Of a DNA stretch of 64,000 nt, positions 1-64,000 are shown in pieces. Source of the DNA: an uncultured Bacilli bacterium (GTDB lineage Bacteria > Bacillota_I > Bacilli_A > RF39 > UBA660); NCBI GenBank assembly GCA_934096075.1, contig CAKOLN010000005.1, positions 15,103 to 79,102 of the forward strand. The letters run 5' to 3'. The translations under genes were made by a program, and so were the position numbers. Under the pieces are notes generated by a model that was given only the letters and a program-made list of their open reading frames with translations, was not told where the DNA came from and did not search any database. The first letter of the stretch is position 1; each line of letters starts with the position of its first letter.

Positions 1-1599
1 ATATTTTATCTATAAACTCTTTTTCAAATACACTTTCAAGTAATCCAATTTTATAAGAAATACTTAAATAAACAAAACCACCCACTAATGCATAAAATAA
101 ACAAGTCATAAATATTTTAATACTTCCACTCACATTTAACTTTAAAAATAAGTTTATTAGAATAAGTACACATGTCATACTTAATATTGGTAACATACTT
201 TTTTTAATAGTATCTACTATTCCTTTAAAACTAAATCCTAGTTGTTTTTTTAATGAACTTAAACTTATCGTATAAGATAAAACATAACCAAGAATAGTCG
301 CGATTATCGCTCCATAAAAAGCATGAGTACCTAATTTCTTCATCAAATACATAAGTGGTACATCCAATATAGCATTAGTCAAAAAGCCTAATATAGTGCT
401 CTTATAAACCACTTTAAACATATTAAGACTTTGTAAAGCCATACTTATAACTATATATATACTTGCAAATAATGCTTGAAATGCTGTATATCTTAAAATT
501 AATGTTCCATATAAACTATAACCATAAAACAATGTATAAATAGGTCTAGATAAATAAGCAATACCCACACTTAAAGGTAAAGTACTAACGATAATAATAC
601 TTATTGCCTGATTAAACTTCTTATTTGCTTCAGTCATATCTTTTTTAACAAAACTACTAACCATATGTGGTATTAAACTAGTAGAAAGTCCTATCGCAAC
701 TGCATTAATTATCATACATATTTTAGGTGTCCAAGTAGAAATTATACTTGAAATAAGTTCACTTTCACTACCAGTATATCCAAGTTTATAACTAGCTTTT
801 AAAACTAAAGTCATATCAGTTAAACTATAAATATCAGTAGCAATACTAACTATAATTAAAGGTAATGCATAACTAAGTATCTTTTTAATTATTTCCTTAT
901 CACTTACTTTATCGGGTTTAGTGGAAACTTTAAATTCATCCTTATTCTTTTTCATTTTAATTAGTAAATAAATATAAGCAACTACTCCTCCAAAAAAAGC
1001 ACCAGAAACTGCAACACCCACACCTAAACTAACACTTTTATTTAGAACATTAATAATTATATAAGAACCCATAAGTATAACTGCAATTCTAACAACTTGT
1101 TCAATTACTTGACTAACACTAGAAGGTGTAATATATTTATGTCCTTGTAAATAACCCTTAGTAACAGATAAAAAAGGTATAATAAGTAAACAAAATGATA
1201 CACATCTAATAACAAAAGCAACATCACTTAAACTATTCCCACCACTTATATCACCAAGTATTAAAACTGCTATCTCTTTAGCAAATACAAATAAAACAAA
1301 GAATGCAATCAAAGCAATAATTCCTATAATTCTCTTAGCTAACTTAAATGATCTTTCTTTAGCCTCATACATTTCCAAAGTATTATATTCACTAATAATT
1401 TTACTAATCGCAACTGGTATACCTGCTGTACTAATATTTAAAAACAAATTATAAACATTATAAGCATAACTATATAATGCACCACCGCTTTCCCCAATAA
1501 TCTTATAAAAAGGTATAACATATAAAACACCTAATATTTTAACTAATATTATTGAAAAAGTTGCTATAAATGTACCTTCTACAAAAGAATTCTTCTTCA
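1..1599 (-). CDS. SpoVB-family MOP-superfamily flippase (polysaccharide biosynthesis protein), 5' part; C-terminus lies beyond the window edge
   Basis: Minus-strand translation from the ATG at 1597-1599 gives MKKNSFVEGTFIATFSIILVKILGVLYVIPFYKIIGESGGALYSYAYNVYNLFLNISTAGIPVAISKIISEY..., a multi-TM protein. The N-terminal pattern is typical of SpoVB/MurJ/Wzx-like proteins. The frame has no stop before position 1, and the ORF track omits it because it runs off the window. Confidence 0.55.
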
Positions 1600-2062
1600 T
1601 ATAACCTCTCAATCTATATAAATTATCATCGCACTAAAGCAATATATCTGTTCACTACTAAATATTCCTATACTTACTTGATACTTTATATCTATTATTT
1701 TCTTACTACCTATAGTCCTCAAAAAAGAATTCACCTTATTTTCTAAATCCTTTTCATGAGACTCATCAAATACCTTTACTGTATACATACTATTCACCAT
1801 AATCATTTTACAACTACTTATATAAATAATATGTCACATTATGTAAAACCATGTACATACATATTTTACCAAAATTGACTTAATAAATAAAGAGAACTAT
1901 TATAATTTCATTTTAATTATAACAATCAATTTATAACTTTGACATCATTAAAATATAAGAAAATGTCATTTTAATTCGCAAATTTTCAACATTTAATTTA
2001 ACATCTCACTGTATCATTTTCAGAAATATATAAAGTAAAAAAATTGAGTATTCAGAACATAA

Positions 2063-2434
2063 TTACACACTTTCACATTTCTTTTTATAAATTCTACCTA
2101 TTATTTCATATATCGAATATATTAATGCCATCATAACTAAAAAACCTATAACTAAAGATAAAATAGTATTTTTCACATTTATTACAACTATAAATGTAAT
2201 ACTCATAATCAAAGGATTAATAAAAGTTAATGTCCATTTAAGATTATTATATTTAATTTTTCTCATATCTAGATTAAACTTATTAACAATATAATTTACT
2301 TCTAAATATTTTTTACCATCTTTATAAACTACTCTTCTTTTATTAATAACAAATACATAAATTAAAAATAAAATTAAATAAGCAACAACAAAATATATAC
2401 TATTCGTAATCAAAATCTCTCTCATAAACATCAT
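2063..2434 (-). CDS. hypothetical small membrane protein
   Basis: The 123-aa ORF has hydrophobic helices and no recognisable motif. Confidence 0.3.
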   Translation of the reverse strand: MMFMREILITNSIYFVVAYLILFLIYVFVINKRRVVYKDGKKYLEVNYIVNKFNLDMRKIKYNNLKWTLTFINPLIMSITFIVVINVKNTILSLVIGFLVMMALIYSIYEIIGRIYKKKCESV

Positions 2435-2494
2435 CCTTATAAAACTATTATATTATTAATTAAATCTTATTTCAAGAGATAACAAAAGAGTATA

Positions 2495-4885
2495 TTATAT
2501 TTCACTAATATACTCTAATAACTTAAGAAACATTTTTATAAAAACTCCCTTTAATCCTTTAGCTCTTAATTTTCTAATAGATATTCTTTTCTTTCTTATA
2601 GAATTATCACTAAACAATATATTCGCTATGGTTTCTTTTAAAGAAGTTTCTATTTGCAAATCAGAAATAATATCATCAATATCTTCATTAATTAATCTGA
2701 CAGCATCTATTTCAATAGCTTTTCCACCACAATTAATTGTCAATTGTTGTGTAGTAGGTACATCCTTAATTTCTATTATAAAATCATTATCCGTTGTATA
2801 GGCATTATAATCTTTACTAAATTGTCCAATATTTACTTTAACATCTTCAGGATATTTAGTATTTCTAAATTTAATCTTATAATCTCTCTTTTCAGGAATT
2901 ATATTACTCTTACCATCAATAGGTCTTATAATCAAAGTGTAGTTATTCTTTCTATAATTGTAATCTATATTAGTTATGATATAAAAGCCTTCTTTATATA
3001 AATTAGACACCCCATCATCTTCATATAAATTATAAGAATTGCTACATCCAGGAAAAACTTGTATTTCCAACTCTTTAGGAGGATGTACATCATTTATATT
3101 ATCATTTTCTAATCTTGCAATAGGAATAATTGCACCACTTCTAGCATACACAGGATAATCTTCATCTCTATAAAAAGTTACATATCTTCCACCTGGAAAT
3201 TTTTTGCCTGTTTTTATATCATACCAAATTCCTTCAGGTAAAAACAACTTGTGAACTACCCTATTCATTATTGAATCTTTTGGCGTAGTTATAGGGGCAA
3301 CTAAAAGTTCTGATCCAAAATAATATTCATTTTTATATAAGGGTTCATCATATATTTCAGGATTTTCATAATAAATAGGTCTAATTAAAGGTACTCCCAA
3401 TTTTGAATATTTATAAGATTCAGTATAAATATATGGTATTAATTTATGTCTCATACGAGTATAATCTTTAACAATACTACGAGTATTGTTATCCCATTTC
3501 CAAGGCTCTCTTTTATAATAATGACCTTCTTTAGAAGCAAATCTAAATACTGGACTATAAACTCCTAATTGAACATATCTTGTATATAACTCTTTATCTT
3601 CTATTCCATCTTCATATCCACCTATATCATGACTCCACCATGAAAGTCCAATATTAGCACTCATAGAATTATAATAAGGTAAATATCTTAATGTTTTCCA
3701 ATTAACTTTAGTATTTCCAGAAAACATAACTGGATATCTATGTGATGCAATTAGAGAATTTCTTGTCATAATTAATCCCCTTCTTGTTTCTTTTCTAGAG
3801 TAATTCATAAAAGTATAATGAGTCAACATAAAAGTACTAATTTTATCTCTTTTCTTATCATCAAGCCAAAAATAGTCAACACCCAAATTAAGTAAATTAT
3901 CAATTACACTATTATAAAATTCATTTAACAAATCGGTATTATAAACATTTAATGGAATAACACTAGAATTAACTTTAGATATTTCTTTAGCTTTACTATA
4001 AAAGCTATCACTCTCTGTAAAACCTTTTTCAGTATTAAGCCTTAAACCTAAATATACTTTTCTATCATGCATTTTTTTTATTAAATTATCTATATTAGGA
4101 TACTTTTCTTTATCAAATTCATAACCATTATTACACCAACAATATCCAAGTAAAATAGATGATAATGGTATTTCTGATTTATCAAAATTATCCATTAAAT
4201 TTTCCACATCATTTTGATTGTAGTTTTCATTTTTATTCCACCATACACCAAGTGCATACCTAGGAGGTAAATTAGGATAACCTGTTAATTCAAAATAACT
4301 TTTTAGCGCCTTACCAAAATCCTTTCTATAAATAAACAAGTAAATATCAATGCCATCACTTGGATTCTTTTTTATAGAACCATCAGCAACAAAAACTGGA
4401 TTACCAGTATCATTTATTGTCGCAAAACCATCAGTTGAATACAATCCTTTTTCTACCTTAATTCCATGTTTATCCACATCAAAACTATATGCTGCACCTT
4501 TGAAATTTCTAACTTCAGGATGATTATAATACCAAACTTTATCTGTACCCACCAAACTAACTCTCATATTAGAATCAGGCACTAATTTACCTGCTTCAAA
4601 AGGCTTTTCTTTAGAATACTCCAAAATAAAATAATTATTTTGTATATTAAGAAATTTATCATCTTGTTTAACACTAATATTAGGTGTTTCACTAAAACTT
4701 CTATTCAAAACTTGTATAGTAGGATAATCATTAAATGTACCAGTTTCACTATATTCAAAACGAATTAAAACATCAGATAATACAGTAATTCTATATTTTT
4801 GTCCCTTAAATATATACTCTGGTTTAGAAAGTCCTTTATTAATATCAATTCTAAAATGATTACTCATACTTGCCATACTAACCAT
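2495..4885 (-). CDS. glycoside hydrolase family 31 (alpha-glucosidase/alpha-xylosidase-like), cytoplasmic
   Basis: The 796-aa ORF carries a WWSHDIGGY motif like the YicI-type GH31 acid/base region, plus GVDYFWLDD. There is no signal peptide. The RBS AGGAG sits at 4890-4894. Confidence 0.55.
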   Translation of the reverse strand: MVSMASMSNHFRIDINKGLSKPEYIFKGQKYRITVLSDVLIRFEYSETGTFNDYPTIQVLNRSFSETPNISVKQDDKFLNIQNNYFILEYSKEKPFEAGKLVPDSNMRVSLVGTDKVWYYNHPEVRNFKGAAYSFDVDKHGIKVEKGLYSTDGFATINDTGNPVFVADGSIKKNPSDGIDIYLFIYRKDFGKALKSYFELTGYPNLPPRYALGVWWNKNENYNQNDVENLMDNFDKSEIPLSSILLGYCWCNNGYEFDKEKYPNIDNLIKKMHDRKVYLGLRLNTEKGFTESDSFYSKAKEISKVNSSVIPLNVYNTDLLNEFYNSVIDNLLNLGVDYFWLDDKKRDKISTFMLTHYTFMNYSRKETRRGLIMTRNSLIASHRYPVMFSGNTKVNWKTLRYLPYYNSMSANIGLSWWSHDIGGYEDGIEDKELYTRYVQLGVYSPVFRFASKEGHYYKREPWKWDNNTRSIVKDYTRMRHKLIPYIYTESYKYSKLGVPLIRPIYYENPEIYDEPLYKNEYYFGSELLVAPITTPKDSIMNRVVHKLFLPEGIWYDIKTGKKFPGGRYVTFYRDEDYPVYARSGAIIPIARLENDNINDVHPPKELEIQVFPGCSNSYNLYEDDGVSNLYKEGFYIITNIDYNYRKNNYTLIIRPIDGKSNIIPEKRDYKIKFRNTKYPEDVKVNIGQFSKDYNAYTTDNDFIIEIKDVPTTQQLTINCGGKAIEIDAVRLINEDIDDIISDLQIETSLKETIANILFSDNSIRKKRISIRKLRAKGLKGVFIKMFLKLLEYISEI

Positions 4886-4899
4886 TCTCCTTTATTTTA

Positions 4900-4959
4900 C
4901 TAACTAAATTATAACAAAAGTATATAAAAAAAGAAATAGTATTTAAACTATTTCAATTT
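4900..4959 (-). promoter_or_regulatory. terminator hairpin (GAAATAGT-N6-ACTATTTC + T-run, minus strand) fused to an extended -10 promoter (TTTTGTTATAAT); copy A of a duplicated 60-nt module
   Basis: The minus strand reads gaaatagtttaaatactatttc tttttttatatac ttttgttataat ttagttag. The module lies between the stop of 4965..6305 and the start of 2495..4885. It is about 85% identical to 8131..8190. Confidence 0.5.
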
Positions 4960-4964
4960 AATAT

Positions 4965-6305
4965 TTATCTATCCATTGTTAACTCATCAACAATATTATT
5001 AATTTTAACAGCACATTCAACAATTTCTTTTTTCCAAGATTCTACTTGATCTTTAACACTAGAATAAATTCTATCATTTTCTACCTCTAATAGTTCAATC
5101 TCACTATCAATTTGTTTTTTCTCTTTACCCTTAAATAAACCTAAATGTTTTCTTTCTTCTTGTTTTTCTTCTATCTTTTTACGATTATCATTAATCTTCT
5201 GCATTTCTGGTAATTCTTGAGTTTGTTTTTCTAATGTTTCTTTTTTATTTAATAATTGTTTTCTTTCATTTTCTAATCTATCTTTTTCTTCTTTATGTTG
5301 TTCCCAATATTTATCAATTTTTTCTTTTCTTTCTCTTTCTTTTCTTTCTTGAACTTCCTTTTCAATTTGCGCTATTTTATTACTATATTCATCAATCTCT
5401 TTTTTTCTAGCATTTACTGCTTCTTTAGCTAAACTATAACTTCTAGCCCAATAACTACCATAAGATGTAAATTCTTTTGTATATGAACAACTATTTATAC
5501 AATAATTATGTATATGAATTATATTTTTATATCTCTGAATATCTTCTTCGTCATCATTAGTATCTACATCTATAGCAATTTTAAGTAGTGTTATGCAATA
5601 TCCAGCTTCTTCAATCATTTCCTTCCAAGCATAATCTCCAGGATGTCCTGTATCATCATCATTTTCAAAATCTTTAGTAATCTTATTATTCCAAGCATCA
5701 CATGCAGCATTATTCATAATAGTTGCTATTTGATCATTATAATTAGCAGGAATTTCTCCACCTTTTAATATATATTGAGATATAGCATTTAATATAGTAA
5801 GTCTATCACTTAAAAATAAATTAATATCTTCTTGTGTTGGATAATTAACAAAGTTTTTAGCTCTTAACCTTATCAAAGCTAAACCAAGTTCTTTTAATTC
5901 AGTTGCACCATCTTCACTAATTGCTTCCTTTTCATCTTCAGGTGCATAATCAATTGCTTTACCAAAACAATTAGCAGACTCATTAAATCTATTATTTGCT
6001 AATGTAGATTGCCATCCAGCTGCCTTTCCTTTAATAAACCATGCTTTATAATACTTTGGATCATTTTCTATAATTTTATTACAATAATCTTCAGCTTCCT
6101 TTAGATTTGATGCATCATAAGCATTCTCTGCCATTTCTAAGAAATTCTTAATATAATCACTATTATCAACTTTAACGGTACCTTCCACCATCATTTTCTT
6201 TGCCTCTTCAACAGAATACTTAGTACCACAACTTTGACATTCAAATAATCCTTCTTTTTTTACTAAATCAGTGCTTCCACACATTTCACACGTTATTCTT
6301 TTCAT
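4965..6305 (-). CDS. zinc-ribbon / TPR-like / C-terminal coiled-coil protein (YdjG-like position in a ydjGHI-like cluster)
   Basis: The N-terminus has CEMCGS...CQSCGT, a C4 zinc ribbon. The C-terminal ~130 aa are a K/E-rich coiled coil. The gene sits directly upstream of a membrane protein and an SPFH protein. Confidence 0.4.
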   Translation of the reverse strand: MKRITCEMCGSTDLVKKEGLFECQSCGTKYSVEEAKKMMVEGTVKVDNSDYIKNFLEMAENAYDASNLKEAEDYCNKIIENDPKYYKAWFIKGKAAGWQSTLANNRFNESANCFGKAIDYAPEDEKEAISEDGATELKELGLALIRLRAKNFVNYPTQEDINLFLSDRLTILNAISQYILKGGEIPANYNDQIATIMNNAACDAWNNKITKDFENDDDTGHPGDYAWKEMIEEAGYCITLLKIAIDVDTNDDEEDIQRYKNIIHIHNYCINSCSYTKEFTSYGSYWARSYSLAKEAVNARKKEIDEYSNKIAQIEKEVQERKERERKEKIDKYWEQHKEEKDRLENERKQLLNKKETLEKQTQELPEMQKINDNRKKIEEKQEERKHLGLFKGKEKKQIDSEIELLEVENDRIYSSVKDQVESWKKEIVECAVKINNIVDELTMDR

Positions 6306-6308
6306 ACT

Positions 6309-6965
6309 TTACTCCTTAACATTTTTATTAACAATATTTGCTTTTTTTATTAATTTAATCAAATCTTTTATATCTTTAGAATTTATATTATTTTTTAATG
6401 ATTTTATAGTATCATTAATCTTATCACTAAACTCTTTAGAACTATTATAATTACTCAAATTAGAAAATCTCAATTCATCTATTGCATTCTCTAATTCCTT
6501 TTTCAACTTATTATCATCAGTTTCTTCTTTTAATAGTTTTAACTCATTTAACCATTCTTTTACATTTTTAGTCTTATTTAAAACTTTTTCTTGATTAGAA
6601 ATTACATGATTTTTACCTGAATTAATAAGATAATAATCAATATAATAAACACAAATTTCCAAAACCGAAACAATGATTAATAAATTATTATCCATAATGT
6701 TTAAAAAATATAAAACTAATACTAGAGACAAAATAATACTACACGTTATATACTTTAAGATGACAGAAGAATTAAGAACATCTTTTTTTATTTCATTTTC
6801 TTTGTTCTTCATAATTAAAATCAAACTAACTAGTTCAAATAATAAATAAGCACCACACACTATTATAAAGTTAACTATACTTTTATCTATATTTATAACA
6901 TACAAAATTATAAACAAACAAATTAAATATATAATATTTGGAATTAAAATAACTTTCTTTTTCAT
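6309..6965 (-). CDS. membrane protein with C-terminal coiled-coil (YdjH-like position)
   Basis: The 218-aa ORF has three or four N-terminal TM helices and a charged coiled-coil tail. It is packed tightly between its neighbours, with a 3-nt gap and a 4-nt gap. Confidence 0.35.
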   Translation of the reverse strand: MKKKVILIPNIIYLICLFIILYVINIDKSIVNFIIVCGAYLLFELVSLILIMKNKENEIKKDVLNSSVILKYITCSIILSLVLVLYFLNIMDNNLLIIVSVLEICVYYIDYYLINSGKNHVISNQEKVLNKTKNVKEWLNELKLLKEETDDNKLKKELENAIDELRFSNLSNYNSSKEFSDKINDTIKSLKNNINSKDIKDLIKLIKKANIVNKNVKE

Positions 6966-6969
6966 TTAT

Positions 6970-8112
6970 TTACTTCCTTTCACTACCACAATTTGGACAG
7001 TACTTTCCAGAGTTTGTAAATTGATATCCACAATTAATGCATTTATCATTAAAACTTAATTTATTTCCACAATTTTCACAAAATTTTTGATTACTTTCTA
7101 CTTTATATCCACAATTTTCACAATATTTAATAGTGTTATTTACAGTGCTATTTAAATTATTTGCAAATGTTGCTCCAACAGTACTCCCAACTCCTGCCAT
7201 TATTCCCATACCTATACCAGCACTCGTAAAATTACCACTACCTTCATTCTCAGCCATACTTTTAGCAACATCAAAACTCTTTTCTTCTTGATAAGTATAA
7301 CCTTCATTCTTCCTTTTTTGCGCTAATCCTTCAGACGCAATAATAATCTTTTTCTTTTCTGTTTCTTGATTAATAACTCCAACTTTTTGATTTAATTCAG
7401 CTTCTGCTACATCAGCATATTGTCTAAAATGTAATTCTTTAAATTTTTCATATTGTTCATCACCATCAGGTTTAACAATAGTCGTAATAAAAAACTGTTT
7501 CAAGTTAATCCCGTATTCATTAAAATCAGGTATTAATTTTTCTTTTACTCCATTAGACATTTCTTCTAAATTTTCATCTATTTCAAAAATATTAATTTTA
7601 TTTTCTTTTATAAATTTTGATAAATAAGGTTTTAATCTAATCATAAGAAATGATTTAAAGTAAGAAACTAATCTATCTTTACTAATACCATACTCTGTAC
7701 CAATTAATTTAATCAATAATTTTTTAGCATTATCTATATCTATTGACATTTCACCATTTGCTCCAATATATATAGGAAAATTATAAGTAGGTTCCATATA
7801 TTGTATTTTAGTATCAGTACCCCATCTTATAGCTAAATGTTCAACTTTATTAATAAAGTATACTTCTGAATGAAATTGTGATACTCCATCAGTAGACAAA
7901 TTCATTAACTTTGTAATAACCGGTAAATTATCTGTTTCTAAAGTATATTTACCAGGTCCAAAACTATCTAAGGCTTGTCCATCCATAAAGAAAATTGCCT
8001 CTTGAGACTCATGCACTATTAATTGAGATCCTAAATTAAAATCTTCTATAGGATATTTCCATATAATTGTATCGTTATCACCTTCGTACTTAATAACATC
8101 ATATAATTTCAT
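6970..8112 (-). CDS. SPFH/band-7 domain protein (YdjI-like, 'virion core protein'-type) with C-terminal tandem zinc ribbons
   Basis: The N-terminus MKLYDVIKYEGDNDTIIWKYPIEDFNLGSQLIVHESQEAIFFMDGQALDSFGPGKYTLETDNLPV matches the Band_7_1/YdjI pattern. The C-terminus has CENCGYKV..CENCGNKL..CINCGYQF..CPNCG. The RBS is AGGAGG. Confidence 0.55.
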   Translation of the reverse strand: MKLYDVIKYEGDNDTIIWKYPIEDFNLGSQLIVHESQEAIFFMDGQALDSFGPGKYTLETDNLPVITKLMNLSTDGVSQFHSEVYFINKVEHLAIRWGTDTKIQYMEPTYNFPIYIGANGEMSIDIDNAKKLLIKLIGTEYGISKDRLVSYFKSFLMIRLKPYLSKFIKENKINIFEIDENLEEMSNGVKEKLIPDFNEYGINLKQFFITTIVKPDGDEQYEKFKELHFRQYADVAEAELNQKVGVINQETEKKKIIIASEGLAQKRKNEGYTYQEEKSFDVAKSMAENEGSGNFTSAGIGMGIMAGVGSTVGATFANNLNSTVNNTIKYCENCGYKVESNQKFCENCGNKLSFNDKCINCGYQFTNSGKYCPNCGSERK

Positions 8113-8130
8113 AAATGTTTCCTCCTAAAA

Positions 8131-8190
8131 CTAATTAAATTATAACAAAAATACATAAGAAAAGAAATAGTTTTTATACTATTTCAAATT
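8131..8190 (-). promoter_or_regulatory. copy B of the duplicated terminator + extended -10 promoter module
   Basis: The minus strand reads gaaatagtataaaaactatttc ttttcttatgtatt tttgttataat ttaattag. The hairpin overlaps the stop codon of 8179..8412. The module precedes the SPFH gene start. Confidence 0.5.
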
Positions 8191-8412
8191 ATCCTGTGTA
8201 TAATTCTTAAGAAAATACATAAGAGCTAAATCATACTCATTATCATTATCTAACCCCACATACATTTCTTTACCATCTCTAATAACAATTTTATTTATAA
8301 TAAAATCTTTTTCATCATCTTGATTAACCAAATAAGCATACTTGGTATCTTTAACTTCCAATGTTTTCATCTCAACATATTCCACACCATTAATATTCAC
8401 TGTCCCAACCAT
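8179..8412 (-). CDS. small acidic protein, DUF1292-like
   Basis: The 77-aa ORF has a GVEYVEM...YAYLV...EMYVGLDNDNEYDL pattern like DUF1292 proteins. Its start overlaps the stop of the upstream gene (ATGA). Confidence 0.3.
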   Translation of the reverse strand: MVGTVNINGVEYVEMKTLEVKDTKYAYLVNQDDEKDFIINKIVIRDGKEMYVGLDNDNEYDLALMYFLKNYTQDNLK

Positions 8413-9140
8413 TATTTATTAACTCCTTTAATCACATCATTCTCTGCAGAATTTAAAATTTCTATTTGTTCACTACATGCTTTAGCAAACGCTTGATAAT
8501 TTACATATCCATATCTAACTACTACTTCATTAAATGTTTCTACATTTGTAAAATTAGTATCTGTTTTACCAACCAATTTACTTAATTCTTTAACAATTAC
8601 CTTAAGATTATTATAATTTTCTGTAGATTTAAAATCATCTATTAAAATACTTCCTACTTTCATTTCATGAGTTATATCATATAAAGCATACTTTCTATTA
8701 ATTTCGCTCAATAAGCTTAAGTCTTTTGCAATTTCTTCTGGAATCATAACTTGTTTATCATTAACTTCTTTCCAATTTTTTTCATTATGATAAATTTGTA
8801 TACCCTGATTATGATAAACACCATCATAATCAATTTGAACTTGACTTTCTGGCAAAGTATCAATTCTACCTGAAAACTTATTTAAATGTAAAGTTCCAAT
8901 TAAAACAAGATGAGCAGCAGCAAATACTCCGGCTAAAGTTCTTTGAAGTTTAATATTTTTTTTAATTCTTTCTCTTTCTCTTTTTTCTAAACTTCTTCTT
9001 CTAGCTTCTTGATATTTTAGATAATCTTCTTGAGATATTTCCTTTATAGCTCGCATTCCCATACCTTCACGCAAAATTTGCTCACGTTCTCTTTGCTCTT
9101 GATTCTCTCTAACTATCCATTCATTATCCTTATACTCCAT
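8412..9140 (-). CDS. hypothetical protein (charged N-terminus, one TM segment)
   Basis: The 242-aa ORF has an RE-rich N-terminus and then LAGVFAAAHLVLIGTL. The RBS is GGAGG. Confidence 0.3.
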   Translation of the reverse strand: MEYKDNEWIVRENQEQREREQILREGMGMRAIKEISQEDYLKYQEARRRSLEKRERERIKKNIKLQRTLAGVFAAAHLVLIGTLHLNKFSGRIDTLPESQVQIDYDGVYHNQGIQIYHNEKNWKEVNDKQVMIPEEIAKDLSLLSEINRKYALYDITHEMKVGSILIDDFKSTENYNNLKVIVKELSKLVGKTDTNFTNVETFNEVVVRYGYVNYQAFAKACSEQIEILNSAENDVIKGVNK

Positions 9141-9146
9141 AACCTA

Positions 9147-9190
9147 TCCTCCATCTTGACTATATTACATAAAAAAAAGGATGTCAATAA
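9147..9190 (-). terminator. rho-independent terminator of tag
   Basis: The minus strand reads GTGTCAATAA aattaaata TTATTGACA followed by TTTTTTTTT. Confidence 0.55.
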
Positions 9191-9199
9191 TATTTAATT

Positions 9200-9760
9200 T
9201 TATTGACACTTATTTACATGATAAAAGCAATCGTCTTCATGTGAATTAATAATTCCGATAGCTTGTAAATAAGAATAAATTATAGTTGTTCCTACAAACT
9301 TCATACCTCGTCTAATTAAATCATTTGATATTTTATCAGATAAAATAGAGCTAACCTTATCATTTTCATAAATAATATCTTTTCCACTAAAATTAAGTAA
9401 ATAGTTTTTAAAACTACCAAATTCATTCTGAATATTTTTAAATATTTTAGCATTGTTAACACTTGCTTTTATTTTAAGTTTATTTCTTATAATATCTTTG
9501 TTATTTATTAGTTCTTTTTGTTTCTTTTCATCATATTTAATTACCTTGTCTATTTCAAAATTATCATAAGCAATCTTAAAACTTTCTCTTTTATTTAATA
9601 CACATTCCCATGATAAACCTGCTTGAAAAGATTCTAATATAAGCATTTCAAAAAGATACCTATCATCTAAATTAAGTACTCCCCATTCTTCATCATGGTA
9701 TTTAATATATTTTTCATTTTTTAAATTACACCATTTACATCTATTCATATTTACTAACAT
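9200..9760 (-). CDS. tag: DNA-3-methyladenine glycosylase I
   Basis: RCKWC...YHDEEWGV...FEMLILESFQAGLSWECVLNKRESFKIAYDNF...HEDDCF matches the Tag family with its zinc snap motif. Confidence 0.8.
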   Translation of the reverse strand: MLVNMNRCKWCNLKNEKYIKYHDEEWGVLNLDDRYLFEMLILESFQAGLSWECVLNKRESFKIAYDNFEIDKVIKYDEKKQKELINNKDIIRNKLKIKASVNNAKIFKNIQNEFGSFKNYLLNFSGKDIIYENDKVSSILSDKISNDLIRRGMKFVGTTIIYSYLQAIGIINSHEDDCFYHVNKCQ

Positions 9761-9899
9761 CTATTCCTTCTAATTCTAATAACTTTATTTTATTTTTAAT
9801 ACCTCCACCATAACCAGTTATCTTGTTATTTGCGCCTACTACCCTATGACAAGGAATAATAATACATATTAGATTAACATACTGCACCACACAAACCAT
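9741..9899 (-). pseudogene. ogt: C-terminal remnant of methylated-DNA-protein-cysteine methyltransferase (Ogt/MGMT), active-site PCHRV retained, N-terminal domain missing
   Basis: The minus frame gives MVCVVQYVNLICIIIPCHRVVGANNKITGYGGGIKNKIKLLELEGIDVSKYE*. Its stop overlaps the tag start codon. A stop lies immediately upstream in that frame. The adjacent 39-aa ORF (9874..9993) has no MGMT similarity. Confidence 0.5.
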
Positions 9900-10084
9900 T
9901 AATATAGTTTTTTAATTCAGTTAATTGAATATTATTTTTCTCTAAATAATTAATTTTATCATCTAATTTTTTTAAAATTCCTTCTTTATCCATAAAGATA
10001 GCCTCATATTTTAAATATATCACGAAATCACAAAATCTATATTGTAAATGTTGTTACTTTACAAAAAATCAATGTAATAATTAT

Positions 10085-10119
10085 TTAAAAAAACAAGTTA
10101 TAAACTAATATAACTTGTT
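10085..10119 (-). terminator. rho-independent terminator of the split amidase gene
   Basis: The minus strand reads AACAAGTTATA ttagtt TATAACTTGTT followed by TTTTTTT. Confidence 0.6.
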
Positions 10120-10125
10120 AAATAC

Positions 10126-11493
10126 TTATTTAGTAGGTATTAATATTTCTTGTCCAATTGATAATGTTGAACCAGATAGATTATTAATATTTTTTAATTC
10201 ATTAACTGTAACTCCATATGTGTTTGCAATTTTCCAAAGCGAATCACCTTTTTTAACTTTATATGTGGTATAAGATTCAGTACCAGGTATTTTCAATACT
10301 TGTCCTATTTGTAGTGTATTTGAAGATAAGTTATTTAAACTTTTTATATCATTTACACTAACACCATATTTATTAGCAATTGTATATAAATTATCACCTT
10401 TAACTACTACATAATTAATTCCAGCCGAAGTTGTTGGTTCTTTTTCTTCAACTTTTGTGTCAGATACAGGTATTAATAATTTTTGTCCAACATATATAGT
10501 GTTACCTGTAAGTTTATTTGCGCTTTTTATTCTATCTACTGTGATTCCATAACTGTTTGCTATTTTAGAAAGAGAATCTCCTGCCTTTACTGTGTATTCT
10601 ATTCCTTTTGGCTCTTCTTTTACATCTATTTCTATGTTTTCTGTTTTAGGTATTAGTAATTGTTGATTAATAGTTAATGTTGTTCCTTTCAAGTTGTTAA
10701 TATTCATTAATGTATCTACAGTAGTATTATATTTATTAGCAATTTTCCAAAGTGAATCACCAGATTTAACTGTATAAATTAAATAGTCTTCTACTGGTTT
10801 TTCTTCATCAAGCTTAACTTTTAAATTTTGTCCTACTGTAATTGTATTTGTTTTTAGGTTATTTAGATTTTTTAATTCTTCAACTGTTATACCGAACTTG
10901 TTAGCAATTTTCCAAAGTGAATCACCTTTTTGTACTGTATAATATGAACCTTCAACAGGCGCAGTATAGGGAAGATTTTTATATTTAGTTATTGCTCTTA
11001 CAACTGCTTCTGCATAATCTTTATAATTATTTTTTAATTGATTGACATCATCACCTTTTGAATCTAGAAAACCATATTCAACAATCACTGCTTCTGTATC
11101 TGGTGTGTTTCTGTGAATAAAATAATAATCTTTTACTGGGTTACTTGGAAGTCTTTGTTGATAATTCTTTCTTATATTTTGACCTTCACTTTCTAATTCT
11201 TCTAATATTGTATTAGAAAACTTTGAATTGTTTCTAAGAGCATAAATTACTTCAGCACCATCACCACCTCCTGCATTTATGTGATTACTAATAACAACTA
11301 CATCTTTACCTGTACCATAAGCATTTTTAATTCTATTGGTTCTATCAGTACTATCTATTGTTTCATCTGTAGTTCTTGTCATTGTAACAGGAATGCCTAA
11401 TTCTCTTAATCTATCATACATATACTTACTTATCAAAAGTGTAAGATCTTTCTCAATTATACCATTACCACTAGCACCAGGATCCGAACCTCC
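10126..11493 (-). pseudogene. N-acetylmuramoyl-L-alanine amidase (Amidase_3 + 5 LysM repeats): 3' portion of a gene interrupted by the integrated element
   Basis: The ORF track starts it at a TTG at 11436, but the frame stays open upstream to 11520 and encodes ...PIPRHGGSDPGASGNGIIEKDL (Amidase_3 DPGHGG..DPGA motif) with no ATG or GTG. Five YTV(K/Q)KGDSLWKIANKYG LysM repeats are present. The missing N-terminus MALKGVVIDAGHGG is found at 20643..20685. Confidence 0.7.
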
Positions 11494-11530
11494 GTGTCGG
11501 GGTATCGGAAAAGTCCAAATTTATTATTAT

Positions 11531-11920
11531 TTATATTTCTACTAGTTCTTTTGAATCTAACATAGATTTTGTTAAGTTTGTTGAAGAAACTATGGTTTTA
11601 TTGTCCCAGTAATTTAATAATTTATCTTTGTTTTCTTTAACCCATTTAATAGCAATATTTTTATTTTTATTTGGAATATTTCCAGCTAGAACTTTAAAAT
11701 CTAGTAATGAAATAGAAATTTCATATTTATCATATATTGCATGTACATGTGGAGGATTATGGTCACTAGTATAAACATAAAATTTTATACCTTTTTCTTC
11801 TCCTAATCTCTCTCTTATCTCATACACTTCAAATACATCTCTATAAAAATTTCTTATTTCTATTGGAATACCAAAATAATGCATTTCTTCTACTTTCATA
11901 ACTACTACCTCAAAATTCAA
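11531..11920 (-). CDS. DUF4160-family protein
   Basis: KFYVYTSDHNPPHVHAIYDKYEISISLLDFKVLAGNIPNKNKNIAIKWVKENKDKLLNYWD carries the HxPPHxH core of DUF4160. Confidence 0.45.
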   Translation of the reverse strand: MNFEVVVMKVEEMHYFGIPIEIRNFYRDVFEVYEIRERLGEEKGIKFYVYTSDHNPPHVHAIYDKYEISISLLDFKVLAGNIPNKNKNIAIKWVKENKDKLLNYWDNKTIVSSTNLTKSMLDSKELVEI

Positions 11921-13535
11921 AATTCCATTCTATTTCAATATCTCTTGTTTTATTTTCTTTATCATATTCTCCAATATATACTTTATCAATAAACTCATCT
12001 AATATAATTTTATTAAGTTCTTTTATATGTTTATATTTCTTTAATACGCTATCAGCATTTTTCTTTTCTTTCTTTTCAATTTTCAACTCATCAATTTGTT
12101 TATCTATTATTTCAATTCTTTTCATCATATTTTCTATTTCATTGAAATAATCTTTTGACATCATCTGAAACATATCTTCAGAAATAACTCCCTTAACTTT
12201 TTCCTCAAAAAGATTTCTATAATAAGTTTTATTATTACTTATTTTTTTATTTAAATCTTCTTTTTCTTGTATTAGTGCTTTTATTGAATTGTTATTATCT
12301 GTATCTTGTTCTTGTCTGTTTTCATAGAGTTCTTTTAAATTATTCTTATCATAGTAATTATCTAATAAATCATTAATAGCATTTAATAATATTTCTTCTA
12401 AACTATCCATTCTAATTACTTTATTATTAGGACATATATGAAACTTTTTATTACCCTTACATTGTAGATATGCTCTTTTACCTGTCTTTTCACTTTTAAC
12501 ACTATAAACATTTCTCATAAATGCTTTATCACAACAACTACAATATACTTTTCTAGTAAAATAATTTATTTGTCCTGTTTTAGTAACTTTGTAATGTGTT
12601 CCTAATATTGATTGTACTTTATTCCATGTTTCCATATCTATAATTGGTTCATGGGCATTCTCAATTCTAATCCAATCTTTTTTAGGTACTTTCATAGGTT
12701 TATGATTTTTATAACTTACATAAGTTGTTTTTCCTTGAACTAAATTGCCTATATAAACTTCATTTTTTAACATTTGAGCAATTGTATCAGGATTCCATCT
12801 AACTGTCTTTAAATTGCAATTACAACATACAAATTTGCTACCTTTTTGCTTTTTATAAACAGATCTAGGTGAAATATTATTATTGTTTAGATATTCACAT
12901 ATTCTATGATAACCATATCCATCTGCATACATTTTAAATATCTTTTTAACTACTTCTGCGGCTACTGGATCAACAACTAACTTATGTCCATCTTCATCTC
13001 TATCATAACCATATGAGGCAAAGCTACCCATAAATAAACCATCTTCTCTTTTATTCTTTAAAGACTTTCTAATATTTTGTGATAAGTCATCTAAATACCA
13101 TTCATTAATAAGTCCATTTATTTGTCTTGATTTCTTGTTAGATTCAATACTTGTATCAGCATTATCAATAATACTTACAAATCTAACTCCCCATTCAATA
13201 AACTTATTATGTAGATATCTTTCAATAACTTCCATATCTCTTGAAAATCTAGATTGTGATTTACATAAGACTAAATTAATCTTACCATTTTTACAATCAT
13301 TTATAAGTCTTTCAAAATCTGGCCTATAAGTTCCTGCTCCAGAAAAATCATCATCAGAATATATATCTACAACATCCCAACCATTTTGATTGGCATATTT
13401 TAAACACATACTTCTTTGATTTATTATACTATCACTATCATCAGTTTTATTTAGTTTATCTCTATCTTCATCAGATAATCTACAATATACACCTACCTTT
13501 TCCATCATAGCCATTCCTCCAATACATTGGAACAA
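11910..13535 (-). CDS. large serine recombinase (resolvase/invertase catalytic domain + recombinase + zinc-ribbon domains)
   Basis: VGVYCRLSDEDRD...INQR is the catalytic Ser region. It is followed by INLVLCKSQSRFSRD, a CCNCN...C zinc ribbon and a C-terminal coiled coil, 541 aa in all. The true start is probably MEKVGVY near 13505. The gene lies about 400 bp from the left junction. Confidence 0.8.
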   Translation of the reverse strand: MFQCIGGMAMMEKVGVYCRLSDEDRDKLNKTDDSDSIINQRSMCLKYANQNGWDVVDIYSDDDFSGAGTYRPDFERLINDCKNGKINLVLCKSQSRFSRDMEVIERYLHNKFIEWGVRFVSIIDNADTSIESNKKSRQINGLINEWYLDDLSQNIRKSLKNKREDGLFMGSFASYGYDRDEDGHKLVVDPVAAEVVKKIFKMYADGYGYHRICEYLNNNNISPRSVYKKQKGSKFVCCNCNLKTVRWNPDTIAQMLKNEVYIGNLVQGKTTYVSYKNHKPMKVPKKDWIRIENAHEPIIDMETWNKVQSILGTHYKVTKTGQINYFTRKVYCSCCDKAFMRNVYSVKSEKTGKRAYLQCKGNKKFHICPNNKVIRMDSLEEILLNAINDLLDNYYDKNNLKELYENRQEQDTDNNNSIKALIQEKEDLNKKISNNKTYYRNLFEEKVKGVISEDMFQMMSKDYFNEIENMMKRIEIIDKQIDELKIEKKEKKNADSVLKKYKHIKELNKIILDEFIDKVYIGEYDKENKTRDIEIEWNFEF

Positions 13536-13575
13536 CTACGAATAATTTTAAATACAAGTATATTATATATCATTA

Positions 13576-13719
13576 TTACGAATTATTTAATCCTAATTTT
13601 TGATTTTCTAGCTTTATAATGATATTTAACAATTTTCTATTAAATAAATCTTTTAATTCTTCATTAGTTTTATTTTCATTGTTCTTAAATTTATATTTTA
13701 CATTATATACTACCTCCAT
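13576..13719 (-). CDS. small ORF (47 aa) immediately upstream of the recombinase; candidate directionality/regulatory factor
   Basis: It encodes MEVVYNVKYKFKNNENKTNEELKDLFNRKLLNIIIKLENQKLGLNNS with a strong RBS, AAAGGGGGT. It is below the ORF-track length cutoff. Confidence 0.25.
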   Translation of the reverse strand: MEVVYNVKYKFKNNENKTNEELKDLFNRKLLNIIIKLENQKLGLNNS

Positions 13720-13799
13720 TTTCTATTTACCCCCTTTTCTTTAATTATAAATTAAATACTCCTTTCATAGACATCTTCTCCTTTGATTCTATAATTTAT

Positions 13800-14339
13800 C
13801 TATTGTATTTCATCTAATTGTTTATCAAATTCTATAGATTCTTCTTCGGTCATTGGATCTGATTTGCACACTTCAGGATGTTCCATCCAATAAGGTACAA
13901 TTTCTTCTCGTTTAAATTTATTTATTTTTTTATATTCATTTTTATATTTATTATTTATATTATGGTCACAAGTTTCTGCTACCATATCATTACAATTTTT
14001 TGCTACTTGGTTCGCAACTTTTGTTGGTATCTTTTCAGTATTAAGATATATTCTACGATTATTATTTTCATATTTTACTATGATATATTTTAATCGTTTT
14101 ATTTTAGACAATGAATCGCTAATTGTTCTTTTTGAAACTTTTACATAGTCTGCTAAATACTCATTACTCGCATAACAATATCCATTTTTCAAGGTAAGTG
14201 AAATGATAAGACCTAAAACACTACAATCTGTTTTAGATAAATTCCTATCATTAAATAATATTCTTGGAGTCATAATAAATTCACAATCTAATATAATAAT
14301 AGTTCTCCTATCTAATAAATATGGGCTTTTCCATTCCAA
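13800..14339 (-). CDS. phage/plasmid replication-organiser-like HTH protein
   Basis: TDCSVLGLIISLTLKNGYCYASNEYLADYVKVSKRTISDSLSKIKRLKYII is a winged-helix motif like phage replisome organiser N-terminal or RepA_N domains. Confidence 0.35.
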   Translation of the reverse strand: MEWKSPYLLDRRTIIILDCEFIMTPRILFNDRNLSKTDCSVLGLIISLTLKNGYCYASNEYLADYVKVSKRTISDSLSKIKRLKYIIVKYENNNRRIYLNTEKIPTKVANQVAKNCNDMVAETCDHNINNKYKNEYKKINKFKREEIVPYWMEHPEVCKSDPMTEEESIEFDKQLDEIQ

Positions 14340-14486
14340 ATTTTGAGCAATAATATCCTAAGGGGGATTTTTTATATCTTCCCCTAAAGATATTATTTTG
14401 ATTTATTCTATATATCTTATAGAAAAGGTACTAACATAAATCTCCGAACATTTACTGTACCTATATTTACTAGTGATTTTATCGTT

Positions 14487-14750
14487 CTAGTAAATGTGAT
14501 ATTCGTATAATCCTGTATCGTATTCTTTATAAACTAGATATTTGTTTTTTTCTAATATCTTTAGATTATTTCTAAATCCGATATTGGTTATACTTTTTAG
14601 CTCCCTTTGTATTCTTCCAATGCTTATATGTGAGATAGTTCTTTCAAATCCCTCTGCAAATAGATAAGCATATATTTCTTTTGCTTCAGGTTTGATGTTT
14701 TTATCCCTCCATATCCTATGGTTTGAAATATCTAGGTGCTTTATTCTCAT
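14487..14750 (-). CDS. small HTH-like protein
   Basis: The 87-aa ORF contains ISHISIGRIQRELKSITNIGFRNNLKILEKNKYL. It is divergent from the XRE regulator. Confidence 0.3.
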   Translation of the reverse strand: MRIKHLDISNHRIWRDKNIKPEAKEIYAYLFAEGFERTISHISIGRIQRELKSITNIGFRNNLKILEKNKYLVYKEYDTGLYEYHIY

Positions 14751-14904
14751 TCATCTCTGTTCCTCCTTTCCCACCGATGAGTTTTACATCAATTTCTTAT
14801 TGAGTATATCATCACATAATGAGTTTGTCAACACTATAATTGCAAAAATGTATTGATTTTTACATCACTATGTGTTATACTTATTTCAGTCGAGGTGGTA
14901 TTAG

Positions 14905-15453
14905 ATGAAAAAACAGACTACTGAATTAGGTAAACTAGTAAGTGAAACAAGAGAAAAACTAGGTATTTCACAAAGAGAACTTGCCAGAAGATCAAATATG
15001 GATTGTGCTGAAGTATCTCGTATAGAGGCTGGTAAAAGATTAAAACCAAACATCCTATACTTAAAAGGAATTGCTGAAACTCTTAATTTAAGTATGGTAG
15101 ATTTAATGAAACTTGCTGGTTATAATGATATAGATATAAATTGGGGTAAAGATTTATCAGTTAAAAGATCAACTGCTGACTATCAACGACAAATAGAAAG
15201 TTATGAAAAATTTTATTTCGATGCACTTGATCATTTTGAAGAAAATAGAAAAGTTGATTTTGCTATTAAAGGATGTATTGCTGATTTAATTGATAAATTA
15301 GAATTAGCAAAAATAAAAAAAAAGGAAATATCTAATGATGAAATATTAGATAGATTAAAGGAAATAATTTCTATGATTAGACCAAATTTAGAAAAATTTG
15401 ATAAGTCTAAATATCCATCATTTGATAGTGCATTATTTCCAAAAAGAAAATAA
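14905..15453 (+). CDS. XRE-family transcriptional regulator
   Basis: LGISQRELARRSNMDCAEVSRIEAGKR is an HTH_XRE motif. Its position resembles a phage-like regulatory switch. Confidence 0.6.
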   Translation: MKKQTTELGKLVSETREKLGISQRELARRSNMDCAEVSRIEAGKRLKPNILYLKGIAETLNLSMVDLMKLAGYNDIDINWGKDLSVKRSTADYQRQIESYEKFYFDALDHFEENRKVDFAIKGCIADLIDKLELAKIKKKEISNDEILDRLKEIISMIRPNLEKFDKSKYPSFDSALFPKRK

Positions 15454-15705
15454 CCTTAGTACATTAATTGTATTAAGGTTATTTTTATATAAAGAATACG
15501 TGGCACGTTTTGATCTGTAAGGTTGAAAGTGGCGATAGTATTCTTTCTTTTTTATAAAACGCAAGTTGTAATAAAAAAGGCGACATTACTACTTACGATT
15601 AGTTTGTAGTTTTGTCGCTTAAATGGGGTTCAAAGGGGTATTTATCCCTTGCCCACTGTTATTGGCTATGCCAATAGCGTAGTGGGTTACTATAATGGAA
15701 TTATA

Positions 15706-15746
15706 GTAAAAAGGCAAACTAATTTATTTAGTTTTGCCTTTTTGAG
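15706..15746. terminator. bidirectional terminator between the convergent XRE gene and 15724..16404
   Basis: aaaaAGGCAAACTaatttatttAGTTTTGCCTtttt has A/T runs on both sides. Confidence 0.55.
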
Positions 15747-16404
15747 GACTACCATTATAATAAAATGTTCTTGATTCAAAATCGATATAAGTTGGTATTC
15801 CTTTTTCTTCTAGTAAATGAAGTAAAACTTGTAAATCTATTAAAGGTGAAGTAGCAATCCCCTCTTGAATAAGGTGCACAAACATTCTGTCTGTCTTGGA
15901 AAGATCTTGTGATACCTTATTATCCCCATACATTTCTTTAAATGCTCTTTCAAAGACATCTCTTCCATATGTTTCTATAATTCTATCAGTATCAAATTCA
16001 ATTCCTACTATTTCATAAGGAATAATTCTATTTCCTTCAGGGACTTCAGCACTAGACGCAATTTTCATTGTTCCTTCTCTTACGCTTTCTAAAAACATAC
16101 GATATCTTTTATCTAATGTTTGGTCTTTATTTTGTTCGTTTTTTGTTTTGTTTGTAGTTTCAAATCCTACATCATCAAATGCTTTTAAATATTTACTAGT
16201 TTCTGGAACATAAAATAATAAAGCATCCCTTTCTTTAGAAGTTAATGTATATTCTGGTTTTAACATTCCTCTTTCATCATATTGATCATTTGCACTTAAT
16301 TTAGAGATAGCTCCCATATATGCACTTCCATATTTAAGTTCCATGTAATCTCTTAAATCTTTCATTGCTTTTGCATGTTGCTCGTTCAAATTACTAAAAG
16401 CCAT
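15724..16404 (-). CDS. hypothetical protein (226 aa)
   Basis: The ORF is acidic with no recognisable motif. Confidence 0.3.
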   Translation of the reverse strand: MAFSNLNEQHAKAMKDLRDYMELKYGSAYMGAISKLSANDQYDERGMLKPEYTLTSKERDALLFYVPETSKYLKAFDDVGFETTNKTKNEQNKDQTLDKRYRMFLESVREGTMKIASSAEVPEGNRIIPYEIVGIEFDTDRIIETYGRDVFERAFKEMYGDNKVSQDLSKTDRMFVHLIQEGIATSPLIDLQVLLHLLEEKGIPTYIDFESRTFYYNGSPQKGKTK

Positions 16405-16480
16405 TTATATCACCTCCATTAACTTAATTATAACACAGATTTGAGAATATTCTTAATAAAATTATAAATTTTTACATTTT

Positions 16481-17750
16481 TTATAGACTTATTTCATAAT
16501 CGTCTTTATCTTTTTCCTGATAATATGATTTTTTTCTAGTTTTGTAATAACCAGGTATATCTGCATAATCAAATAATTCATCTTCTTTGGTTGTTCCTTT
16601 AGATATATCATAAACATCATTTGAATTAAATTCTTTACTATCATAATAGTCTTTTATTTCAATTGTAGTAGTTTCTTTTACAAGTTCATTACCAATTTGT
16701 AATAAATTCCTAAAAAACTCTTTAATTACCTTTAAAATGGCTTCTAATCGTGTGTTTAGTTTAGTGTTATCTTTAGAAAGTTTATTAACTCTAGCATTTA
16801 GTACCTCGTTTTCCTTTTCTAAAGTTTGATGACTTTTAGTATAGTTATCAACTTCATTAAATAATTGTTGTAATTTAGGTTGAAACTCTATTGCTTTTTT
16901 ACTTTCTTTAATAACTTTATTCATACTTTCAAAAGTATCTTTTTCTACTAATACGTGCGTTTTGCTAAAAGGTATATTTTTTGTAGTTTTCATCTTTTCT
17001 TCAAAAACGTTCATAGCATTATCTATTCTAGTATTTATTACCTTAACTTTGTTTTCATAATATCTAGTAGTTTTCTTTAATTCTTTTGTTTTTTGATGTT
17101 TAGCATTACTACCTTTAATACCACGTTCTAAATCATATCCTTTTTCAGTTAGTCTTTTATGATATTTATCCTGTAATTCTGATAAATGATATTTATCTCT
17201 TATATATTGTTTTTTAGATATAGTATATCTTTCTGTATTTGTTCTTTTATCATACTTTTTTACTAGTGGAATAACTACACAATGCAAGTGTGGTGTTTCT
17301 TCATCTAAATGAATAGTAGCGTGTAATACTTGTGATTTTGTATAACCTAAATTTTTATAAACAAATTCCATACAAGTATTAGCCCAATCAATAATATCAT
17401 CTTTATTCATATTCTCAAAAAAATTATGGGTAGCAGTAAATAATAGTTCATCTGCAACAACATTTTTTGATTTATTTAACATTTGACTATAAGTCTTTTT
17501 TCTTTCTTGTCTTTCTGTCTTTTGTCTTTCATTGTGTTCTTTTTCATATTCCTTAGTTAATTCTTTAAAACCTTTAACATATTTAGATTCAAGTGGTACT
17601 AACTCAATGTTATCATCTTTTAATTCTAATTTAATATCAGGATTAGATTTATAAGCCTGTTTTTCTCTTTTATTGTGTGATCCGATTTGTGCTAAATCAT
17701 TTAAAGTCATAATCTGTTGACTTCTAAATATTGCATAATTTAAATTCATT
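16481..17750 (-). CDS. MobV-family (Mob/Pre, pMV158 MobM-like) relaxase
   Basis: The N-terminus is MNLNYAIFRSQQIMTLNDLAQIGSHNKREK...NPDI. The HxDExTPHxH metal motif appears as HATIHLDEETPHLHCVV, and the C-terminus is a coiled coil. The likely start is the ATG at 17748-17750, with RBS GGAAGGAGAG. The track ORF begins 26 codons earlier at 17827. Confidence 0.75.
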
Positions 17751-17776
17751 TTATCTCTCCTTCCTTTGCATACGAA

Positions 17777-17800
17777 AAAAGATACTTTTTCAAGTATCTT
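17777..17800 (-). terminator. palindromic hairpin terminator (AAGATACTT-N4-AAGTATCTT + T-run), copy 1; lies in the 70-bp gap immediately upstream of mobV (candidate oriT region)
   Basis: The minus strand reads AAGATACTTgaaaAAGTATCTTTTTTCG. An identical 24-nt core is at 20563..20586. Confidence 0.5.
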
Positions 17801-17820
17801 AAATTTAATAATAAAATAAT

Positions 17821-18621
17821 TTAACATTTAATTTTTACTGATTTTTCTTTAAATTTAAAATCATTTTCACTATCCTGTTGATAAATATTAAGAACAAATT
17901 TATCTCTTTCTGTATGAAATACTTGATTAAAGATATTTATATTTGTGGAAGCAGGAGTTGATAAAAATAAGTTATAATTCCAACAATACTGTTTAGTACT
18001 TTGTACCTCTTTAATAAGTATTTCTATTAGTTCTTGAGACTTTGTTCTAATTCCTTTATCTCCTTCTCTAGTTATACTTATGGTATAACTATCTATTATT
18101 TTTTGTGGAAGTTTTGCTTCTATAATAGGATATGTGTCAGATATTATAATGTTTATTTGTTTAGTATTTTTGTTGCATTTTCCTTTACGACTTACTTTAT
18201 ACTTATAATTACGATTTGAATATTCTGTATTATCAAAGCATTCCAACTTATTTATATTCAACAATTGAAATTGTAAAGGGATGGGTTTCATCTTTAAATT
18301 AACTTTTCTATAGCCTGTAATTAGCCAAGCAATATAATAAATAATAATATGATAATCTCCATAAATGTCAGTAGGAGCATATTCTTTATCCTTATTTAAA
18401 CGTCTATATATAATTAAAAATCCAAAAAACAATAGTACACAAGCTACTCTTCTAAAATGATTGAACGTTATTTTTGATAATTCAATTAAAAATCCATTTC
18501 CCTCATAATCAACAATTTTAAATATTGATGATAAACCTATTGATGTAATAGCAATTAATAATATTGGTAAAACTATCGTTCTCACTGGGTATAAGAATTT
18601 TTTAATTTTTTTCATGTTCAA
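17821..18621 (-). CDS. two-TM membrane protein with ~190-aa C-terminal domain; candidate effector of the nucleotidyltransferase cassette
   Basis: TM1 is LPILLIAITSIGLSSIFKIV and TM2 is VACVLLFFGFLIIYRRL, followed by a soluble C-terminal domain. Its start overlaps the upstream gene stop by 20 nt. Confidence 0.4.
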   Translation of the reverse strand: MNMKKIKKFLYPVRTIVLPILLIAITSIGLSSIFKIVDYEGNGFLIELSKITFNHFRRVACVLLFFGFLIIYRRLNKDKEYAPTDIYGDYHIIIYYIAWLITGYRKVNLKMKPIPLQFQLLNINKLECFDNTEYSNRNYKYKVSRKGKCNKNTKQINIIISDTYPIIEAKLPQKIIDSYTISITREGDKGIRTKSQELIEILIKEVQSTKQYCWNYNLFLSTPASTNINIFNQVFHTERDKFVLNIYQQDSENDFKFKEKSVKIKC

Positions 18622-19042
18622 TACCTCCTCCTAACCATTTTCCTGTTATTCGCCAAAGCTCATAAAAATATAACCAATCAATCGTCCATGGTATGATTGT
18701 ATCTGCCAGAAACATATCCCTTGACCATTCCTGATATTTTGGATAATACAAGCACACCTTTACATATTCATCATCTTTATTATTATAATGCCTTCTATAA
18801 CAATGAGGAATATATTCATCTTTTTTTGTCATAATACCTTGATTGTATAAGTAAACCTCTGGTGTTATACCATTATATTTTACTGTAATATCATAGGCTC
18901 TAGATAATTCAGATGGTCTTACTCTTTGTTTCCAAATTAGATTTCCCATTCCTAGCTTACAATCAAGGCAATCATACTTTGATTTAAGATTTAATAACTG
19001 AATTGCAACATTCTTTGGCTTTTTAAAAAATTTATTTGCCAA
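18602..19042 (-). CDS. 146-aa Cys/His/aromatic-rich protein of unknown family, middle gene of the cassette
   Basis: It carries CLDC...HCYRRHY...C...IPWTIDWLYFYELWRITGKW. Its start overlaps the NTase stop by 11 nt. Confidence 0.35.
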   Translation of the reverse strand: MANKFFKKPKNVAIQLLNLKSKYDCLDCKLGMGNLIWKQRVRPSELSRAYDITVKYNGITPEVYLYNQGIMTKKDEYIPHCYRRHYNNKDDEYVKVCLYYPKYQEWSRDMFLADTIIPWTIDWLYFYELWRITGKWLGGGIEHEKN

Positions 19043-20198
19043 AGAATGTATGCTCCTTTACTTTAGTATCAGTTTTATTAGCAGTAATTGTTGCAATATT
19101 TTTCCTATCAATATATCTTTCACTCATGGATGAATTTCTTTTTTCAAATACATTTGTTATTGTTTTGTTTCCAAACACTTTTTTTAGATAATTAGTCTTT
19201 TCAGTTATATCATCAAATATCATAAAGTTATTCGTAATTAAATCATATTTTAAGTTTTCTACCCAGTTAAAAAACGCCTCTTGCCTTTCTGGATATATTT
19301 TCCATTTATCAGCAAAATTTTCATTTTTATTAACAGGATTTGGAATAACATAATTTCCGTTAGAGTCTATTTCTATGTACTCTTCATACGATGTACAAAA
19401 CTTATCAATTAAATCCAAAATACTTTCATTTCCAGAATACATTTTCCCAACTAAAGTCGTTATTATAATTGATATTGGTTTACATTCTTTTTCTTCATCA
19501 GTAGCATTAGCATATTGTATATCTCTATGTCTTTTTAATATTTGAATTGCTTTTTGAAGAGTAGTTCTAATTCCAAAATTTCTCAAATCTTCAACTTTAT
19601 TTGAGAATTGTCGATTCTTTATTCTATATAAATTTCTTCGTTCGTTCTCTTGTAATTTATCAAACCAATCTGCATATGCTTCAGGATTAGATACCATATA
19701 TTTATAGCTGTTATTCTCTTTATGTGTTATTTTTATTGATTTGTCAGTTATGTTATTTGGTATTGATGGCAATATATCCATATGAAAATGTGAATCATCA
19801 GAATAATTTAATGTCCAACACCTTTTTCCCTCATCAGCTAACATTTTTTTATATCTTTCACTTTTCTTTAAAGCATTACCAACTAATTCTTTTAAATCTT
19901 TTGGAGAATCAAAATTGTTATGTATTTTACAAACAGCATCTAAATCATAATCATCATCATCGCCTATAGGTTTTATTAAAGTTCCAAGATTCATTGATCC
20001 TTGTGGATAAACTTCAACAGGGTATTCAATATTGTTTTCCAAAAATTCTCCTAATGCTTTATAACTCCTTTTTGCATTTTCAAACACACTATCTGATATA
20101 TTGAGTTCTTCTGCTATATTTTCATAAATCTCGTTTATTATTTCTTTATCTTTCATCTTTAGCCTCCTTATCATAATAAACAAAAGAGGCAACACCAA
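19032..20198 (-). CDS. cGAS/DncV-like nucleotidyltransferase (CD-NTase / SMODS-type, Pol-beta superfamily)
   Basis: YPQGSMNLGTLIKPIGDDDDYDLDAV has the GS-x9-13-DxD layout. A third acidic site HFHMDILPS lies about 65 aa downstream. The protein is 388 aa, and the RBS is AAGGAGG. Confidence 0.6.
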   Translation of the reverse strand: MVLPLLFIMIRRLKMKDKEIINEIYENIAEELNISDSVFENAKRSYKALGEFLENNIEYPVEVYPQGSMNLGTLIKPIGDDDDYDLDAVCKIHNNFDSPKDLKELVGNALKKSERYKKMLADEGKRCWTLNYSDDSHFHMDILPSIPNNITDKSIKITHKENNSYKYMVSNPEAYADWFDKLQENERRNLYRIKNRQFSNKVEDLRNFGIRTTLQKAIQILKRHRDIQYANATDEEKECKPISIIITTLVGKMYSGNESILDLIDKFCTSYEEYIEIDSNGNYVIPNPVNKNENFADKWKIYPERQEAFFNWVENLKYDLITNNFMIFDDITEKTNYLKKVFGNKTITNVFEKRNSSMSERYIDRKNIATITANKTDTKVKEHTFFGK

Positions 20199-20562
20199 CC
20201 ACCATTTAAAGCGGTTTATTCAAGTAAATAAAAATACATATTGATCTTCTTCCTAGTTAGAATATGTAAACCAATATGCACTACATTTATTATACAATTG
20301 ACTTTTAAAATCATTTTGTGTTAATATTAATATAGGAATTGATTTATTCATTCATTCAATTCTCCAAATATTTCTTTTAAATATTTGCTTTTTAATTTAT
20401 TGGGTAGTTGGGTGCTACCTATAAGGAAATATGCTTTTGCTCTTAAGCATATTTTTTTGTCGTTTATTGACATACGTTCCTTATAAGGACAATATACCAC
20501 AAAAATGTGTTATTAGCAATAGAAATGCATCAGTGCTAATTGTTTTTTTATTTAAATTGTTA

Positions 20563-20586
20563 AAAAGATACTTTTTCAAGTATCTT
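20563..20586 (-). terminator. copy 2 of the palindromic hairpin terminator, ~60 bp inside the right end of the element
   Basis: The minus strand reads AAGATACTTgaaaAAGTATCTTTTTAACAATTT. It is positioned to stop read-through from the host amidase promoter into the cassette. Confidence 0.5.
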
Positions 20587-20642
20587 TAAACTTTTGCATT
20601 TATTATTATTCATAGTCATTCACTTATTTTGGATTTATCCTA

Positions 20643-20685
20643 TTCCTCCATGCCCAGCATCAATAACAACACCTTTTAACGCCAT
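20643..20685 (-). pseudogene. 5' fragment of the split amidase gene (MALKGVVIDAGHGG-IG*)
   Basis: The RBS AGGTGA is at 20691-20696 and the ATG at 20683-20685. The frame ends 2 codons past HGG, at the junction with the element. Confidence 0.65.
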
Positions 20686-20809
20686 TTAAATCACCTAGTT
20701 TATTGTATGATTTATTAGAAAAAAAGTTAATTTTATTAAATCTAAATCGCCTATGATATTTGATTTTATAAATTATATTATACGAATTTAACATTTAATC
20801 AAAAAAAGG

Positions 20810-20838
20810 TTGACAAAACAACCCTTTTAGTTTAGTAT
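20810..20838 (+). promoter_or_regulatory. sigma-A-like promoter TTGACA-17-TAGTAT driving a short structured transcript
   Basis: The -35 TTGACA is at 20810-20815, the spacer is 17 nt and the -10 TAGTAT is at 20833-20838. Confidence 0.4.
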
Positions 20839-20845
20839 ATAGACT

Positions 20846-20947
20846 TACCAATTCACTTATAGGCGAATTGGTGCTAGTATCACACTAGCCAACCCCTTTT
20901 TATTCTTTTTTCCGGATTGCTCTCAGGGGGGCAATCCTTTTATTATG
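20846..20947 (+). ncRNA. candidate ~100-nt sRNA with three hairpins and an intrinsic terminator
   Basis: The hairpins are CCAATTC-N8-GAATTGG, GCTAGT-N5-ACTAGC and GGATTGC-N9-GCAATCC followed by TTTTATT. The segment is GC-richer than its surroundings. It lies between the amidase promoter and the PFOR stop, and no ORF is present. Confidence 0.35.
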
Positions 20948-23900
20948 TTATTTTTTAGATATGTTTACATAGTATTCATATCTTTTTTTTGCATTCCTCA
21001 TATGCTCTGCATATAACTTATTATAATCTTCTTTATTAATCTCCTGTAAATTCTTATATCTCATTTCTTTTTCAAAAACAGTTTCATATAAACTAAAATT
21101 AGGTTCTTTAGAATCAATTGTTAACTTATCTTCATCAGGATTATATCTCATCAAAATATTATATCCACTTTCTACCAACAATTTTTGTTCATCAATACTA
21201 TTTTTTAACCCACCTCTTATACCATGTGCAATACAAGGACTATAAGCAATAATAACACTAGGCCCATTATGTTCATTAGCCTCTTTAAATGCCTTAATAG
21301 TTTGCATATCATTAGCCCCGGCACTAATACTTGCAACATAACAATTAGGTATATCCATAGCTACCTTAAATAAATCTTTCTTAGGTTTCAATTTACCATA
21401 ACTAGAAAACTCAGCTATTGCCCCAATTCTAGTTGATTTAGATGTCTGACCACCAGTATTAGAATAAACTTCAGTATCTAAAACCAAAACTTTAACATTA
21501 TCACCACTTCTAAGAACATGATCAAGTCCACCATAACCAATATCATATGCCCATCCATCTCCACCTACTATCCAAACCTTTCTAGAAGGTATATAATCTA
21601 ACAAACTTCTAAGCTCACTTGGTATACTAGATTGACTTAATTTTTCCTTTACTTCATTAGTAATATTTACATCTTCACTATTATCTATCCATAACTTATA
21701 AGTATCTTTTACCTCTTTACTAACCTCATCCTTAGTTTCTATCATAATCTCTTTTATTCTATTTCTAGCATTCTTATACCCAGTATAAATTCCATATCCA
21801 AACTCAGCATTATCTTCAAAAAGAGAACTTATCCATGGTGTTTTATAAGGTGTACAAGGTAAACTTGCTCCATAAATAGAACTACATCCAGTAGCGTTAC
21901 TAATAACTATTTCTCCCTTAAATAAACTTGTTAAAGTCTTTAAATAAACAGTCTCACCACAACCAGCACAAGCACCAGGAAACTCTAAATCAGGCTTAAT
22001 AAATCCAAGTCCTTTAACACTAAACTTAGAAAAATGTTCATCATTACAAACATTATCTTTAAAATAGTCACAAATCATATCTTCATCTTTAATAGGACTA
22101 CCCATTACTAAAGCCTTCTCTCCATTCTTTCCAGGACAAACCTTAGAACACAATGTACATCCAGTACAATTATCACTATTAATACTTATGTAAAATCCTT
22201 TATTCTCTTCTCCCATACTTTTAATGGTTTCTTCCTTCTTAATAGGACTTCTATTTACATCCTCTTCTGTCAAAGAAACAGGTTTAATAACTGAATGTGG
22301 ACAAATGAATGCACACTTATTACATTGAATACAATTTTCTTTACACCAATTAGGTACTAAATTAGATATTTTTCTCTTATCAGAAGCACTACTTCCACCT
22401 TCAAAAGTACCATCTTCATGATTAATAAAATCACTAACTTTAAGCATATTACCTCTTCTAATAATCATCTTGTCAATCATAGTGTAATCTTTATCTTCTT
22501 CACTTTCAAAAGTTAATACTTTCTTATCAAATTCTCTTAAATAATCAATACTCTCATCTATAGCATTTATATTATTTAAAACAACATCATTACCCTTATC
22601 ACTATAAGTCTTTCTTACCATTTCTTTAAACTTAACTAAATCTTCTCCACTAAGTCCAAGCATTTTTAATATATAGAAAGAGATAACATTATTAATTTTA
22701 CCATTCAAATTATATTTCTTAGATAAACTATCAGCATCACTTATAAAAACTTTAATATTATTATTTTTAATAATTTCTTTCATCTTTAATGTCATACACT
22801 TATTAAGATCAATATCATTCATACTAGTATTAATAAGTAGAATACCATTGTTTTTAATACCTTCTAATAAATCATATTTACTCAAATAAGAATCTTTAGA
22901 AACTACAACTAAATTAGGACTTGTCAAATAATAAGGAGCATTTATTTTATTTTTACTAATTCTTAAATGACTAATTGTAACTCCACCACTTTTTTTAGAA
23001 TCATATTCAAAATACCCCTGTACATAATTTTCAGGTTTACTTCCAATTACTTTAATTATATTCTTACTAGCACTTACCATTCCATCTGAACCAAAACCAA
23101 ACACTTTAATTTCTCTATAATCAGTTTTAAGATTATATTCTTTAACAGTTAAACTAGTATTAGTAACATCATCTATAATACCTAATGTAAAATGATCTTT
23201 CATTTTCATTTTTTCCATATTATCAAATACTGCTTTAATATCCTCTGGTCCAACATTTTTACTAGATAAACCATATCTTCCACCTACTATATCAATGTTT
23301 TCTCCCTTTAAAGACATAACAACATCTAAATAAAGTGGTTCAGCTAAACTACCTGCTTCTTTAGTTCTATCAAGTACTGTAATTTTTTCAACGCTTTTAG
23401 GTAAAACATTTAAGAAATATTTAGAACTCCAAGGCCTATAAAGTCTAACAACAATAACCCCTGTACTATAACCATTATTATTTAAATCATCCACCACACT
23501 TCTAATAGTATCTGTAACGCTTCCCATAGCTACAATAACATGTTTAGCATTCCTATCTCCATAATAGTTAAATGGTTTATAGTTTTCACCACTAATTTCA
23601 TTTATATCTTCCATATATTTATTTACTATATCAGGTAACTCTTCATAATATTTATTTCTAACTTCTGTATTTTGAAAATAAACATCTTCAGTTTCACTAC
23701 ATCCTCTTGTAATACTTTTACCTATATTTAAACTATTATTTCTAAATCTATATACACTTTCCATATCTATTAATGGTTTTATATCATCACTTTCTAAAGT
23801 ATATATTTTATTTAATTCATGACTTGTTCTAAATCCATCAAAAAAGTGTAAAAAAGGTACTCTTCCCTTGATACTGGATAAATGACTAACTAATGCTAAA

Positions 23901-24349
23901 TTATATGCATCCTGAACAGAAGCACTACTTAAGATAGCGAAACCTGTACTTCTAGTACTATATATATCTTGATGATCTCCAAATATAGATAATGCATGTG
24001 TAGATAAACTTCTAGCTGCCACATGAATAACACCAGGTAAAAGTTCTCCAGCCATCTTATACATACTAGGTATCATTAATAATAATCCTTGACTAGCAGT
24101 AAATGTAGTTGCAAGTCTACCACTTTGTAAAGCCCCATGCATCATTGCACTAGCACCTGCTTCACTTTGCATTTCAATAACACTTACTTTTTCATTAAAT
24201 ATATTTTTTCTCCCCATACTTGCCCATTTATCACACATAGTCGCCATAGCGCTAGAAGGGGTTATTGGATAAATCCCACTTACTTCTGTAAAATTATAAG
24301 CAGCAGTCAAACATGCTTCATTTCCATCCATTACACTTGTTATTTTCAT
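20948..24349 (-). CDS. nifJ: pyruvate:ferredoxin (flavodoxin) oxidoreductase
   Basis: The ORF is 1133 aa. It has 4Fe-4S ferredoxin motifs (CIQCNKCAFICPH and CTGCTLCSKVCP) and a TPP-binding GGDGW motif. The domain order is that of single-polypeptide PFOR. Confidence 0.9.
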   Translation of the reverse strand: MKITSVMDGNEACLTAAYNFTEVSGIYPITPSSAMATMCDKWASMGRKNIFNEKVSVIEMQSEAGASAMMHGALQSGRLATTFTASQGLLLMIPSMYKMAGELLPGVIHVAARSLSTHALSIFGDHQDIYSTRSTGFAILSSASVQDAYNLALVSHLSSIKGRVPFLHFFDGFRTSHELNKIYTLESDDIKPLIDMESVYRFRNNSLNIGKSITRGCSETEDVYFQNTEVRNKYYEELPDIVNKYMEDINEISGENYKPFNYYGDRNAKHVIVAMGSVTDTIRSVVDDLNNNGYSTGVIVVRLYRPWSSKYFLNVLPKSVEKITVLDRTKEAGSLAEPLYLDVVMSLKGENIDIVGGRYGLSSKNVGPEDIKAVFDNMEKMKMKDHFTLGIIDDVTNTSLTVKEYNLKTDYREIKVFGFGSDGMVSASKNIIKVIGSKPENYVQGYFEYDSKKSGGVTISHLRISKNKINAPYYLTSPNLVVVSKDSYLSKYDLLEGIKNNGILLINTSMNDIDLNKCMTLKMKEIIKNNNIKVFISDADSLSKKYNLNGKINNVISFYILKMLGLSGEDLVKFKEMVRKTYSDKGNDVVLNNINAIDESIDYLREFDKKVLTFESEEDKDYTMIDKMIIRRGNMLKVSDFINHEDGTFEGGSSASDKRKISNLVPNWCKENCIQCNKCAFICPHSVIKPVSLTEEDVNRSPIKKEETIKSMGEENKGFYISINSDNCTGCTLCSKVCPGKNGEKALVMGSPIKDEDMICDYFKDNVCNDEHFSKFSVKGLGFIKPDLEFPGACAGCGETVYLKTLTSLFKGEIVISNATGCSSIYGASLPCTPYKTPWISSLFEDNAEFGYGIYTGYKNARNRIKEIMIETKDEVSKEVKDTYKLWIDNSEDVNITNEVKEKLSQSSIPSELRSLLDYIPSRKVWIVGGDGWAYDIGYGGLDHVLRSGDNVKVLVLDTEVYSNTGGQTSKSTRIGAIAEFSSYGKLKPKKDLFKVAMDIPNCYVASISAGANDMQTIKAFKEANEHNGPSVIIAYSPCIAHGIRGGLKNSIDEQKLLVESGYNILMRYNPDEDKLTIDSKEPNFSLYETVFEKEMRYKNLQEINKEDYNKLYAEHMRNAKKRYEYYVNISKK

Positions 24350-24444
24350 CTTATCACCTATCCTAAAATAATTTTACCAAATTTTTAATAAAAAGTCTTT
24401 ATAAGGTATTAAAATAATATAAATTTATAATTATTGTTAATGCA

Positions 24445-24499
24445 TTGCATATTTTTCATACGAATATTTGCACACATTTGCATATTTTTCATACGAATA
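24445..24499. repeat. tandem 22-bp direct repeat (TTGCATATTTTTCATACGAATA x2, period 33 bp) in the PFOR promoter region
   Basis: The copies are at 24445..24466 and 24478..24499, about 100-150 bp upstream of the nifJ start. Confidence 0.6.
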
Positions 24500-24510
24500 A
24501 CTTTAACTTA

Positions 24511-24533
24511 ATAAAAAAAGACTCTAAAGTCTT
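24511..24533 (-). terminator. terminator of the glycopolymer operon
   Basis: The minus strand reads AAGACTttagAGTCTT followed by TTTTTTT. The hairpin overlaps the stop codon of 24532..25020. Confidence 0.55.
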
Positions 24534-25020
24534 AATTATTATCAATAAAATTCTCTATAAGTTTTACCATATTATTAGTATTACTCTTATACTTTTTATT
24601 TTTAAATTTCTTAGAATCTTCTATAGCCTTCTTTAAATCCTTTGGATCATAACAAGGAATAATAAATCCCATTTTAGCAAATTGTTTAATAATTTGTAAT
24701 TGATGATCATTAACAGCTTCCTTATACTTTGCTAGTCTTGGACAAGCAATTACAACTTTACCATTATTTATTCCATCAGTTATAGTACCTACTCCACCAT
24801 GCGCTATTATAAGACTTGCCTCACTTACTATCTTTTTAAATTCATCCATTGGAAGTAAATTAAACATTTTCATATTTTTAGACTTAAACTTAGTTTTACC
24901 ACATTGCACTATTACTTCTTCTTTAATAGTACCATCAAATATGCACTTATCAACTGCCTTCAAAAGCCTATCAAATGGTGCATCTTGTGTACCTACAGTT
25001 ACAAATATCAATATATCCAC
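24532..25020 (-). CDS. Alg13-like glycosyltransferase subunit (GT28 C-terminal domain; EpsF/Cps14G-type)
   Basis: ILIFVTVGTQ...FDRL...LIIAHGGVGTI matches the Alg13/MurG C-terminal-domain pattern. Confidence 0.6.
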   Translation of the reverse strand: MDILIFVTVGTQDAPFDRLLKAVDKCIFDGTIKEEVIVQCGKTKFKSKNMKMFNLLPMDEFKKIVSEASLIIAHGGVGTITDGINNGKVVIACPRLAKYKEAVNDHQLQIIKQFAKMGFIIPCYDPKDLKKAIEDSKKFKNKKYKSNTNNMVKLIENFIDNN

Positions 25021-26609
25021 CCCCCAAATGTTGCATCAGGATAATTATCTAACATACTTTCCCATTGAACTATAAACAAATCAGCAAATTTATAAACTAA
25101 ACTACCTGTTATAGTCTTTGTTTCACTATTAGCGAATGTTTCTATAAAAATTATCTTACTACCTAAAATATGTCCTAATAAACACATTGGTCCAGCTGTA
25201 TGTGCTCCAGTAGAAATAATATATTGTGGTCTAAACTTAATATAATAATATAAACTTCTAAATGAATTCATAATTATCTTAAACACATAAGTAAACATAT
25301 GCTTTCTAGTTCCAAAAATCATCATTCCTACTTTTTTTCTACCATACTTATTCTTAAGATTTCTATTAGACTCAGTATTCTCAGTAATTAAAAAATAATT
25401 ATACTTATTAAACATACTCTTAAGCATTAACATTTCATTTAAATGTCCACCAGTACTAGATATAAACATAACTCTTTTTCTACTACAATTACCTACTTCT
25501 TTTAATAAAGATAACCACTCTTTTTTTATGACATCAGGAGTATATTCTTCAACACTTTTCTTAGCATTATTGGCAAATCTTTTTAATACTTTATTATTAT
25601 TTAATAAATCTATAACACACTTAGCAAACTCTTCTTTATTTCTATCCTTAATTAAGATACCTTTTCCATCACTTAAAAGAACTCTAGGTCCAACAGAAGA
25701 ATCAAAAGCAACTACTGGTACTCCCATATTCATTGATTCTAATATTACTAATCCAAAACTTTCAACTAAACTAGTCATGCAAAATATACTAGACTTTAAA
25801 AGTTCACTTCTAATCTCTTCTTGGTTTAAGAAACCAGTTAATCTAATATTATTCTCTAACTTAAGTTCTTTAATTCTATTTTGAATATTTTCTTTCTCTT
25901 CTCCGTCACCTACTAAAGTTAACTTAACATCTTTATCCATTTTAACTATAATAGACATTATATCAATTAAATCAATAAAACCTTTTTCCTTAGAAAGTCT
26001 ACCTACCGCTATAATATTCTTAGTACTTAAATCACTCTTTTCCTTAGATATTTCATCTATAAAATTATTTATACTTACAGCTTTAAGTCCTATCTCTTTT
26101 CTATAAATATCTCTTATTTCACTATTAACTAAAACTAATCTATCATAATTAGTAGTGCTCTTAATTAATTCCTTCTTATATTTTTTACTAGGATAATTAT
26201 GATCCGTTGCTATTAATTTAATATTACTTTTCTTAAGTATTTTATTAGCTAACTTAGTTTCATATGTTCTAGTAGTAATCAAATAATCAGTATCTAACTC
26301 TTTAAGTGCTTTCTTAGTTCTAGATTTCTTCAATCTTAATATTTTAACTGCCTTAAATAATTCAGTTATTAATTTAAAATATTTCTTTCTTCTAATACAT
26401 TTTTTTATCTCATCTTTATTAGGTCCACCATCTATTAAATATGTAATTTTTATCTTATTATTTATATTGAATGATGGTACTTCTTTAAGCTTATATGTAA
26501 TAATCATTTCTATTTCATAATCATCACATAACATTTTACTTAAACTAGAAATATACTTTTCTATTCCACCTACACCTAAATGTAAAGACAATATTGTAAT
26601 TTTCTTCAT
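25008..26609 (-). CDS. fusion protein: GT4 glycosyltransferase (N-terminal ~370 aa) + Alg14-like domain (C-terminal ~150 aa)
   Basis: The N-terminal part has GT4 features (ILSLHLGVGGIEKY, ESFGLVILESMNMGVPVVA). The C-terminal part (RVMFISSTGGHLNEML...ISTGAHTAGPMCLLG...FIETFAN) is Alg14/Cps14F-like. Confidence 0.55.
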   Translation of the reverse strand: MKKITILSLHLGVGGIEKYISSLSKMLCDDYEIEMIITYKLKEVPSFNINNKIKITYLIDGGPNKDEIKKCIRRKKYFKLITELFKAVKILRLKKSRTKKALKELDTDYLITTRTYETKLANKILKKSNIKLIATDHNYPSKKYKKELIKSTTNYDRLVLVNSEIRDIYRKEIGLKAVSINNFIDEISKEKSDLSTKNIIAVGRLSKEKGFIDLIDIMSIIVKMDKDVKLTLVGDGEEKENIQNRIKELKLENNIRLTGFLNQEEIRSELLKSSIFCMTSLVESFGLVILESMNMGVPVVAFDSSVGPRVLLSDGKGILIKDRNKEEFAKCVIDLLNNNKVLKRFANNAKKSVEEYTPDVIKKEWLSLLKEVGNCSRKRVMFISSTGGHLNEMLMLKSMFNKYNYFLITENTESNRNLKNKYGRKKVGMMIFGTRKHMFTYVFKIIMNSFRSLYYYIKFRPQYIISTGAHTAGPMCLLGHILGSKIIFIETFANSETKTITGSLVYKFADLFIVQWESMLDNYPDATFGGWIY

Positions 26610-26673
26610 AATACTCCTCTTGTTAATATTATACCATGCAATAGTAATAATATTTAAAAAAAATAAAATTCTA

Positions 26674-27318
26674 TTAAAATTTTATTTTAAGTATACATAC
26701 TATTATAGCTATAATTCCCATAATTGACAACATAATTTTTTCTCTAGCTGTTGGTTTTTTTAATTTAATAGGTATTATGTAAGATAAACCAAGTAAAAGT
26801 AGTGTTACTGGAAATATTATATATCTAAACTTTCTACCTATTAAAAATGTAACAAAATATACCATAGGTATTACTATAGCACTTGCTGTAATAGGAACAC
26901 CTAAAAATTCATCATGTTTACCTTTTTTAGTAGTAGATAACATATTAAAGTATGCTAATCTTATTACACCACATAATACAAAGAACACACTAATAGCATA
27001 AGTATAAACATTTTGTACTGTTAAATTTAAAGATATTAACATTGGAAGTACTCCAAAACTAATAGCGTCACTTAAACTATCTAACTCAATCCCATATATC
27101 TGATGTTCTTTCAAACTAAAAAACCTTCTAGCAACTACCCCATCAAATGCATCACAAATAGCTGCAAAAATTAAACAAAAAACTGCAAATGTTGTTTTAA
27201 AATTATAAGCACAAATAATTCCACTAATAGCGAAACATGTCCCTAACATAGTAACAAAATCACATTTTCTATATACACCAATTACTTTCATAAAATCACT
27301 TTTCCTTACTAACAACAA
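26674..27318 (-). CDS. CDP-alcohol phosphatidyltransferase family protein
   Basis: DAFDGVVARRF...GIELDSLSD fits the D-x2-DG-x2-AR...G-x3-D-x3-D motif. The protein is multi-TM. Confidence 0.6.
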   Translation of the reverse strand: MLLVRKSDFMKVIGVYRKCDFVTMLGTCFAISGIICAYNFKTTFAVFCLIFAAICDAFDGVVARRFFSLKEHQIYGIELDSLSDAISFGVLPMLISLNLTVQNVYTYAISVFFVLCGVIRLAYFNMLSTTKKGKHDEFLGVPITASAIVIPMVYFVTFLIGRKFRYIIFPVTLLLLGLSYIIPIKLKKPTAREKIMLSIMGIIAIIVCILKIKF

Positions 27319-27449
27319 TTATACTATAAGTATGTATGAAATGCAATTTAAATGTTATTAACTAAAACTATATAAAAACATTAACATAAAAATTAATCAA
27401 GACACTATCACATTTTCCTAAAGACTTTTAAAAAAAGACAATATTTCTA

Positions 27450-28625
27450 TTATCTTTTATAATACTTTTTACTTACTAACTTATAATAAAGTTTATATAA
27501 TTTTGGAAACTTTTGTCTCCCAAAATCACCTATTTTTCTTTTTAAAGATGTACTTTTATTTTCATACATTTCATAAATATTTTGATAAAAATTAGCTTTT
27601 ACCTCTAAATCTATTTGAGAAACAGAATCTTCATTAGCATATTTTTTAACAGCATCGTAAAATTGTTTTGATGAAGTATCCCAATCAATCCATTCGTCTG
27701 CAGTTTTAATTGCATTAGACTTATATTTAGTCAATAATTTCTTATCTAATAATTTATTAATACTCTCCACAACTTGATCTTCATCATCTGTTTTAATAAC
27801 TATTCCATTATAACCGTTTACTATATACTCATCATGTCCAGTTACATCATAAACAATAGCCGTTCCTCCAGTATGAAACATTTCCAATGGAGGTCCAAAC
27901 ATTCCTTCAACATAGCTTAATTTAACAATTACATCACAAGATCTATAAATCTTTGCACAATCTTTTACAGGAACCCTTGAAAATACCTTGTCTACTCCTG
28001 GATATTTATTTACATTAGATGAAGTTAATAACCAAATTTCACTTGCTTTACTTTTTCTTACTAGTTTAATAGTTTTAGGAACATTTTTGAATGGAACATC
28101 TACTGGACCCTCAACTAGTACTCTAAGACCATCACATTCAGGATATTTTTCCCCATCTAAAGTAAATACATCCTTTCTAATTCCATTTCTAACTAAAATT
28201 ACTTCATTATTATATTTACTTTCCAAATATTCTTTTATCCATGTAGCTTCAGTAATAACTTTAAGTCCCATTAAATATGTCATTTCCGCATATAATTTCA
28301 AACCTTCTTCATTATTACTATAAAACCTAGATTCTATAGATTGAACAAAGTATAAATACTTTTTAGCATTAATTTTATATAGATAATATATAGTAGCCCA
28401 CCAAGTACCAATAGCAATATCAAAATTCATACTTTTAGCTTCCTTCAAAGTAATCCATTTTAATTTATGCGCCTTGGAATGCCAACTATAATCTATAGAC
28501 TTAACTTTTTTTTCAGTAACTATATATACATCTTCTCCAAGTTCTTTCATTTTACTAGCATGTTCTAATATAACATTAGTACCACCACCAATTAAAGCGG
28601 AACCTAAAGTAAAAACCACTTTCAT
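27450..28625 (-). CDS. glycosyltransferase family 4
   Basis: It has the GT-B GT4 C-terminal pattern (EGMFGPPLEMFHTGGTAIV). Confidence 0.55.
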   Translation of the reverse strand: MKVVFTLGSALIGGGTNVILEHASKMKELGEDVYIVTEKKVKSIDYSWHSKAHKLKWITLKEAKSMNFDIAIGTWWATIYYLYKINAKKYLYFVQSIESRFYSNNEEGLKLYAEMTYLMGLKVITEATWIKEYLESKYNNEVILVRNGIRKDVFTLDGEKYPECDGLRVLVEGPVDVPFKNVPKTIKLVRKSKASEIWLLTSSNVNKYPGVDKVFSRVPVKDCAKIYRSCDVIVKLSYVEGMFGPPLEMFHTGGTAIVYDVTGHDEYIVNGYNGIVIKTDDEDQVVESINKLLDKKLLTKYKSNAIKTADEWIDWDTSSKQFYDAVKKYANEDSVSQIDLEVKANFYQNIYEMYENKSTSLKRKIGDFGRQKFPKLYKLYYKLVSKKYYKR

Positions 28626-28636
28626 TACTGCACCTC

Positions 28637-30619
28637 CTAAATAACGTTATCTTTTTTTAATTGATATTTCTTTATACTCCTATATATCAACATTTGCAAA
28701 TATAATTTATAATTATGCAACTTTAACATAGGCCAGTAAGTATCATAAAAATAAGTTTTATATCTTAAAAAAAATTTAAAATTTTCTTTTATATATCTTT
28801 TAAAAGTTATTTTATTTTTACTATTAAACTCAGTAAATTCAAAAACACCAAAATTTTCATAATGATATATTTTATTAAAAAAAGTATATTGTAATTTACT
28901 AGGGTTAAATATCATATCAAAATGGATTTGATTAATTAATTTATCAACTTTTTTATTATCAAAATACTTATTAATTAATACATTACATATTTGAATAAAT
29001 TTATCAAACATCACATCTTGTATCGGATGGATTAGACAATTATATATCTTTTCTTCTTCTTTCTTTTTAAATAATTCAACTTCTACTTTATTGTTTTTTA
29101 TAACATATTTATTAGCACTACCATGAGAAGCACCCAATATAATTTCATATATAGTTCTATTTTCAGCATATAAATTATATTCTACATTATAACAAGGACT
29201 ATTAGTAAAAACTAATCCATATTTCTCTATACTTTCTTTTAAATCCTTTCTTTGCAATCCAAAATACAGACCCTTTATTATATAATTAGTTCCTAAAATA
29301 TTCTGTATATTATTTTGAATTGAACCATTCCATCCAATATCAACAACATAAAATTCATGAGAGTCAGTCTTGTCATTAATATATTCTATAAAATTTTGTT
29401 TTTGTTCTAATCTATTGCTTTCATATATTTTTTTAAAAACAGAATTATTAATTAAAGATTTAAATTCTTTTGAATTTCTAAAATCACTAATTTTTTTATT
29501 AAAATCACAATTTTTCCTATTCTTATTTTCCTCTTCATATATGCATTTAATATCATTTTCATTAAAATTCAAACTTTTTAAAAATTCATTAATAGTAATA
29601 TATGAATATTGATTTAACAAAGCATTAAATTTTTCTTCAGACAATTTAGTTAATGATGGTAAATAAGTAGATTTTCTAGAAACATATAAATAATGAGATT
29701 TAATTTTAACATTGCCTTGTTTTTTAACATAATAATCAAATAATTTTTTTAAATATTCACCTTCTCTTGACAAGAAAAACACTTCTGTTTGATTTTCTTT
29801 TACTAATCTATAATAAATTCTTTCTATAAACTTATAAAGTGAAAAAATTATATTTTCAAATTGACTAGTATCTTTAAATTGTAATTTTTTAAAATTATTT
29901 GTAATATTTTTTTCATCATACTCTAATTTAAAATCAGAGTAAAATTTATATTTTCCTTTTCTATCTAACAAAACACTTTTTATTCCAATACTATTTGGAA
30001 TCTCATAATCCCCTAAACTATTGTCTCCAATCATATATACTTGACTAGCATCAACATCCAATTTCTTAAGAACTATTTTATACAATTCACCAGATTTTTT
30101 ATTTTTTAAATATTCACAAGAAACAAAAATATCATCAATCATATTAAAAATATTTAATCTTTTAAAAATTTCTAATAACATATCTTTACTAAGATACATA
30201 TCTGAAACTGCATAAATTTTTTTATTTTTCTTTTTAAGATTCCTAATTAAATCAATTATATCATCATTCACATACAAAACATTTGACTCGAGTTCAATCT
30301 CAGTATCAACACATTTTTTTAAAAATAAATTATAGTCAATATCTTCATTTAATTCTTCATAAATACTCTTAATCATTGATACATAAGTAAATTCATAATC
30401 ATTGCCCATGTTATGATTTTCTAATCCTAGTTCAGATTCAATTTTATTTCTTAAACCATATAATTCTACTGAAGTTAAACTTAATTCAAATGTCTTAACA
30501 ATATTAACAGACCACACCTTTTTTAAATACTCAGGTTCCATCTTTCTACTAACAATAGTATCAAATATATCAAAAAATATTATATTTCTATCTTTATCAT
30601 TTATAACTTCATTAAACAT
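28637..30619 (-). CDS. HAD-superfamily hydrolase domain protein with large C-terminal extension of unknown function
   Basis: The N-terminus has FFDIFDTIV, the HAD motif I DxDxT. GDNSLGD is HAD motif IV-like. The protein is 660 aa. Confidence 0.4.
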   Translation of the reverse strand: MFNEVINDKDRNIIFFDIFDTIVSRKMEPEYLKKVWSVNIVKTFELSLTSVELYGLRNKIESELGLENHNMGNDYEFTYVSMIKSIYEELNEDIDYNLFLKKCVDTEIELESNVLYVNDDIIDLIRNLKKKNKKIYAVSDMYLSKDMLLEIFKRLNIFNMIDDIFVSCEYLKNKKSGELYKIVLKKLDVDASQVYMIGDNSLGDYEIPNSIGIKSVLLDRKGKYKFYSDFKLEYDEKNITNNFKKLQFKDTSQFENIIFSLYKFIERIYYRLVKENQTEVFFLSREGEYLKKLFDYYVKKQGNVKIKSHYLYVSRKSTYLPSLTKLSEEKFNALLNQYSYITINEFLKSLNFNENDIKCIYEEENKNRKNCDFNKKISDFRNSKEFKSLINNSVFKKIYESNRLEQKQNFIEYINDKTDSHEFYVVDIGWNGSIQNNIQNILGTNYIIKGLYFGLQRKDLKESIEKYGLVFTNSPCYNVEYNLYAENRTIYEIILGASHGSANKYVIKNNKVEVELFKKKEEEKIYNCLIHPIQDVMFDKFIQICNVLINKYFDNKKVDKLINQIHFDMIFNPSKLQYTFFNKIYHYENFGVFEFTEFNSKNKITFKRYIKENFKFFLRYKTYFYDTYWPMLKLHNYKLYLQMLIYRSIKKYQLKKDNVI

Positions 30620-31369
30620 TTAATCCACCCTCATCTGCTTTTCATAATATAAATTACAAACTTCTTCTGCATCTCCTATCATTTGAACTTCTCCATGTTC
30701 TATCCACATCACCCTGCTACAAAGTTGTTTAATTGAATCTAAAGAATGTGAAACATATAAAACTGTAGTTCCTCCTTTTATCATTTCTAACATTTTATTC
30801 TTACTCTTCTCCTGAAATTTAATATCCCCCACTGACAAAATTTCATCTACAATTAATACTTCTGGATTAACAATAGTTGCAATTGAAAAAGCAAGTTTAG
30901 CAATCATACCAGAAGAAAAGTTTTTAATAGGAACATCTAAAAAATCTCTTAATTCTGAAAAATCAACAATCTCTTCAAATTTCTCATCTAAAAATTGTTT
31001 TGTATAACCTAAGACTGCTCCATTTAAATAAATATTTTCTTTAGCAGTTAGCTCTATATCAAAACCGGCGCCCAATTCTATCATAGGTGAAATAGCTCCA
31101 TTAACAGTTACTTTTCCCTTTGTTGGTTTCATTACACCACTAACAACCTTTAGTAAAGTACTTTTACCAGCACCATTAGAGCCTATCAAACCAACAACTT
31201 CACCTTTAGCAATATGTAAGCTAACATCTTTTAAAGCCCAAAAATATTCTTTCTTTTTTCTTTTTCCTTTAAACAAATTAATAAAAGCCAATTTAAGAGA
31301 AAAATCTTTTTCTATTCCCAAATCAAATTTCATTGATACATTTTTAATGTCTATCATAACAACCTCCAT
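30620..31369 (-). CDS. ABC transporter ATP-binding protein (TagH/Wzt-like polysaccharide exporter)
   Basis: The Walker A is GSNGAGKST, the ABC signature is LSGGQ-like SSGM, and the Walker B is LIVDE. Confidence 0.8.
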   Translation of the reverse strand: MEVVMIDIKNVSMKFDLGIEKDFSLKLAFINLFKGKRKKKEYFWALKDVSLHIAKGEVVGLIGSNGAGKSTLLKVVSGVMKPTKGKVTVNGAISPMIELGAGFDIELTAKENIYLNGAVLGYTKQFLDEKFEEIVDFSELRDFLDVPIKNFSSGMIAKLAFSIATIVNPEVLIVDEILSVGDIKFQEKSKNKMLEMIKGGTTVLYVSHSLDSIKQLCSRVMWIEHGEVQMIGDAEEVCNLYYEKQMRVD

Positions 31370-32172
31370 TATACATAATAAATAAATTTATCTTGTTTAT
31401 TTCTAAAAACAATTATACCAATCAATGCGAAAAAGATACTTACAAGACCACACAATAGGAGATTAAGTAATGATGGCATATTACCGTACACTATTATATC
31501 TCTAGCTGATGAGATAAATAAATATAATGGATTTAGTTTAAATAAAGTTTGTAATTTTATAGGCAAAATATCTATACTATAAAATATTGGAGTAAAATAT
31601 TGCCAAATAGTTAACAATATTCCATATATATAAAACATATCTCTTAAAAAAACTGAAATAGTAGAAATAATAAAAGATATTCCAACTGTAAACAAAAATA
31701 AACATATAAAGATATAGGGTAAAATTAAGTAATAAATATTAATATGACAAGCATAACCACCTAATCCAACATAAGATAATAAAACAATTAATAAAAGTGG
31801 TATTAAGGTTAGTAAAAAATTTATACCTACAAATAAACATTTAGACAAAGGAAAAATATACTTTGGTATATAAACCTTATTAATTAAGGAAAAATTGCTT
31901 ACCACTGAACTCATCGCAGTATTAGAAGCTTCACTAAAATAATTAAACATAACTAGTCCTGTCATTAAATATACTAGATAATTAACATTTTCCATTCTTG
32001 CCTTAAAAAATTGACTAAATACTATTGCCATAATACTCATCATTAAAATAGGATATAATAAACTCCAAAGTACACCTAATACACTTCTTTTATATTTTAC
32101 TTTAAAGTCCCTCATAATCATTTGACTCATTAAAAATGAATACTTTTTAAAATTTTGTAACATACCCTTCAT
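31369..32172 (-). CDS. ABC-2 type transporter permease (TagG/Wzm-like)
   Basis: The protein has six TM segments. It is translationally coupled to the ATPase through ATGA. Confidence 0.7.
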   Translation of the reverse strand: MKGMLQNFKKYSFLMSQMIMRDFKVKYKRSVLGVLWSLLYPILMMSIMAIVFSQFFKARMENVNYLVYLMTGLVMFNYFSEASNTAMSSVVSNFSLINKVYIPKYIFPLSKCLFVGINFLLTLIPLLLIVLLSYVGLGGYACHINIYYLILPYIFICLFLFTVGISFIISTISVFLRDMFYIYGILLTIWQYFTPIFYSIDILPIKLQTLFKLNPLYLFISSARDIIVYGNMPSLLNLLLCGLVSIFFALIGIIVFRNKQDKFIYYV

Positions 32173-32229
32173 AACAAAACTCCTTTTCTCTAATAATTAT
32201 AACAAATGAATTAATTATTTGCAATTTTA

Positions 32230-33156
32230 CTATAACTTTTTTACAACCCACTCGATATTAATATGACCTAAGATTTTTTTCATTTTTCTTGTAATAGTAT
32301 CATCAATTAAATAATCACTAATTCTAAGTTCATGTAATTTTTCTTTATATTTTATTTTATATTCACCATTTAAAAAATTTAATCTATTAATACATGCACT
32401 CGCTAGAAAGCTTAACAATACTTTATTAGTCTCATTATTTACATCTAACATATCACAATATTTATTAAAAAAATATATAATATCCAAAGACTTTTTATAT
32501 TCTTTTTTATAATTAGTATTTCTCGTAATACTATTTTCTGTTTGAACATACATATAACCATTATAAGATATAGATTTAATCTTTTTAGACTTAGTTATCA
32601 TATATGGTATTAATCCCATATCTTCATGATATTTTCCAACTTCAAATTTAAATTTATTTTTTAAGAAAAAATTTCTATTTATTATATAAGACCAAGCAGT
32701 TTCAAAAATAGTTTTAGAATTAATTAATTTTAAAAAAGCTTCTTTACCATTAACCGTATCAAAAACACATGTATATGCAACTTCTTCTTTATCAGTAAAA
32801 ACTTTAGTAAATCCAATTTTTAACAAATCTAAATCATCAGAAATTTCCCTATCAATTGTTTCCAAAAAATCATCTTTAATATAATCATCTATATCTACAA
32901 ATATTATATATTGACCTTTAGCTCTATTTATAGCCATATTTCTGGCGTTACTTAATCCTTTATTTACTGAATTAATCAATTTTATATTATTACTTTTAAC
33001 ATAACTTTCTAATATTTCTTTACTATTATCTTTAGAACCATCATTGGTAACAATAATTTCATAATTATTTATTTTTTGTCTAAAAATGCTTTCTAAACAC
33101 TTTTTAATATACTTTTCTCCATTATAACATGGTATAACAAAACTATACTTAATCAT
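32230..33156 (-). CDS. glycosyltransferase family 2
   Basis: The N-terminus reads YSFVIPCYNGEKYIKKCLESI...NDGSKD...DIDDY, with a DxD motif. Confidence 0.7.
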   Translation of the reverse strand: MIKYSFVIPCYNGEKYIKKCLESIFRQKINNYEIIVTNDGSKDNSKEILESYVKSNNIKLINSVNKGLSNARNMAINRAKGQYIIFVDIDDYIKDDFLETIDREISDDLDLLKIGFTKVFTDKEEVAYTCVFDTVNGKEAFLKLINSKTIFETAWSYIINRNFFLKNKFKFEVGKYHEDMGLIPYMITKSKKIKSISYNGYMYVQTENSITRNTNYKKEYKKSLDIIYFFNKYCDMLDVNNETNKVLLSFLASACINRLNFLNGEYKIKYKEKLHELRISDYLIDDTITRKMKKILGHINIEWVVKKL

Positions 33157-34231
33157 CTTTTTCTCCCACTAATTCATAAATTTTATTAATATTTTCTTCA
33201 TTATATTTAGCAATATTAAAATTATAGTTAAAATTTGTTTTATTAAAATAATCTTTAATATTTTCACTTATAGACTTCTCATTATTTTCCATTATAATTG
33301 AATAATCTTTTATATGCAAATTTCCAGAATTAACATCTATAGTACTTAATATACCTTTTTTTAAAGTTAAAGCTTCAAGATAAATGACTGGAAATCCCTC
33401 ATACCTACTTGTCAAAATAATTCCATCAGATAATTTAATATAAGGGTATGGATTTTCTTGTCTTCCTAAAAACAACACATAATCTTCTATATCGTATTTA
33501 TTTACCATATCTTTATATTTCAGCATATCCTTGCCATCACCAATTACCCAAATTTTTATTTTAAACTTTTCTTGTTTAAGTATTTTTAATGCTTTAAATA
33601 AAACACTTAAATTTTTACTATCTTCATCCAATCTTCCTACAAAACATAAAGTATTAGTTTCTTTAATAATCTTCACAGATTGCTTACATTTTACATTAAT
33701 TTCTTTATAATTAATTAAGTTGTTAATAACTAATGTTTTATCAACAAGATATGGATATATATTAATAAAGTTATTTCTTGCTTCTTCACTTACAAAAACA
33801 ATTTTATTAAATTTTTCTACTTTAACACTATTAAAAAAACTTTTAAATTTGCTTATATCTTTATTATAAGCAAAATAATAATCACTATGTACCCATAATA
33901 TGCTTTTTCTTGAGGCATATCTAGAAATAATAGATGAAGGTATATCATATGTAGAATAACAAATAGACATGTCATATTTATTATAATTTTTTATACATTT
34001 AAAAATTATCTTTATTCTATTAATAATTTTTCTTATTATTTTATTTTTATTAGTTGAAATAAAATGATAACTCACATTTACATCTTTATTAATGTTATAA
34101 AATTTTTCTTTGTCTTGAAGTATTAAATAAACTTTATAATTATTATAATCAAAAGAATCAAGTAAATTTACTAACGATTTTTCTATACCACCCATTCCTA
34201 AACTGTATGAAGTGAACAATATTTTTTTCAT
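33149..34231 (-). CDS. glycosyltransferase family 4
   Basis: GMGGIEKSLVNL...RYEGFPVIYLEALTLKKGILS is a GT4 pattern. Confidence 0.55.
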   Translation of the reverse strand: MKKILFTSYSLGMGGIEKSLVNLLDSFDYNNYKVYLILQDKEKFYNINKDVNVSYHFISTNKNKIIRKIINRIKIIFKCIKNYNKYDMSICYSTYDIPSSIISRYASRKSILWVHSDYYFAYNKDISKFKSFFNSVKVEKFNKIVFVSEEARNNFINIYPYLVDKTLVINNLINYKEINVKCKQSVKIIKETNTLCFVGRLDEDSKNLSVLFKALKILKQEKFKIKIWVIGDGKDMLKYKDMVNKYDIEDYVLFLGRQENPYPYIKLSDGIILTSRYEGFPVIYLEALTLKKGILSTIDVNSGNLHIKDYSIIMENNEKSISENIKDYFNKTNFNYNFNIAKYNEENINKIYELVGEKDD

Positions 34232-34239
34232 ATATACAC

Positions 34240-36072
34240 CTAATATTCTCTAATTGGCTTACTTACAATCTCCTCATCCATTGGAACAAATTGCAATAAA
34301 TTTGAATTTTCCATATTTTCAAAGTCTCCTTTTAAATAAACCAAATTACCTTTTTTCAATTCATCTTTAATTTGAGTGATTTTTTTATCGTTAATACATT
34401 CTATCTTTCCAATATTAAATACTACTAAATCGTTAGTTTTTGATTTTCCTTTAATATTCATACTCAATATAACTTTTTTCCAAGATTCCTTCCAAGATTG
34501 TTTATTAAAAGTCTCACTGACTTTTATAGCATTCTTTCTCATTTCAGAATGGCCTTCAAAATTATCTAATATCTTAATTAAAGTTTCTCTAAGAGAATTT
34601 TTATCTGGCTCAATTAAATAGCCATTATAACCACTAATTATTAAATCAGTTAAGCCACCAATTCTAGTAGCAATAACAATATTACCAGATGACATTGCCT
34701 CTAAGCATGATAAACTTGTACCTTCACTATATTGCGTAGGTATCAAACTTATATCACTCATCTTATAAACTTCATGCATCTCATATGGACTTTTGTTATA
34801 GCATTTAACCCTACCATTATACTTTTTAATTTTTTCTTCTACTTTATCTAAGTCTTCTTTAAACCCCTTACCTACAAAATGAAATTCTACATTATCGTAT
34901 TTTTTTAAAATATCATCTACTACATCTAAAGCAATATAAAGTCCTCTTGCTTCATATAATCTTCTTGGATAAGTAATAATAATTTTTTCTCTTTTTTTAA
35001 AATAATCTTTTCTTGGACTAAATTCTACATTATCTACATAATTAGGTATTACATGAAATTTTTTATTACCCAAGTCATAATTTATAGTTTGAAACCAATT
35101 AGCTGTATTAGTATCCACAGAAACCAATTTATCACACATTTTTGCTCCTTCTATAAATGTTATATTAGAATTCCAAAATTCTACACCATCCTTATAATTA
35201 TTACTTTTATTATCCCAACTAACACCATGACTTATACCTATCGATGGGCCAATATGATTTGGAAAACATTCTTGAAAAGCAGAATAAATATGTAAAACAC
35301 TTTTAAATTTTGTTTCATAAATATAATTTTTAGTTTGATTATCTAAATAATCTAAATTATATAAATTTTTAATATTATTAGGTTTCATACCTATAACATT
35401 AATATTATTATATTTTCTAAAAAAAGGTATAGTTGCATTTTGATATATATCTAAATTAAATCCTAATTCATTACAAACCTCAAATAAATCAAGTAAGTAC
35501 CTTTCTGCTCCACCAGAATAATAATTAGTACCTAAATCATTGAAAAAAGTAGACGTCTTAACAGTGATATTTTCCGTTTGATTGTAATTTGAATACAATT
35601 TTAACCCTTCAAAAGAATTAAGTAATTCACTAATTTTTACTAATTCATCATATAAAATGTTAAAACCTAACCTAAAGTCTCTCATATCATATTTTTTCCT
35701 AGTAATGTAAATAAAAGATCTATTAACAAATAATTTTCTAAAATCATAATCATTCACTTTAATAGTTTTTGTACTATAACCATCAAAAGAATAATAAACG
35801 ACATTCTCATTTTCAAAATATCTTTTTACCTTTTCGTACATTTCTCCAGTTTCAAGTATAACATCTATATATCCGATTTTTAATTTTAAATTAGCGCGAG
35901 AAGTTAATACTTCTCCATTCTTTAAATTAAATTTTTTTCTTAACTTTTTTTCTTTAATGTTATTAGATAATCCTTTTACTCCACTATCTTTGAAAATAAT
36001 AGCCTTTTTTATTAAATTTACAAATCCTAATCTTTTCAATATATTATAACTTCTTATATCGTTATTATTCAT
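34240..36072 (-). CDS. large glycosyltransferase (C-terminal GT4 domain, N-terminal ~300 aa unknown)
   Basis: The C-terminus has SEGTSLSCLEAMSSGNIVIATRIGGLTDLI. Confidence 0.5.
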   Translation of the reverse strand: MNNNDIRSYNILKRLGFVNLIKKAIIFKDSGVKGLSNNIKEKKLRKKFNLKNGEVLTSRANLKLKIGYIDVILETGEMYEKVKRYFENENVVYYSFDGYSTKTIKVNDYDFRKLFVNRSFIYITRKKYDMRDFRLGFNILYDELVKISELLNSFEGLKLYSNYNQTENITVKTSTFFNDLGTNYYSGGAERYLLDLFEVCNELGFNLDIYQNATIPFFRKYNNINVIGMKPNNIKNLYNLDYLDNQTKNYIYETKFKSVLHIYSAFQECFPNHIGPSIGISHGVSWDNKSNNYKDGVEFWNSNITFIEGAKMCDKLVSVDTNTANWFQTINYDLGNKKFHVIPNYVDNVEFSPRKDYFKKREKIIITYPRRLYEARGLYIALDVVDDILKKYDNVEFHFVGKGFKEDLDKVEEKIKKYNGRVKCYNKSPYEMHEVYKMSDISLIPTQYSEGTSLSCLEAMSSGNIVIATRIGGLTDLIISGYNGYLIEPDKNSLRETLIKILDNFEGHSEMRKNAIKVSETFNKQSWKESWKKVILSMNIKGKSKTNDLVVFNIGKIECINDKKITQIKDELKKGNLVYLKGDFENMENSNLLQFVPMDEEIVSKPIREY

Positions 36073-37273
36073 TTTCTACCTCACTTACTATTTTAATTAT
36101 TTCATTACATCTGTTATTCCAACTGTTACTTTTAATAAAATCATTAGTTTTTTTAACATCAATAACATTTTTTTCTTTAACAATTAAATCTATATCACTT
36201 ATATTATCAATAAATTTGACATTTGGATATCCTATTATATCAGGCAATTTAGATGATATTGTTATTTTATGCATTGCAATATATTCAAAAACTTTTAAAG
36301 GAGATACATAATTACCAATAGAATCAGTTTTAAATGGTAATAACGTATAATCTGAATATTTTAAATAATTTGGCAATTCCTTCTGACTTTTTAATCCTAA
36401 AAAATGAACATTGCTTGGCATGGTTCTAACTATATGTAAAATATTATTATAGTCTCCAATCAAATTAATTTGATATTCTTTATCTAAACTAGAAATATAT
36501 TTTATGATATTCCAATCAAACCAACTTCCCCATAAAGAACCATAATATATAAATGTTTTTTTGCCTATTATTAAATCGCCGGGAACATCATATTTCTTAT
36601 TATAATCAAATAAATTCACGTCCACTGCATTTGGTAAATAATAAACATTCTTTTTTATTGATAATTTTTCTTGATATTTATTAATTTGATTTATTAAAGG
36701 CTTTGCAGTTGCAGTTAAATAATTACTATTTATAATAAATGTATTTAAACTTTTTTTATCGAAAAAGCCATCGCCTAAATTTGTTTCCCAATTATCTATA
36801 GTTTCATATATTATTTTGTTATTAACTTTCATAGCATATTCCATAAATGGAACAAATTCTTTAGCGGGTATTTCAAAAATAACAATATCGTCTTGAGTTA
36901 AAAGTTTTTTAAATTCTTCTAATTTAAAATTCTTAATAAATTTATGTATTACTGTTGGAATTTCCATTTTGCATATTTTACTTTCACTAGATGGTATCCT
37001 GTATAAATAAACAACATCATAACCAATTTTATTAAATTCTTTAGTAAGTTGACTACTTCTTTGTCCCCCACCAATATCAAAGTAAGGAATTCCAGTAAAA
37101 ATAAATACTTTCTTTTTATAAGAAACATAATTTTTAATATTACCCTCTTTAATATTTAAACATTTATAATAATTGATTTTTTTCATAACAATATGCTGAG
37201 GTTTAGAAAATAGCCACACTAAAGTTCCTATAAAGCCATGATTACAATAATACTTTTTAATTTTATTTAACAT
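36065..37273 (-). CDS. putative glycosyl/glycerophosphotransferase (family uncertain)
   Basis: The 402-aa ORF sits inside the glycosyltransferase operon. It has a GIPYFDIGGGQRSSQL motif. Confidence 0.35.
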   Translation of the reverse strand: MLNKIKKYYCNHGFIGTLVWLFSKPQHIVMKKINYYKCLNIKEGNIKNYVSYKKKVFIFTGIPYFDIGGGQRSSQLTKEFNKIGYDVVYLYRIPSSESKICKMEIPTVIHKFIKNFKLEEFKKLLTQDDIVIFEIPAKEFVPFMEYAMKVNNKIIYETIDNWETNLGDGFFDKKSLNTFIINSNYLTATAKPLINQINKYQEKLSIKKNVYYLPNAVDVNLFDYNKKYDVPGDLIIGKKTFIYYGSLWGSWFDWNIIKYISSLDKEYQINLIGDYNNILHIVRTMPSNVHFLGLKSQKELPNYLKYSDYTLLPFKTDSIGNYVSPLKVFEYIAMHKITISSKLPDIIGYPNVKFIDNISDIDLIVKEKNVIDVKKTNDFIKSNSWNNRCNEIIKIVSEVENE

Positions 37274-37280
37274 ATTTCAC

Positions 37281-38222
37281 CTACTTAATAAATCTAAATT
37301 TTATTGAATATATAAAAGTATATATCTTAACTAATTTCTTATTTTTTATTATTAATTGCTTAATAAAATTACAAGACTTAACATACCTACTATTTTTCCA
37401 ATTGTCAATTAAAGATAACATATAATATGCTCTATTAATAAAATCATTTCTTACTTTCTTATCAACAATATATCTAGTTTTTAAACTATAAGTCACCAAT
37501 AATTGAATAATTAAATTACTTGTGCAATCCAAATCAAGTTTTTCAATCAAATCAATCACTTTAAAAATATCAAATATTCTACTATCAACTGTAGTTTGTT
37601 CGCTATTATTATGTATAAAATAATTATATAAATTCTCATTTACCTTAGAAACTTTATTACACTTTAACAGATAAGATAAAACAAAATAAACATCCTCATA
37701 TTTCATAATTGGGAATTTAATATTATTATCTTTAATAATTGAAGATTTAAATAACTTACTATTTGGTCCAAACCTAAATTTTTCTAAATTATTTAATATT
37801 TCTTCTTTTTCCAAATTATTATTTGGAAAATCACTTTCATCGATTATTTTGTTTGTGCTTTGAAATATTTCTTTAATATTGCAACAACTCATATCAGAGG
37901 CATTATCAATTAAACTATTATATAATTTTTCAATATAGGTGTTATCAATTGAATCATCACTATCTAAAAAAGAAATATATTTTCCTTTAGAAACATCAAT
38001 ACCTTTATTTCTTGCTAAACTTAATCCTTTTTCTTTTAAAACTATTAAAGTTATATTTTTTTCATATTCTTTTAATATTTTTAAACTATTATCAGTACTA
38101 CCATTTTCAATAACAATAATCTCGATATTTTTATAGCTTTGACTTAATGCACTATCAAGACATTTTTTTATATACTTTTCACTATTATAAACAGGTATAA
38201 TTATACTTATTAAATCTTTCAT
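37281..38222 (-). CDS. glycosyltransferase family 2
   Basis: ISIIIPVYNSEKYIKKCLDSALSQ...FLDSDD is a GT2 pattern. Confidence 0.7.
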   Translation of the reverse strand: MKDLISIIIPVYNSEKYIKKCLDSALSQSYKNIEIIVIENGSTDNSLKILKEYEKNITLIVLKEKGLSLARNKGIDVSKGKYISFLDSDDSIDNTYIEKLYNSLIDNASDMSCCNIKEIFQSTNKIIDESDFPNNNLEKEEILNNLEKFRFGPNSKLFKSSIIKDNNIKFPIMKYEDVYFVLSYLLKCNKVSKVNENLYNYFIHNNSEQTTVDSRIFDIFKVIDLIEKLDLDCTSNLIIQLLVTYSLKTRYIVDKKVRNDFINRAYYMLSLIDNWKNSRYVKSCNFIKQLIIKNKKLVKIYTFIYSIKFRFIK

Positions 38223-38292
38223 AAATTCAACCTTTCATTACCATTATACCATTAAATACTACAATATAAAAAGAGGTAATTTAAATTTGTTT

Positions 38293-39879
38293 TTAATTAT
38301 CCTCTAGTTCATCAGTCACCTTTTTTATAGTAGTATAATTTGTTATATATTTATTATAATAAACACTCTTTTTTAAAATTTCCGAATTAAAATTATCATC
38401 TCCAAGTTGTTCCACCATTGTTTTTTTACCAGAAAATAAATTAACTCCGAACCCAATTTTATCTCCATCAATTTTAGCACCTATACTTGCTAAAACAGTA
38501 GGATACATATCAAATGAAGAAAACATTCTATTTTTAGTATATTTTGTATCTATTGAACTATTAATAAAAACATTATAAATAGTTCTTTTATAATTAGGAT
38601 ATTCACTAAAATACTCTGAGTTCATATTAGGATGATCACCTGTAAGAACTATAGTTGTATTTTCATAAAAATCTTGTTCCTTAATCCAATCTATAAATTC
38701 ACTCACCATCTTAGATGAACAAGCATATGCATTAGATAAATGTTCACTAAACTTATTACTACAACTAGAATCAACATAACCATCTTTAAAATGAGTATCC
38801 ATTGTAAATATACTTACAGAAAATGGTTTATCTCCTTCTGCTAATTTAAGTATTTCATCTTTAGAAAATTCTAATACCTTTTTATCTTCTACACCTTCCC
38901 AAACATGATACCCGCTAGGTACTAATCCACGATTAACCATTTCATAATAATCTAAAATTTCATAATTACCATGAGTTGTGTAATATTTATCTGTTCCTGC
39001 AAAGAATCTCCCTGTTCCTTGAATTAATTCAAGGTTATAACCTTCATCTTTTAGAACATCCCCTAAGTTTCTCACATTAGGCATAAATTCCTCAACCATA
39101 TCATAATCATTTCCAAGCTCAACTAAAATTGGTGTCCCAGAAGTAGATGCCACTGTAGCTGCAATTGTCCAAGCTGTAGTTGAAAGTCTATATGCTCCAC
39201 CCAACTTATCAGTATTTGAAAAACTAATATTATCTAAAGCTAATTTTTCTAATTCAGGTATTCTAGATTTACTAAAGACACCACCATTTTCCGGAGAAAC
39301 TAAACTAGCTTCCATACTTTCAAGATATAAAATAATTAAATTTTTCTTCTTCTCAGGGAACTTAATCTTAACTTCATTAGTATTTACATAACTAGTTTCA
39401 TAAATATCACCACTTGTTAAATTATTCTTAATATAAGTATGCGCTCCCAACTTAAACATAATAAACACTGCACTCATAGCTAATACTATTAAAGAATATA
39501 CAAGTTTATACTTGTGAAATACTGGATACAATTTAATATCTTTATTCCTAATTTGTAAACTTATTTTTACTCTCTTACTATTTATAATAGGTATAAGTAA
39601 AATTACCAAAAGTGAAATAAACAAACCAGCACAAGCTTTAACACCTTCATAAAATACTGAACTGCCAAATCCAGTTTTAGGACTAATTAAATAATAAACA
39701 ATTTCATAAAAACTAACATTGCTTAAAAACTTCTCTATATAAAAACTTAAACAAAATATTCCAATACCTAAAACTAATATCAAAATAGAAACTATATTAT
39801 TTATTATTCTTAATATTTTTTCTTTTTTTGGTTTCTTTACTTGAATTTTTCTCTTCCCTAACTTCAACTTTTCCTTCAT
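38293..39879 (-). CDS. LtaS-family (sulfatase-fold) phosphoglycerol transferase-like protein
   Basis: It has N-terminal TMs and a sulfatase domain with ESMEASLV...TAWTIAATVASTSGTP...LTGDHPNM. Confidence 0.6.
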   Translation of the reverse strand: MKEKLKLGKRKIQVKKPKKEKILRIINNIVSILILVLGIGIFCLSFYIEKFLSNVSFYEIVYYLISPKTGFGSSVFYEGVKACAGLFISLLVILLIPIINSKRVKISLQIRNKDIKLYPVFHKYKLVYSLIVLAMSAVFIMFKLGAHTYIKNNLTSGDIYETSYVNTNEVKIKFPEKKKNLIILYLESMEASLVSPENGGVFSKSRIPELEKLALDNISFSNTDKLGGAYRLSTTAWTIAATVASTSGTPILVELGNDYDMVEEFMPNVRNLGDVLKDEGYNLELIQGTGRFFAGTDKYYTTHGNYEILDYYEMVNRGLVPSGYHVWEGVEDKKVLEFSKDEILKLAEGDKPFSVSIFTMDTHFKDGYVDSSCSNKFSEHLSNAYACSSKMVSEFIDWIKEQDFYENTTIVLTGDHPNMNSEYFSEYPNYKRTIYNVFINSSIDTKYTKNRMFSSFDMYPTVLASIGAKIDGDKIGFGVNLFSGKKTMVEQLGDDNFNSEILKKSVYYNKYITNYTTIKKVTDELEDN

Positions 39880-40183
39880 TATTTATTACCTCTTTAACTT
39901 CAACATTTAATTTAATATTTTTACTTACTATTACAAATAGAATACTTAAAAAAACCGAAATAATTAAACTACACAATGAATATTTAACAGTAAACACATT
40001 AGTAAAATTAAATGATTTAATTCCTTTTACACTATACATAAACACATAACTAATAATATTTGTTAATAAAGTATTTAATAAATAAACATAAATTCCTAAT
40101 TTTTCATTTTCTTTAGTTGTATTTCTTAAATAAATAATTGTACCCAAACTACTAGGTAACATTAATGCTATAAACTTATTCAT
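39797..40183 (-). CDS. small membrane protein; 83-nt overlap with the LtaS-like ORF (possible frameshift or N-terminal extension)
   Basis: The 128-aa ORF has three hydrophobic helices and a K/E-rich tail read in an alternative frame of the ltaS-like 5' end. Confidence 0.3.
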   Translation of the reverse strand: MNKFIALMLPSSLGTIIYLRNTTKENEKLGIYVYLLNTLLTNIISYVFMYSVKGIKSFNFTNVFTVKYSLCSLIISVFLSILFVIVSKNIKLNVEVKEVINNEGKVEVREEKNSSKETKKRKNIKNNK

Positions 40184-40321
40184 AATTCATCTCCTGATTA
40201 AGTATTATACTACATAGTTAAAAATTTTCAAAGACATTAAAATAAAATTTAAATGATTTTACTACATAATTACATAAAGTTGTTACATCAAGCAAATATT
40301 TTATTTAACTTACATATAATC

Positions 40322-40352
40322 GCATTAAAAAAACCAAGAAGTAACTCTTGAT
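40322..40352 (-). terminator. terminator after rpsI
   Basis: The minus strand reads CAAGAgttacTTCTTG followed by GTTTTTTTAAT. Confidence 0.45.
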
Positions 40353-40362
40353 TTTTATAAAA

Positions 40363-40764
40363 TTATCTCTTACTAAATTGTGGAGCACGTCTTGCCTTCT
40401 TAAGACCATATTTCTTACGTTCTTTAATTCTAGCATCTCTAGTTACCATACCAGCACCTTTTAAAGTTGGTCTATAACCTTCTCTATCTGCTTCCATTAA
40501 AGCTCTAGCAATACCTAATCTAATAGCGCCAGTTTGACCAGTAAAACCTCCACCTCTAACTACTACATCAACATCATATGAATCTGCTGTACCAGTTAAT
40601 TCTAAAGGTTGTTTTAAATCCATAACTAACATTTTATTAGGTAAATAATTATTAACATCAACACCATTAACAGTAATCTTACCATTACCAGCTTTTAATG
40701 TAACTTGTGCTACTGCTCTTTTTCTTCTACCAGTAGCTGTATAAACTGTTTCTTTCTTTGCCAT
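40363..40764 (-). CDS. rpsI: 30S ribosomal protein S9
   Basis: The C-terminus ...[19 protein letters not shown]...[25 protein letters not shown] is diagnostic of S9. Confidence 0.95.
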
Positions 40765-40774
40765 AGTCTTCCTC

Positions 40775-41203
40775 CTATAATTCTATCTTTTCTGGCTTTT
40801 GAGCAACTTGCTTATATTCAGAACCTTCATAAACATATAAATTTCTAAACATATCTCTACCTAAAGTATTCTTAGGAAGCATTCCTTTAACAGCTCTTTC
40901 AACCATTTCAACTGGATAATCTTTCTTCATTGTTCTAGCAGTTCTTTCTCTTAAACCACCTGGAAAACCACTATGGTTGTAATAAACTTTTTTATCAAGT
41001 TTATCACCAGTAAGATTAACTTTACCAGCATTAATAATAACAACTGCATCTCCACAGTTAATGTGAGGTGTATAAGTAACCTTATGTTTACCTCTTAAAA
41101 TATGTGCTGCTTTAGTAGCAACTCTACCAAGATTTTCTCCTTCAGCATCTATAAGATACCATTTAGTAGAAACATCTTCTTTTCTTAACATAAATGTCTT
41201 CAT
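40775..41203 (-). CDS. rplM: 50S ribosomal protein L13
   Basis: [23 protein letters not shown] is the L13 signature. Confidence 0.95.
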
Positions 41204-41434
41204 AATATCTCCTTCTTTATCCTTATATTATATGACTTCCCACATCAATAACACAAGAACTTAAAAAATGTACCGAGTATCATTATACATAAACTAATGA
41301 TAAAAGTCAAATAAAATAGTACAAAAAATCATAAAATTTACTAATATATGTGTAAAATTTTAATATTGACAAACTAAAAGTATCATTATAAAATTAAAAC
41401 TAGATAAAAGAATAAAAAATTGGAGGAATAATAA

Positions 41435-42565
41435 ATGAAAAAAAGATCAAGCGGAGTTTTAGTAATTATAATAATAATGATAATTTTGTCTCTTTCTGGA
41501 GGTGTTGTGGGACTGTTAGCAAACATGAACCAAAACAACAATAAACCAAAAGATGACACTAAACCAAAAAATTACGAAATTACCTATAGATATTATATAG
41601 ACAGCGAAGAAGTTAACAAAGAAAAGATAGATGATAGTAAAGAAAAAATAATAGAATGTGACTTAGTAGCAAATCCAACTTGTGTACCAGGGACTAAGCA
41701 AGATGCCACAATTAAATTTGAAAAGTATACTTGTACTAACAATGTTAAAGGTGAATGGATTGATGAAAATTGGGAATTCACTCCTGATTTAACTGCTAAT
41801 ACAACTTGTAGACTTTACTTTACAAACTTAATTCATGATGTCAAATTCACAGTTACCAATGGTTCTTTACCAGTGGAAAATCCAGAAGGTATAATAAAAA
41901 ATAGACTAGGTGAAGATAGTACTATAATAATAACACCAACTACAGGATATAAATTTGATAAAGCTGAATGTGACAATAATGCTACTGCTGAATTTAATCA
42001 AGAAACTAATTTATTAACAGTTAAAAATGTAACAAAAAATACAACATGTACAATATCATTTAAAATTAATGATTACACAGTTGAAGTTAAAACCTCAAAT
42101 GGGACATCATCAGAAGAACCTAAAAGTGCTAATTATGGTGGAACAGTAACATTTAATGTTACTCCTGCTGAAAACTACGGGGATGCAATTGTAACATGTA
42201 CTAATAATCAAAAAGCAACTTTCGTAAATAATGTATTAACTGTATCAAGCATAACAAGTGATACTGTATGTACAGTTCAATTTAAGCCATTAAAACATAC
42301 AGTTAACTTAACTGTAGTCAATGGAACATTAGGAATAAATAATAGTCCACAAACAACACAAGATGGTGGAACAGTTTCATTTGACGTAACAAAATCAGAA
42401 GGATTTGGATTTACTAATCACGAATTAACCTGTGATGTAGAAGGACAAAAAATAGAATTGCAAAGTAATGGAACAAGTACAGCTATGGTATTCGTATATA
42501 ATGTTAAAGGAAATTTGAACTGTAAGTTGGTACTAAAGAAAATAGAAACTGAAACGAACAACTAA
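41435..42565 (+). CDS. secreted/membrane-anchored protein with ~4 repeated ~80-aa Cys-containing domains
   Basis: It has an N-terminal TM or signal. The pattern NTTC(R/T)(L/I)xF(T/K)xN...TV recurs four times. There is no LPXTG. Confidence 0.4.
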   Translation: MKKRSSGVLVIIIIMIILSLSGGVVGLLANMNQNNNKPKDDTKPKNYEITYRYYIDSEEVNKEKIDDSKEKIIECDLVANPTCVPGTKQDATIKFEKYTCTNNVKGEWIDENWEFTPDLTANTTCRLYFTNLIHDVKFTVTNGSLPVENPEGIIKNRLGEDSTIIITPTTGYKFDKAECDNNATAEFNQETNLLTVKNVTKNTTCTISFKINDYTVEVKTSNGTSSEEPKSANYGGTVTFNVTPAENYGDAIVTCTNNQKATFVNNVLTVSSITSDTVCTVQFKPLKHTVNLTVVNGTLGINNSPQTTQDGGTVSFDVTKSEGFGFTNHELTCDVEGQKIELQSNGTSTAMVFVYNVKGNLNCKLVLKKIETETNN

Positions 42566-42625
42566 GTTCGTTTTTTCTTGTTTAAAATATAACTTTATTA
42601 TATAATTAACACACGGTGATTTAAA

Positions 42626-43603
42626 ATGAAATGGAAAATTGGTAATGTAGAAATTAAAAATCAAGTAGTATTTGCACCTATGGCTGGTGTTTCCAATATA
42701 AGTTATAGACAAATAATAAAAGAAATGGGAGCCGGTCTTATATATTCAGAAATGATTTCTACAATGGGTATAGTTTATAATGGAAAAAAAACAATAGATT
42801 TAATTAACTTTAACGAAAATGAAAGACCAATAAGTATTCAAATATTTGGAAGTGACTTAAAATCATTTGTAGAAGCTGCAAAATACATAGAAGAAAACTT
42901 TCATCCAGATATAATAGATATTAACATGGGTTGTCCTGTACCTAAAGTTGCTATTAAAAGTCAAGCAGGAAGCGCATTACTAAAAGATCCTGACAAAATA
43001 TATGAAATAGTAAAGGCTGTTGTTAATAGCACAAACACACCAATAACAGTAAAAATCAGAAGTGGATGGGATGATAAACATATAAATGCTGTAGAAGTTG
43101 CACAAAAAATAGAAAGTGCTGGTGCATCAGCTATCGCAATTCATGCTAGAACTAGAAGTCAAGGATATTCAGGTAGTGCTAATTGGAATATAATTAAAGA
43201 AGTTAAACAATCTGTTAAAATACCAGTAATAGGTAACGGAGATATAACAACTCCAGAACTTGCAAAACAAATGCTAAATGAAACTGGATGTGATGCAATT
43301 ATGATAGGACGCGCTACTTTAGGTAACCCCTGGATAATAAAAGAAATAGTTCACTATCTAGATACCAATGAACTACTTCCAAAACCAACTAAGATAGAAA
43401 GAATAGAAATGATAAAAACACACTACAATTTATTAAAAAAATATTCAAATACTACACATGCATTATTAGAAATAAGAACCCATGCACTATGGTATTTAAA
43501 AGGTATACCAGGTACAAAAGAAATAAAAACTAAAATATGTCAGGCTAAAACAGAAGAAGAATTTATGAATATCATAAAGGAATTAAATGTACTAGTAAAA
43601 TAA
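42626..43603 (+). CDS. dusB: tRNA-dihydrouridine synthase
   Basis: VFAPMAGVSNISYRQI...DINMGCPVPKV...IHARTRSQGYSG is Dus family. Confidence 0.85.
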   Translation: MKWKIGNVEIKNQVVFAPMAGVSNISYRQIIKEMGAGLIYSEMISTMGIVYNGKKTIDLINFNENERPISIQIFGSDLKSFVEAAKYIEENFHPDIIDINMGCPVPKVAIKSQAGSALLKDPDKIYEIVKAVVNSTNTPITVKIRSGWDDKHINAVEVAQKIESAGASAIAIHARTRSQGYSGSANWNIIKEVKQSVKIPVIGNGDITTPELAKQMLNETGCDAIMIGRATLGNPWIIKEIVHYLDTNELLPKPTKIERIEMIKTHYNLLKKYSNTTHALLEIRTHALWYLKGIPGTKEIKTKICQAKTEEEFMNIIKELNVLVK

Positions 43604-43806
43604 TTTCTAGAAAAGATTAGAAATACATAGATTAAAATATTAAAATCATCATTCCGGATTTTTGACGTTTTCGTCCTTTTTACGTAATAATCTTAACAAT
43701 TATACTATTACCAGGCACATTTTCTCCAAAAAAAGTAATACTTAATTTAGGAAAACTTGAATATCAATAATACATTTAACTATTTAGTTTTATAACACAC
43801 ACCCGA

Positions 43807-43835
43807 TTGACAAAACAACATTAATATAGTAAAAT
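43807..43835 (+). promoter_or_regulatory. sigma-A promoter TTGACA-17-TAAAAT for the lysS leader
   Basis: TTGACA is at 43807-43812, the spacer is 17 nt and TAAAAT is at 43830-43835. Confidence 0.5.
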
Positions 43836-43844
43836 ACCCATAGA

Positions 43845-44050
43845 AATCAAAGAGAAGGACGAGTAATATCAATTCTTATCATAGAGAATTAGTGGTTGGT
43901 GTAAACTAATATAAGAATAATATGAATAAAACCTTTGAGAGGCTTATGCCCGGTTAAATACCGTTATAATGAAAGAGTCAGTTAATGATAAGAAAGGTGG
44001 TACAGTGAACCCAAAGTTTGCCCTTTTGTCATTAACTTTTTTTATTAAGA
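43845..44050 (+). promoter_or_regulatory. T-box riboswitch leader upstream of lysS
   Basis: The 220-nt leader has AAUUAGUGGUUGG early on and a T-box-like GAAAGGUGGUACAGUGAACC at 43990-44009. A U-run (aacttttttt) lies ahead of the RBS GGAGG. Confidence 0.45.
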
Positions 44051-44065
44051 AGGAGGAATAAAATA

Positions 44066-45535
44066 ATGGAAAATTTAACAGAACAAGAAATTGTAAGGAG
44101 AGGAAAACTAGATAATATTAAAGAATATTGTAATCCGTATCCAGAAAAATATGAAAGAACACATACATTAAAAGATGCTAAAACTTTAAATGATGGAACA
44201 CAAGATGTTAAAATTGCAGGAAGAATAGTATTCATGAGAAAAATGGGTAAACTAAGTTTCATTAAAATAAGAGATATTGAAGAAAGCATGCAACTTGAAT
44301 TTAAGGTAGATACTTTAGGTGAAGAAAAATATGACTTCATGAAAAAATTAATTGATACAGGAGACTTTATAGGTGCTGAAGGAGAAATATTCACAACTCA
44401 AACTGGAGAAAAAACCCTAAGAGTTCATAACTTTACTTTCCTAGGTAAAGCGCTTAAACCATTACCAGAAAAATTCCATGGATTACAAGACACAGAATTA
44501 AAATATAGACAAAGATATGTTGACTTAATAACAAATGAAGAAAGTAGAAAAGTATTTCTAGGTAGAAGTAAAATGTATGCATTCATACATAAGTACCTAA
44601 ACGAAAATGGATTCCTAGAAGTTGAAACACCTATAATTCAAACCGCAGTATGTGGCGCTAGTGCAAAACCTTTCTATACTCATCACAATGCATTAGATAT
44701 AGATTGTAATTTAAGAATCGCTCCAGAAACTTATTTAAAACAATGTATATCAGGTGGATTTGATCGTGTGTATGAAGTAGCTAAATGCTTTAGAAATGAA
44801 GGTATGGATCCACAACACTTACAAGAATTCACACAAGTTGAATGGTATGTTGCATATTGGAATTTTGAAGATACAATTGTATTCTATAAAAACTTTATAA
44901 AGAATATGTTACTAGAATTAGTAGGTACAACAACAATTGAATATCAAGGAAACACATTAGATTTTGGAAAAGATAAATGGCCAAGAATTAATTATATTGA
45001 AGAAATGAATAAAATATTAGGATTTGAATTCTTAGACATAGAAGATCCATTGGTATTAAAAGAAAAAATAAATGAAAAAGGTTTATTTACTTTACAAGAT
45101 TTAAATGATTACAAATCAGTAAGTCAAATAATAGACTATGTATACAAAAGAAAAATTAGAGAAAATATAATGGAACCTACTATTATATATAACTACCCTT
45201 CTATCATGATGCCACTTACAAGAAGAAACGACATTAATCCAAAAGCATCAGATATGTTCCAAGTAGTTGCCGCAGGTACTGAACTTTGTAAAGCATATTC
45301 AGAATTAGTTAATCCATTTGATCAAAGAGAAGCATTTGAAAGTCAAATGAAAGCTAAACAACAAGGTGACGATGAAACTATGGAATTAGATGAAGGATTC
45401 CTAGGTTCTATGGAACAAGGAATGCCACCTATCTCAGGACTAGGATTTGGAATAGATAGACTAATGATGCTTATCTATAACCAAGAATCTGTAAGAGATG
45501 TAGTATTATTCCCTATGATGAAACCAGAAAATTAA
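44066..45535 (+). CDS. lysS: lysyl-tRNA synthetase (class II)
   Basis: It has an OB-fold N-domain and class II motifs (FRNEG, GLGFGIDRLMML). Confidence 0.95.
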   Translation: MENLTEQEIVRRGKLDNIKEYCNPYPEKYERTHTLKDAKTLNDGTQDVKIAGRIVFMRKMGKLSFIKIRDIEESMQLEFKVDTLGEEKYDFMKKLIDTGDFIGAEGEIFTTQTGEKTLRVHNFTFLGKALKPLPEKFHGLQDTELKYRQRYVDLITNEESRKVFLGRSKMYAFIHKYLNENGFLEVETPIIQTAVCGASAKPFYTHHNALDIDCNLRIAPETYLKQCISGGFDRVYEVAKCFRNEGMDPQHLQEFTQVEWYVAYWNFEDTIVFYKNFIKNMLLELVGTTTIEYQGNTLDFGKDKWPRINYIEEMNKILGFEFLDIEDPLVLKEKINEKGLFTLQDLNDYKSVSQIIDYVYKRKIRENIMEPTIIYNYPSIMMPLTRRNDINPKASDMFQVVAAGTELCKAYSELVNPFDQREAFESQMKAKQQGDDETMELDEGFLGSMEQGMPPISGLGFGIDRLMMLIYNQESVRDVVLFPMMKPEN

Positions 45536-45560
45536 AAAGAGGCAAAACCTCTTTTTTTTA
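45536..45560. terminator. bidirectional terminator shared by lysS and the convergent lipoprotein gene
   Basis: aaaAGAGGcaaaaCCTCTttttttt. Confidence 0.6.
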
Positions 45561-46409
45561 ATCATCAGAATCTTTAGTTAAACTAAGAGTTAAATTCATT
45601 ATATTTTCTTCATACCAAATTTCAATACCATTGTTTTCCTTATTTGTAGCTTCAAAAATATAATCTTCATATTGTTCAATATTAACAAATCCACTTTCTT
45701 TTAACTTATTAACATACTCAAAATAATCATCTTTTGAAACACCAACCGCATAAAATGAAAAATCTTCTTCATCAGAATCTATAACTGCATAATATTTAAA
45801 ATCAGGCACTGGTATTAATTTAGAAAGTTCTGTTTTAGGCCAAACATTTAAATCAATAGTAGTTTCATCAATTCTCCAACTTTTATCTACAAAACTATAA
45901 TATGCTAAATACAACTTTTTATCTTTACCAATTACACCTATTTGAACTTCATTAAGTTCCATCAAATCAAATTGTTCCTTACTTGGTGTATCATACCAAC
46001 TATAATTATTATAACCTATTGTTAACATAACATTTCTAGTTGTACTCCCTTTCTCAATCAATTCATCTGTATTACCTCTTAATGTTACATCTCTTTTAGA
46101 ATCATCTTCATCAATAAACCAATCATGATCTTTCATAAATTCATCATATAAGCTTAACATTTCTTCTGTAACATCATCTTTAACCTTATATTTAAAATTT
46201 ACACTAATTAAATCGTATTTAGAATTATTTGTAAATTCAACTATATAACAATCAAAACCACTACACTTACTTTTTTCTGCATTAAAAGCAAAATCCTTTA
46301 TATTTAAATCTTTAGTACTTAATGTCTTATTAATTAAGGTGGTCTTATTTCCACATCCAGTCAAAACTATTCCTAAAATCACTAATAATATAAATTTAAT
46401 CTTTTTCAT
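45558..46409 (-). CDS. lipoprotein, unknown function
   Basis: It has an LTGCGN lipobox. The protein is 283 aa. Confidence 0.4.
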   Translation of the reverse strand: MKKIKFILLVILGIVLTGCGNKTTLINKTLSTKDLNIKDFAFNAEKSKCSGFDCYIVEFTNNSKYDLISVNFKYKVKDDVTEEMLSLYDEFMKDHDWFIDEDDSKRDVTLRGNTDELIEKGSTTRNVMLTIGYNNYSWYDTPSKEQFDLMELNEVQIGVIGKDKKLYLAYYSFVDKSWRIDETTIDLNVWPKTELSKLIPVPDFKYYAVIDSDEEDFSFYAVGVSKDDYFEYVNKLKESGFVNIEQYEDYIFEATNKENNGIEIWYEENIMNLTLSLTKDSDD

Positions 46410-46422
46410 AAAATTTCACCTA

Positions 46423-46803
46423 TTACCATGCAGTAAATCCTTTTAACTTATATGACGCAATAGTTTCAGCATCTCCACTACATATAGCTTTTATTTTCCA
46501 AGTACCATTTGCATCCAAATTGTTAATATTATCTAAACAACTACCAACAACATTTCCATCTGCATCATAAGTATTAAATTCAACCTGTACATATGAATAC
46601 TCTGTACTTGAATTATTTTTTACAGTGCCCTCGATATAATAAGAAATAAAATAATCATCAGCATAGCCTCTATCTTCTAACAAAGTAAAATCATTCTCAT
46701 TTTTTAACTCTGATTCTATATCTTCCATACTACATCCTGTAATAAAAAATATAAACATAAATAATAAAAATATTTTTTTCATTTTAAACTCCTTTTCAAT
46801 CAA
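46423..46803 (-). CDS. lipoprotein, unknown function
   Basis: It has an ITGCSM lipobox. The protein is 126 aa. Confidence 0.4.
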   Translation of the reverse strand: MIEKEFKMKKIFLLFMFIFFITGCSMEDIESELKNENDFTLLEDRGYADDYFISYYIEGTVKNNSSTEYSYVQVEFNTYDADGNVVGSCLDNINNLDANGTWKIKAICSGDAETIASYKLKGFTAW

Positions 46804-47175
46804 TTAAGCTTCATCATCACAAAGTAATAAAATACCAGCCACAATGTTTACAAATAACAAAACACATATTTTAAAACCAGTACTCAATTTTTCATTATCT
46901 TTTTGCCTTCTACTAACTCGACATGTCATAGGAATTAACCAAGCTAAAGGAATTATTAACCATCCTGTACAAACACAAGAAATAATCATAAATACTTTTG
47001 CTGCCGTTAATAAACCACTATCATATCCTTTCTTTGAAAATGGTGCACCACAATTTGGACAAAACTGAATATTACTATCTTCTACTTGAGTACCACAATT
47101 TAAGCAAACTCTTGCCATAAATAATCCTCCTTTCCTTAAACATAGTATATCATAAAATCTTCTCGCAGGCGACAT
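46804..47175 (-). CDS. zinc-ribbon membrane protein
   Basis: It has CLNCGTQV...CPNCGAPF followed by two TM helices. Confidence 0.35.
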   Translation of the reverse strand: MSPARRFYDILCLRKGGLFMARVCLNCGTQVEDSNIQFCPNCGAPFSKKGYDSGLLTAAKVFMIISCVCTGWLIIPLAWLIPMTCRVSRRQKDNEKLSTGFKICVLLFVNIVAGILLLCDDEA

Positions 47176-47229
47176 ATTTTTTAATTAATTTATGTAATAA
47201 TAGTTAATTAGAAAGGAGTATGGTCTTCT

Positions 47230-47469
47230 ATGAGTAGATATTCAAAACAAAATTTATCTATATTAGTAAGAAAAAACATAAGAAAATATAGATTGATAAG
47301 AAATTACACTTTACAAGAATTAGCTGATAAAGCCGACTTATCACATGGATATGTAAGAGATCTTGAATGTCTATCTATAGATAAAACACCTACCCTTGAA
47401 GCAATTGGTAAATTTGCAGATGCATTAGAAATAGATATTAGACAGTTATTTGATGATGTAAAAGAATAA
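47230..47469 (+). CDS. XRE-family HTH regulator
   Basis: YTLQELADKADLSHGYVRDLE is an HTH motif. Confidence 0.5.
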   Translation: MSRYSKQNLSILVRKNIRKYRLIRNYTLQELADKADLSHGYVRDLECLSIDKTPTLEAIGKFADALEIDIRQLFDDVKE

Positions 47470-47605
47470 AAATTAGAGTTTCTCCTCTAATTTTTTTAAA
47501 TTGTTCCAAACATTATACCATTTTATATGGTATTTTTGTGAAAATTGCATAAATTCTTGTAAAACTTTACATAAATATTGTATAATTAGTCTAGGAGGTA
47601 GAAAA

Positions 47606-49033
47606 ATGAAAAAGAAGAACACAATGTTCAAAATTATTGCAATAATGGCTTTAGTGTTCTATGTTCTAAGTTGGATAATCCCAGCATCAAGCATAAGTGG
47701 CGGAACTGTAACAAGTTTAGGACTAAAAAGAGTTTCACTTTACAACATTGTTGAATACCCTTACCTAGCAATACAATTCTTCTTACAACCACTTCTATTC
47801 ATGTTAGCAGTTGGTGGCTTATATGGTGTATTATCAGAAACTGGTAAATATAGAAACAAATTAGAAAAAATTGCAAAATCTATGAAAGGTAAAGAAATAG
47901 TATTTTTAGTTTTAACATCATTTATACTAGCTGCATTAAGTAGTGTATTTGGTCTAAACTTAATGTTATTCATATTTATACCAGCATTAGTAGGAATAAT
48001 TTTACTAATGGGATATAACAAAATGACTGCATTCCTAACTACTTTCATTTCACCTTTAATTGGTGTAATAGGAAGTACTTACGGAGTATACATTACTGGA
48101 TACATTAATCAAATCGCAGGAACAACTTTCCAAACTGAAATAGTTTCTAAAATTGCATTATTTGTATTATCATTTGTAATTTATACAGCATTCCTAGTAA
48201 AATATGCAACTAAAAATAAAAATAAATCTGAAATTAGTGAAGAAGAACTAACTGTATTAATGGGTGAAAAGAAACAAAGTAAAAAAGCAAGCTGGCCAAT
48301 GTTCTTAGTAATGGGATTATTACTAGTATTAGTAATTCTTGGTTACACAGATTGGAAATCAGTATTTGACTCTTCATTCTTTGTTGATTTACATACTAAA
48401 TTAACTGTAGAATTCACTATTGGAGATCATGCAATATTAGGTTACCTATTTGATGGTTTAACTAACTTAGGTAAATGGTATTATGCAGAATTTACTGCTA
48501 TGATACTTATTGCATCAATCATATTAACATTTGTATATGATCTAAAAGTAGATGGTGGATTAAAAGCATTTGGTAAAGGTGTTGTAAATATGTTAAAACC
48601 AGCAGCATTAGTAATATTTGCTTATGTAATGGTATTAGTATCAGCTTACCATCCTTATATAGTAACAGTTACTGACTGGATAGTAACACTTGTATCTAAA
48701 ACAAGTGGTGTATTTGGACAAATAGTTTATATCTTTATGATATCTATAGATACTATTCTAAGTACTGTATTCAATGTAGAAATGCTTTATGTAGTACAAT
48801 CTACATTACCACTATTAAGTAGTGTATATGCAGACACTACAAACAGCCTAGCAATAATTACACAATCAATATATGGATTAACTTCTTTTGTAGCGCCTAC
48901 TAGTACAATGATGTTACTAGGATTAAGTTACTTAGGAATATCATATAAAGAATGGCTAAAAACAAGCTGGAAATTAGTATTAGAACTATTAGCTATAATA
49001 TTAATAATAATCGCTGTTGTAGTATTTATATAA
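47606..49033 (+). CDS. YfcC-family (DcuC/ArsB-superfamily-like) membrane transporter
   Basis: The likely start is ATG 47606, after RBS AGGAGG, although the track ORF begins at 47501. It is a multi-TM protein. The N-terminal WIIPASSISGG resembles the YfcC IPAGQY region. Confidence 0.45.
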   Translation: MKKKNTMFKIIAIMALVFYVLSWIIPASSISGGTVTSLGLKRVSLYNIVEYPYLAIQFFLQPLLFMLAVGGLYGVLSETGKYRNKLEKIAKSMKGKEIVFLVLTSFILAALSSVFGLNLMLFIFIPALVGIILLMGYNKMTAFLTTFISPLIGVIGSTYGVYITGYINQIAGTTFQTEIVSKIALFVLSFVIYTAFLVKYATKNKNKSEISEEELTVLMGEKKQSKKASWPMFLVMGLLLVLVILGYTDWKSVFDSSFFVDLHTKLTVEFTIGDHAILGYLFDGLTNLGKWYYAEFTAMILIASIILTFVYDLKVDGGLKAFGKGVVNMLKPAALVIFAYVMVLVSAYHPYIVTVTDWIVTLVSKTSGVFGQIVYIFMISIDTILSTVFNVEMLYVVQSTLPLLSSVYADTTNSLAIITQSIYGLTSFVAPTSTMMLLGLSYLGISYKEWLKTSWKLVLELLAIILIIIAVVVFI

Positions 49034-49111
49034 AAATAATTAATCACTCCTAACCCGAGTGATTTTTTTTGCATAAAAATTTATAAAACACACCAATATA
49101 ACATAGAATAT

Positions 49112-51070
49112 ATGGAGGTGTTTATGATTAAATACAATGAAGAAGTAAAAAGCATACTAAAAAGAAGTGAACTAGAAGCACTTAAAAACAAAGATGAATA
49201 TGTTGACTCTTCACACTTACTACTAAGTCTAACTAGCACTAAAAATACACTTAGTGACTTACTAATAAATAACAATATAACATATGAAACAATAAAAAAA
49301 GAAATAAAAGAAGGCACATCAAATAAAGAAACTATTCTATATAGTAAAGAAATACTAAATATACTAGAAAGTATAATAATTGATGAAGACATTATAATAG
49401 AAGAAATAACTTTACCACTACTATTTAAAAGTATACTAAAAAATAAAAAATCTAAAGGATACAAAATTCTATATAAAATAAATATAAACATAGATAACAT
49501 AATTAATAGCCTCAATAAAGAACAAAAATATACTACTCCACTCATACTTAATGAACTAGGTATAAACCTTAACAATAAGGCTAAAAATAATGAATTAGAC
49601 AAAGTTATTGGAAGAGATCTAGAAATAGAAAGAATAATAGAAATATTAGAAAGAAAAAACAAAAACAATCCTATATTAATCGGAGAAGCCGGAGTTGGTA
49701 AAACAGCAATTGTAGAAGAACTTGCTAGAAGAATAACTTTAGGAGATGTACCAAATACATTAAAAAATAAAATAATAATTAACTTAAATCTATTTAATGT
49801 AATCGCAGGCACTAAATATCGTGGAGAATTTGAAGAAAAACTATCTAAAATAATAAATGAATTAGAATCGAACCCTAACATAATACTATTTATAGATGAA
49901 ATACACACTATCATGGGTGCTGGAGGAGCAGAAGGTGCAATAGATGCATCTAACATAATGAAACCCGCCCTAGCAAGAAACAAAATCAAAGTAATAGGTG
50001 CCACCACTTTAAATGAATACAAATCATCAATTGAAAAAGATAAAGCATTAGAAAGAAGATTTCAAAAAGTATTAATAAAAGAGCCAAACTATGAAGAAAC
50101 TAAAATAATACTACATAAAATAAAAAAGAATTATGAAAACTATCACAATGTGAAAATACCAGAAAACATACTAGATCTCACAATTAAATTATCTAATAAA
50201 TATATAACTGAAAGAAAAAATCCAGATAAAAGTATAGATATACTAGATGAAATATGTGCATGTACTAAAATAAATGATAACTCAAAACTAACTAAATTAA
50301 ATAAACAATTAGTCACATTAAAATCAAAAAAAATAGAATACCTTTCTAAAAACAATCTTAAAATGGCAAGCATAATTAACGAAAAAATTAAGGAATGTAA
50401 TAATGAACTTAGTACATTCAATAATAAAATAACTCAAAACAAAGTAACAACATCTACTTTAAAAAAAGTACTTGAAAGTAAAACAAACACTATAATATAT
50501 GAATTAGAAAACACTAAAACCCTAGATAATCTAAAAAATAAAATAATTAATAAATACAATAATATAAATACAAAGGATTTATTAACATACATAGAAAATC
50601 ATTTAACCAAAACTACCACAATCCCAACTTCAATGGAACTATATAATAGTAATATTAACATAATAAAAGATATATCTAATATATTAAAAATTAACTTTTT
50701 ATCTATTAATTTAAATGAATATGAAGAACCATCAAGTATAAATAAAATATTAGGTAGCCCTCAAGGATATATAGGTTATGAAGATAAAAATACTACATTT
50801 GAAATTATTAAAACTTACCCAATTTCAATTATATATTTAGATAACTATGAATCATGTAGTTTAAATATCAAAACACTAATAAAAAATATACTTAAAACAG
50901 GTATACTAAATTTATCTAATAATGATACTATAAACTTTTCTAATACAATATTTATAATACCAAGTAAGCAAAAAAATAATAATTCATTAGGATTCATAAA
51001 CAATAACAAAATAATAAGATCAGACTACACCTATACACTAGATTTATATAATACCTTTACAACTTGTTGA
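49112..51070 (+). CDS. ClpC/ClpA-like AAA+ protein with intact D1 and degenerate D2 ATPase domain
   Basis: It has a Clp_N repeat. The D1 Walker A is ILIGEAGVGKTAIVEELARRI and the Walker B is LFIDEIHT. The D2 region keeps the GSPQGYIGYED pattern but has no GxxGxGKT and carries DN instead of DE (IIYLDNYES). Confidence 0.55.
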   Translation: MEVFMIKYNEEVKSILKRSELEALKNKDEYVDSSHLLLSLTSTKNTLSDLLINNNITYETIKKEIKEGTSNKETILYSKEILNILESIIIDEDIIIEEITLPLLFKSILKNKKSKGYKILYKININIDNIINSLNKEQKYTTPLILNELGINLNNKAKNNELDKVIGRDLEIERIIEILERKNKNNPILIGEAGVGKTAIVEELARRITLGDVPNTLKNKIIINLNLFNVIAGTKYRGEFEEKLSKIINELESNPNIILFIDEIHTIMGAGGAEGAIDASNIMKPALARNKIKVIGATTLNEYKSSIEKDKALERRFQKVLIKEPNYEETKIILHKIKKNYENYHNVKIPENILDLTIKLSNKYITERKNPDKSIDILDEICACTKINDNSKLTKLNKQLVTLKSKKIEYLSKNNLKMASIINEKIKECNNELSTFNNKITQNKVTTSTLKKVLESKTNTIIYELENTKTLDNLKNKIINKYNNINTKDLLTYIENHLTKTTTIPTSMELYNSNINIIKDISNILKINFLSINLNEYEEPSSINKILGSPQGYIGYEDKNTTFEIIKTYPISIIYLDNYESCSLNIKTLIKNILKTGILNLSNNDTINFSNTIFIIPSKQKNNNSLGFINNNKIIRSDYTYTLDLYNTFTTC

Positions 51071-51112
51071 ATATTCAACAAAAATATGATATAATTATAT
51101 TGGTGATGAAAA

Positions 51113-51778
51113 ATGGATTTAATTTTAATAGCATTAATAGTTTTAATACCATTATTTGCTCAAATATATGTAATGAGTACATACAAAAGCACTATGAGAC
51201 ATTCAAACAGCAAAGGTTTAACCGGCTATGATGTAGCGAGACAAATATTAGATGAAAACGGACTTAATGATTTAATAATTGTAGAAACAAATGGTACTTT
51301 AACAGATCATTATGATCCAAACAGAAAAGTAATTAGATTATCTAGAGATATTTATCATGGTAATAGTATTGCTTCTCTAGCAGTAGCGGCTCATGAAACA
51401 GGACATGCTATACAAGATAAAGAAGGTTATTTCTTTTTAAGATTCAGACATTTCTTATTTCCAATAGTTAACATAATTTCAAGTTTTTCTTACTATTTAA
51501 TATTATTTGGATTTTTATTAGAAATTATGGATTTAGTTTGGATAGGAATATTTGCCACAGGCTTTGGTATACTATTTCAAATTGTAACTTTACCAGTTGA
51601 ATTTAATGCATCAAATCGAGCTAAATCAGAAGTAAAAAGATTAAATTTAACCAATGCTAAAGATAATGAAGAAACAAGTAGAATGTTAACAGCCGCAGCA
51701 TTAACTTATGTAGCAGGTGTTTTAGCAAGTGTACTTCAATTACTTAGATTAATAGGTATTGCAAGAGATAACGATTAG
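51113..51778 (+). CDS. membrane zinc metallopeptidase (YugP-like, Zn_peptidase_2)
   Basis: The HExxH motif appears as AAHETGHAIQD. There are TM helices at both ends. Confidence 0.6.
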   Translation: MDLILIALIVLIPLFAQIYVMSTYKSTMRHSNSKGLTGYDVARQILDENGLNDLIIVETNGTLTDHYDPNRKVIRLSRDIYHGNSIASLAVAAHETGHAIQDKEGYFFLRFRHFLFPIVNIISSFSYYLILFGFLLEIMDLVWIGIFATGFGILFQIVTLPVEFNASNRAKSEVKRLNLTNAKDNEETSRMLTAAALTYVAGVLASVLQLLRLIGIARDND

Positions 51779-51849
51779 ACTAACTAATCGTTTTATTTTT
51801 ATTATAAATTATAGTATAATTATAAATGTAATAATATAAAGGAGAAACA

Positions 51850-52680
51850 ATGGCAACTATAGTTAAAAGAAGAATTAAATGGAATAATATAATAATTTTA
51901 ATACTAATATTAATTTGTTTAACAATGTTAACTATATCATTAACAAAGATAGTCAAGTGGAACAAAGATAACAAAGATATAGACAATCAAATTAATAACA
52001 TAGAAAACTCTACAACAATAAAAGAAACACAAGACAATGAAAACACAGAAATAATTAACCAGGATTTAGATATACCCAAATCTAATCCATATTGGGACTA
52101 TATTAAAATGAACTTAATAGATGTAGACTTTACTGAATTAAAGCAAACAAATTCAGATGTTATTGGATGGATACAAGTAAATGGTACCAATATTAATTAT
52201 CCATTTGTACAAACAAATGATAATAGTTACTATTTAACACATGCATTTAATAAAAGTTATAATGATGCAGGATGGGTATTTTTAGACTATAGAAATAATG
52301 ATACCAATAATAGAAATACTATAATTTATGCACACAGTAGATTAGATAAAACAATGTTTGGAACATTAAAAAAAATAATGTCAAATGGTTGGTTAAACGA
52401 CACTAATAATTATATTATAAAAATATCTACAGAAAAAGAAAACACTTTATGGCAAGTATTCAGTACTTACATTATACCTAATACAAGTGATTACATACAA
52501 ACAAGTTTCAATTCAGATAAAGATTACTTAAATTTTCTAAATATGATTAAAAATAGAAGTGAACATGATTTTAATACAACAATTAATGAAAATGATAATA
52601 TACTTACACTATCCACATGTTATAATGATAATGAAAAAACAGTAGTACATGCAAAACTAATAAAACGAGAGATTAAATAA
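51850..52680 (+). CDS. sortase (class B-like)
   Basis: It has an N-terminal TM anchor, the His motif IIYAHS and the catalytic LTLSTC (TLxTC). Confidence 0.6.
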   Translation: MATIVKRRIKWNNIIILILILICLTMLTISLTKIVKWNKDNKDIDNQINNIENSTTIKETQDNENTEIINQDLDIPKSNPYWDYIKMNLIDVDFTELKQTNSDVIGWIQVNGTNINYPFVQTNDNSYYLTHAFNKSYNDAGWVFLDYRNNDTNNRNTIIYAHSRLDKTMFGTLKKIMSNGWLNDTNNYIIKISTEKENTLWQVFSTYIIPNTSDYIQTSFNSDKDYLNFLNMIKNRSEHDFNTTINENDNILTLSTCYNDNEKTVVHAKLIKREIK

Positions 52681-52693
52681 TCTCTCGTTTAAC

Positions 52694-52909
52694 TTATTTT
52701 ACGAATGGAATAAGTCCCATAAATCTAGCTCTTTTAACTTCTCTAGCTATATGTCTTTGATGTAATGCACAAGCACCAGTCATTCTTCTAGGTAAAATTT
52801 TACCTTTTTCATTAATATATTTAGTTATAATTGGTACATCACTATATTTAACACTTTTACCAGCGCACATTTGACATATTTTCTTTTTTCTAGGATAAAA
52901 TTCTTTCAT
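52694..52909 (-). CDS. rpsR: 30S ribosomal protein S18
   Basis: KGKILPRRMTGACALHQRHIAREVKRARFMGLIPF is the S18 signature. Confidence 0.9.
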   Translation of the reverse strand: MKEFYPRKKKICQMCAGKSVKYSDVPIITKYINEKGKILPRRMTGACALHQRHIAREVKRARFMGLIPFVK

Positions 52910-52926
52910 TATTAGCCTCCTTTTAA

Positions 52927-53412
52927 TTAGAATGGTAAATCATCATCGCTTAAAGCTACTTCATTACCAAAATTTTTAAATGGGTCTTCACCTGAAATAT
53001 CTACACCATTGTCTTTACTTGGCTCATCTACATAAAATGAACTTGTAGTATCAACATAAGCATTAACTGGTGCACTAGCAGTACCACTACCACTATTTTT
53101 AGAACTTAAAAATTCAAAATTGTCAGCAACAACTTCAGTAACATATCTTTTAGTTCCATCTTGTGCATCATAACTTCTAGTTTGAATTCTTCCTTCAACT
53201 CCTAGTTGTTGTCCCTTAGTAACATACTTACCAATAGTTTCTGCTTGTTTACCAAACACAACAACATTTATAAAGTCAGCATCAACATTTCCTTCTTTAT
53301 TTCTAAAGTTTCTATTAACTGCTAAACTAAATGAAGCAATTTGCATACCAGATGTAGAAGTTCTCATTTCTGGATCCCTTGTTAACCTACCTACTAGCAT
53401 TACTTTATTCAT
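52927..53412 (-). CDS. ssb: single-stranded DNA-binding protein
   Basis: The N-terminus MNKVMLVGRLTRDPEMR and the C-terminal DDDLPF tail identify SSB. Confidence 0.9.
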   Translation of the reverse strand: MNKVMLVGRLTRDPEMRTSTSGMQIASFSLAVNRNFRNKEGNVDADFINVVVFGKQAETIGKYVTKGQQLGVEGRIQTRSYDAQDGTKRYVTEVVADNFEFLSSKNSGSGTASAPVNAYVDTTSSFYVDEPSKDNGVDISGEDPFKNFGNEVALSDDDLPF

Positions 53413-53413
53413 A

Positions 53414-53701
53414 CTAATTTTCCTCCTTAATTATTAAATGTCTAATAACTTTTTCGTCTATTAAAGCTCTTCTATCAAATTCCTTAACAGCTTTACTTTC
53501 ACATTCAACATTAAGTAAATGATAATAACCTCTAACTTGTTTCTTAATTTCATATGCTAATTTCTTTTGTCCTAAATCTTTAGAATTTAAAATCTTAGCA
53601 CCTTCGTTAGTTAATAAATCTTCAAATGATTTAACAGTATTCTTTACTTCATCTTCAGTAATATCAGCTCTAACAATAAACATTATTTCATATTTATTCA
53701 T
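53414..53701 (-). CDS. rpsF: 30S ribosomal protein S6
   Basis: MNKYEIMFIV...GYYHLLNVE is the S6 signature. Confidence 0.9.
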   Translation of the reverse strand: MNKYEIMFIVRADITEDEVKNTVKSFEDLLTNEGAKILNSKDLGQKKLAYEIKKQVRGYYHLLNVECESKAVKEFDRRALIDEKVIRHLIIKEEN

Positions 53702-53805
53702 TATTTCACCTCCTTATGGTCTATGGCTTCCTAAGAAGCAAGGAGCAATTTTCTGCTCTTTCCCCAGTATTATAACAAATAAAATACAAAAAGTCCATAC
53801 AAAAA

Positions 53806-54453
53806 TTATCCAAGAATTTTCTTCTTAACATCAATATTTTTTCTTATAGATTCAACATCCAAATTATCTAAAACATCACTTATTTTATTAATAAGCTCAT
53901 CACCTTCTAAATAAGGATATTCATTAAGTATATTAGCATAACACTTCTTACATTCTTCATACTGACACAAATACAACATTAAATAAGAAATATCTTCTCT
54001 CATATCTGCAAATAATTCACAACCACTTATAATACCTTCTTTATATTCTTTAACATTCCTTCTAAATTTACTAAAAAAACTTTTAAAAACACTACTACCT
54101 TTAACAAAACTTAATCCACTATAAAGAACTAATAAAGCCAAAACATATCCAAAATAAGCAGTAAAATAATCAACTTTTCTCTTATTATTATAATCTTCTA
54201 CACTATAAATTCCACAATTTAATTTATCTTGTCTTTCTCTTTTAGTATTAACACCAATAAAAGTAGCACTACCACCTACTAAAGATACAGCAAGAACTAG
54301 AGATACTATTTCTTTAGTTAACACCAATGTCTTAGATTTTAAATCTCTTACTTTTCTACCTACTAAAATATAATTACTATTCATAGAATTATTTCTAGAT
54401 ACAATTTCATTTCTAGTAATAATACATAGTTCCTTAAATTCTTTTAAATTCAT
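53806..54453 (-). CDS. hypothetical membrane protein
   Basis: The ORF is 215 aa with two TM helices. Confidence 0.3.
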   Translation of the reverse strand: MNLKEFKELCIITRNEIVSRNNSMNSNYILVGRKVRDLKSKTLVLTKEIVSLVLAVSLVGGSATFIGVNTKRERQDKLNCGIYSVEDYNNKRKVDYFTAYFGYVLALLVLYSGLSFVKGSSVFKSFFSKFRRNVKEYKEGIISGCELFADMREDISYLMLYLCQYEECKKCYANILNEYPYLEGDELINKISDVLDNLDVESIRKNIDVKKKILG

Positions 54454-54517
54454 AATTACACCTCAAATATAATTTTACTCTAAAAAAAGAATGTTAACAA
54501 CACTCAAGTTATTAACA

Positions 54518-55252
54518 TTATCCTTTAATTTTTCTTAATTCTTCATAATATAGAGCATTACTTACTGTAATATAAGGCATTACATATATAATTGGAATTA
54601 TCAAAGCACATAATAATGCCCATCCAATAAAACTTAATCCAAATACAAAGTAATCCATTTTATAACCATTCATCATTCTCTTACTTTCTTTTATTACTTC
54701 CATTGCATCATCTTTCTTACCATCAGCAAGTAAATAAGTAATCATAGAATAACTCAACGCAGCAATAATACCAGGTATAATTAATAATAAACTCCATAAT
54801 GTAGTAAATAAACCTACTAAAAATGATGTTAAGAATATCAATAAAAATCTTTTATCATAGAAACTAAATAAATCATTAATATCGTAACTTTTACCTCTTA
54901 CAAAGTTAAGAACATATTGAACTAAACCAATACTCATAGGTAATAAGAATACATTAGCAATCGCAGATATTATAGTACCCGCATCTGTTCCTTCTCCAAA
55001 TAAAGCTGTAATTAAAGCTCCTAAGATACCACTAATAAGTGAAACAATTAAACTAGGTTTCCAAATAGTCCATAAGTTATTTTCAATCAATCTTTTAGCT
55101 TCATTTTTTATTGCAACACGATTGATAACTCCATTATTAGAAAACTTCGTTTCATTATTAGTTGAATCACTTTTTTTACCAGTTCCTTTTTCACAACAAG
55201 GACATTTTCCATCAACTAATTCTTTACCACAAATAGTACAAAATTTCTCCAT
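54518..55252 (-). CDS. membrane protein with N-terminal zinc ribbon (DUF975-like)
   Basis: It has CTICGKEL..CPCCEK and then four TM helices. Confidence 0.35.
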   Translation of the reverse strand: MEKFCTICGKELVDGKCPCCEKGTGKKSDSTNNETKFSNNGVINRVAIKNEAKRLIENNLWTIWKPSLIVSLISGILGALITALFGEGTDAGTIISAIANVFLLPMSIGLVQYVLNFVRGKSYDINDLFSFYDKRFLLIFLTSFLVGLFTTLWSLLLIIPGIIAALSYSMITYLLADGKKDDAMEVIKESKRMMNGYKMDYFVFGLSFIGWALLCALIIPIIYVMPYITVSNALYYEELRKIKG

Positions 55253-55275
55253 ACTTTCACCTCCTTATTAATATA

Positions 55276-56376
55276 TTAAACATTAAACCTAAATAAGCAA
55301 ATATCACCATCTTGCATAACATAATCTTTTCCTTCAAGCCTTGCTCTACCTGCTTCTTTAACTTTAAGTTCACTACCATATTTAACTAAATCATCATAGC
55401 TCATAACTTCTGCTTTAATAAATCCTCTTTGAAAATCAGTATGTATAATACCCGCACATTCTGGTGCCTTCATTCCTCTTTTAAAAGTCCAAGCTCTAAC
55501 CTCATCACTTCCAACAGTAAAGAATGTACTTAGCCCTAAAATATCATAAGTAGTCTTAATTAACATATCAAGTCCACTTTCTTCTATACCTAATTCATTT
55601 AAAAATACTTTCTTTTCATCATCAGGTAATTCTACTAACTCACTTTCAATCTGAGCACACATAGGAATAACTTTAATTCCTTCCTTACTAGCATATTCAT
55701 TAACTTTATCAATATACTCATTTCCACCATTAACTAAATCAACTTCATTAACATTAGCTAAATAAATCATAGGTTTCAATGTAATAAAATTAAATGCTTT
55801 AATAAATTCTTTCTCTTCATCACTTAAATCTAATTCTCTTAAAGGTTTACCAGTAATTAAATAATCTTTACATCTAGTTAATATATCTACTTCTTTTAAA
55901 AGTAATTTATCATTAGCAGTCTGTGCTTTTTTAGTTATTCTTTCTAATCTAGAATTAATAATCTCTAAATCTGAAATTGCAAGTTCTAAATTAATAATTT
56001 CTATATCTCTAATAGGATCAACACTACCTTCAACATGTATAACATCTTTATCTTTAAAACATCTTACTACATGTATAACAGCATCAACTTCTCTAATATG
56101 ACTTAGAAATTTATTACCTAATCCTTCACCATTACTAGCGCCTTTAACTAATCCTGCAATATCAGTAAATTCATACTGAGTAGGTATACATCTCTCAGGC
56201 ATATACATATTTTCTAAAGTTTCTAATCTCTTATCAGGTACTACTACTGTCCCTAAATTAGGATCAATAGTCGCAAAAGGATAATTTGCTGCTAAAATAT
56301 TTTTCTTTGTAATTGCATTAAAAAGAGTACTCTTTCCAACATTAGGCATTCCTATAATACCTGCTTTTAATGACAT
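55276..56376 (-). CDS. ychF: ribosome-binding ATPase YchF
   Basis: The P-loop GIIGMPNVGKSTLFNAIT and a TGS domain are present. The protein is 366 aa. Confidence 0.9.
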   Translation of the reverse strand: MSLKAGIIGMPNVGKSTLFNAITKKNILAANYPFATIDPNLGTVVVPDKRLETLENMYMPERCIPTQYEFTDIAGLVKGASNGEGLGNKFLSHIREVDAVIHVVRCFKDKDVIHVEGSVDPIRDIEIINLELAISDLEIINSRLERITKKAQTANDKLLLKEVDILTRCKDYLITGKPLRELDLSDEEKEFIKAFNFITLKPMIYLANVNEVDLVNGGNEYIDKVNEYASKEGIKVIPMCAQIESELVELPDDEKKVFLNELGIEESGLDMLIKTTYDILGLSTFFTVGSDEVRAWTFKRGMKAPECAGIIHTDFQRGFIKAEVMSYDDLVKYGSELKVKEAGRARLEGKDYVMQDGDICLFRFNV

Positions 56377-56391
56377 ATAAATTCCCCCATT

Positions 56392-57921
56392 CTAAAATGT
56401 TAAATTAGGTGTAACACCTATACCAATAGGTAAACCAGATACATAAAATCCTACTATTAAAATAAACCACATAATCATCATTACTAATCCATAATCTTTC
56501 ATATATCTAAATGAATTCAACATACTTACTTGTCCATTATTATCATACTTTTCCAAATATGCTATATAAATAACATAATATATCATAACAGGTGTAAAAG
56601 CCATAGATAAACTACTACCTGCTGTATATACTATTTGTGCAAATTCAGGACTAATACTAGCATTCATTAAAGTAGGCACTACAGTACCACTCATAACTTG
56701 CCATTTACTAACAAGTCCAGTATAAAATAAACCAGCCACTATAGAAATAACAAATAATAAAATAACTAAACCTAATCCACTAAAATTAAACACATCTATT
56801 AACTTAGTAAGTAACGCAACTAACACAAGTCCTATATTACTTTTTTCTAAAACACTAACAAAAATACTTGCGACAAATATAAGAACTAAAATACTACCTA
56901 TACCATCTAAACTATAACTAAAGCATTCACTTACTTCTTTATTATTCTTAATATTTTTACTTACAAAACCATAAACAAGTCCTATAATAACAAATAAGAA
57001 AGTAATTATAAACACAAAGCCTTGACTAAATAATGATCCTTCTCCAAATAGCTTATCGATATAATAAACACCATTATTATCAAGAAGGCCACCACTTAAT
57101 GGTAATCCAGGTATAATCATCCAAATAATAATAATTGAATAAATAATACCAGCACCTAAACTTAAAACTAATCCTCTTAGTTCTCTATTACTAAATTTAA
57201 TTTTATCTAATGTTTCTATTTCATCAAATTCATACTTACCTAACTTAGGCATAATCTTTTTTTCAGTAACTCTGGTCATAATAATCGCAGCACTAATTAA
57301 AGCAACTATCATTATAAACAAGCCAAAAAATTGATTAATAGAATAATCTTTATCAATAACTTTACTAGCCGTTAAAGTCAAACTCATTAAACTAGTATCT
57401 ATACTACTTAAAAACACATTAATGGCATAACCAAAACTCATACCAGCAAAACTAGCTATTATTCCTCCAAATGGATGTCTATGTCCATACTTAAACAACA
57501 TTGCACCAATAGGAAGCAATAAAACAAATCCTATATTACCAAATGCACTAAGTACAATACTTAAAAGTATTAAAGTAAATGTAATACTATTTTTTCTAAA
57601 ACTCTGAGTAATTATAGTAAAAAATGTTTTAGCAAATCCACTCTTTTCTAATACCCCTATACCTATTAATATAATAATCAAACTACTTAAAGGAGCAAAA
57701 TTAACAAAATTAGAAGCAGTATTACTAATTATATACTTTATTCCTTTAGCACTTAACATATTTTCAACTTGTATAACATTATTTTGAAGAGTATTAGTAT
57801 ATGAATTAACTGTACTATATTCAGCCTGAAAATTAAATAAAGACAAGACTAAACTAAATAGAAGTACTATAAATGTAAGTAAAATAAATATAAATATAGG
57901 ACTAAACTTTTTATTTTTCAT
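56392..57921 (-). CDS. AbgT-family transporter
   Basis: The ORF is 509 aa and multi-TM. NFVNFAPLSSLIIILIGIGVLEKSGF resembles the AbgT/YdaH conserved block. Confidence 0.5.
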   Translation of the reverse strand: MKNKKFSPIFIFILLTFIVLLFSLVLSLFNFQAEYSTVNSYTNTLQNNVIQVENMLSAKGIKYIISNTASNFVNFAPLSSLIIILIGIGVLEKSGFAKTFFTIITQSFRKNSITFTLILLSIVLSAFGNIGFVLLLPIGAMLFKYGHRHPFGGIIASFAGMSFGYAINVFLSSIDTSLMSLTLTASKVIDKDYSINQFFGLFIMIVALISAAIIMTRVTEKKIMPKLGKYEFDEIETLDKIKFSNRELRGLVLSLGAGIIYSIIIIWMIIPGLPLSGGLLDNNGVYYIDKLFGEGSLFSQGFVFIITFLFVIIGLVYGFVSKNIKNNKEVSECFSYSLDGIGSILVLIFVASIFVSVLEKSNIGLVLVALLTKLIDVFNFSGLGLVILLFVISIVAGLFYTGLVSKWQVMSGTVVPTLMNASISPEFAQIVYTAGSSLSMAFTPVMIYYVIYIAYLEKYDNNGQVSMLNSFRYMKDYGLVMMIMWFILIVGFYVSGLPIGIGVTPNLTF

Positions 57922-58096
57922 CTTCCACCACTTTCTTTAATTTTCTTTCAAACTCTAATCTATCCATCATAACTGTTCTTCCACAATTAACACATTTTAA
58001 TTTAATATCTACTCCAAGTCTTACTATTTCCCATAAATTAGTACCACAAGGATGTGCTTTCTTCATAATTACTTTGGAATTTAGTGTATATTTCAT
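57911..58096 (-). CDS. DUF951-family protein
   Basis: MKKAHPCGTNLWEIVRLGVDIKLKCVNCGRTVM is the DUF951 signature. It sits in the position typical next to parB. Confidence 0.6.
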   Translation of the reverse strand: MKYTLNSKVIMKKAHPCGTNLWEIVRLGVDIKLKCVNCGRTVMMDRLEFERKLKKVVEDEK

Positions 58097-58104
58097 TTTA
58101 TCAC

Positions 58105-58992
58105 CTAATCTAAATTAATTTTAATATCTAAAATTTCTAATATTCTTTCTAAATCTCTATCATTATCAAAAGGTATAACTATATTTCTATTATTAACTTT
58201 AACCATAGTACCAATCTTTTCTCTCATAACATTTTGTACCATCATATGACCTTTATCTTTAACAATAGTCTTCTTAATAGGAACTTTTTTCTCAAGTCCA
58301 TTATTATTAATCTCATCTTCTAAAGTTCTAACACTCATATTCTCATTAACTATTCTACTAGCCATATCAAATATTTCTGCTTCATCATTTAACTTACTAA
58401 GTGCTCTTGCATGTCCCATAGTGATTTTATTTGATAAAACTAAATCCTGAACTTTTCTAGGTAACTTTAATATTCCAAGTATATTCGTAACATGACTTCT
58501 ACTTTTACCTAGTTTTCTAGCAAGTTCTTCTTGTGTTAAATTCATAGTATCTAACATATTTTTATATGCATTAGCTTCTTCAATAACATTCAAATTCTCC
58601 CTTTGAATATTTTCAAGTAAAGCTATTGTCATCATTTCATCATCAGTAAAATCTCTAACAATCGCAGGCACAGTCTTAAGTCCAGCCTTTTTAGCAGCTA
58701 AACTTCTCCTTTCACCCGCAACTATTTCATAACCTTTTATACTTTTTTTAACTATAATAGGTTCAAAAATACCAAATTCTTTAATACTATCAGTAAGTTC
58801 ATTTAACTTTTCTTCATCAAAAACTTTTCTAGGCTGATAAGGATTACTCCTTAATTCATCTAAATTAATCTCTTTAACATCTTCCTTTTTAGTATCTTCT
58901 ACTATTGTCTTTTCTAATTCATCAAAAGTAAATGCCTCATTACTGAACAGTTGCTCTAGACCCTTCCCTAGTGCTTTCCTCTTTGTTTCCAT
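58105..58992 (-). CDS. parB: chromosome partitioning protein ParB (Spo0J)
   Basis: It has the KRKALGKGLEQLF N-terminus, the GERR box (VAGERRSLAA) and an HTH. The likely start is METKRK at 58992; the track ORF begins at 59001. About 53 nt of the 5' end overlap the parA 3' end. Confidence 0.85.
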   Translation of the reverse strand: METKRKALGKGLEQLFSNEAFTFDELEKTIVEDTKKEDVKEINLDELRSNPYQPRKVFDEEKLNELTDSIKEFGIFEPIIVKKSIKGYEIVAGERRSLAAKKAGLKTVPAIVRDFTDDEMMTIALLENIQRENLNVIEEANAYKNMLDTMNLTQEELARKLGKSRSHVTNILGILKLPRKVQDLVLSNKITMGHARALSKLNDEAEIFDMASRIVNENMSVRTLEDEINNNGLEKKVPIKKTIVKDKGHMMVQNVMREKIGTMVKVNNRNIVIPFDNDRDLERILEILDIKINLD

Positions 58993-59767
58993 TTCTCTCA
59001 ATCACTTCCTTTGCTAAATTTATATAAGCAAGCGCTCCTCTACATCTTGGATCATATTCTAATATTGGTTTTCCATGACTTGGTGCTTCTACAAGTCTAA
59101 CAAGTCTAGGAATTATTGTATTAAATACTTTTTCTTTAAAGAACTTTCTAACATCCTCTACTACTTCTAATCCAACTAAAGTTCTTCCATCAAGCATTGT
59201 TAATAAAACACCTTCTATATCAAGTTTAGGATTAATCTTGTTTTGAGTAAGTAAAATAGTATTCAATAGTTGTGTAACTCCTTCCAATGAATAATACTCA
59301 CACTGAACTGGAATTAATACACTATCACTAGCCGCTAAAGCATTTGTAGTAAGTACACCTAACGCAGGTGGACAATCAATTAAAATAAAATCATATCTAT
59401 CTCTAATTTTATCTATTTGTAATTTTAATTGATCTCCAATAATAAAATCACTTTCTTTACTAGCCATTTGTATTAATTCAATCTCAGCCCCACTCAAATA
59501 AATCATTGAAGGAATAATACTAAGATTCTTAAACTTTGTTTTAATAATTGCTTCTTTAATATCACAACTATGAGTAATTACATCATAAATACTTTTACTA
59601 ATATTTGCTTTATTAAGCCCTAAGCCAGTAGTACTGTTGCTTTGAGGGTCTAAATCTATGAGTAATACTTTTTTACCTAAGTGTCCTAATGCACTACTTA
59701 AGTTAATACTTGTTGTTGTTTTGCCTACCCCACCTTTTTGATTAACTAGTGATATAACCTTTCCCAT
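58940..59767 (-). CDS. parA: chromosome partitioning ATPase ParA (Soj)
   Basis: The deviant Walker A is KGGVGKTT. The protein is 275 aa. Confidence 0.9.
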   Translation of the reverse strand: MGKVISLVNQKGGVGKTTTSINLSSALGHLGKKVLLIDLDPQSNSTTGLGLNKANISKSIYDVITHSCDIKEAIIKTKFKNLSIIPSMIYLSGAEIELIQMASKESDFIIGDQLKLQIDKIRDRYDFILIDCPPALGVLTTNALAASDSVLIPVQCEYYSLEGVTQLLNTILLTQNKINPKLDIEGVLLTMLDGRTLVGLEVVEDVRKFFKEKVFNTIIPRLVRLVEAPSHGKPILEYDPRCRGALAYINLAKEVIERNGNKEESTREGSRATVQ

Positions 59768-59866
59768 AATACTACCTCGCTATGTAATAATTTTAACACA
59801 AATTAAACTAAGTTAAAAGTCAAAAAGACATATTTTTATAATTTCAAAAATGTATTTACAAAATCA

Positions 59867-59895
59867 TTGAATATTAACCTATTTTTTAGTATAAT
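59867..59895 (+). promoter_or_regulatory. near-consensus sigma-A promoter TTGAAT-17-TATAAT, convergent with the small ORF
   Basis: TTGAAT is at 59867-59872, the spacer is 17 nt and TATAAT is at 59890-59895. Confidence 0.45.
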
Positions 59896-59979
59896 GTATT
59901 TAGAAGAGAAATCTTCATATAATAAAAATGGAACATTCAATTCTGAATGCCTACCAAAATTTTTAGTTTTAGTGTGACA

Positions 59980-60087
59980 TTATCTTACGATAGTGTCTAT
60001 TTTTATGGCAATAATTATAAAAACCATTGTCATTAAAATGAACCATATCCGATTCAAAATTTTAATTATAAAATTTCTCTTCTTCAT
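59980..60087 (-). CDS. 35-aa hydrophobic single-TM peptide (candidate type I toxin-like small protein)
   Basis: It encodes MKKRNFIIKILNRIWFILMTMVFIIIAIKIDTIVR. The RBS GGATGGTGA is 5 nt upstream. An unusually GC-rich ~65-nt leader precedes it. Confidence 0.3.
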   Translation of the reverse strand: MKKRNFIIKILNRIWFILMTMVFIIIAIKIDTIVR

Positions 60088-60348
60088 GTGATCACCATCC
60101 TTCTTTCGGCCAAAGCCCCCGGTTAGCGGTAGACACCCAGAACACTCTCTTCCATAGAATTTATTATATCAATCTAACATATATATAGGCAAACTAATCA
60201 CATTATTTTTATCATTACTATCCTTCTTTTTAACATATTATCATCTTCTATACAGATTAGAGCATTAAAAGCCTTATTTGTCTAGGTTTTCACAAATATA
60301 TTCGGATTTTTTCAAAGGAATATCACATATATAGAAAAAAATCAAAGA

Positions 60349-62235
60349 TTACTCTTCGATTTTTTCTTTTTTTGTTGTTTTAGTTTTTTTACTTTTATTA
60401 TACTCTTTTACAACTTCTTCTATTTCCTCTTTAGTAATAGTTTCCCTTTCATACAAAGTTTCAGCAAGCATTCTCACTAATCCTTCATTTTTCTTAAGAA
60501 TTTCCTTAGCATTCTTATAGCATTCATCTATAATCTTTCTAATTTCTTTATCTATTTCCAAAGCAACTGTATCAGAATAATTTTTAGAACTATTTGTATA
60601 ATCTCTACCTAAGAAAACTTCTCCACTCTTATGTTCAAACTGAACAGGACCTAAATCACTCATACCATATTCAGTAACCATACTTCTAGCAATTTGAGTA
60701 GCTCTCTTAAAGTCATCACTAGCACCAGTACTTATTTCTCCACAGAATAATTCCTCACTAACTCTACCACCAAGATAACTAGTTATTCTTTGTAATAGTT
60801 CATCCTTAGTAGCTACCAAAGTTCTTTCTTCTTTAGGAAGCATTTGAGTATAACCACCAGCCATACCTCTAGGGATAATAGTGATTTTATGTACTTCTTC
60901 TCCATTAGGAAGTTCTATACCTAAAACTGCGTGACCACTTTCATGGAAAGCAACTATATTTTTTTCATAATCAGTAACTTTTCTACTAACTTTAGCTGGT
61001 CCCATAAGTACTCTATCACTAGCTTCATCTATTTCATCCATACCAATTGCATTTTTATTTCTTCTAACTGCAAGTAAAGCTGCTTCATTAAGTAAATTCT
61101 CTAAATCAGCACCACTATAACCTGGTGTTCTTTCAGCAATAGCTTTTAATTTAACTGAATCTTCTAAAACTTTACCTTTAGCATGAACATTTAAAATAGC
61201 TTCTCTTTCTCTAACATCTGGCAAATTAACTGTAACTTGTCTATCAAATCTACCTGGTCTTAATAATGCAGGATCAAGTACATCTGGTCTATTAGTAGCA
61301 GCGATAATAATAATCCCTTCATTAGCACCAAATCCATCCATTTCAGTTAATAATTGGTTTAAAGTTTGTTCTCTTTCATCGTGTCCACCACCAAGACCTG
61401 TTCCTCTTTGTCTACCTACAGCATCAATTTCATCAATAAATATCAAACATGGAGCAGTTTGTTTAGCTTGTTTAAACATATCTCTAACACGACTTGCACC
61501 AACACCAACAAACAATTCAACAAAATCAGAACCACTTATATAATAAAATGGAACCTTTGCTTCACCAGCCACTGCTTTAGCAAGTAATGTTTTACCTGTT
61601 CCTGGAGGCCCTACTAAAAGCACTCCCTTAGGAATTCTAGCTCCTAATTTTTGGAACTTTTTAGGATTCTTTAAGAAATCAATTAATTCCTTAACTTCTT
61701 CCTTTTCCTCATTAAGTCCAGCAACATCTTTAAATGTTACTTTACCACCATCTTGATTAAGTTTAGCTCTACTTCTACCAAAATCCATAGTGCCACCCTT
61801 ACCATTACCTACCATCATTCTAATCATATAAATAGTAAGTCCTCCAATAACTATAATTGGAATAAATTCTAAAATAATACTTAACCAACTAATACTACCT
61901 GGATCTTTATTAATAACCACATCTAATTGTTGAGTATTACTCTCATCCAAAACTTTTTGAATAACACTATCAGTTAAAGGCACAGTTAAAGTAAAACTTT
62001 CATTATCTTTATATCCTTCTAACTTACCAGTTAAAACATATACACTATCTCTACTCTTAGGAGTTACTTCTAACTTATCAACTTTTTCTTGTTCTAAATT
62101 AGTTAAAAATTCATTATAACTTAATGTATTAATCTTAACATTATTTAAACCAAAAACATAATAAGTAACTAAAATAACCATAAAAAGTAATAAATAAGGT
62201 ATAAAATTCTTCATTGTATTTCCTTTTCTTTTCAT
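60349..62235 (-). CDS. ftsH: ATP-dependent zinc metalloprotease FtsH
   Basis: The AAA motifs are [18 protein letters not shown] and the SRH region. The protease has HEAGHA. The protein is 628 aa. Confidence 0.95.
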
Positions 62236-62251
62236 AAATTTTCTCCTTTCA

Positions 62252-63598
62252 TTAACTATACTTAAGTATTATATCATATTCTTCGTGAATTTCCTTATCA
62301 AATTTACTTTTTTTTAATCCAGGCACCCAAATTACCCTTTCTTCAGCATCTACAAGTACTGGCCAAACATTTCTATCTTTACTAACAATCTTATTATCAA
62401 TAAATATATCATTAACTTTTTTATGTCCTTCCATACCTTTAACACTCATCTTATCACCATTTCTTCTAGTTCTAACATATAAAGGTAAACTAACTTCTTT
62501 ACTACTTAACCTAGTAACATAATTACTAGTATCATCTGTATCACTAACTTTCTCAATAATCATCCCATTAGGCAAATTAGCAACACTATCTAATTCAATT
62601 TCATACTTATCATCTACCTCTTCCATAAAAGCAAAACTAAGTTCATTATAACTCTTTATTGCCTTTACATTATTTGGTAAATGAACAACACTATTAGGTT
62701 TATAACTATTAATCAAATTAAATATTAAATTAACATGTGTATTAGTAATAATAAGTAAATCATCACCATATATTTTCTCTAAAATATTAGAAATTATTTT
62801 AGATTGTAATAAATGATCTAATTCTTTAAACTTACTAATATCTAAAACACCATTTTTAAATACTTTATTAATAACTTGACTTACTTCTCTCTCTATATAA
62901 TTATTATACTCAAGTAAAGTCTCACTAAACTTAAGAAATTTTTCATGTACCATCTTATCTTCTTCTTTTAAGAAAGGTAACACATACTTTCTATATCTAT
63001 TTCTAGTATAAACATCTTTTAAATTAGACTTATCAATAAAATATTTAATATTATTTTCATTACAATAATTAGTTAAATCATCTTTAGTAACTGTAATTAA
63101 AGGCCTCAAAATAGTATAATCATCTTTAACAATAACTTTACTAAACCCACTATAACCTTTTAATGAAGAACCTCTTACTATTCTCATAAGAATAGTTTCA
63201 ACTAAATCATCTCCATGATGCGCTGTTAAAAGAAATTTAGCATTATAATCTTTACATACTTTATCAAAGAAATTGTATCTAATAGTTCTAGCTTCATTAT
63301 GAAAATTATCATCTCCATAATGTTCTATCTTAAAACATTCAAAATGAAGTCCCATATTATTACAAAATTCTCTCAAATAAGCTTCTTCTTCTTTACTTTC
63401 TTCTCTAATATTATGATTAACATGCGCTACTACTAATACTAAATCTAATTCACTTTTCAATTTAATCATTAGGTCCAAAAGAGCCATTGAATCTGGCCCT
63501 CCACTTACACCTATACACAAAGTATCTCTATGTCTAATACCTGCATCATTAAGTAAATACTTATAAACTTCTTCCATATTACTCCCCTGTCTTTTCAA
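62252..63598 (-). CDS. tilS: tRNA(Ile)-lysidine synthetase
   Basis: The PP-loop is GVSGGPDSMAL. The protein is 448 aa and lies immediately upstream of ftsH. Confidence 0.85.
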   Translation of the reverse strand: MKRQGSNMEEVYKYLLNDAGIRHRDTLCIGVSGGPDSMALLDLMIKLKSELDLVLVVAHVNHNIREESKEEEAYLREFCNNMGLHFECFKIEHYGDDNFHNEARTIRYNFFDKVCKDYNAKFLLTAHHGDDLVETILMRIVRGSSLKGYSGFSKVIVKDDYTILRPLITVTKDDLTNYCNENNIKYFIDKSNLKDVYTRNRYRKYVLPFLKEEDKMVHEKFLKFSETLLEYNNYIEREVSQVINKVFKNGVLDISKFKELDHLLQSKIISNILEKIYGDDLLIITNTHVNLIFNLINSYKPNSVVHLPNNVKAIKSYNELSFAFMEEVDDKYEIELDSVANLPNGMIIEKVSDTDDTSNYVTRLSSKEVSLPLYVRTRRNGDKMSVKGMEGHKKVNDIFIDNKIVSKDRNVWPVLVDAEERVIWVPGLKKSKFDKEIHEEYDIILKYS

Positions 63599-64000
63599 CT
63601 ACATATAATTTATTATCATGTTTTACTAATGTAAATTCTCCACTATTTTCATATCCTAAATCTTCTTCATATTCCCAATTAGCTACAGTTCTATAAGCTT
63701 CAAAATCTTTTTCTCCATAAGTATAAGTAATTGGAGTAACTGAACTAACTGTAACATTACTAACTGTAGGTAATTTTTGCTCTCTAGTACCATCCAAATT
63801 ATTTTTAATATGATTATACATTGTATCACCTGCATTCATTTTAAAATTACTAACAAAATCTGGATAAACAAACTCTAACCCACCAATATCACTACTACTA
63901 ATCTTAGTACTTAAAGTATATAAATCAGTAATAAATAACTTAGTTGCTACTTTAGCATAATCCTCATAATTAATATCATCTTTATTTAAAACATCCTTAA
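63579..64000 (-). CDS. hypothetical protein, N-terminus beyond the window edge
   Basis: The minus-strand frame is open from 64000 down to the stop at 63579 (...KDDINYEDYAKVATKLFITDLYTLSTKISSSDIGGLEFVYPDFVSNFKMNAGD...). The track ORF shows only the part after the first Met in the window. Confidence 0.4.
   Translation of the reverse strand, partial: KDVLNKDDINYEDYAKVATKLFITDLYTLSTKISSSDIGGLEFVYPDFVSNFKMNAGDTMYNHIKNNLDGTREQKLPTVSNVTVSSVTPITYTYGEKDFEAYRTVANWEYEEDLGYENSGEFTLVKHDNKLYVVEKTGE

Follow-up and report, generated by a model that had tools for sequence, protein, structure and literature searches.

A 9.2-kb mobilisable element interrupts the His12 codon of a cell-wall amidase gene in the window (the whole 64-kb stretch of DNA that was analysed). 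A preliminary description had proposed a precise serine-recombinase/MobV insertion into the active-site codons of an Amidase_3/LysM gene, and the junctions, the domains and the corresponding empty sites confirm it. Positions 11497-20652 are an integrative mobilisable element (IME). The reading which we favour, with a probability of roughly 85%, is that of a mobilisable, CBASS-bearing IME of 9,156 bp, integrated by its large serine recombinase (LSR) at the dinucleotide CA of the Amidase_3 His12 codon. It is strictly site-specific for a conserved Amidase_3 motif and not promiscuous, and it belongs to a family that is widespread and apparently undescribed.

A mobilisable element inside the His12 codon of an amidase gene

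The features of the element and of the split gene are, in the order of the plus strand:

10126-11494, minus strand: amidase 3' part, from the third base of codon 12 to the stop, with the rest of Amidase_3 and five LysM
11495-11496, minus strand: crossover dinucleotide CA (plus-strand TG), recombinase-side junction (P arm-CA-B' arm)
11497-11530, minus strand: element P arm, reading ...AAATTTGGACTTTTCCGATACCCCGA, conserved throughout the LSR clade, with dyad symmetry to the P' arm
11531-11899, minus strand: DUF4160 protein, 122 aa, DhiT-toxin-like below the NCBIfam cutoff
11910-13508, minus strand: LSR, 532 aa, with Resolvase, Recombinase, Zn_ribbon_recom and DUF4368
13800-14273, minus strand: HTH_36 winged-helix protein, 157 aa, backbone gene
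14487-14750, minus strand: orf87, conserved backbone protein with faint similarity to the wHTH of replication initiators
14905-15453, plus strand: XRE-family HTH regulator, 182 aa, backbone gene, divergently transcribed
15724-16404, minus strand: orf226, cargo
16481-17749, minus strand: MobV relaxase, 422 aa, Mob_Pre domain
17776-17803, minus strand: hairpin copy 1, then a T-run, ~27 nt upstream of the MobV start codon
17821-18615, minus strand: CBASS effector with two transmembrane helices (SUa-2TM), by domain and PADLOC matches
18602-19042, minus strand: CBASS E2-like protein, 146 aa, by PADLOC and Pfam
19032-20156, minus strand: CD-NTase, the CBASS oligonucleotide cyclase, 374 aa, by PADLOC and domain
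20562-20589, minus strand: hairpin copy 2, near the element end, identical to copy 1 at 27 of 28 nt
20620-20650, minus strand: element P' arm, reading TGGAGGAATAGGATAAATCCAAAATAAG...
20651-20652, minus strand: crossover dinucleotide CA (plus-strand TG), promoter-side junction (B arm-CA-P' arm)
20653-20685, minus strand: amidase 5' part, MALKGVVIDAG and the first two bases of His12

The 5' piece of the host gene, with its promoter region upstream (reaching ~20780), starts at ATG (20685), reads ...MALKGVVIDAGHGG and then adds IG and a stop, and the 3' piece, ...RHGGSDPGASGNG..., ends with the stop at 10126. The latter lacks a promoter as well as a start codon from which His12 would be translated, with none in frame before residue 32. 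Deleting 11497-20652 (9,156 bp) fuses the two pieces in frame into a protein of 467 aa, with Amidase_3 (residues 6-182) followed by five LysM domains, which matches database protein P0001 with 100% identity over 100% of its length. An intact allele is carried by contigs L001-L003 between the same PFOR and adenine-glycosylase genes, so the proposed comparison with element-free strains bears the insertion out. These contigs are ~98% identical to the window in the flanks and their alignments stop at 20645 and 11496, with an overlap of 8 bp. The absence of any intact allele, or amidase pieces that were paralogous fragments, had been named as observations that would speak against the insertion; instead an intact allele exists and the pieces are exactly complementary halves. 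Three further sites (L004-L006) are occupied by the element and are 99.6-100% identical to the window; the same insertion recurs in several samples. Presence of the element is polymorphic among strains with ~98% identical flanks, and element-free strains are common.

His12 sits in the conserved GHGG motif and is taken to be a zinc ligand, which we presume from a motif alignment to Cwp6 and from what is known of Amidase_3 in general. Integration leaves the promoter with a stub of only 16 residues and the 3' part with neither promoter nor His12, so that the amidase is inactive as long as the element stays in place. Excision at the same CA would give back the gene exactly. Truncated amidase calls in these MAGs (e.g. 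the 431-aa entries) are insertion artefacts and not genuine short genes.

All backbone ORFs are intact with their catalytic motifs kept, and so are both att arms. The LSR carries the catalytic motif YCRLS (S12) and matches a PHROG integrase (E=1.3e-109), which identifies it as an integrase, and MobV is a relaxase with the motif HLDEETPHLH (HxDExxPHxH), a score of 109.2 bits (NCBIfam cutoff 100) and a Mob_Pre match at E=4.2e-27. The HTH_36 protein is weakly similar to the DNA-binding domains of replication initiators. Among the remaining genes, that for DUF4160 is accessory, being found only in the window element and two relatives (L027 and L055), and orf226, which has no family match, is counted as cargo because it is absent from all related elements surveyed. 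No T4SS, VirD4-type or other coupling-protein, or mating-pore domain was found in any ORF of the 9.2-kb element, the 64-kb window shows no helper conjugative element, and family searches of the element ORFs gave no candidate for a recombination directionality factor (RDF). Since the element brings its own MobV and upstream hairpin but lacks genes for a mating pore, a conjugative element in the same cell presumably transfers the excised circle.

The cargo had been described as a nucleotidyltransferase defence cassette accompanying the LSR, MobV and XRE/HTH regulators; this inventory is accurate, and the cassette turns out to be an E2-type CBASS. The cyclase matches PDLC00780 at E=1.6e-114 and has a DncV-like NTFase domain, the E2 protein matches PADLOC E2 at E=4.7e-39 as well as Pfam E2-CBASS, and the effector matches SUa-2TM at E=4.2e-27 and the PADLOC 2TM effectors at E=1.9e-29 to 1.9e-40. 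Cyclase, E2-like Cap2-type partner and effector together make up a type II (E2-only) system, which should give abortive-infection defence against phages. CBASS is specific to this variant; the cargo of relatives includes transporters, regulators and other defence genes.

The system is notable only for where it lies: it fills the slot from MobV to the element end, and the two hairpin copies bracket this 2.8-kb insert. A hairpin upstream of MobV is present in all clades, at a distance of 25-30 nt. Conserved, AT-rich and followed by a T-run, it could be a candidate oriT stem-loop or a weak terminator; no nick site was identified at it.

Crossover at CA and a probable excised form

Where exactly are the strands exchanged? 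The pentamer CCTCC does occur at 11489-11493 and 20645-20649, as first reported, but its interpretation as the crossover core does not hold: exchange takes place at CA within the His codon (CAY), and CCTCC is a similarity between an attP arm and attB. The repeat is only apparent, because the opening bases of the P' arm mimic the host GHGG codons. It reads CA-(T/C)-GGAGG with one mismatch, CAT at the promoter-side junction of the window and CAC at the other; CAC is also what the closest empty sites have. The P arm is conserved across 54 recombinase-side junctions, where the bases 3' of CA vary with the synonymous codons of the host, and the 22 promoter-side junctions display the reverse pattern, with the conserved and variable sides swapped. 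In five elements (that of the window, L034, L067, L070 and L074) CA is the sole sequence common to both junctions.

The attP of the window element can be reconstructed as ...TTTGGACTTTTCCGATACCCCGA-CA-TGGAGGAATAGGATAAATCC..., and when the arms of attP are compared as a dyad around CA, 17-23 of 30 positions agree, which gives the dyad-symmetric site of ~50 bp with a central non-palindromic dinucleotide that characterises LSR systems. Every reconstructed attB encodes D[AP]GHGG in frame. With the empty attB in L001-L003 and CA shared by the junctions, the element is bounded by att sites; its 22 bounded relatives measure 7.5-11.3 kb. We propose that the LSR recombined this attP with a chromosomal Amidase_3/LysM gene, whose codons V-V-I-D-A-G-H-G-G-S-D-P-G served as attB, and that strand exchange fell on the CA within codon His12.

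A metagenome contig of 9,859 bp (L104) is a circular permutation of a sister element (LSR 96.8% identical) free of host DNA, its ends lying 25 nt apart inside the HTH_36 gene. Its attP, CATGGAGG, is one base off the prediction across a core of ~60 nt, and the att arms of the window element match it. The circular-form attP, which the preliminary description had suggested looking for, is therefore seen in a sister, and exact-pattern scans of metagenome and viral contigs gave neither attP nor circular form for the exact window element. L104 is a linear contig with a gap of 25 nt, and it may represent a transient excision circle, a tandem dimer or a replicating plasmid form. Nearly all copies are integrated, at 64 loci and in L004-L006 and L103.

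One amidase motif as the target of a widespread family

The survey of the family counted loci with LSR identity of at least 50% (range 50 to 98%). At 64 of the 65 evaluable species-level loci the insertion is at the GHGG codon of Amidase_3 (D[AP]GHGG), in genes that are only 26-88% identical to the window amidase. LSRs with 97-98% identity adjoin amidases only 30-67% identical to that of the window (L021, L022, L023 and L055), and near-identical LSRs are found in different species-level genomes. The hosts are uncultured gut Bacilli/'Tenericutes' MAGs and the family extends over ~60 species-level genomes; no prior description of it was found in the searchable literature. A transferred circle could reintegrate into any Amidase_3 gene with the motif, which would result in a broad host range.

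DNA coding for the catalytic motif D-A/P-G-H-G-G thus represents a landing site usable across hosts, and strict specificity for a motif is possible in an LSR with DUF4368, although LSRs of this type are usually regarded as promiscuous. The family documents a route by which CBASS, other defence and transport genes move among not-yet-cultured organisms. It is also a natural series of attP/attB pairs with a CA core, which could serve recombinase engineering.

Alternative readings and known systems

The element might instead be an integrative plasmid, for which integration is one phase and whose excised circle replicates via the HTH_36 and orf87 winged-helix proteins. Both are conserved in the backbone and weakly match DNA-binding domains of replication initiators, and L104 was assembled as a near-complete circle without host DNA. 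The proteins are, however, small (157 and 87 aa) with no recognisable Rep catalytic or helicase-loader domain, the copies are nearly all integrated as listed above, and plasmid collections hold no close relative (best LSR match 37.5% identical), so we regard a plasmid as unlikely. There is a slim chance that the window copy is an immobile remnant, fixed after an old integration and no longer able to move: no attP of its exact sequence was found, and the 99.6-100% identity of the same insertion between samples could reflect clonal inheritance. Intact backbone ORFs with catalytic motifs, intact att arms matching the attP of the circular sister and polymorphic presence among strains with ~98% identical flanks all argue for a mobile copy. 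Crossover at the ends of Tn4451/Tn4453 takes place at GA, and the CA ends of the window element, together with an LSR only 32% identical to TndX, speak against a low-specificity transposon of the Tn4451/Tn5397 type which landed in the amidase by chance. Such a transposon would account for TndX being the best annotated LSR relative and for DUF4368, a mark of the multi-targeting TndX/TnpX clade (PMC10083194); it is ruled out by the family survey, in which 64 of the 65 evaluable relatives share the Amidase_3 insertion codon.

Could the interruption of the amidase be regulated? Excision under control as in skin and SPbeta had been thought conceivable, and a developmentally regulated gene-intervening element of this kind (including gin) would persist in the germ line, with excision limited to a terminal cell type (e.g. 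the mother cell), where it would rebuild a CwlC/CwlD-type sporulation amidase. An LSR-borne element does split a gene which can be exactly restored, and the target resembles CwlC in its architecture (no signal peptide, N-terminal Amidase_3 and C-terminal wall-binding repeats). The targets in L048, L054 and L061 have CwlD-looking N-termini (...LPLxGKxIxIDPGHGG), and in empty-site strains (L001) the amidase has a Hydrolase_2 gene of the SleB/CwlJ type nearby. On the other hand, the 64-kb window showed no sporulation gene, family searches recognised neither an RDF nor a sporulation-type regulator in the element, and the element has a relaxase, spreads between species and is commonly missing from strains. 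Its many non-orthologous targets, including Amidase_3 paralogues (26-88% identity), fit motif targeting and not one developmental gene, which leaves regulated excision unsupported and, in our judgement, very improbable. We also hold it to be very improbable that the elements are reversible switches on peptidoglycan amidases, with integration silencing CwlC/CwlD-like autolysins and conditional excision (in stationary phase, sporulation/germination or phage attack) rebuilding them. If this were true, a mobile element would govern autolysis or spore-cortex maturation in uncultured gut Bacilli. In a variant of the switch, the same LSR may also enter Amidase_3 endolysin genes of prophages, disabling them or hitch-hiking.

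The IME that we favour shares with Tn4451/Tn4453 its small size and the combination of a DUF4368 LSR, a MobV relaxase (TnpZ) and cargo. The earlier label 'Tn4451-like' is therefore apt for the LSR/MobV layout, but not for the crossover dinucleotide (CA, not GA) or for the strict specificity for one codon. Tn4451/Tn4453 recombine at a 2-bp identity, form a circle upon excision and have low target-site specificity, and TnpX excises on its own (PMC5704250). The suggested alignment of the recombinases reveals a distant relationship: TndX has the same domain set, including DUF4368, at 32% identity, and the catalytic domain of TnpX (2mhc) matches the window LSR at E=1.1e-12. The backbone also differs, consisting of two wHTH proteins and an XRE regulator with CBASS as cargo; no chloramphenicol-acetyltransferase domain (catP) was found in any element ORF and no tnpV/W/Y-type genes were recognised.

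Streptococcal site-specific serine-recombinase IMEs (e.g. in rumA) insert within a dispensable conserved gene, disrupt it and have very short flanking repeats (PMC5704250). The window element is alike in its gene-disrupting serine integrase and very short repeats; in contrast, its target is Amidase_3, with many paralogous or orthologous amidases per LSR clade instead of one orthologue, and its hosts are uncultured. In skin, SPbeta and gin, an LSR likewise mediates insertion in a coding sequence and precise excision rebuilds the gene (PMC4191935, PMC5595907). Those elements are prophage-like or have lost mobility, and their excision is sporulation-controlled with an RDF, unlike the relaxase-bearing window element, which moves between species. 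The cargo has the same three-gene operon as other short E2-only type II CBASS with a 2TM effector, and no functional difference was detected.

Durrant et al. (PMC10083194) catalogued diverse LSRs that converge on one conserved coding site (comM/Mg-chelatase, prolyl isomerase), and DUF4368 is present in 0.73% of their site-specific LSRs; the main text of that paper does not mention an amidase target. The LSRs of the window family, 50 to 98% identical and all at GHGG codons, resemble such convergent clades. In the scheme of that catalogue the window clade would score as 'multi-targeting', since clustering at 50% identity spreads its target genes over many clusters, and clustering of targets by gene identity would misclassify families of this kind.

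Splitting of the amidase gene and position of the crossover

The pieces of coding sequence on either side of the element, when joined, are in frame and encode a protein of 467 aa that combines an Amidase_3 domain (residues 6-182) with five LysM repeats. The rebuilt protein is identical (100%) over its full length to an intact database protein, P0001, and the database also holds many intact alleles that are 97-99% identical to it, so that the resemblance cannot be due to chance. P0001 is encoded on three contigs (L001-L003), one of them an NCBI MAG (GCA_964329405.1), and in all three the intact gene is flanked by the same genes as in the window, for a 1,133-aa pyruvate:ferredoxin oxidoreductase and for an adenine glycosylase. 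These contigs match both window flanks at ~98% identity, with alignments that end exactly at 20645 and 11496 and overlap by 8 bp. Three further contigs (L004-L006), the source of 431-aa 'amidase' entries in the database, carry the same element in the same place at 99.6-100% identity, and the occupied allele is present in samples ERZ27287023, ERZ28615100 and ERZ4568042. Since empty and occupied sites both exist, the insertion is a strain-level polymorphism within one species. The preliminary description had called an Amidase_3/LysM gene split by the element and proposed a comparison with strains free of it; the call holds, with intact alleles present between the same neighbours and with pieces that join exactly rather than being paralogous fragments.

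The amidase pieces, the element and its attachment sites
Start at 20685, minus strand: 5' piece of the amidase gene, MALKGVVIDAGHGG, followed by IG and a stop
End at stop 10126, minus strand: 3' piece of the amidase gene, ...RHGGSDPGASGNGIIEKD...
11497-20652: element, 9,156 bp with one CA counted
11495-11496 and 20651-20652: crossover CA, read as TG on the plus strand
attB reference sequence: ...GATGCTGGGCACGGAGGTTCGGATCC...
Predicted attP sequence: ...CCGATACCCCGACATGGAGGAATAGGATAAATCC...

The insertion separates the promoter and the first 11 codons from the rest of the gene, which is predicted to inactivate it, and the 3' piece has no in-frame start codon before residue 32. The N-terminus of the amidase aligns with the Cwp6 amidase domain (VVIDPGHGGSDSGA), and the histidine of GHGG is a zinc ligand in the Amidase_3 family. 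The 431-aa Amidase_3/LysM database entries P0012-P0018 are gene calls on the interrupted allele, with an internal Met as start and without the zinc-binding histidine; such 'short' amidases are artefacts of the insertion.

The closest empty sites read GCTGGG-CAC-GGAGG-TTCGG, the promoter-side junction of the window GCTGGG-CAT-GGAGG-AATAGG and its recombinase-side junction CCCCGA-CAC-GGAGG-TTCGG. Across 54 recombinase-side junctions, conservation of the element arm (...TTTGGACTTTTCCGATACCCCGA) extends as far as CA, beyond which the bases (T/C, GGN, GGN) follow the synonymous codons of the host; across 22 promoter-side junctions it is the host arm that varies as far as CA, and what comes next is conserved within a given element clade. 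Distant clades have CCAAGT or CCAAAG in the element arm next to CA, without any GGAGG, and CA is the sole sequence common to both junctions in the window element and in four related loci (L034, L067, L070 and L074). For large serine recombinases (LSRs) as an enzyme class, attachment sites are known to be dyad-symmetric around a crossover dinucleotide at their centre, and in the reconstructed attP sites 17-23 of 30 positions agree across the dyad about CA. Junction variation and dyad symmetry together therefore identify the crossover as the CA of the His12 codon, and it is here that the element has integrated. The CCTCC (GGAGG) suggested in the preliminary description as the crossover core is instead a similarity between the attP arm and attB, since GGN GGN varies with the host and GGAGG is missing from distant P' arms. 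These same features, with the CAT/CAC pattern, rule out a TnpX-style crossover at the GA inside GGAGG.

The window contains a second strain-variable breakpoint at ~9223, just past the adenine-glycosylase gene, where synteny with L001-L003 and the occupied L006 stops. Beyond it these contigs have a SleB/CwlJ-type Hydrolase_2 gene; the window has a 242-aa ORF (e.g. ORF 8412-9140) and then Band_7 and GH31 genes.

The recombinase family and its targets

Relatives of the window LSR number in the thousands in the database, and many lie on long chromosomal contigs; the plasmid collection yielded only distant ones (at most 37.5% identity). Scanning GTDB with a single genome per species gave 80 LSR loci, nearly all in MAGs of uncultured gut 'Bacilli/Tenericutes/Mollicutes', including Clostridium sp. 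CAG:417 and a closed 1.31-Mb chromosome; all hosts of the family known here are metagenome-assembled. An Amidase_3 gene truncated at residue 11-12 directly follows the LSR in 60 loci, and L076 and L081 are two further amidase-motif loci with divergent amidase starts. In L063 and L089, with LSRs 66% identical to that of the window, the element lies at the DAGHGG codons but points the other way with respect to the amidase gene (11590-11700 in both), which is possible because CATG at the His-Gly junction is palindromic. Altogether the Amidase_3 motif is occupied in 64 of the 65 evaluable loci (LSR identity of at least 50%), so that a low-specificity transposon hitting the gene by accident is ruled out. 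In each of the 22 attB sites that were reconstructed, D[AP]GHGG is again in frame, and the attB consensus corresponds to the codons of V-V-I-D-A-G-H-G-G-x-D-P-G.

The target amidases themselves are only 26-88% identical to that of the window, with a different architecture in some. LSRs 97-98% identical to the window LSR sit beside amidases 30-67% identical to the window amidase in L021-L023 and L055, which by sequence comparison indicates recent transfer between species. Second, intact amidase copies are present in four loci (L042, L046, L066 and L079). By landing in a motif that is kept constant by selection, in genes with redundant paralogues, the element plausibly gains a broad host range at little cost.

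Several loci depart from this arrangement. The one exception within the amidase-targeting clade, L044 (1726-1800), reads ...GHTVINPGASF and then a stop after the P arm, and resembles either the remnant of an amidase that has decayed or been rearranged or a pseudo-attB. A sister LSR clade (48-51% identity; L086-L091, L093, L094 and L099) has a fragment of an ABC-transporter ATPase gene after the LSR, beginning ...VALIRTL...LLLDEP, and this suggests that the lineage may target a conserved ABC-ATPase motif in place of the amidase motif. In L092, L095, L097, L098 and L100, with LSRs ~49% identical, a Bro-N-like ORF lies downstream (...GNEIRSIWDSEKEDYYFSVVDV...) as a candidate target or element gene. 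Second LSR-like matches 2.5-10 kb from the primary LSR in L022, L028, L047, L069, L083 and L096 may be neighbouring or additional elements; LysM repeats are encoded after the second match in L047 and L069.

Gene content, cargo and probable free form

The backbone common to the family consists of the LSR, an HTH_36 protein, orf87, an XRE regulator and the relaxase MobV. The LSR, of 532 aa, combines Resolvase, Recombinase, Zn_ribbon_recom and DUF4368 domains with the catalytic YCRLS motif, and MobV scores above the NCBIfam curated cutoff and contains the HxDExxPHxH motif. The HTH_36 protein and orf87 show a weak likeness to winged-helix domains of replication initiators. The ORFs of the element, which also comprise a small orf47 (13576-13719), include no mating-pore or coupling protein. 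A prophage or satellite was rejected, as genes for structural proteins or packaging are absent; matches to PHROGs were confined to the integrase, the wHTH proteins and the DUF4160 protein, the last to a family of unknown function.

Accessory features of the element
17776-17803 and 20562-20589: duplicated hairpin, 28 nt, 27/28 identical, flanking the CBASS operon
11531-11899, minus strand: DUF4160 protein between the LSR and the att arm, with similarity to the DhiT type II toxin at 65 bits (cutoff 100)

The start of MobV is 110-165 nt away from the end of the element in most relatives, whose variable cargo, 4-6 kb long, is placed between MobV and the XRE/orf87 genes. A hairpin with a T-run, 25-30 nt upstream of MobV, is conserved in every clade (folding at -8.9 to -11.4 kcal/mol; z-scores of -2.9 to -3.7 against shuffles). 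It was not called in a terminator scan, having too few G-C pairs, and is a candidate oriT stem-loop or weak terminator. The hairpin is single in relatives without an insert at this slot, and in the window a 2.8-kb operon is placed between the element end and MobV with a copy on either side. This suggests that the slot is a hotspot of cargo acquisition, possibly by recombination at the oriT-like site. The operon is a CBASS system, with a cyclase (PADLOC E=1.6e-114), an E2 protein (E=4.7e-39) and a 2TM effector; among species representatives, it and orf226 are found only in the window variant. Relatives carry ABC transporters, TetR and two-component regulators, VanZ, Bro-N and metabolic genes, as well as defence-type cargo (type I R-M specificity subunits, AriA, AbiLi and PADLOC candidate families), and thus defence is one cargo type of several. 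The DUF4160 gene has no visible antitoxin partner and, in the survey of species representatives, recurs in L027 and L055 alone.

The exact attP of the window element had no match in JGI metagenome contigs or IMG/VR. A degenerate family-level attP pattern, which integrated junctions cannot match, found nothing in IMG/VR and one JGI metagenome contig, L104 (9,859 bp), with an LSR 96.8% identical to that of the window and no amidase or other host DNA. Relative to the integrated element, L104 is circularly permuted: it opens at element position 6688 and closes at 6662, with both ends falling within the HTH_36 gene. Its attP is uninterrupted, reads CA-T-GGAGG and differs by one base from the window prediction across the ~60-nt core. 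This single contig, which belongs to a sister element and not to the window copy, supports the crossover assignment and a free circular form of the sister element, or a tandem form; an attP-bearing free form thus appears to exist within the family. The element-sized L103 (9,146 bp; protein P0161, a related LSR) was also considered as a circle and is instead an integrated copy beside another Amidase_3 gene.

Proposed excision and transfer, and relation to known systems

At the sequence level the insertion is exactly reversible. We propose that the LSR would excise the window copy, possibly without a recombination directionality factor (RDF), as reported for the Tn4451 recombinase (PMC5704250). 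MobV would then nick near the hairpin, transfer would proceed via the mating pore of a helper, and the element could reintegrate into any suitable Amidase_3 gene; CBASS would presumably act by abortive infection. What remains to be weighed is excision regulated in the manner of sporulation, as for skin and SPbeta, which would rebuild the amidase gene and which the preliminary description held conceivable. The target amidase resembles CwlC in architecture, some relatives are integrated in CwlD-like genes and a SleB/CwlJ-type hydrolase gene lies near the amidase in the empty-site strains. However, the Pfam content of the whole 64-kb window includes no sporulation genes, no RDF or developmental regulator was recognised, and the element encodes a relaxase and moves from species to species, in a family that uses many different amidase paralogues. 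We therefore consider developmental excision improbable and prefer a mobilisable element that uses amidase genes as its landing site.

The layout of Tn4451/Tn4453 (LSR with DUF4368, MobV, cargo) is the same, and to this extent the earlier label 'Tn4451-like' was apt. Membership fails, however, on the crossover, which is CA and not GA, and on the choice of target. The element is strictly site-specific, in contrast to the low target specificity of Tn4451 (PMC5704250). The LSR has the domain set of the TnpX/TndX type but is only 32% identical to TndX. The preliminary description thus stands in its main thrust, with the crossover core, the kinship with Tn4451 and regulated excision corrected. We found no amidase gene mentioned as a target of LSRs or integrative mobilisable elements (IMEs) in the searchable literature, itself incomplete. 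The behaviour of the element is closer to that of site-specific serine-recombinase IMEs, such as those that interrupt rumA and other dispensable genes (PMC5704250), and of LSR clades that converge on a single motif within coding sequence (PMC10083194). The latter study reports DUF4368 for 63% of its multi-targeting clade and for 0.73% of site-specific LSRs, and the window family would score there as multi-targeting because its targets span many gene clusters, although one motif is recognised. The element is a site-specific LSR/MobV IME and belongs to a large, apparently undescribed family whose target is defined at the level of a motif.

Follow-up and report, generated by a model that had tools for sequence, protein, structure and literature searches.

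A three-gene cassette of an uncultured Bacilli bacterium is very probably a type II-short (E2-only) CBASS operon carried by an integrative mobilisable element

E2-only CBASS is a recognised class that has been reported from 616 genomes (PMC12948482), and its mechanism has been studied in S. marcescens (bioRxiv 10.1101/2022.05.25.493364). The S. marcescens E2-CBASS consists of a cyclase (SmCdnG, a cGAS), the E2 protein SmE2, an exonuclease and a 2TM-SAVED protein (PDB 8HSB, 8YJY and 9KKB). In this system both H87 and C101 of SmE2 are required for covalent linkage and immunity, and the cyclase (SmcGAS) ends in G406-E407 (10.1101/2022.05.25.493364). The cyclase carries an E2-binding motif, an extra C-terminal alpha-helix plus a three-stranded beta-sheet, which is reported to be absent from E1E2/JAB systems (PMC12948482). 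Anti-phage activity has also been shown for a lactococcal plasmid system (pUCCL620_245-247) that combines an E2-like protein of 155 aa, a CD-NTase/SMODS protein of 383 aa and an SUa-2TM effector of 286 aa (PMC11381338). Type I CBASS has a further membrane effector, Cap14 (Saf-2TM plus SAVED), a chloride channel gated by 2',3'-cGAMP (PMC10402079; PDB 9OM7).

Here, we analysed a stretch of 64,000 nucleotides (the window) from an uncultured Bacilli bacterium, in which three overlapping minus-strand ORFs fill exactly positions 17821-20198. A previous reading of the sequence had taken these ORFs for a CBASS-like cassette composed of a CD-NTase and two unrecognised partners. The features of the cassette are as follows.

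19032-20156, minus strand: CD-NTase gene of 374 aa (388 aa in the longest ORF, which reaches a TTG at 20198)
20163-20167, minus strand: GGAGG ribosome-binding site, 6 nt 5' of the CD-NTase ATG at 20156, read from the sequence
18602-19042, minus strand: stand-alone E2-like regulator gene, 146 aa, with a TTG start at 19042
17821-18615, minus strand: effector gene, 264 aa, whose ATG overlaps the end of the E2 gene by 14 nt

Two of the gene starts were revised. The CD-NTase likely starts at ATG 20156 behind the GGAGG and has 374 aa rather than 388, and the most likely start of the effector is ATG 18615, 8 nt past GGAGGAGG, which gives 264 aa and not 266. The exact 374-, 146- and 264-aa products were found in a public protein collection, whereas the 388- and 266-aa versions had no exact copy there. 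At its start, the E2 gene overlaps the stop of the CD-NTase gene by 11 nt. Both downstream genes overlap their upstream neighbour, as had been noted before, and the arrangement is compatible with translational coupling. A promoter scan yielded no convincing promoter and a number of sites below that of shuffled sequence. Taken together, our analysis suggests that the trio is very probably a type II-short (E2-only) CBASS anti-phage operon travelling as cargo of an integrative mobilisable element, with its function assigned by homology. According to profile and structure matches, each of the three proteins falls into a family found in the characterised system, and the predicted catalytic and recognition residues are intact.

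The features of the carrier, which the earlier reading had already considered mobilisable, are listed below.

11489-20649, strand not applicable: integrative mobilisable element of 9,156 bp, delimited by two GGAGG cores (11489-11493 and 20645-20649)
11910-13535, minus strand: large serine recombinase gene (Pfam Resolvase, Recombinase, Zn_ribbon_recom and DUF4368)
16481-17749, minus strand: MobV/Pre-family relaxase gene, 422 aa from an internal ATG (Pfam Mob_Pre, 4.2e-27)
17776-17803, strand not applicable: palindromic hairpin of 28 nt with a T-run, located after the effector stop and before the mob start; direct repeat
20562-20589, strand not applicable: second hairpin copy on the upstream side of the cassette, with the 5' fragment of the amidase on one side and the promoter region of the CD-NTase gene on the other

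The relaxase gene lies directly downstream of the cassette, and the same 422-aa mob gene is called on identical contigs. The element splits an Amidase_3/LysM gene within the codons for DAGHGG|SDPGA: the 5' fragment of the amidase, MALKGVVIDAGHGG, is found at 20685-20644, and the 3' part picks up at 11493. Locus L004 shows the same junction within another amidase gene, and the contiguous junction sequence is present where other organisms have an intact amidase gene. The element appears to target the conserved core of cell-wall amidase genes that encodes DAGHGG. A metagenome scan with the reconstructed empty site returned 15 contigs, all with intact amidases of other organisms (68 bp of similarity), and no empty site of the same species. 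Megablast of the whole element against plasmids gave no match, and Rfam had no match within the window. With a relaxase and a site-specific recombinase, no conjugation machinery and junctions within a host gene, the element is best classified from its gene content as integrative and mobilisable. The neighbours of the cassette are the amidase fragment, Mob_Pre, an unknown 226-aa protein, HTH proteins and the recombinase, none of which matched PADLOC; nor did Pfam, PADLOC and PHROGs reveal E1, JAB, HORMA, exonuclease or further defence genes in the element besides the cassette.

The hairpin at 17776-17803 is terminator-like on the minus strand and marks the downstream boundary of the cassette. 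Its sequence had three matches against 0.12 expected, and it stands at both flanks of the cassette in L001-L005; the terminator scan missed these AT-rich flanking hairpins. In L004, DNA identity falls from approximately 100% over the cassette to 75-87% just past the hairpin, in mob. These identities suggest a swap of the cassette between element backbones that have diverged. Conceivably, small mobilisable elements of one family have a dedicated "defence slot", which the hairpin-bounded cassette would fill.

We found the same trio, in the same order, in seven diverged lineages with unrelated neighbourhoods and with effector identity down to 36%. Relaxase and recombinase genes adjoin the trio in three of the seven lineages (the window with L001-L005, L006-L010 and L017), whereas the homologous trios in L011 and L014 lie away from mob genes. 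A scan of genome contigs with the effector alignment yielded only four loci, all in uncultured Bacilli/Bacillota MAGs. In addition, tblastn of the effector against plasmids gave only six distant matches (25-32% identity), and the one plasmid region examined among them was annotated with hypothetical proteins only.

This distribution bears on the possibility that the trio mainly serves the mobile element, for instance as a module for addiction or stabilisation, or as a means of fighting competing elements. Its position as cargo of a 9.2-kb mobilisable element, its apparent exchange between backbones and the mobilisation genes beside it in the three lineages would fit such a role. However, defence systems are common on mobile elements, so that location does not discriminate between the two readings; moreover, the L011 and L014 trios are not near mob genes, and the characterised relatives act against phages. 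We therefore regard a role centred on the element as improbable and favour anti-phage defence.

The second gene of the cassette encodes a Cys/His/Trp/Tyr-containing protein (4 Cys, 3 His, 6 Trp and 14 Tyr in 146 aa). Several E2 models of PADLOC matched it with E-values from 5e-39 to 3e-19 (best, PDLC00863, 4.7e-39), and a search against PDB aligned its residues 8-141 to SmE2 (8hsb_B, 4.4e-15). A precomputed Pfam match to PF26395 (E2-CBASS) exists for an identical protein, whereas a local Pfam-A copy and NCBIfam gave no match. H80 aligned to H87 of SmE2 and C97 to C101, and this predicted catalytic pair is invariant across all seven lineages. The C-terminal tail is WLGGGIEHEKN, with H143 and K145. 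Judged by these alignments, the protein is a stand-alone E2 of type II-short (E2-only) CBASS.

The third protein matched PF18179, the "SMODS- and Ubiquitin system-associated 2TM effector" (SUa-2TM), at 4.2e-27 with a score of 95.6 bits (cut-off, 25), and the same family is carried by all 36 effector homologues. No Pfam match to Saf-2TM was found at E<=1, SUa-2TM alone being returned, and NCBIfam has no model for either this protein or the E2. Hydropathy shows a clear hydrophobic helix at approximately residues 13-33 and a shorter second one at 55-72; Kyte-Doolittle values above 1.6 were obtained in windows that begin at 6-19 and at 51, in line with a short second helix, and the AlphaFold2 model places helices at 2-29 and 54-74. 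The earlier proposal of a 2TM effector thus holds. Although a sequence search against PDB gave no match, a fold search identified the C-terminal part (approximately residues 85-264) as a SAVED fold. The effector is therefore predicted to consist of two N-terminal TM helices and a compact SAVED nucleotide-sensor domain of approximately 180 residues.

These assignments run against the view of the sequence-only reading that the module is of novel composition, with an uncharacterised sensor/effector pair outside the Cap families. It is true that the local Pfam-A copy missed the 146-aa protein, that NCBIfam covers neither partner and that no public copy of any of the three proteins is named; the lack of names in public records, together with the recent date of the Pfam E2-CBASS family, explains why the partners looked unknown. 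However, the PADLOC, SmE2 and PF26395 matches identify the first partner and PF18179 with the SAVED fold the second, so that both fall into exactly the families (E1/E2/JAB and SAVED) that had been listed as excluded, and the combination has already been described in the literature and tested in other bacteria. On these family matches, a novel composition is refuted. The broader claim that the cassette is CBASS is sustained by the profile searches, the solved structures and the collinearity in seven lineages.

The first gene was correctly recognised as a CD-NTase. Its product matched 15 cyclase models of PADLOC (best, PDLC00780, 1e-114) and, above the cut-off, PF21654 (DncV-like_NTFase) of Pfam. 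Matches in PDB were 9woo_A (1e-47), SmCdnG (8hsb_A, 1e-27) and also BdCdnG (7ljn). For the AlphaFold2 model (pLDDT 89.9), Foldseek gave SmCdnG (8hsb_A) as the best match with a TM-score of 0.77, over the full length and including the E2-binding motif, and the best 50 matches listed were all CD-NTases. In the numbering of the 374-aa protein, the motifs are QGS (52-54), DLD (71-73) and HMD (125-127), of which QGS, D71/D73 and D127 form the GS motif and acidic triad of the Pol-beta NTase core; QGS and D71/D73 align to QGSV 66-69 and D84/D86 of SmCdnG. The GS...DxD motif is common to the whole Pol-beta NTase superfamily, and in principle the gene might encode an NTase without a signalling role, either an antibiotic NTase or an MNT-type toxin, in an operon other than CBASS, but this has next to no likelihood and was rejected, since all profile matches are CBASS cyclases, the solved CdnG structures and Foldseek agree with them, and the partners are CBASS-specific.

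Two further properties of the cyclase concern its clade and its C-terminus. First, SNPEAY (156-161) aligns to SNPSGY of SmCdnG, with lid residues S and Y corresponding to S167 and Y172, and the two nearest named solved relatives (8hsb_A and 7ljn) are both CdnG. The cyclase thus appears clade-G-like on the basis of its nearest solved relatives and two lid residues rather than a phylogeny. Second, the AlphaFold2 model shows at the C-terminus a helix at 330-342 and strands at 347-350, 356-358 and 364-366, followed by a low-confidence tail; helix 330-342 and the three strands within 347-366 form the predicted E2-binding motif. The protein ends in HTFFGK (G373-K374), and HTF[FY]G followed by 1-5 residues is found at the cyclase end in all seven lineages, with the Gly conserved. 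Homologues show this Gly as the penultimate residue in HTF[FY]G[KN], which parallels G406-E407 of SmcGAS.

By homology to the S. marcescens E2-CBASS, the E2 would cut after the penultimate Gly373 of the cyclase, removing Lys374, and would keep the cyclase bound in a thioester or isopeptide adduct. Upon infection, the E2 would permit cyclase-cyclase conjugation, by which nucleotide synthesis would be switched on, and the clade-G-like cyclase (D71/D73/D127) would make a cyclic dinucleotide, most likely 3',2'-cGAMP. The signal would then bind the SAVED domain of the 2TM effector, which would oligomerise and breach or depolarise the membrane, and the infected cell would stop growing or die ahead of phage release. 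Since the tail of the E2 is shorter and has a single Lys past GGG, the isopeptide step may differ from that in S. marcescens. The literature consulted contained no biochemical study of the SUa-2TM membrane module and no report of ion-channel activity for SUa-2TM proteins; the channel data for Cap14 relate to Saf-2TM, a different module. The compact SAVED domain and a membrane module unlike that of Cap14 leave room for an undescribed effector mechanism, and the single Lys and the missing exonuclease partner for simplified E2 regulation; nevertheless, it seems rather unlikely that the effector acts by an undescribed mechanism while the short-tailed E2 regulates the cyclase through a simpler form of the cascade seen in S. 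marcescens.

In our assessment, the trio is a real but ordinary anti-phage signalling cassette, whose combination has already been described and tested elsewhere. The system type is already classified, with profile models for all three proteins, solved structures for two and relatives that have been phage-tested. On the other hand, the locus adds uncultured gut Bacillota of very low G+C to the hosts of E2-only CBASS with an SUa-2TM effector, offers a clean minimal three-gene example without an exonuclease gene, and suggests that small mobilisable elements with integration sites in amidase genes pass on the cassette as a unit.

Comparison with the known systems places the locus as follows. Full type II CBASS (CD-NTase, Cap2 E1-E2 fusion and Cap3 JAB; 7TO3; PMC11153139) likewise has an E2-type cysteine enzyme acting on the cyclase C-terminus, whereas the present operon and its surroundings lack both an E1 domain and a JAB/Cap3 gene. 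The effector resembles Cap14 in architecture; however, the membrane module is Saf-2TM there and SUa-2TM here, and Cap14 belongs to a two-gene system with CdnB rather than to a CdnG-like cyclase with an E2. The S. marcescens E2-CBASS is closer: it provides the best structural match of the cyclase (TM 0.77; 1e-27 by sequence) and an E2 match of 4e-15 with H87/C101 equivalents, and it shares the penultimate Gly followed by one residue at the cyclase end, the helix and three-strand E2-binding motif, an effector with two TM helices and SAVED, and the absence of E1 and JAB. In contrast, it has four genes including an exonuclease where the present operon has three without one, cyclase identity in the structural alignment is only approximately 24%, SmE2 has 162 aa with K151 and K159 as opposed to 146 aa with only K145 past GGG, and its host is an enterobacterium, not a 25% G+C uncultured Bacillota/Bacilli-like gut organism. 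The lactococcal type II CBASS differs in its large plasmid carrier, compared with an integrated mobilisable element here, and in gene order, as its locus-tag order suggests, and it agrees with our locus in having three components of similar protein sizes, a PF18179 effector, a Gram-positive host and a mobile carrier.

Our analysis placed the three-gene cassette at 17821-20198 in the known E2-only kind of CBASS, and the CBASS call previously made from the sequence alone was borne out by the cyclase, E2 and 2TM-SAVED families together with conserved synteny. An ORF scan found the interval filled exactly by three minus-strand ORFs (388, 146 and 266 codons), so that the extent given in the sequence-only reading stood; in place of its lengths of 388 and 266 aa, the most likely starts give 374 and 264 aa. 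The public protein collection contains sequences identical to the 374-, 146- and 264-aa versions and none identical to the 388- and 266-aa versions. The proposed overlap of the two downstream genes was confirmed (11 and 14 nt between neighbouring cassette genes), and thus translational coupling of the three genes is plausible. Features of the cassette and its carrier are as follows.

19032-20156, minus strand: cyclase gene, 374 aa; most likely start ATG 20156, GGAGG six bases before
18602-19042, minus strand: gene of the 146-aa protein; start TTG 19042, read from the DNA
17821-18615, minus strand: effector gene, 264 aa; most likely start ATG 18615, GGAGGAGG eight bases before
17776-17803 and 20562-20589: 28-nt palindromic hairpin with T-run, either side of the cassette
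16921-16940: weaker third hairpin copy
11489-20649: integrative mobilisable element, 9,156 bp, cassette at one end
16481-17749, minus strand: element gene, MobV relaxase (mob)
15724-16404, minus strand: element gene, 226-aa protein, flanked by mob and the HTH regulator
Element gene: HTH_3 regulator
Element genes: two replication-initiator-like HTH proteins
Element gene: large serine recombinase
Element gene: DUF4160 protein

A putative 32-codon ORF, MNKSIPILILTQNDFKSQLYNKCSAYWFTYSN, lies upstream of the cyclase (20253-20351, minus strand) and is an annotated gene on several public cassette-bearing contigs.

The first gene encodes a CD-NTase, as had been proposed. The nucleotidyltransferase motifs quoted for it were located at QGS 52-54, D71-L-D73 and H-M-D127 (374-aa numbering), and the protein matched 15 PADLOC cyclase models (best 1e-114, full length) and Pfam DncV-like_NTFase. 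The nearest solved relative by sequence was bacterial cGAS 9woo_A (1e-47), with CdnG of Serratia marcescens (8hsb_A, 1e-27) and of B. diazoefficiens (7ljn, 7e-16) also matching. For an AlphaFold2 model built from 29 homologues (pLDDT 89.9), the best Foldseek match was SmCdnG from the CdnG-E2 complex (TM 0.77), followed by BdCdnG; all 50 matches listed were CD-NTases, and neither profiles nor structures matched a non-signalling NTase. At its C-terminus the model has a helix (330-342) and three short strands (347-366), then a flexible tail; this arrangement has been described as an E2-binding motif that only E2-CBASS cyclases have (PMC12948482). Across seven lineages the C-terminus is HTF[FY]G plus one residue (plus five in L014, the fourth lineage), which agrees with E2-associated cyclases, where a glycine is conserved as the last residue but one; SmcGAS, for example, ends in G406-E407 (10.1101/2022.05.25.493364).

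The two partners, previously described as unrecognised, proved to be an E2 and a 2TM-SAVED effector. The 146-aa protein had no match in the local Pfam copy, a library older than PF26395 ('E2-CBASS'), which is its precomputed annotation on identical public contigs. Of the ten PADLOC models that it matched, nine were E2 models (best 4.7e-39); the other was a cyclase model of 542 positions, matched at its C-terminal end. Residues 8-141 of the protein also matched the E2 chain in the solved structure of the CdnG-E2 complex from S. marcescens (8hsb_B, 4.4e-15). Counted through the HMMER alignment, H80 and C97 correspond to SmE2 H87 and C101, which are essential for immunity and covalent linkage (10.1101/2022.05.25.493364); both are invariant across the seven lineages. 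The predicted catalytic and recognition residues of E2 and cyclase are intact. The 264-aa protein matched PF18179 ('SMODS- and Ubiquitin system-associated 2TM effector domain', 4.2e-27), PADLOC SAVED_TM (3e-41) and PADLOC 2TM effector models. Its AlphaFold2 model (21 sequences, pLDDT 89.2) has long N-terminal helices (2-29 and 54-74), coinciding with hydrophobic segments, followed by an alpha/beta domain. Thus, the effector is a 2TM-SAVED protein, in line with the earlier suggestion of a 2TM effector.

Cassettes of this kind were compared among seven lineages, listed here by contig or locus.

Lineage 1: L001-L005, the window's own
Lineage 2: L006-L010, relative with an 87%-identical cyclase
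Lineage 3: L011-L013 and L016
Lineage 4: L014
Lineage 5: L015
Lineage 6: L017
Lineage 7: L018

All seven share one gene order, in which the effector gene comes after a SMODS/DncV-like cyclase gene and an E2-CBASS gene, and the neighbourhoods are otherwise unrelated. PF18179 was present in all effector homologues, down to 36% identity. On the metagenome contigs L006-L010, the 87%-identical cyclase/E2/effector cassette is surrounded by other mobile-element genes, namely those of a Mob_Pre relaxase, an rve-family transposase and two large serine recombinases. Some of them have adjoining OLD-family ATPase/TOPRIM and UvrD-like helicase genes, a pair that we read as Gabija-like by domain content.

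The mobilisable carrier suggested previously was recovered with its MobV relaxase and large serine recombinase. It splits an Amidase_3/5xLysM gene inside the DAGHGG|SDPGA codons: a 16-codon fragment, MALKGVVIDAGHGGIG, whose amidase-derived portion is MALKGVVIDAGHGG, lies upstream of the cassette, and the reading frame picks up again as HGGSDPGASGNG... beyond the recombinase, with a GGAGG core at both junctions. Contig L004 has the same junction in a different amidase gene, and a related element in L017 (goat-colon Bacilli MAG; recombinase and relaxase 51-52% identical) also adjoins an amidase gene. A metagenome scan with the reconstructed uninterrupted junction found it in other organisms, where the amidase gene is intact, and found no same-species empty site. 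Excision would restore the amidase gene; in sporulation 'skin'-type elements, such gene-restoring excision is regulated. The 226-aa protein had no match in Pfam, PADLOC or PHROGs and is 100% conserved in the identical elements L001-L003. The hairpin was matched three times (0.12 expected) and may serve as a terminator, belong to an oriT or mark a hotspot of recombination. In L004, DNA identity is ~100% over the cassette and falls to 75-87% directly past the downstream hairpin, inside mob, which suggests that element backbones that had diverged from each other exchanged the cassette. Elsewhere in the window, which is otherwise minus-strand, GC skew and gene orientation turn to the plus strand over ~11 kb (41000-52700).

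At this locus the analysis showed family membership, intact catalytic and recognition residues, predicted folds and conserved synteny; the putative mechanism is modelled on characterised relatives. The E2 would dock on the cyclase C-terminal motif, cut after Gly373 and keep the cyclase bound to itself in an adduct, by a thioester or an isopeptide bond. Infection would then shift the system to cyclase-cyclase conjugation and activation, and the resulting cyclic dinucleotide, most likely 3',2'-cGAMP, would bind the SAVED domain of the effector, which may then compromise the membrane.

E2-only systems are a recognised type II CBASS branch, named 'type II short' (PMC11153139), reported in 616 genomes with cyclases mainly of clade G (PMC12948482). 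Since neither E1 nor JAB genes were found at the cassette or element (Pfam, PADLOC), the present cassette is not full type II CBASS. The novel composition proposed earlier was not upheld: the combination matches E2-only CBASS and a lactococcal plasmid system of SUa-2TM effector, CD-NTase and E2-like protein that is active against lactococcal phages (PMC11381338). It appeared novel because the partners are unnamed in public records and the E2 family is missing from older profile libraries. The S. marcescens operon combines cGAS and E2 with a 2TM-SAVED effector and an exonuclease. It produces 3',2'-cGAMP, and its defence against phage T4 depends on the effector, on the cyclase Gly and on both the Cys and the His of the E2 (10.1101/2022.05.25.493364). 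In contrast, the window's cassette lacks the exonuclease, has a shorter E2 tail and belongs to a gut organism whose G+C content is very low. Finally, the cassette's effector is not strictly a Cap14, since Cap14 has a Saf-2TM membrane module (PMC10402079) and the effector here has SUa-2TM.
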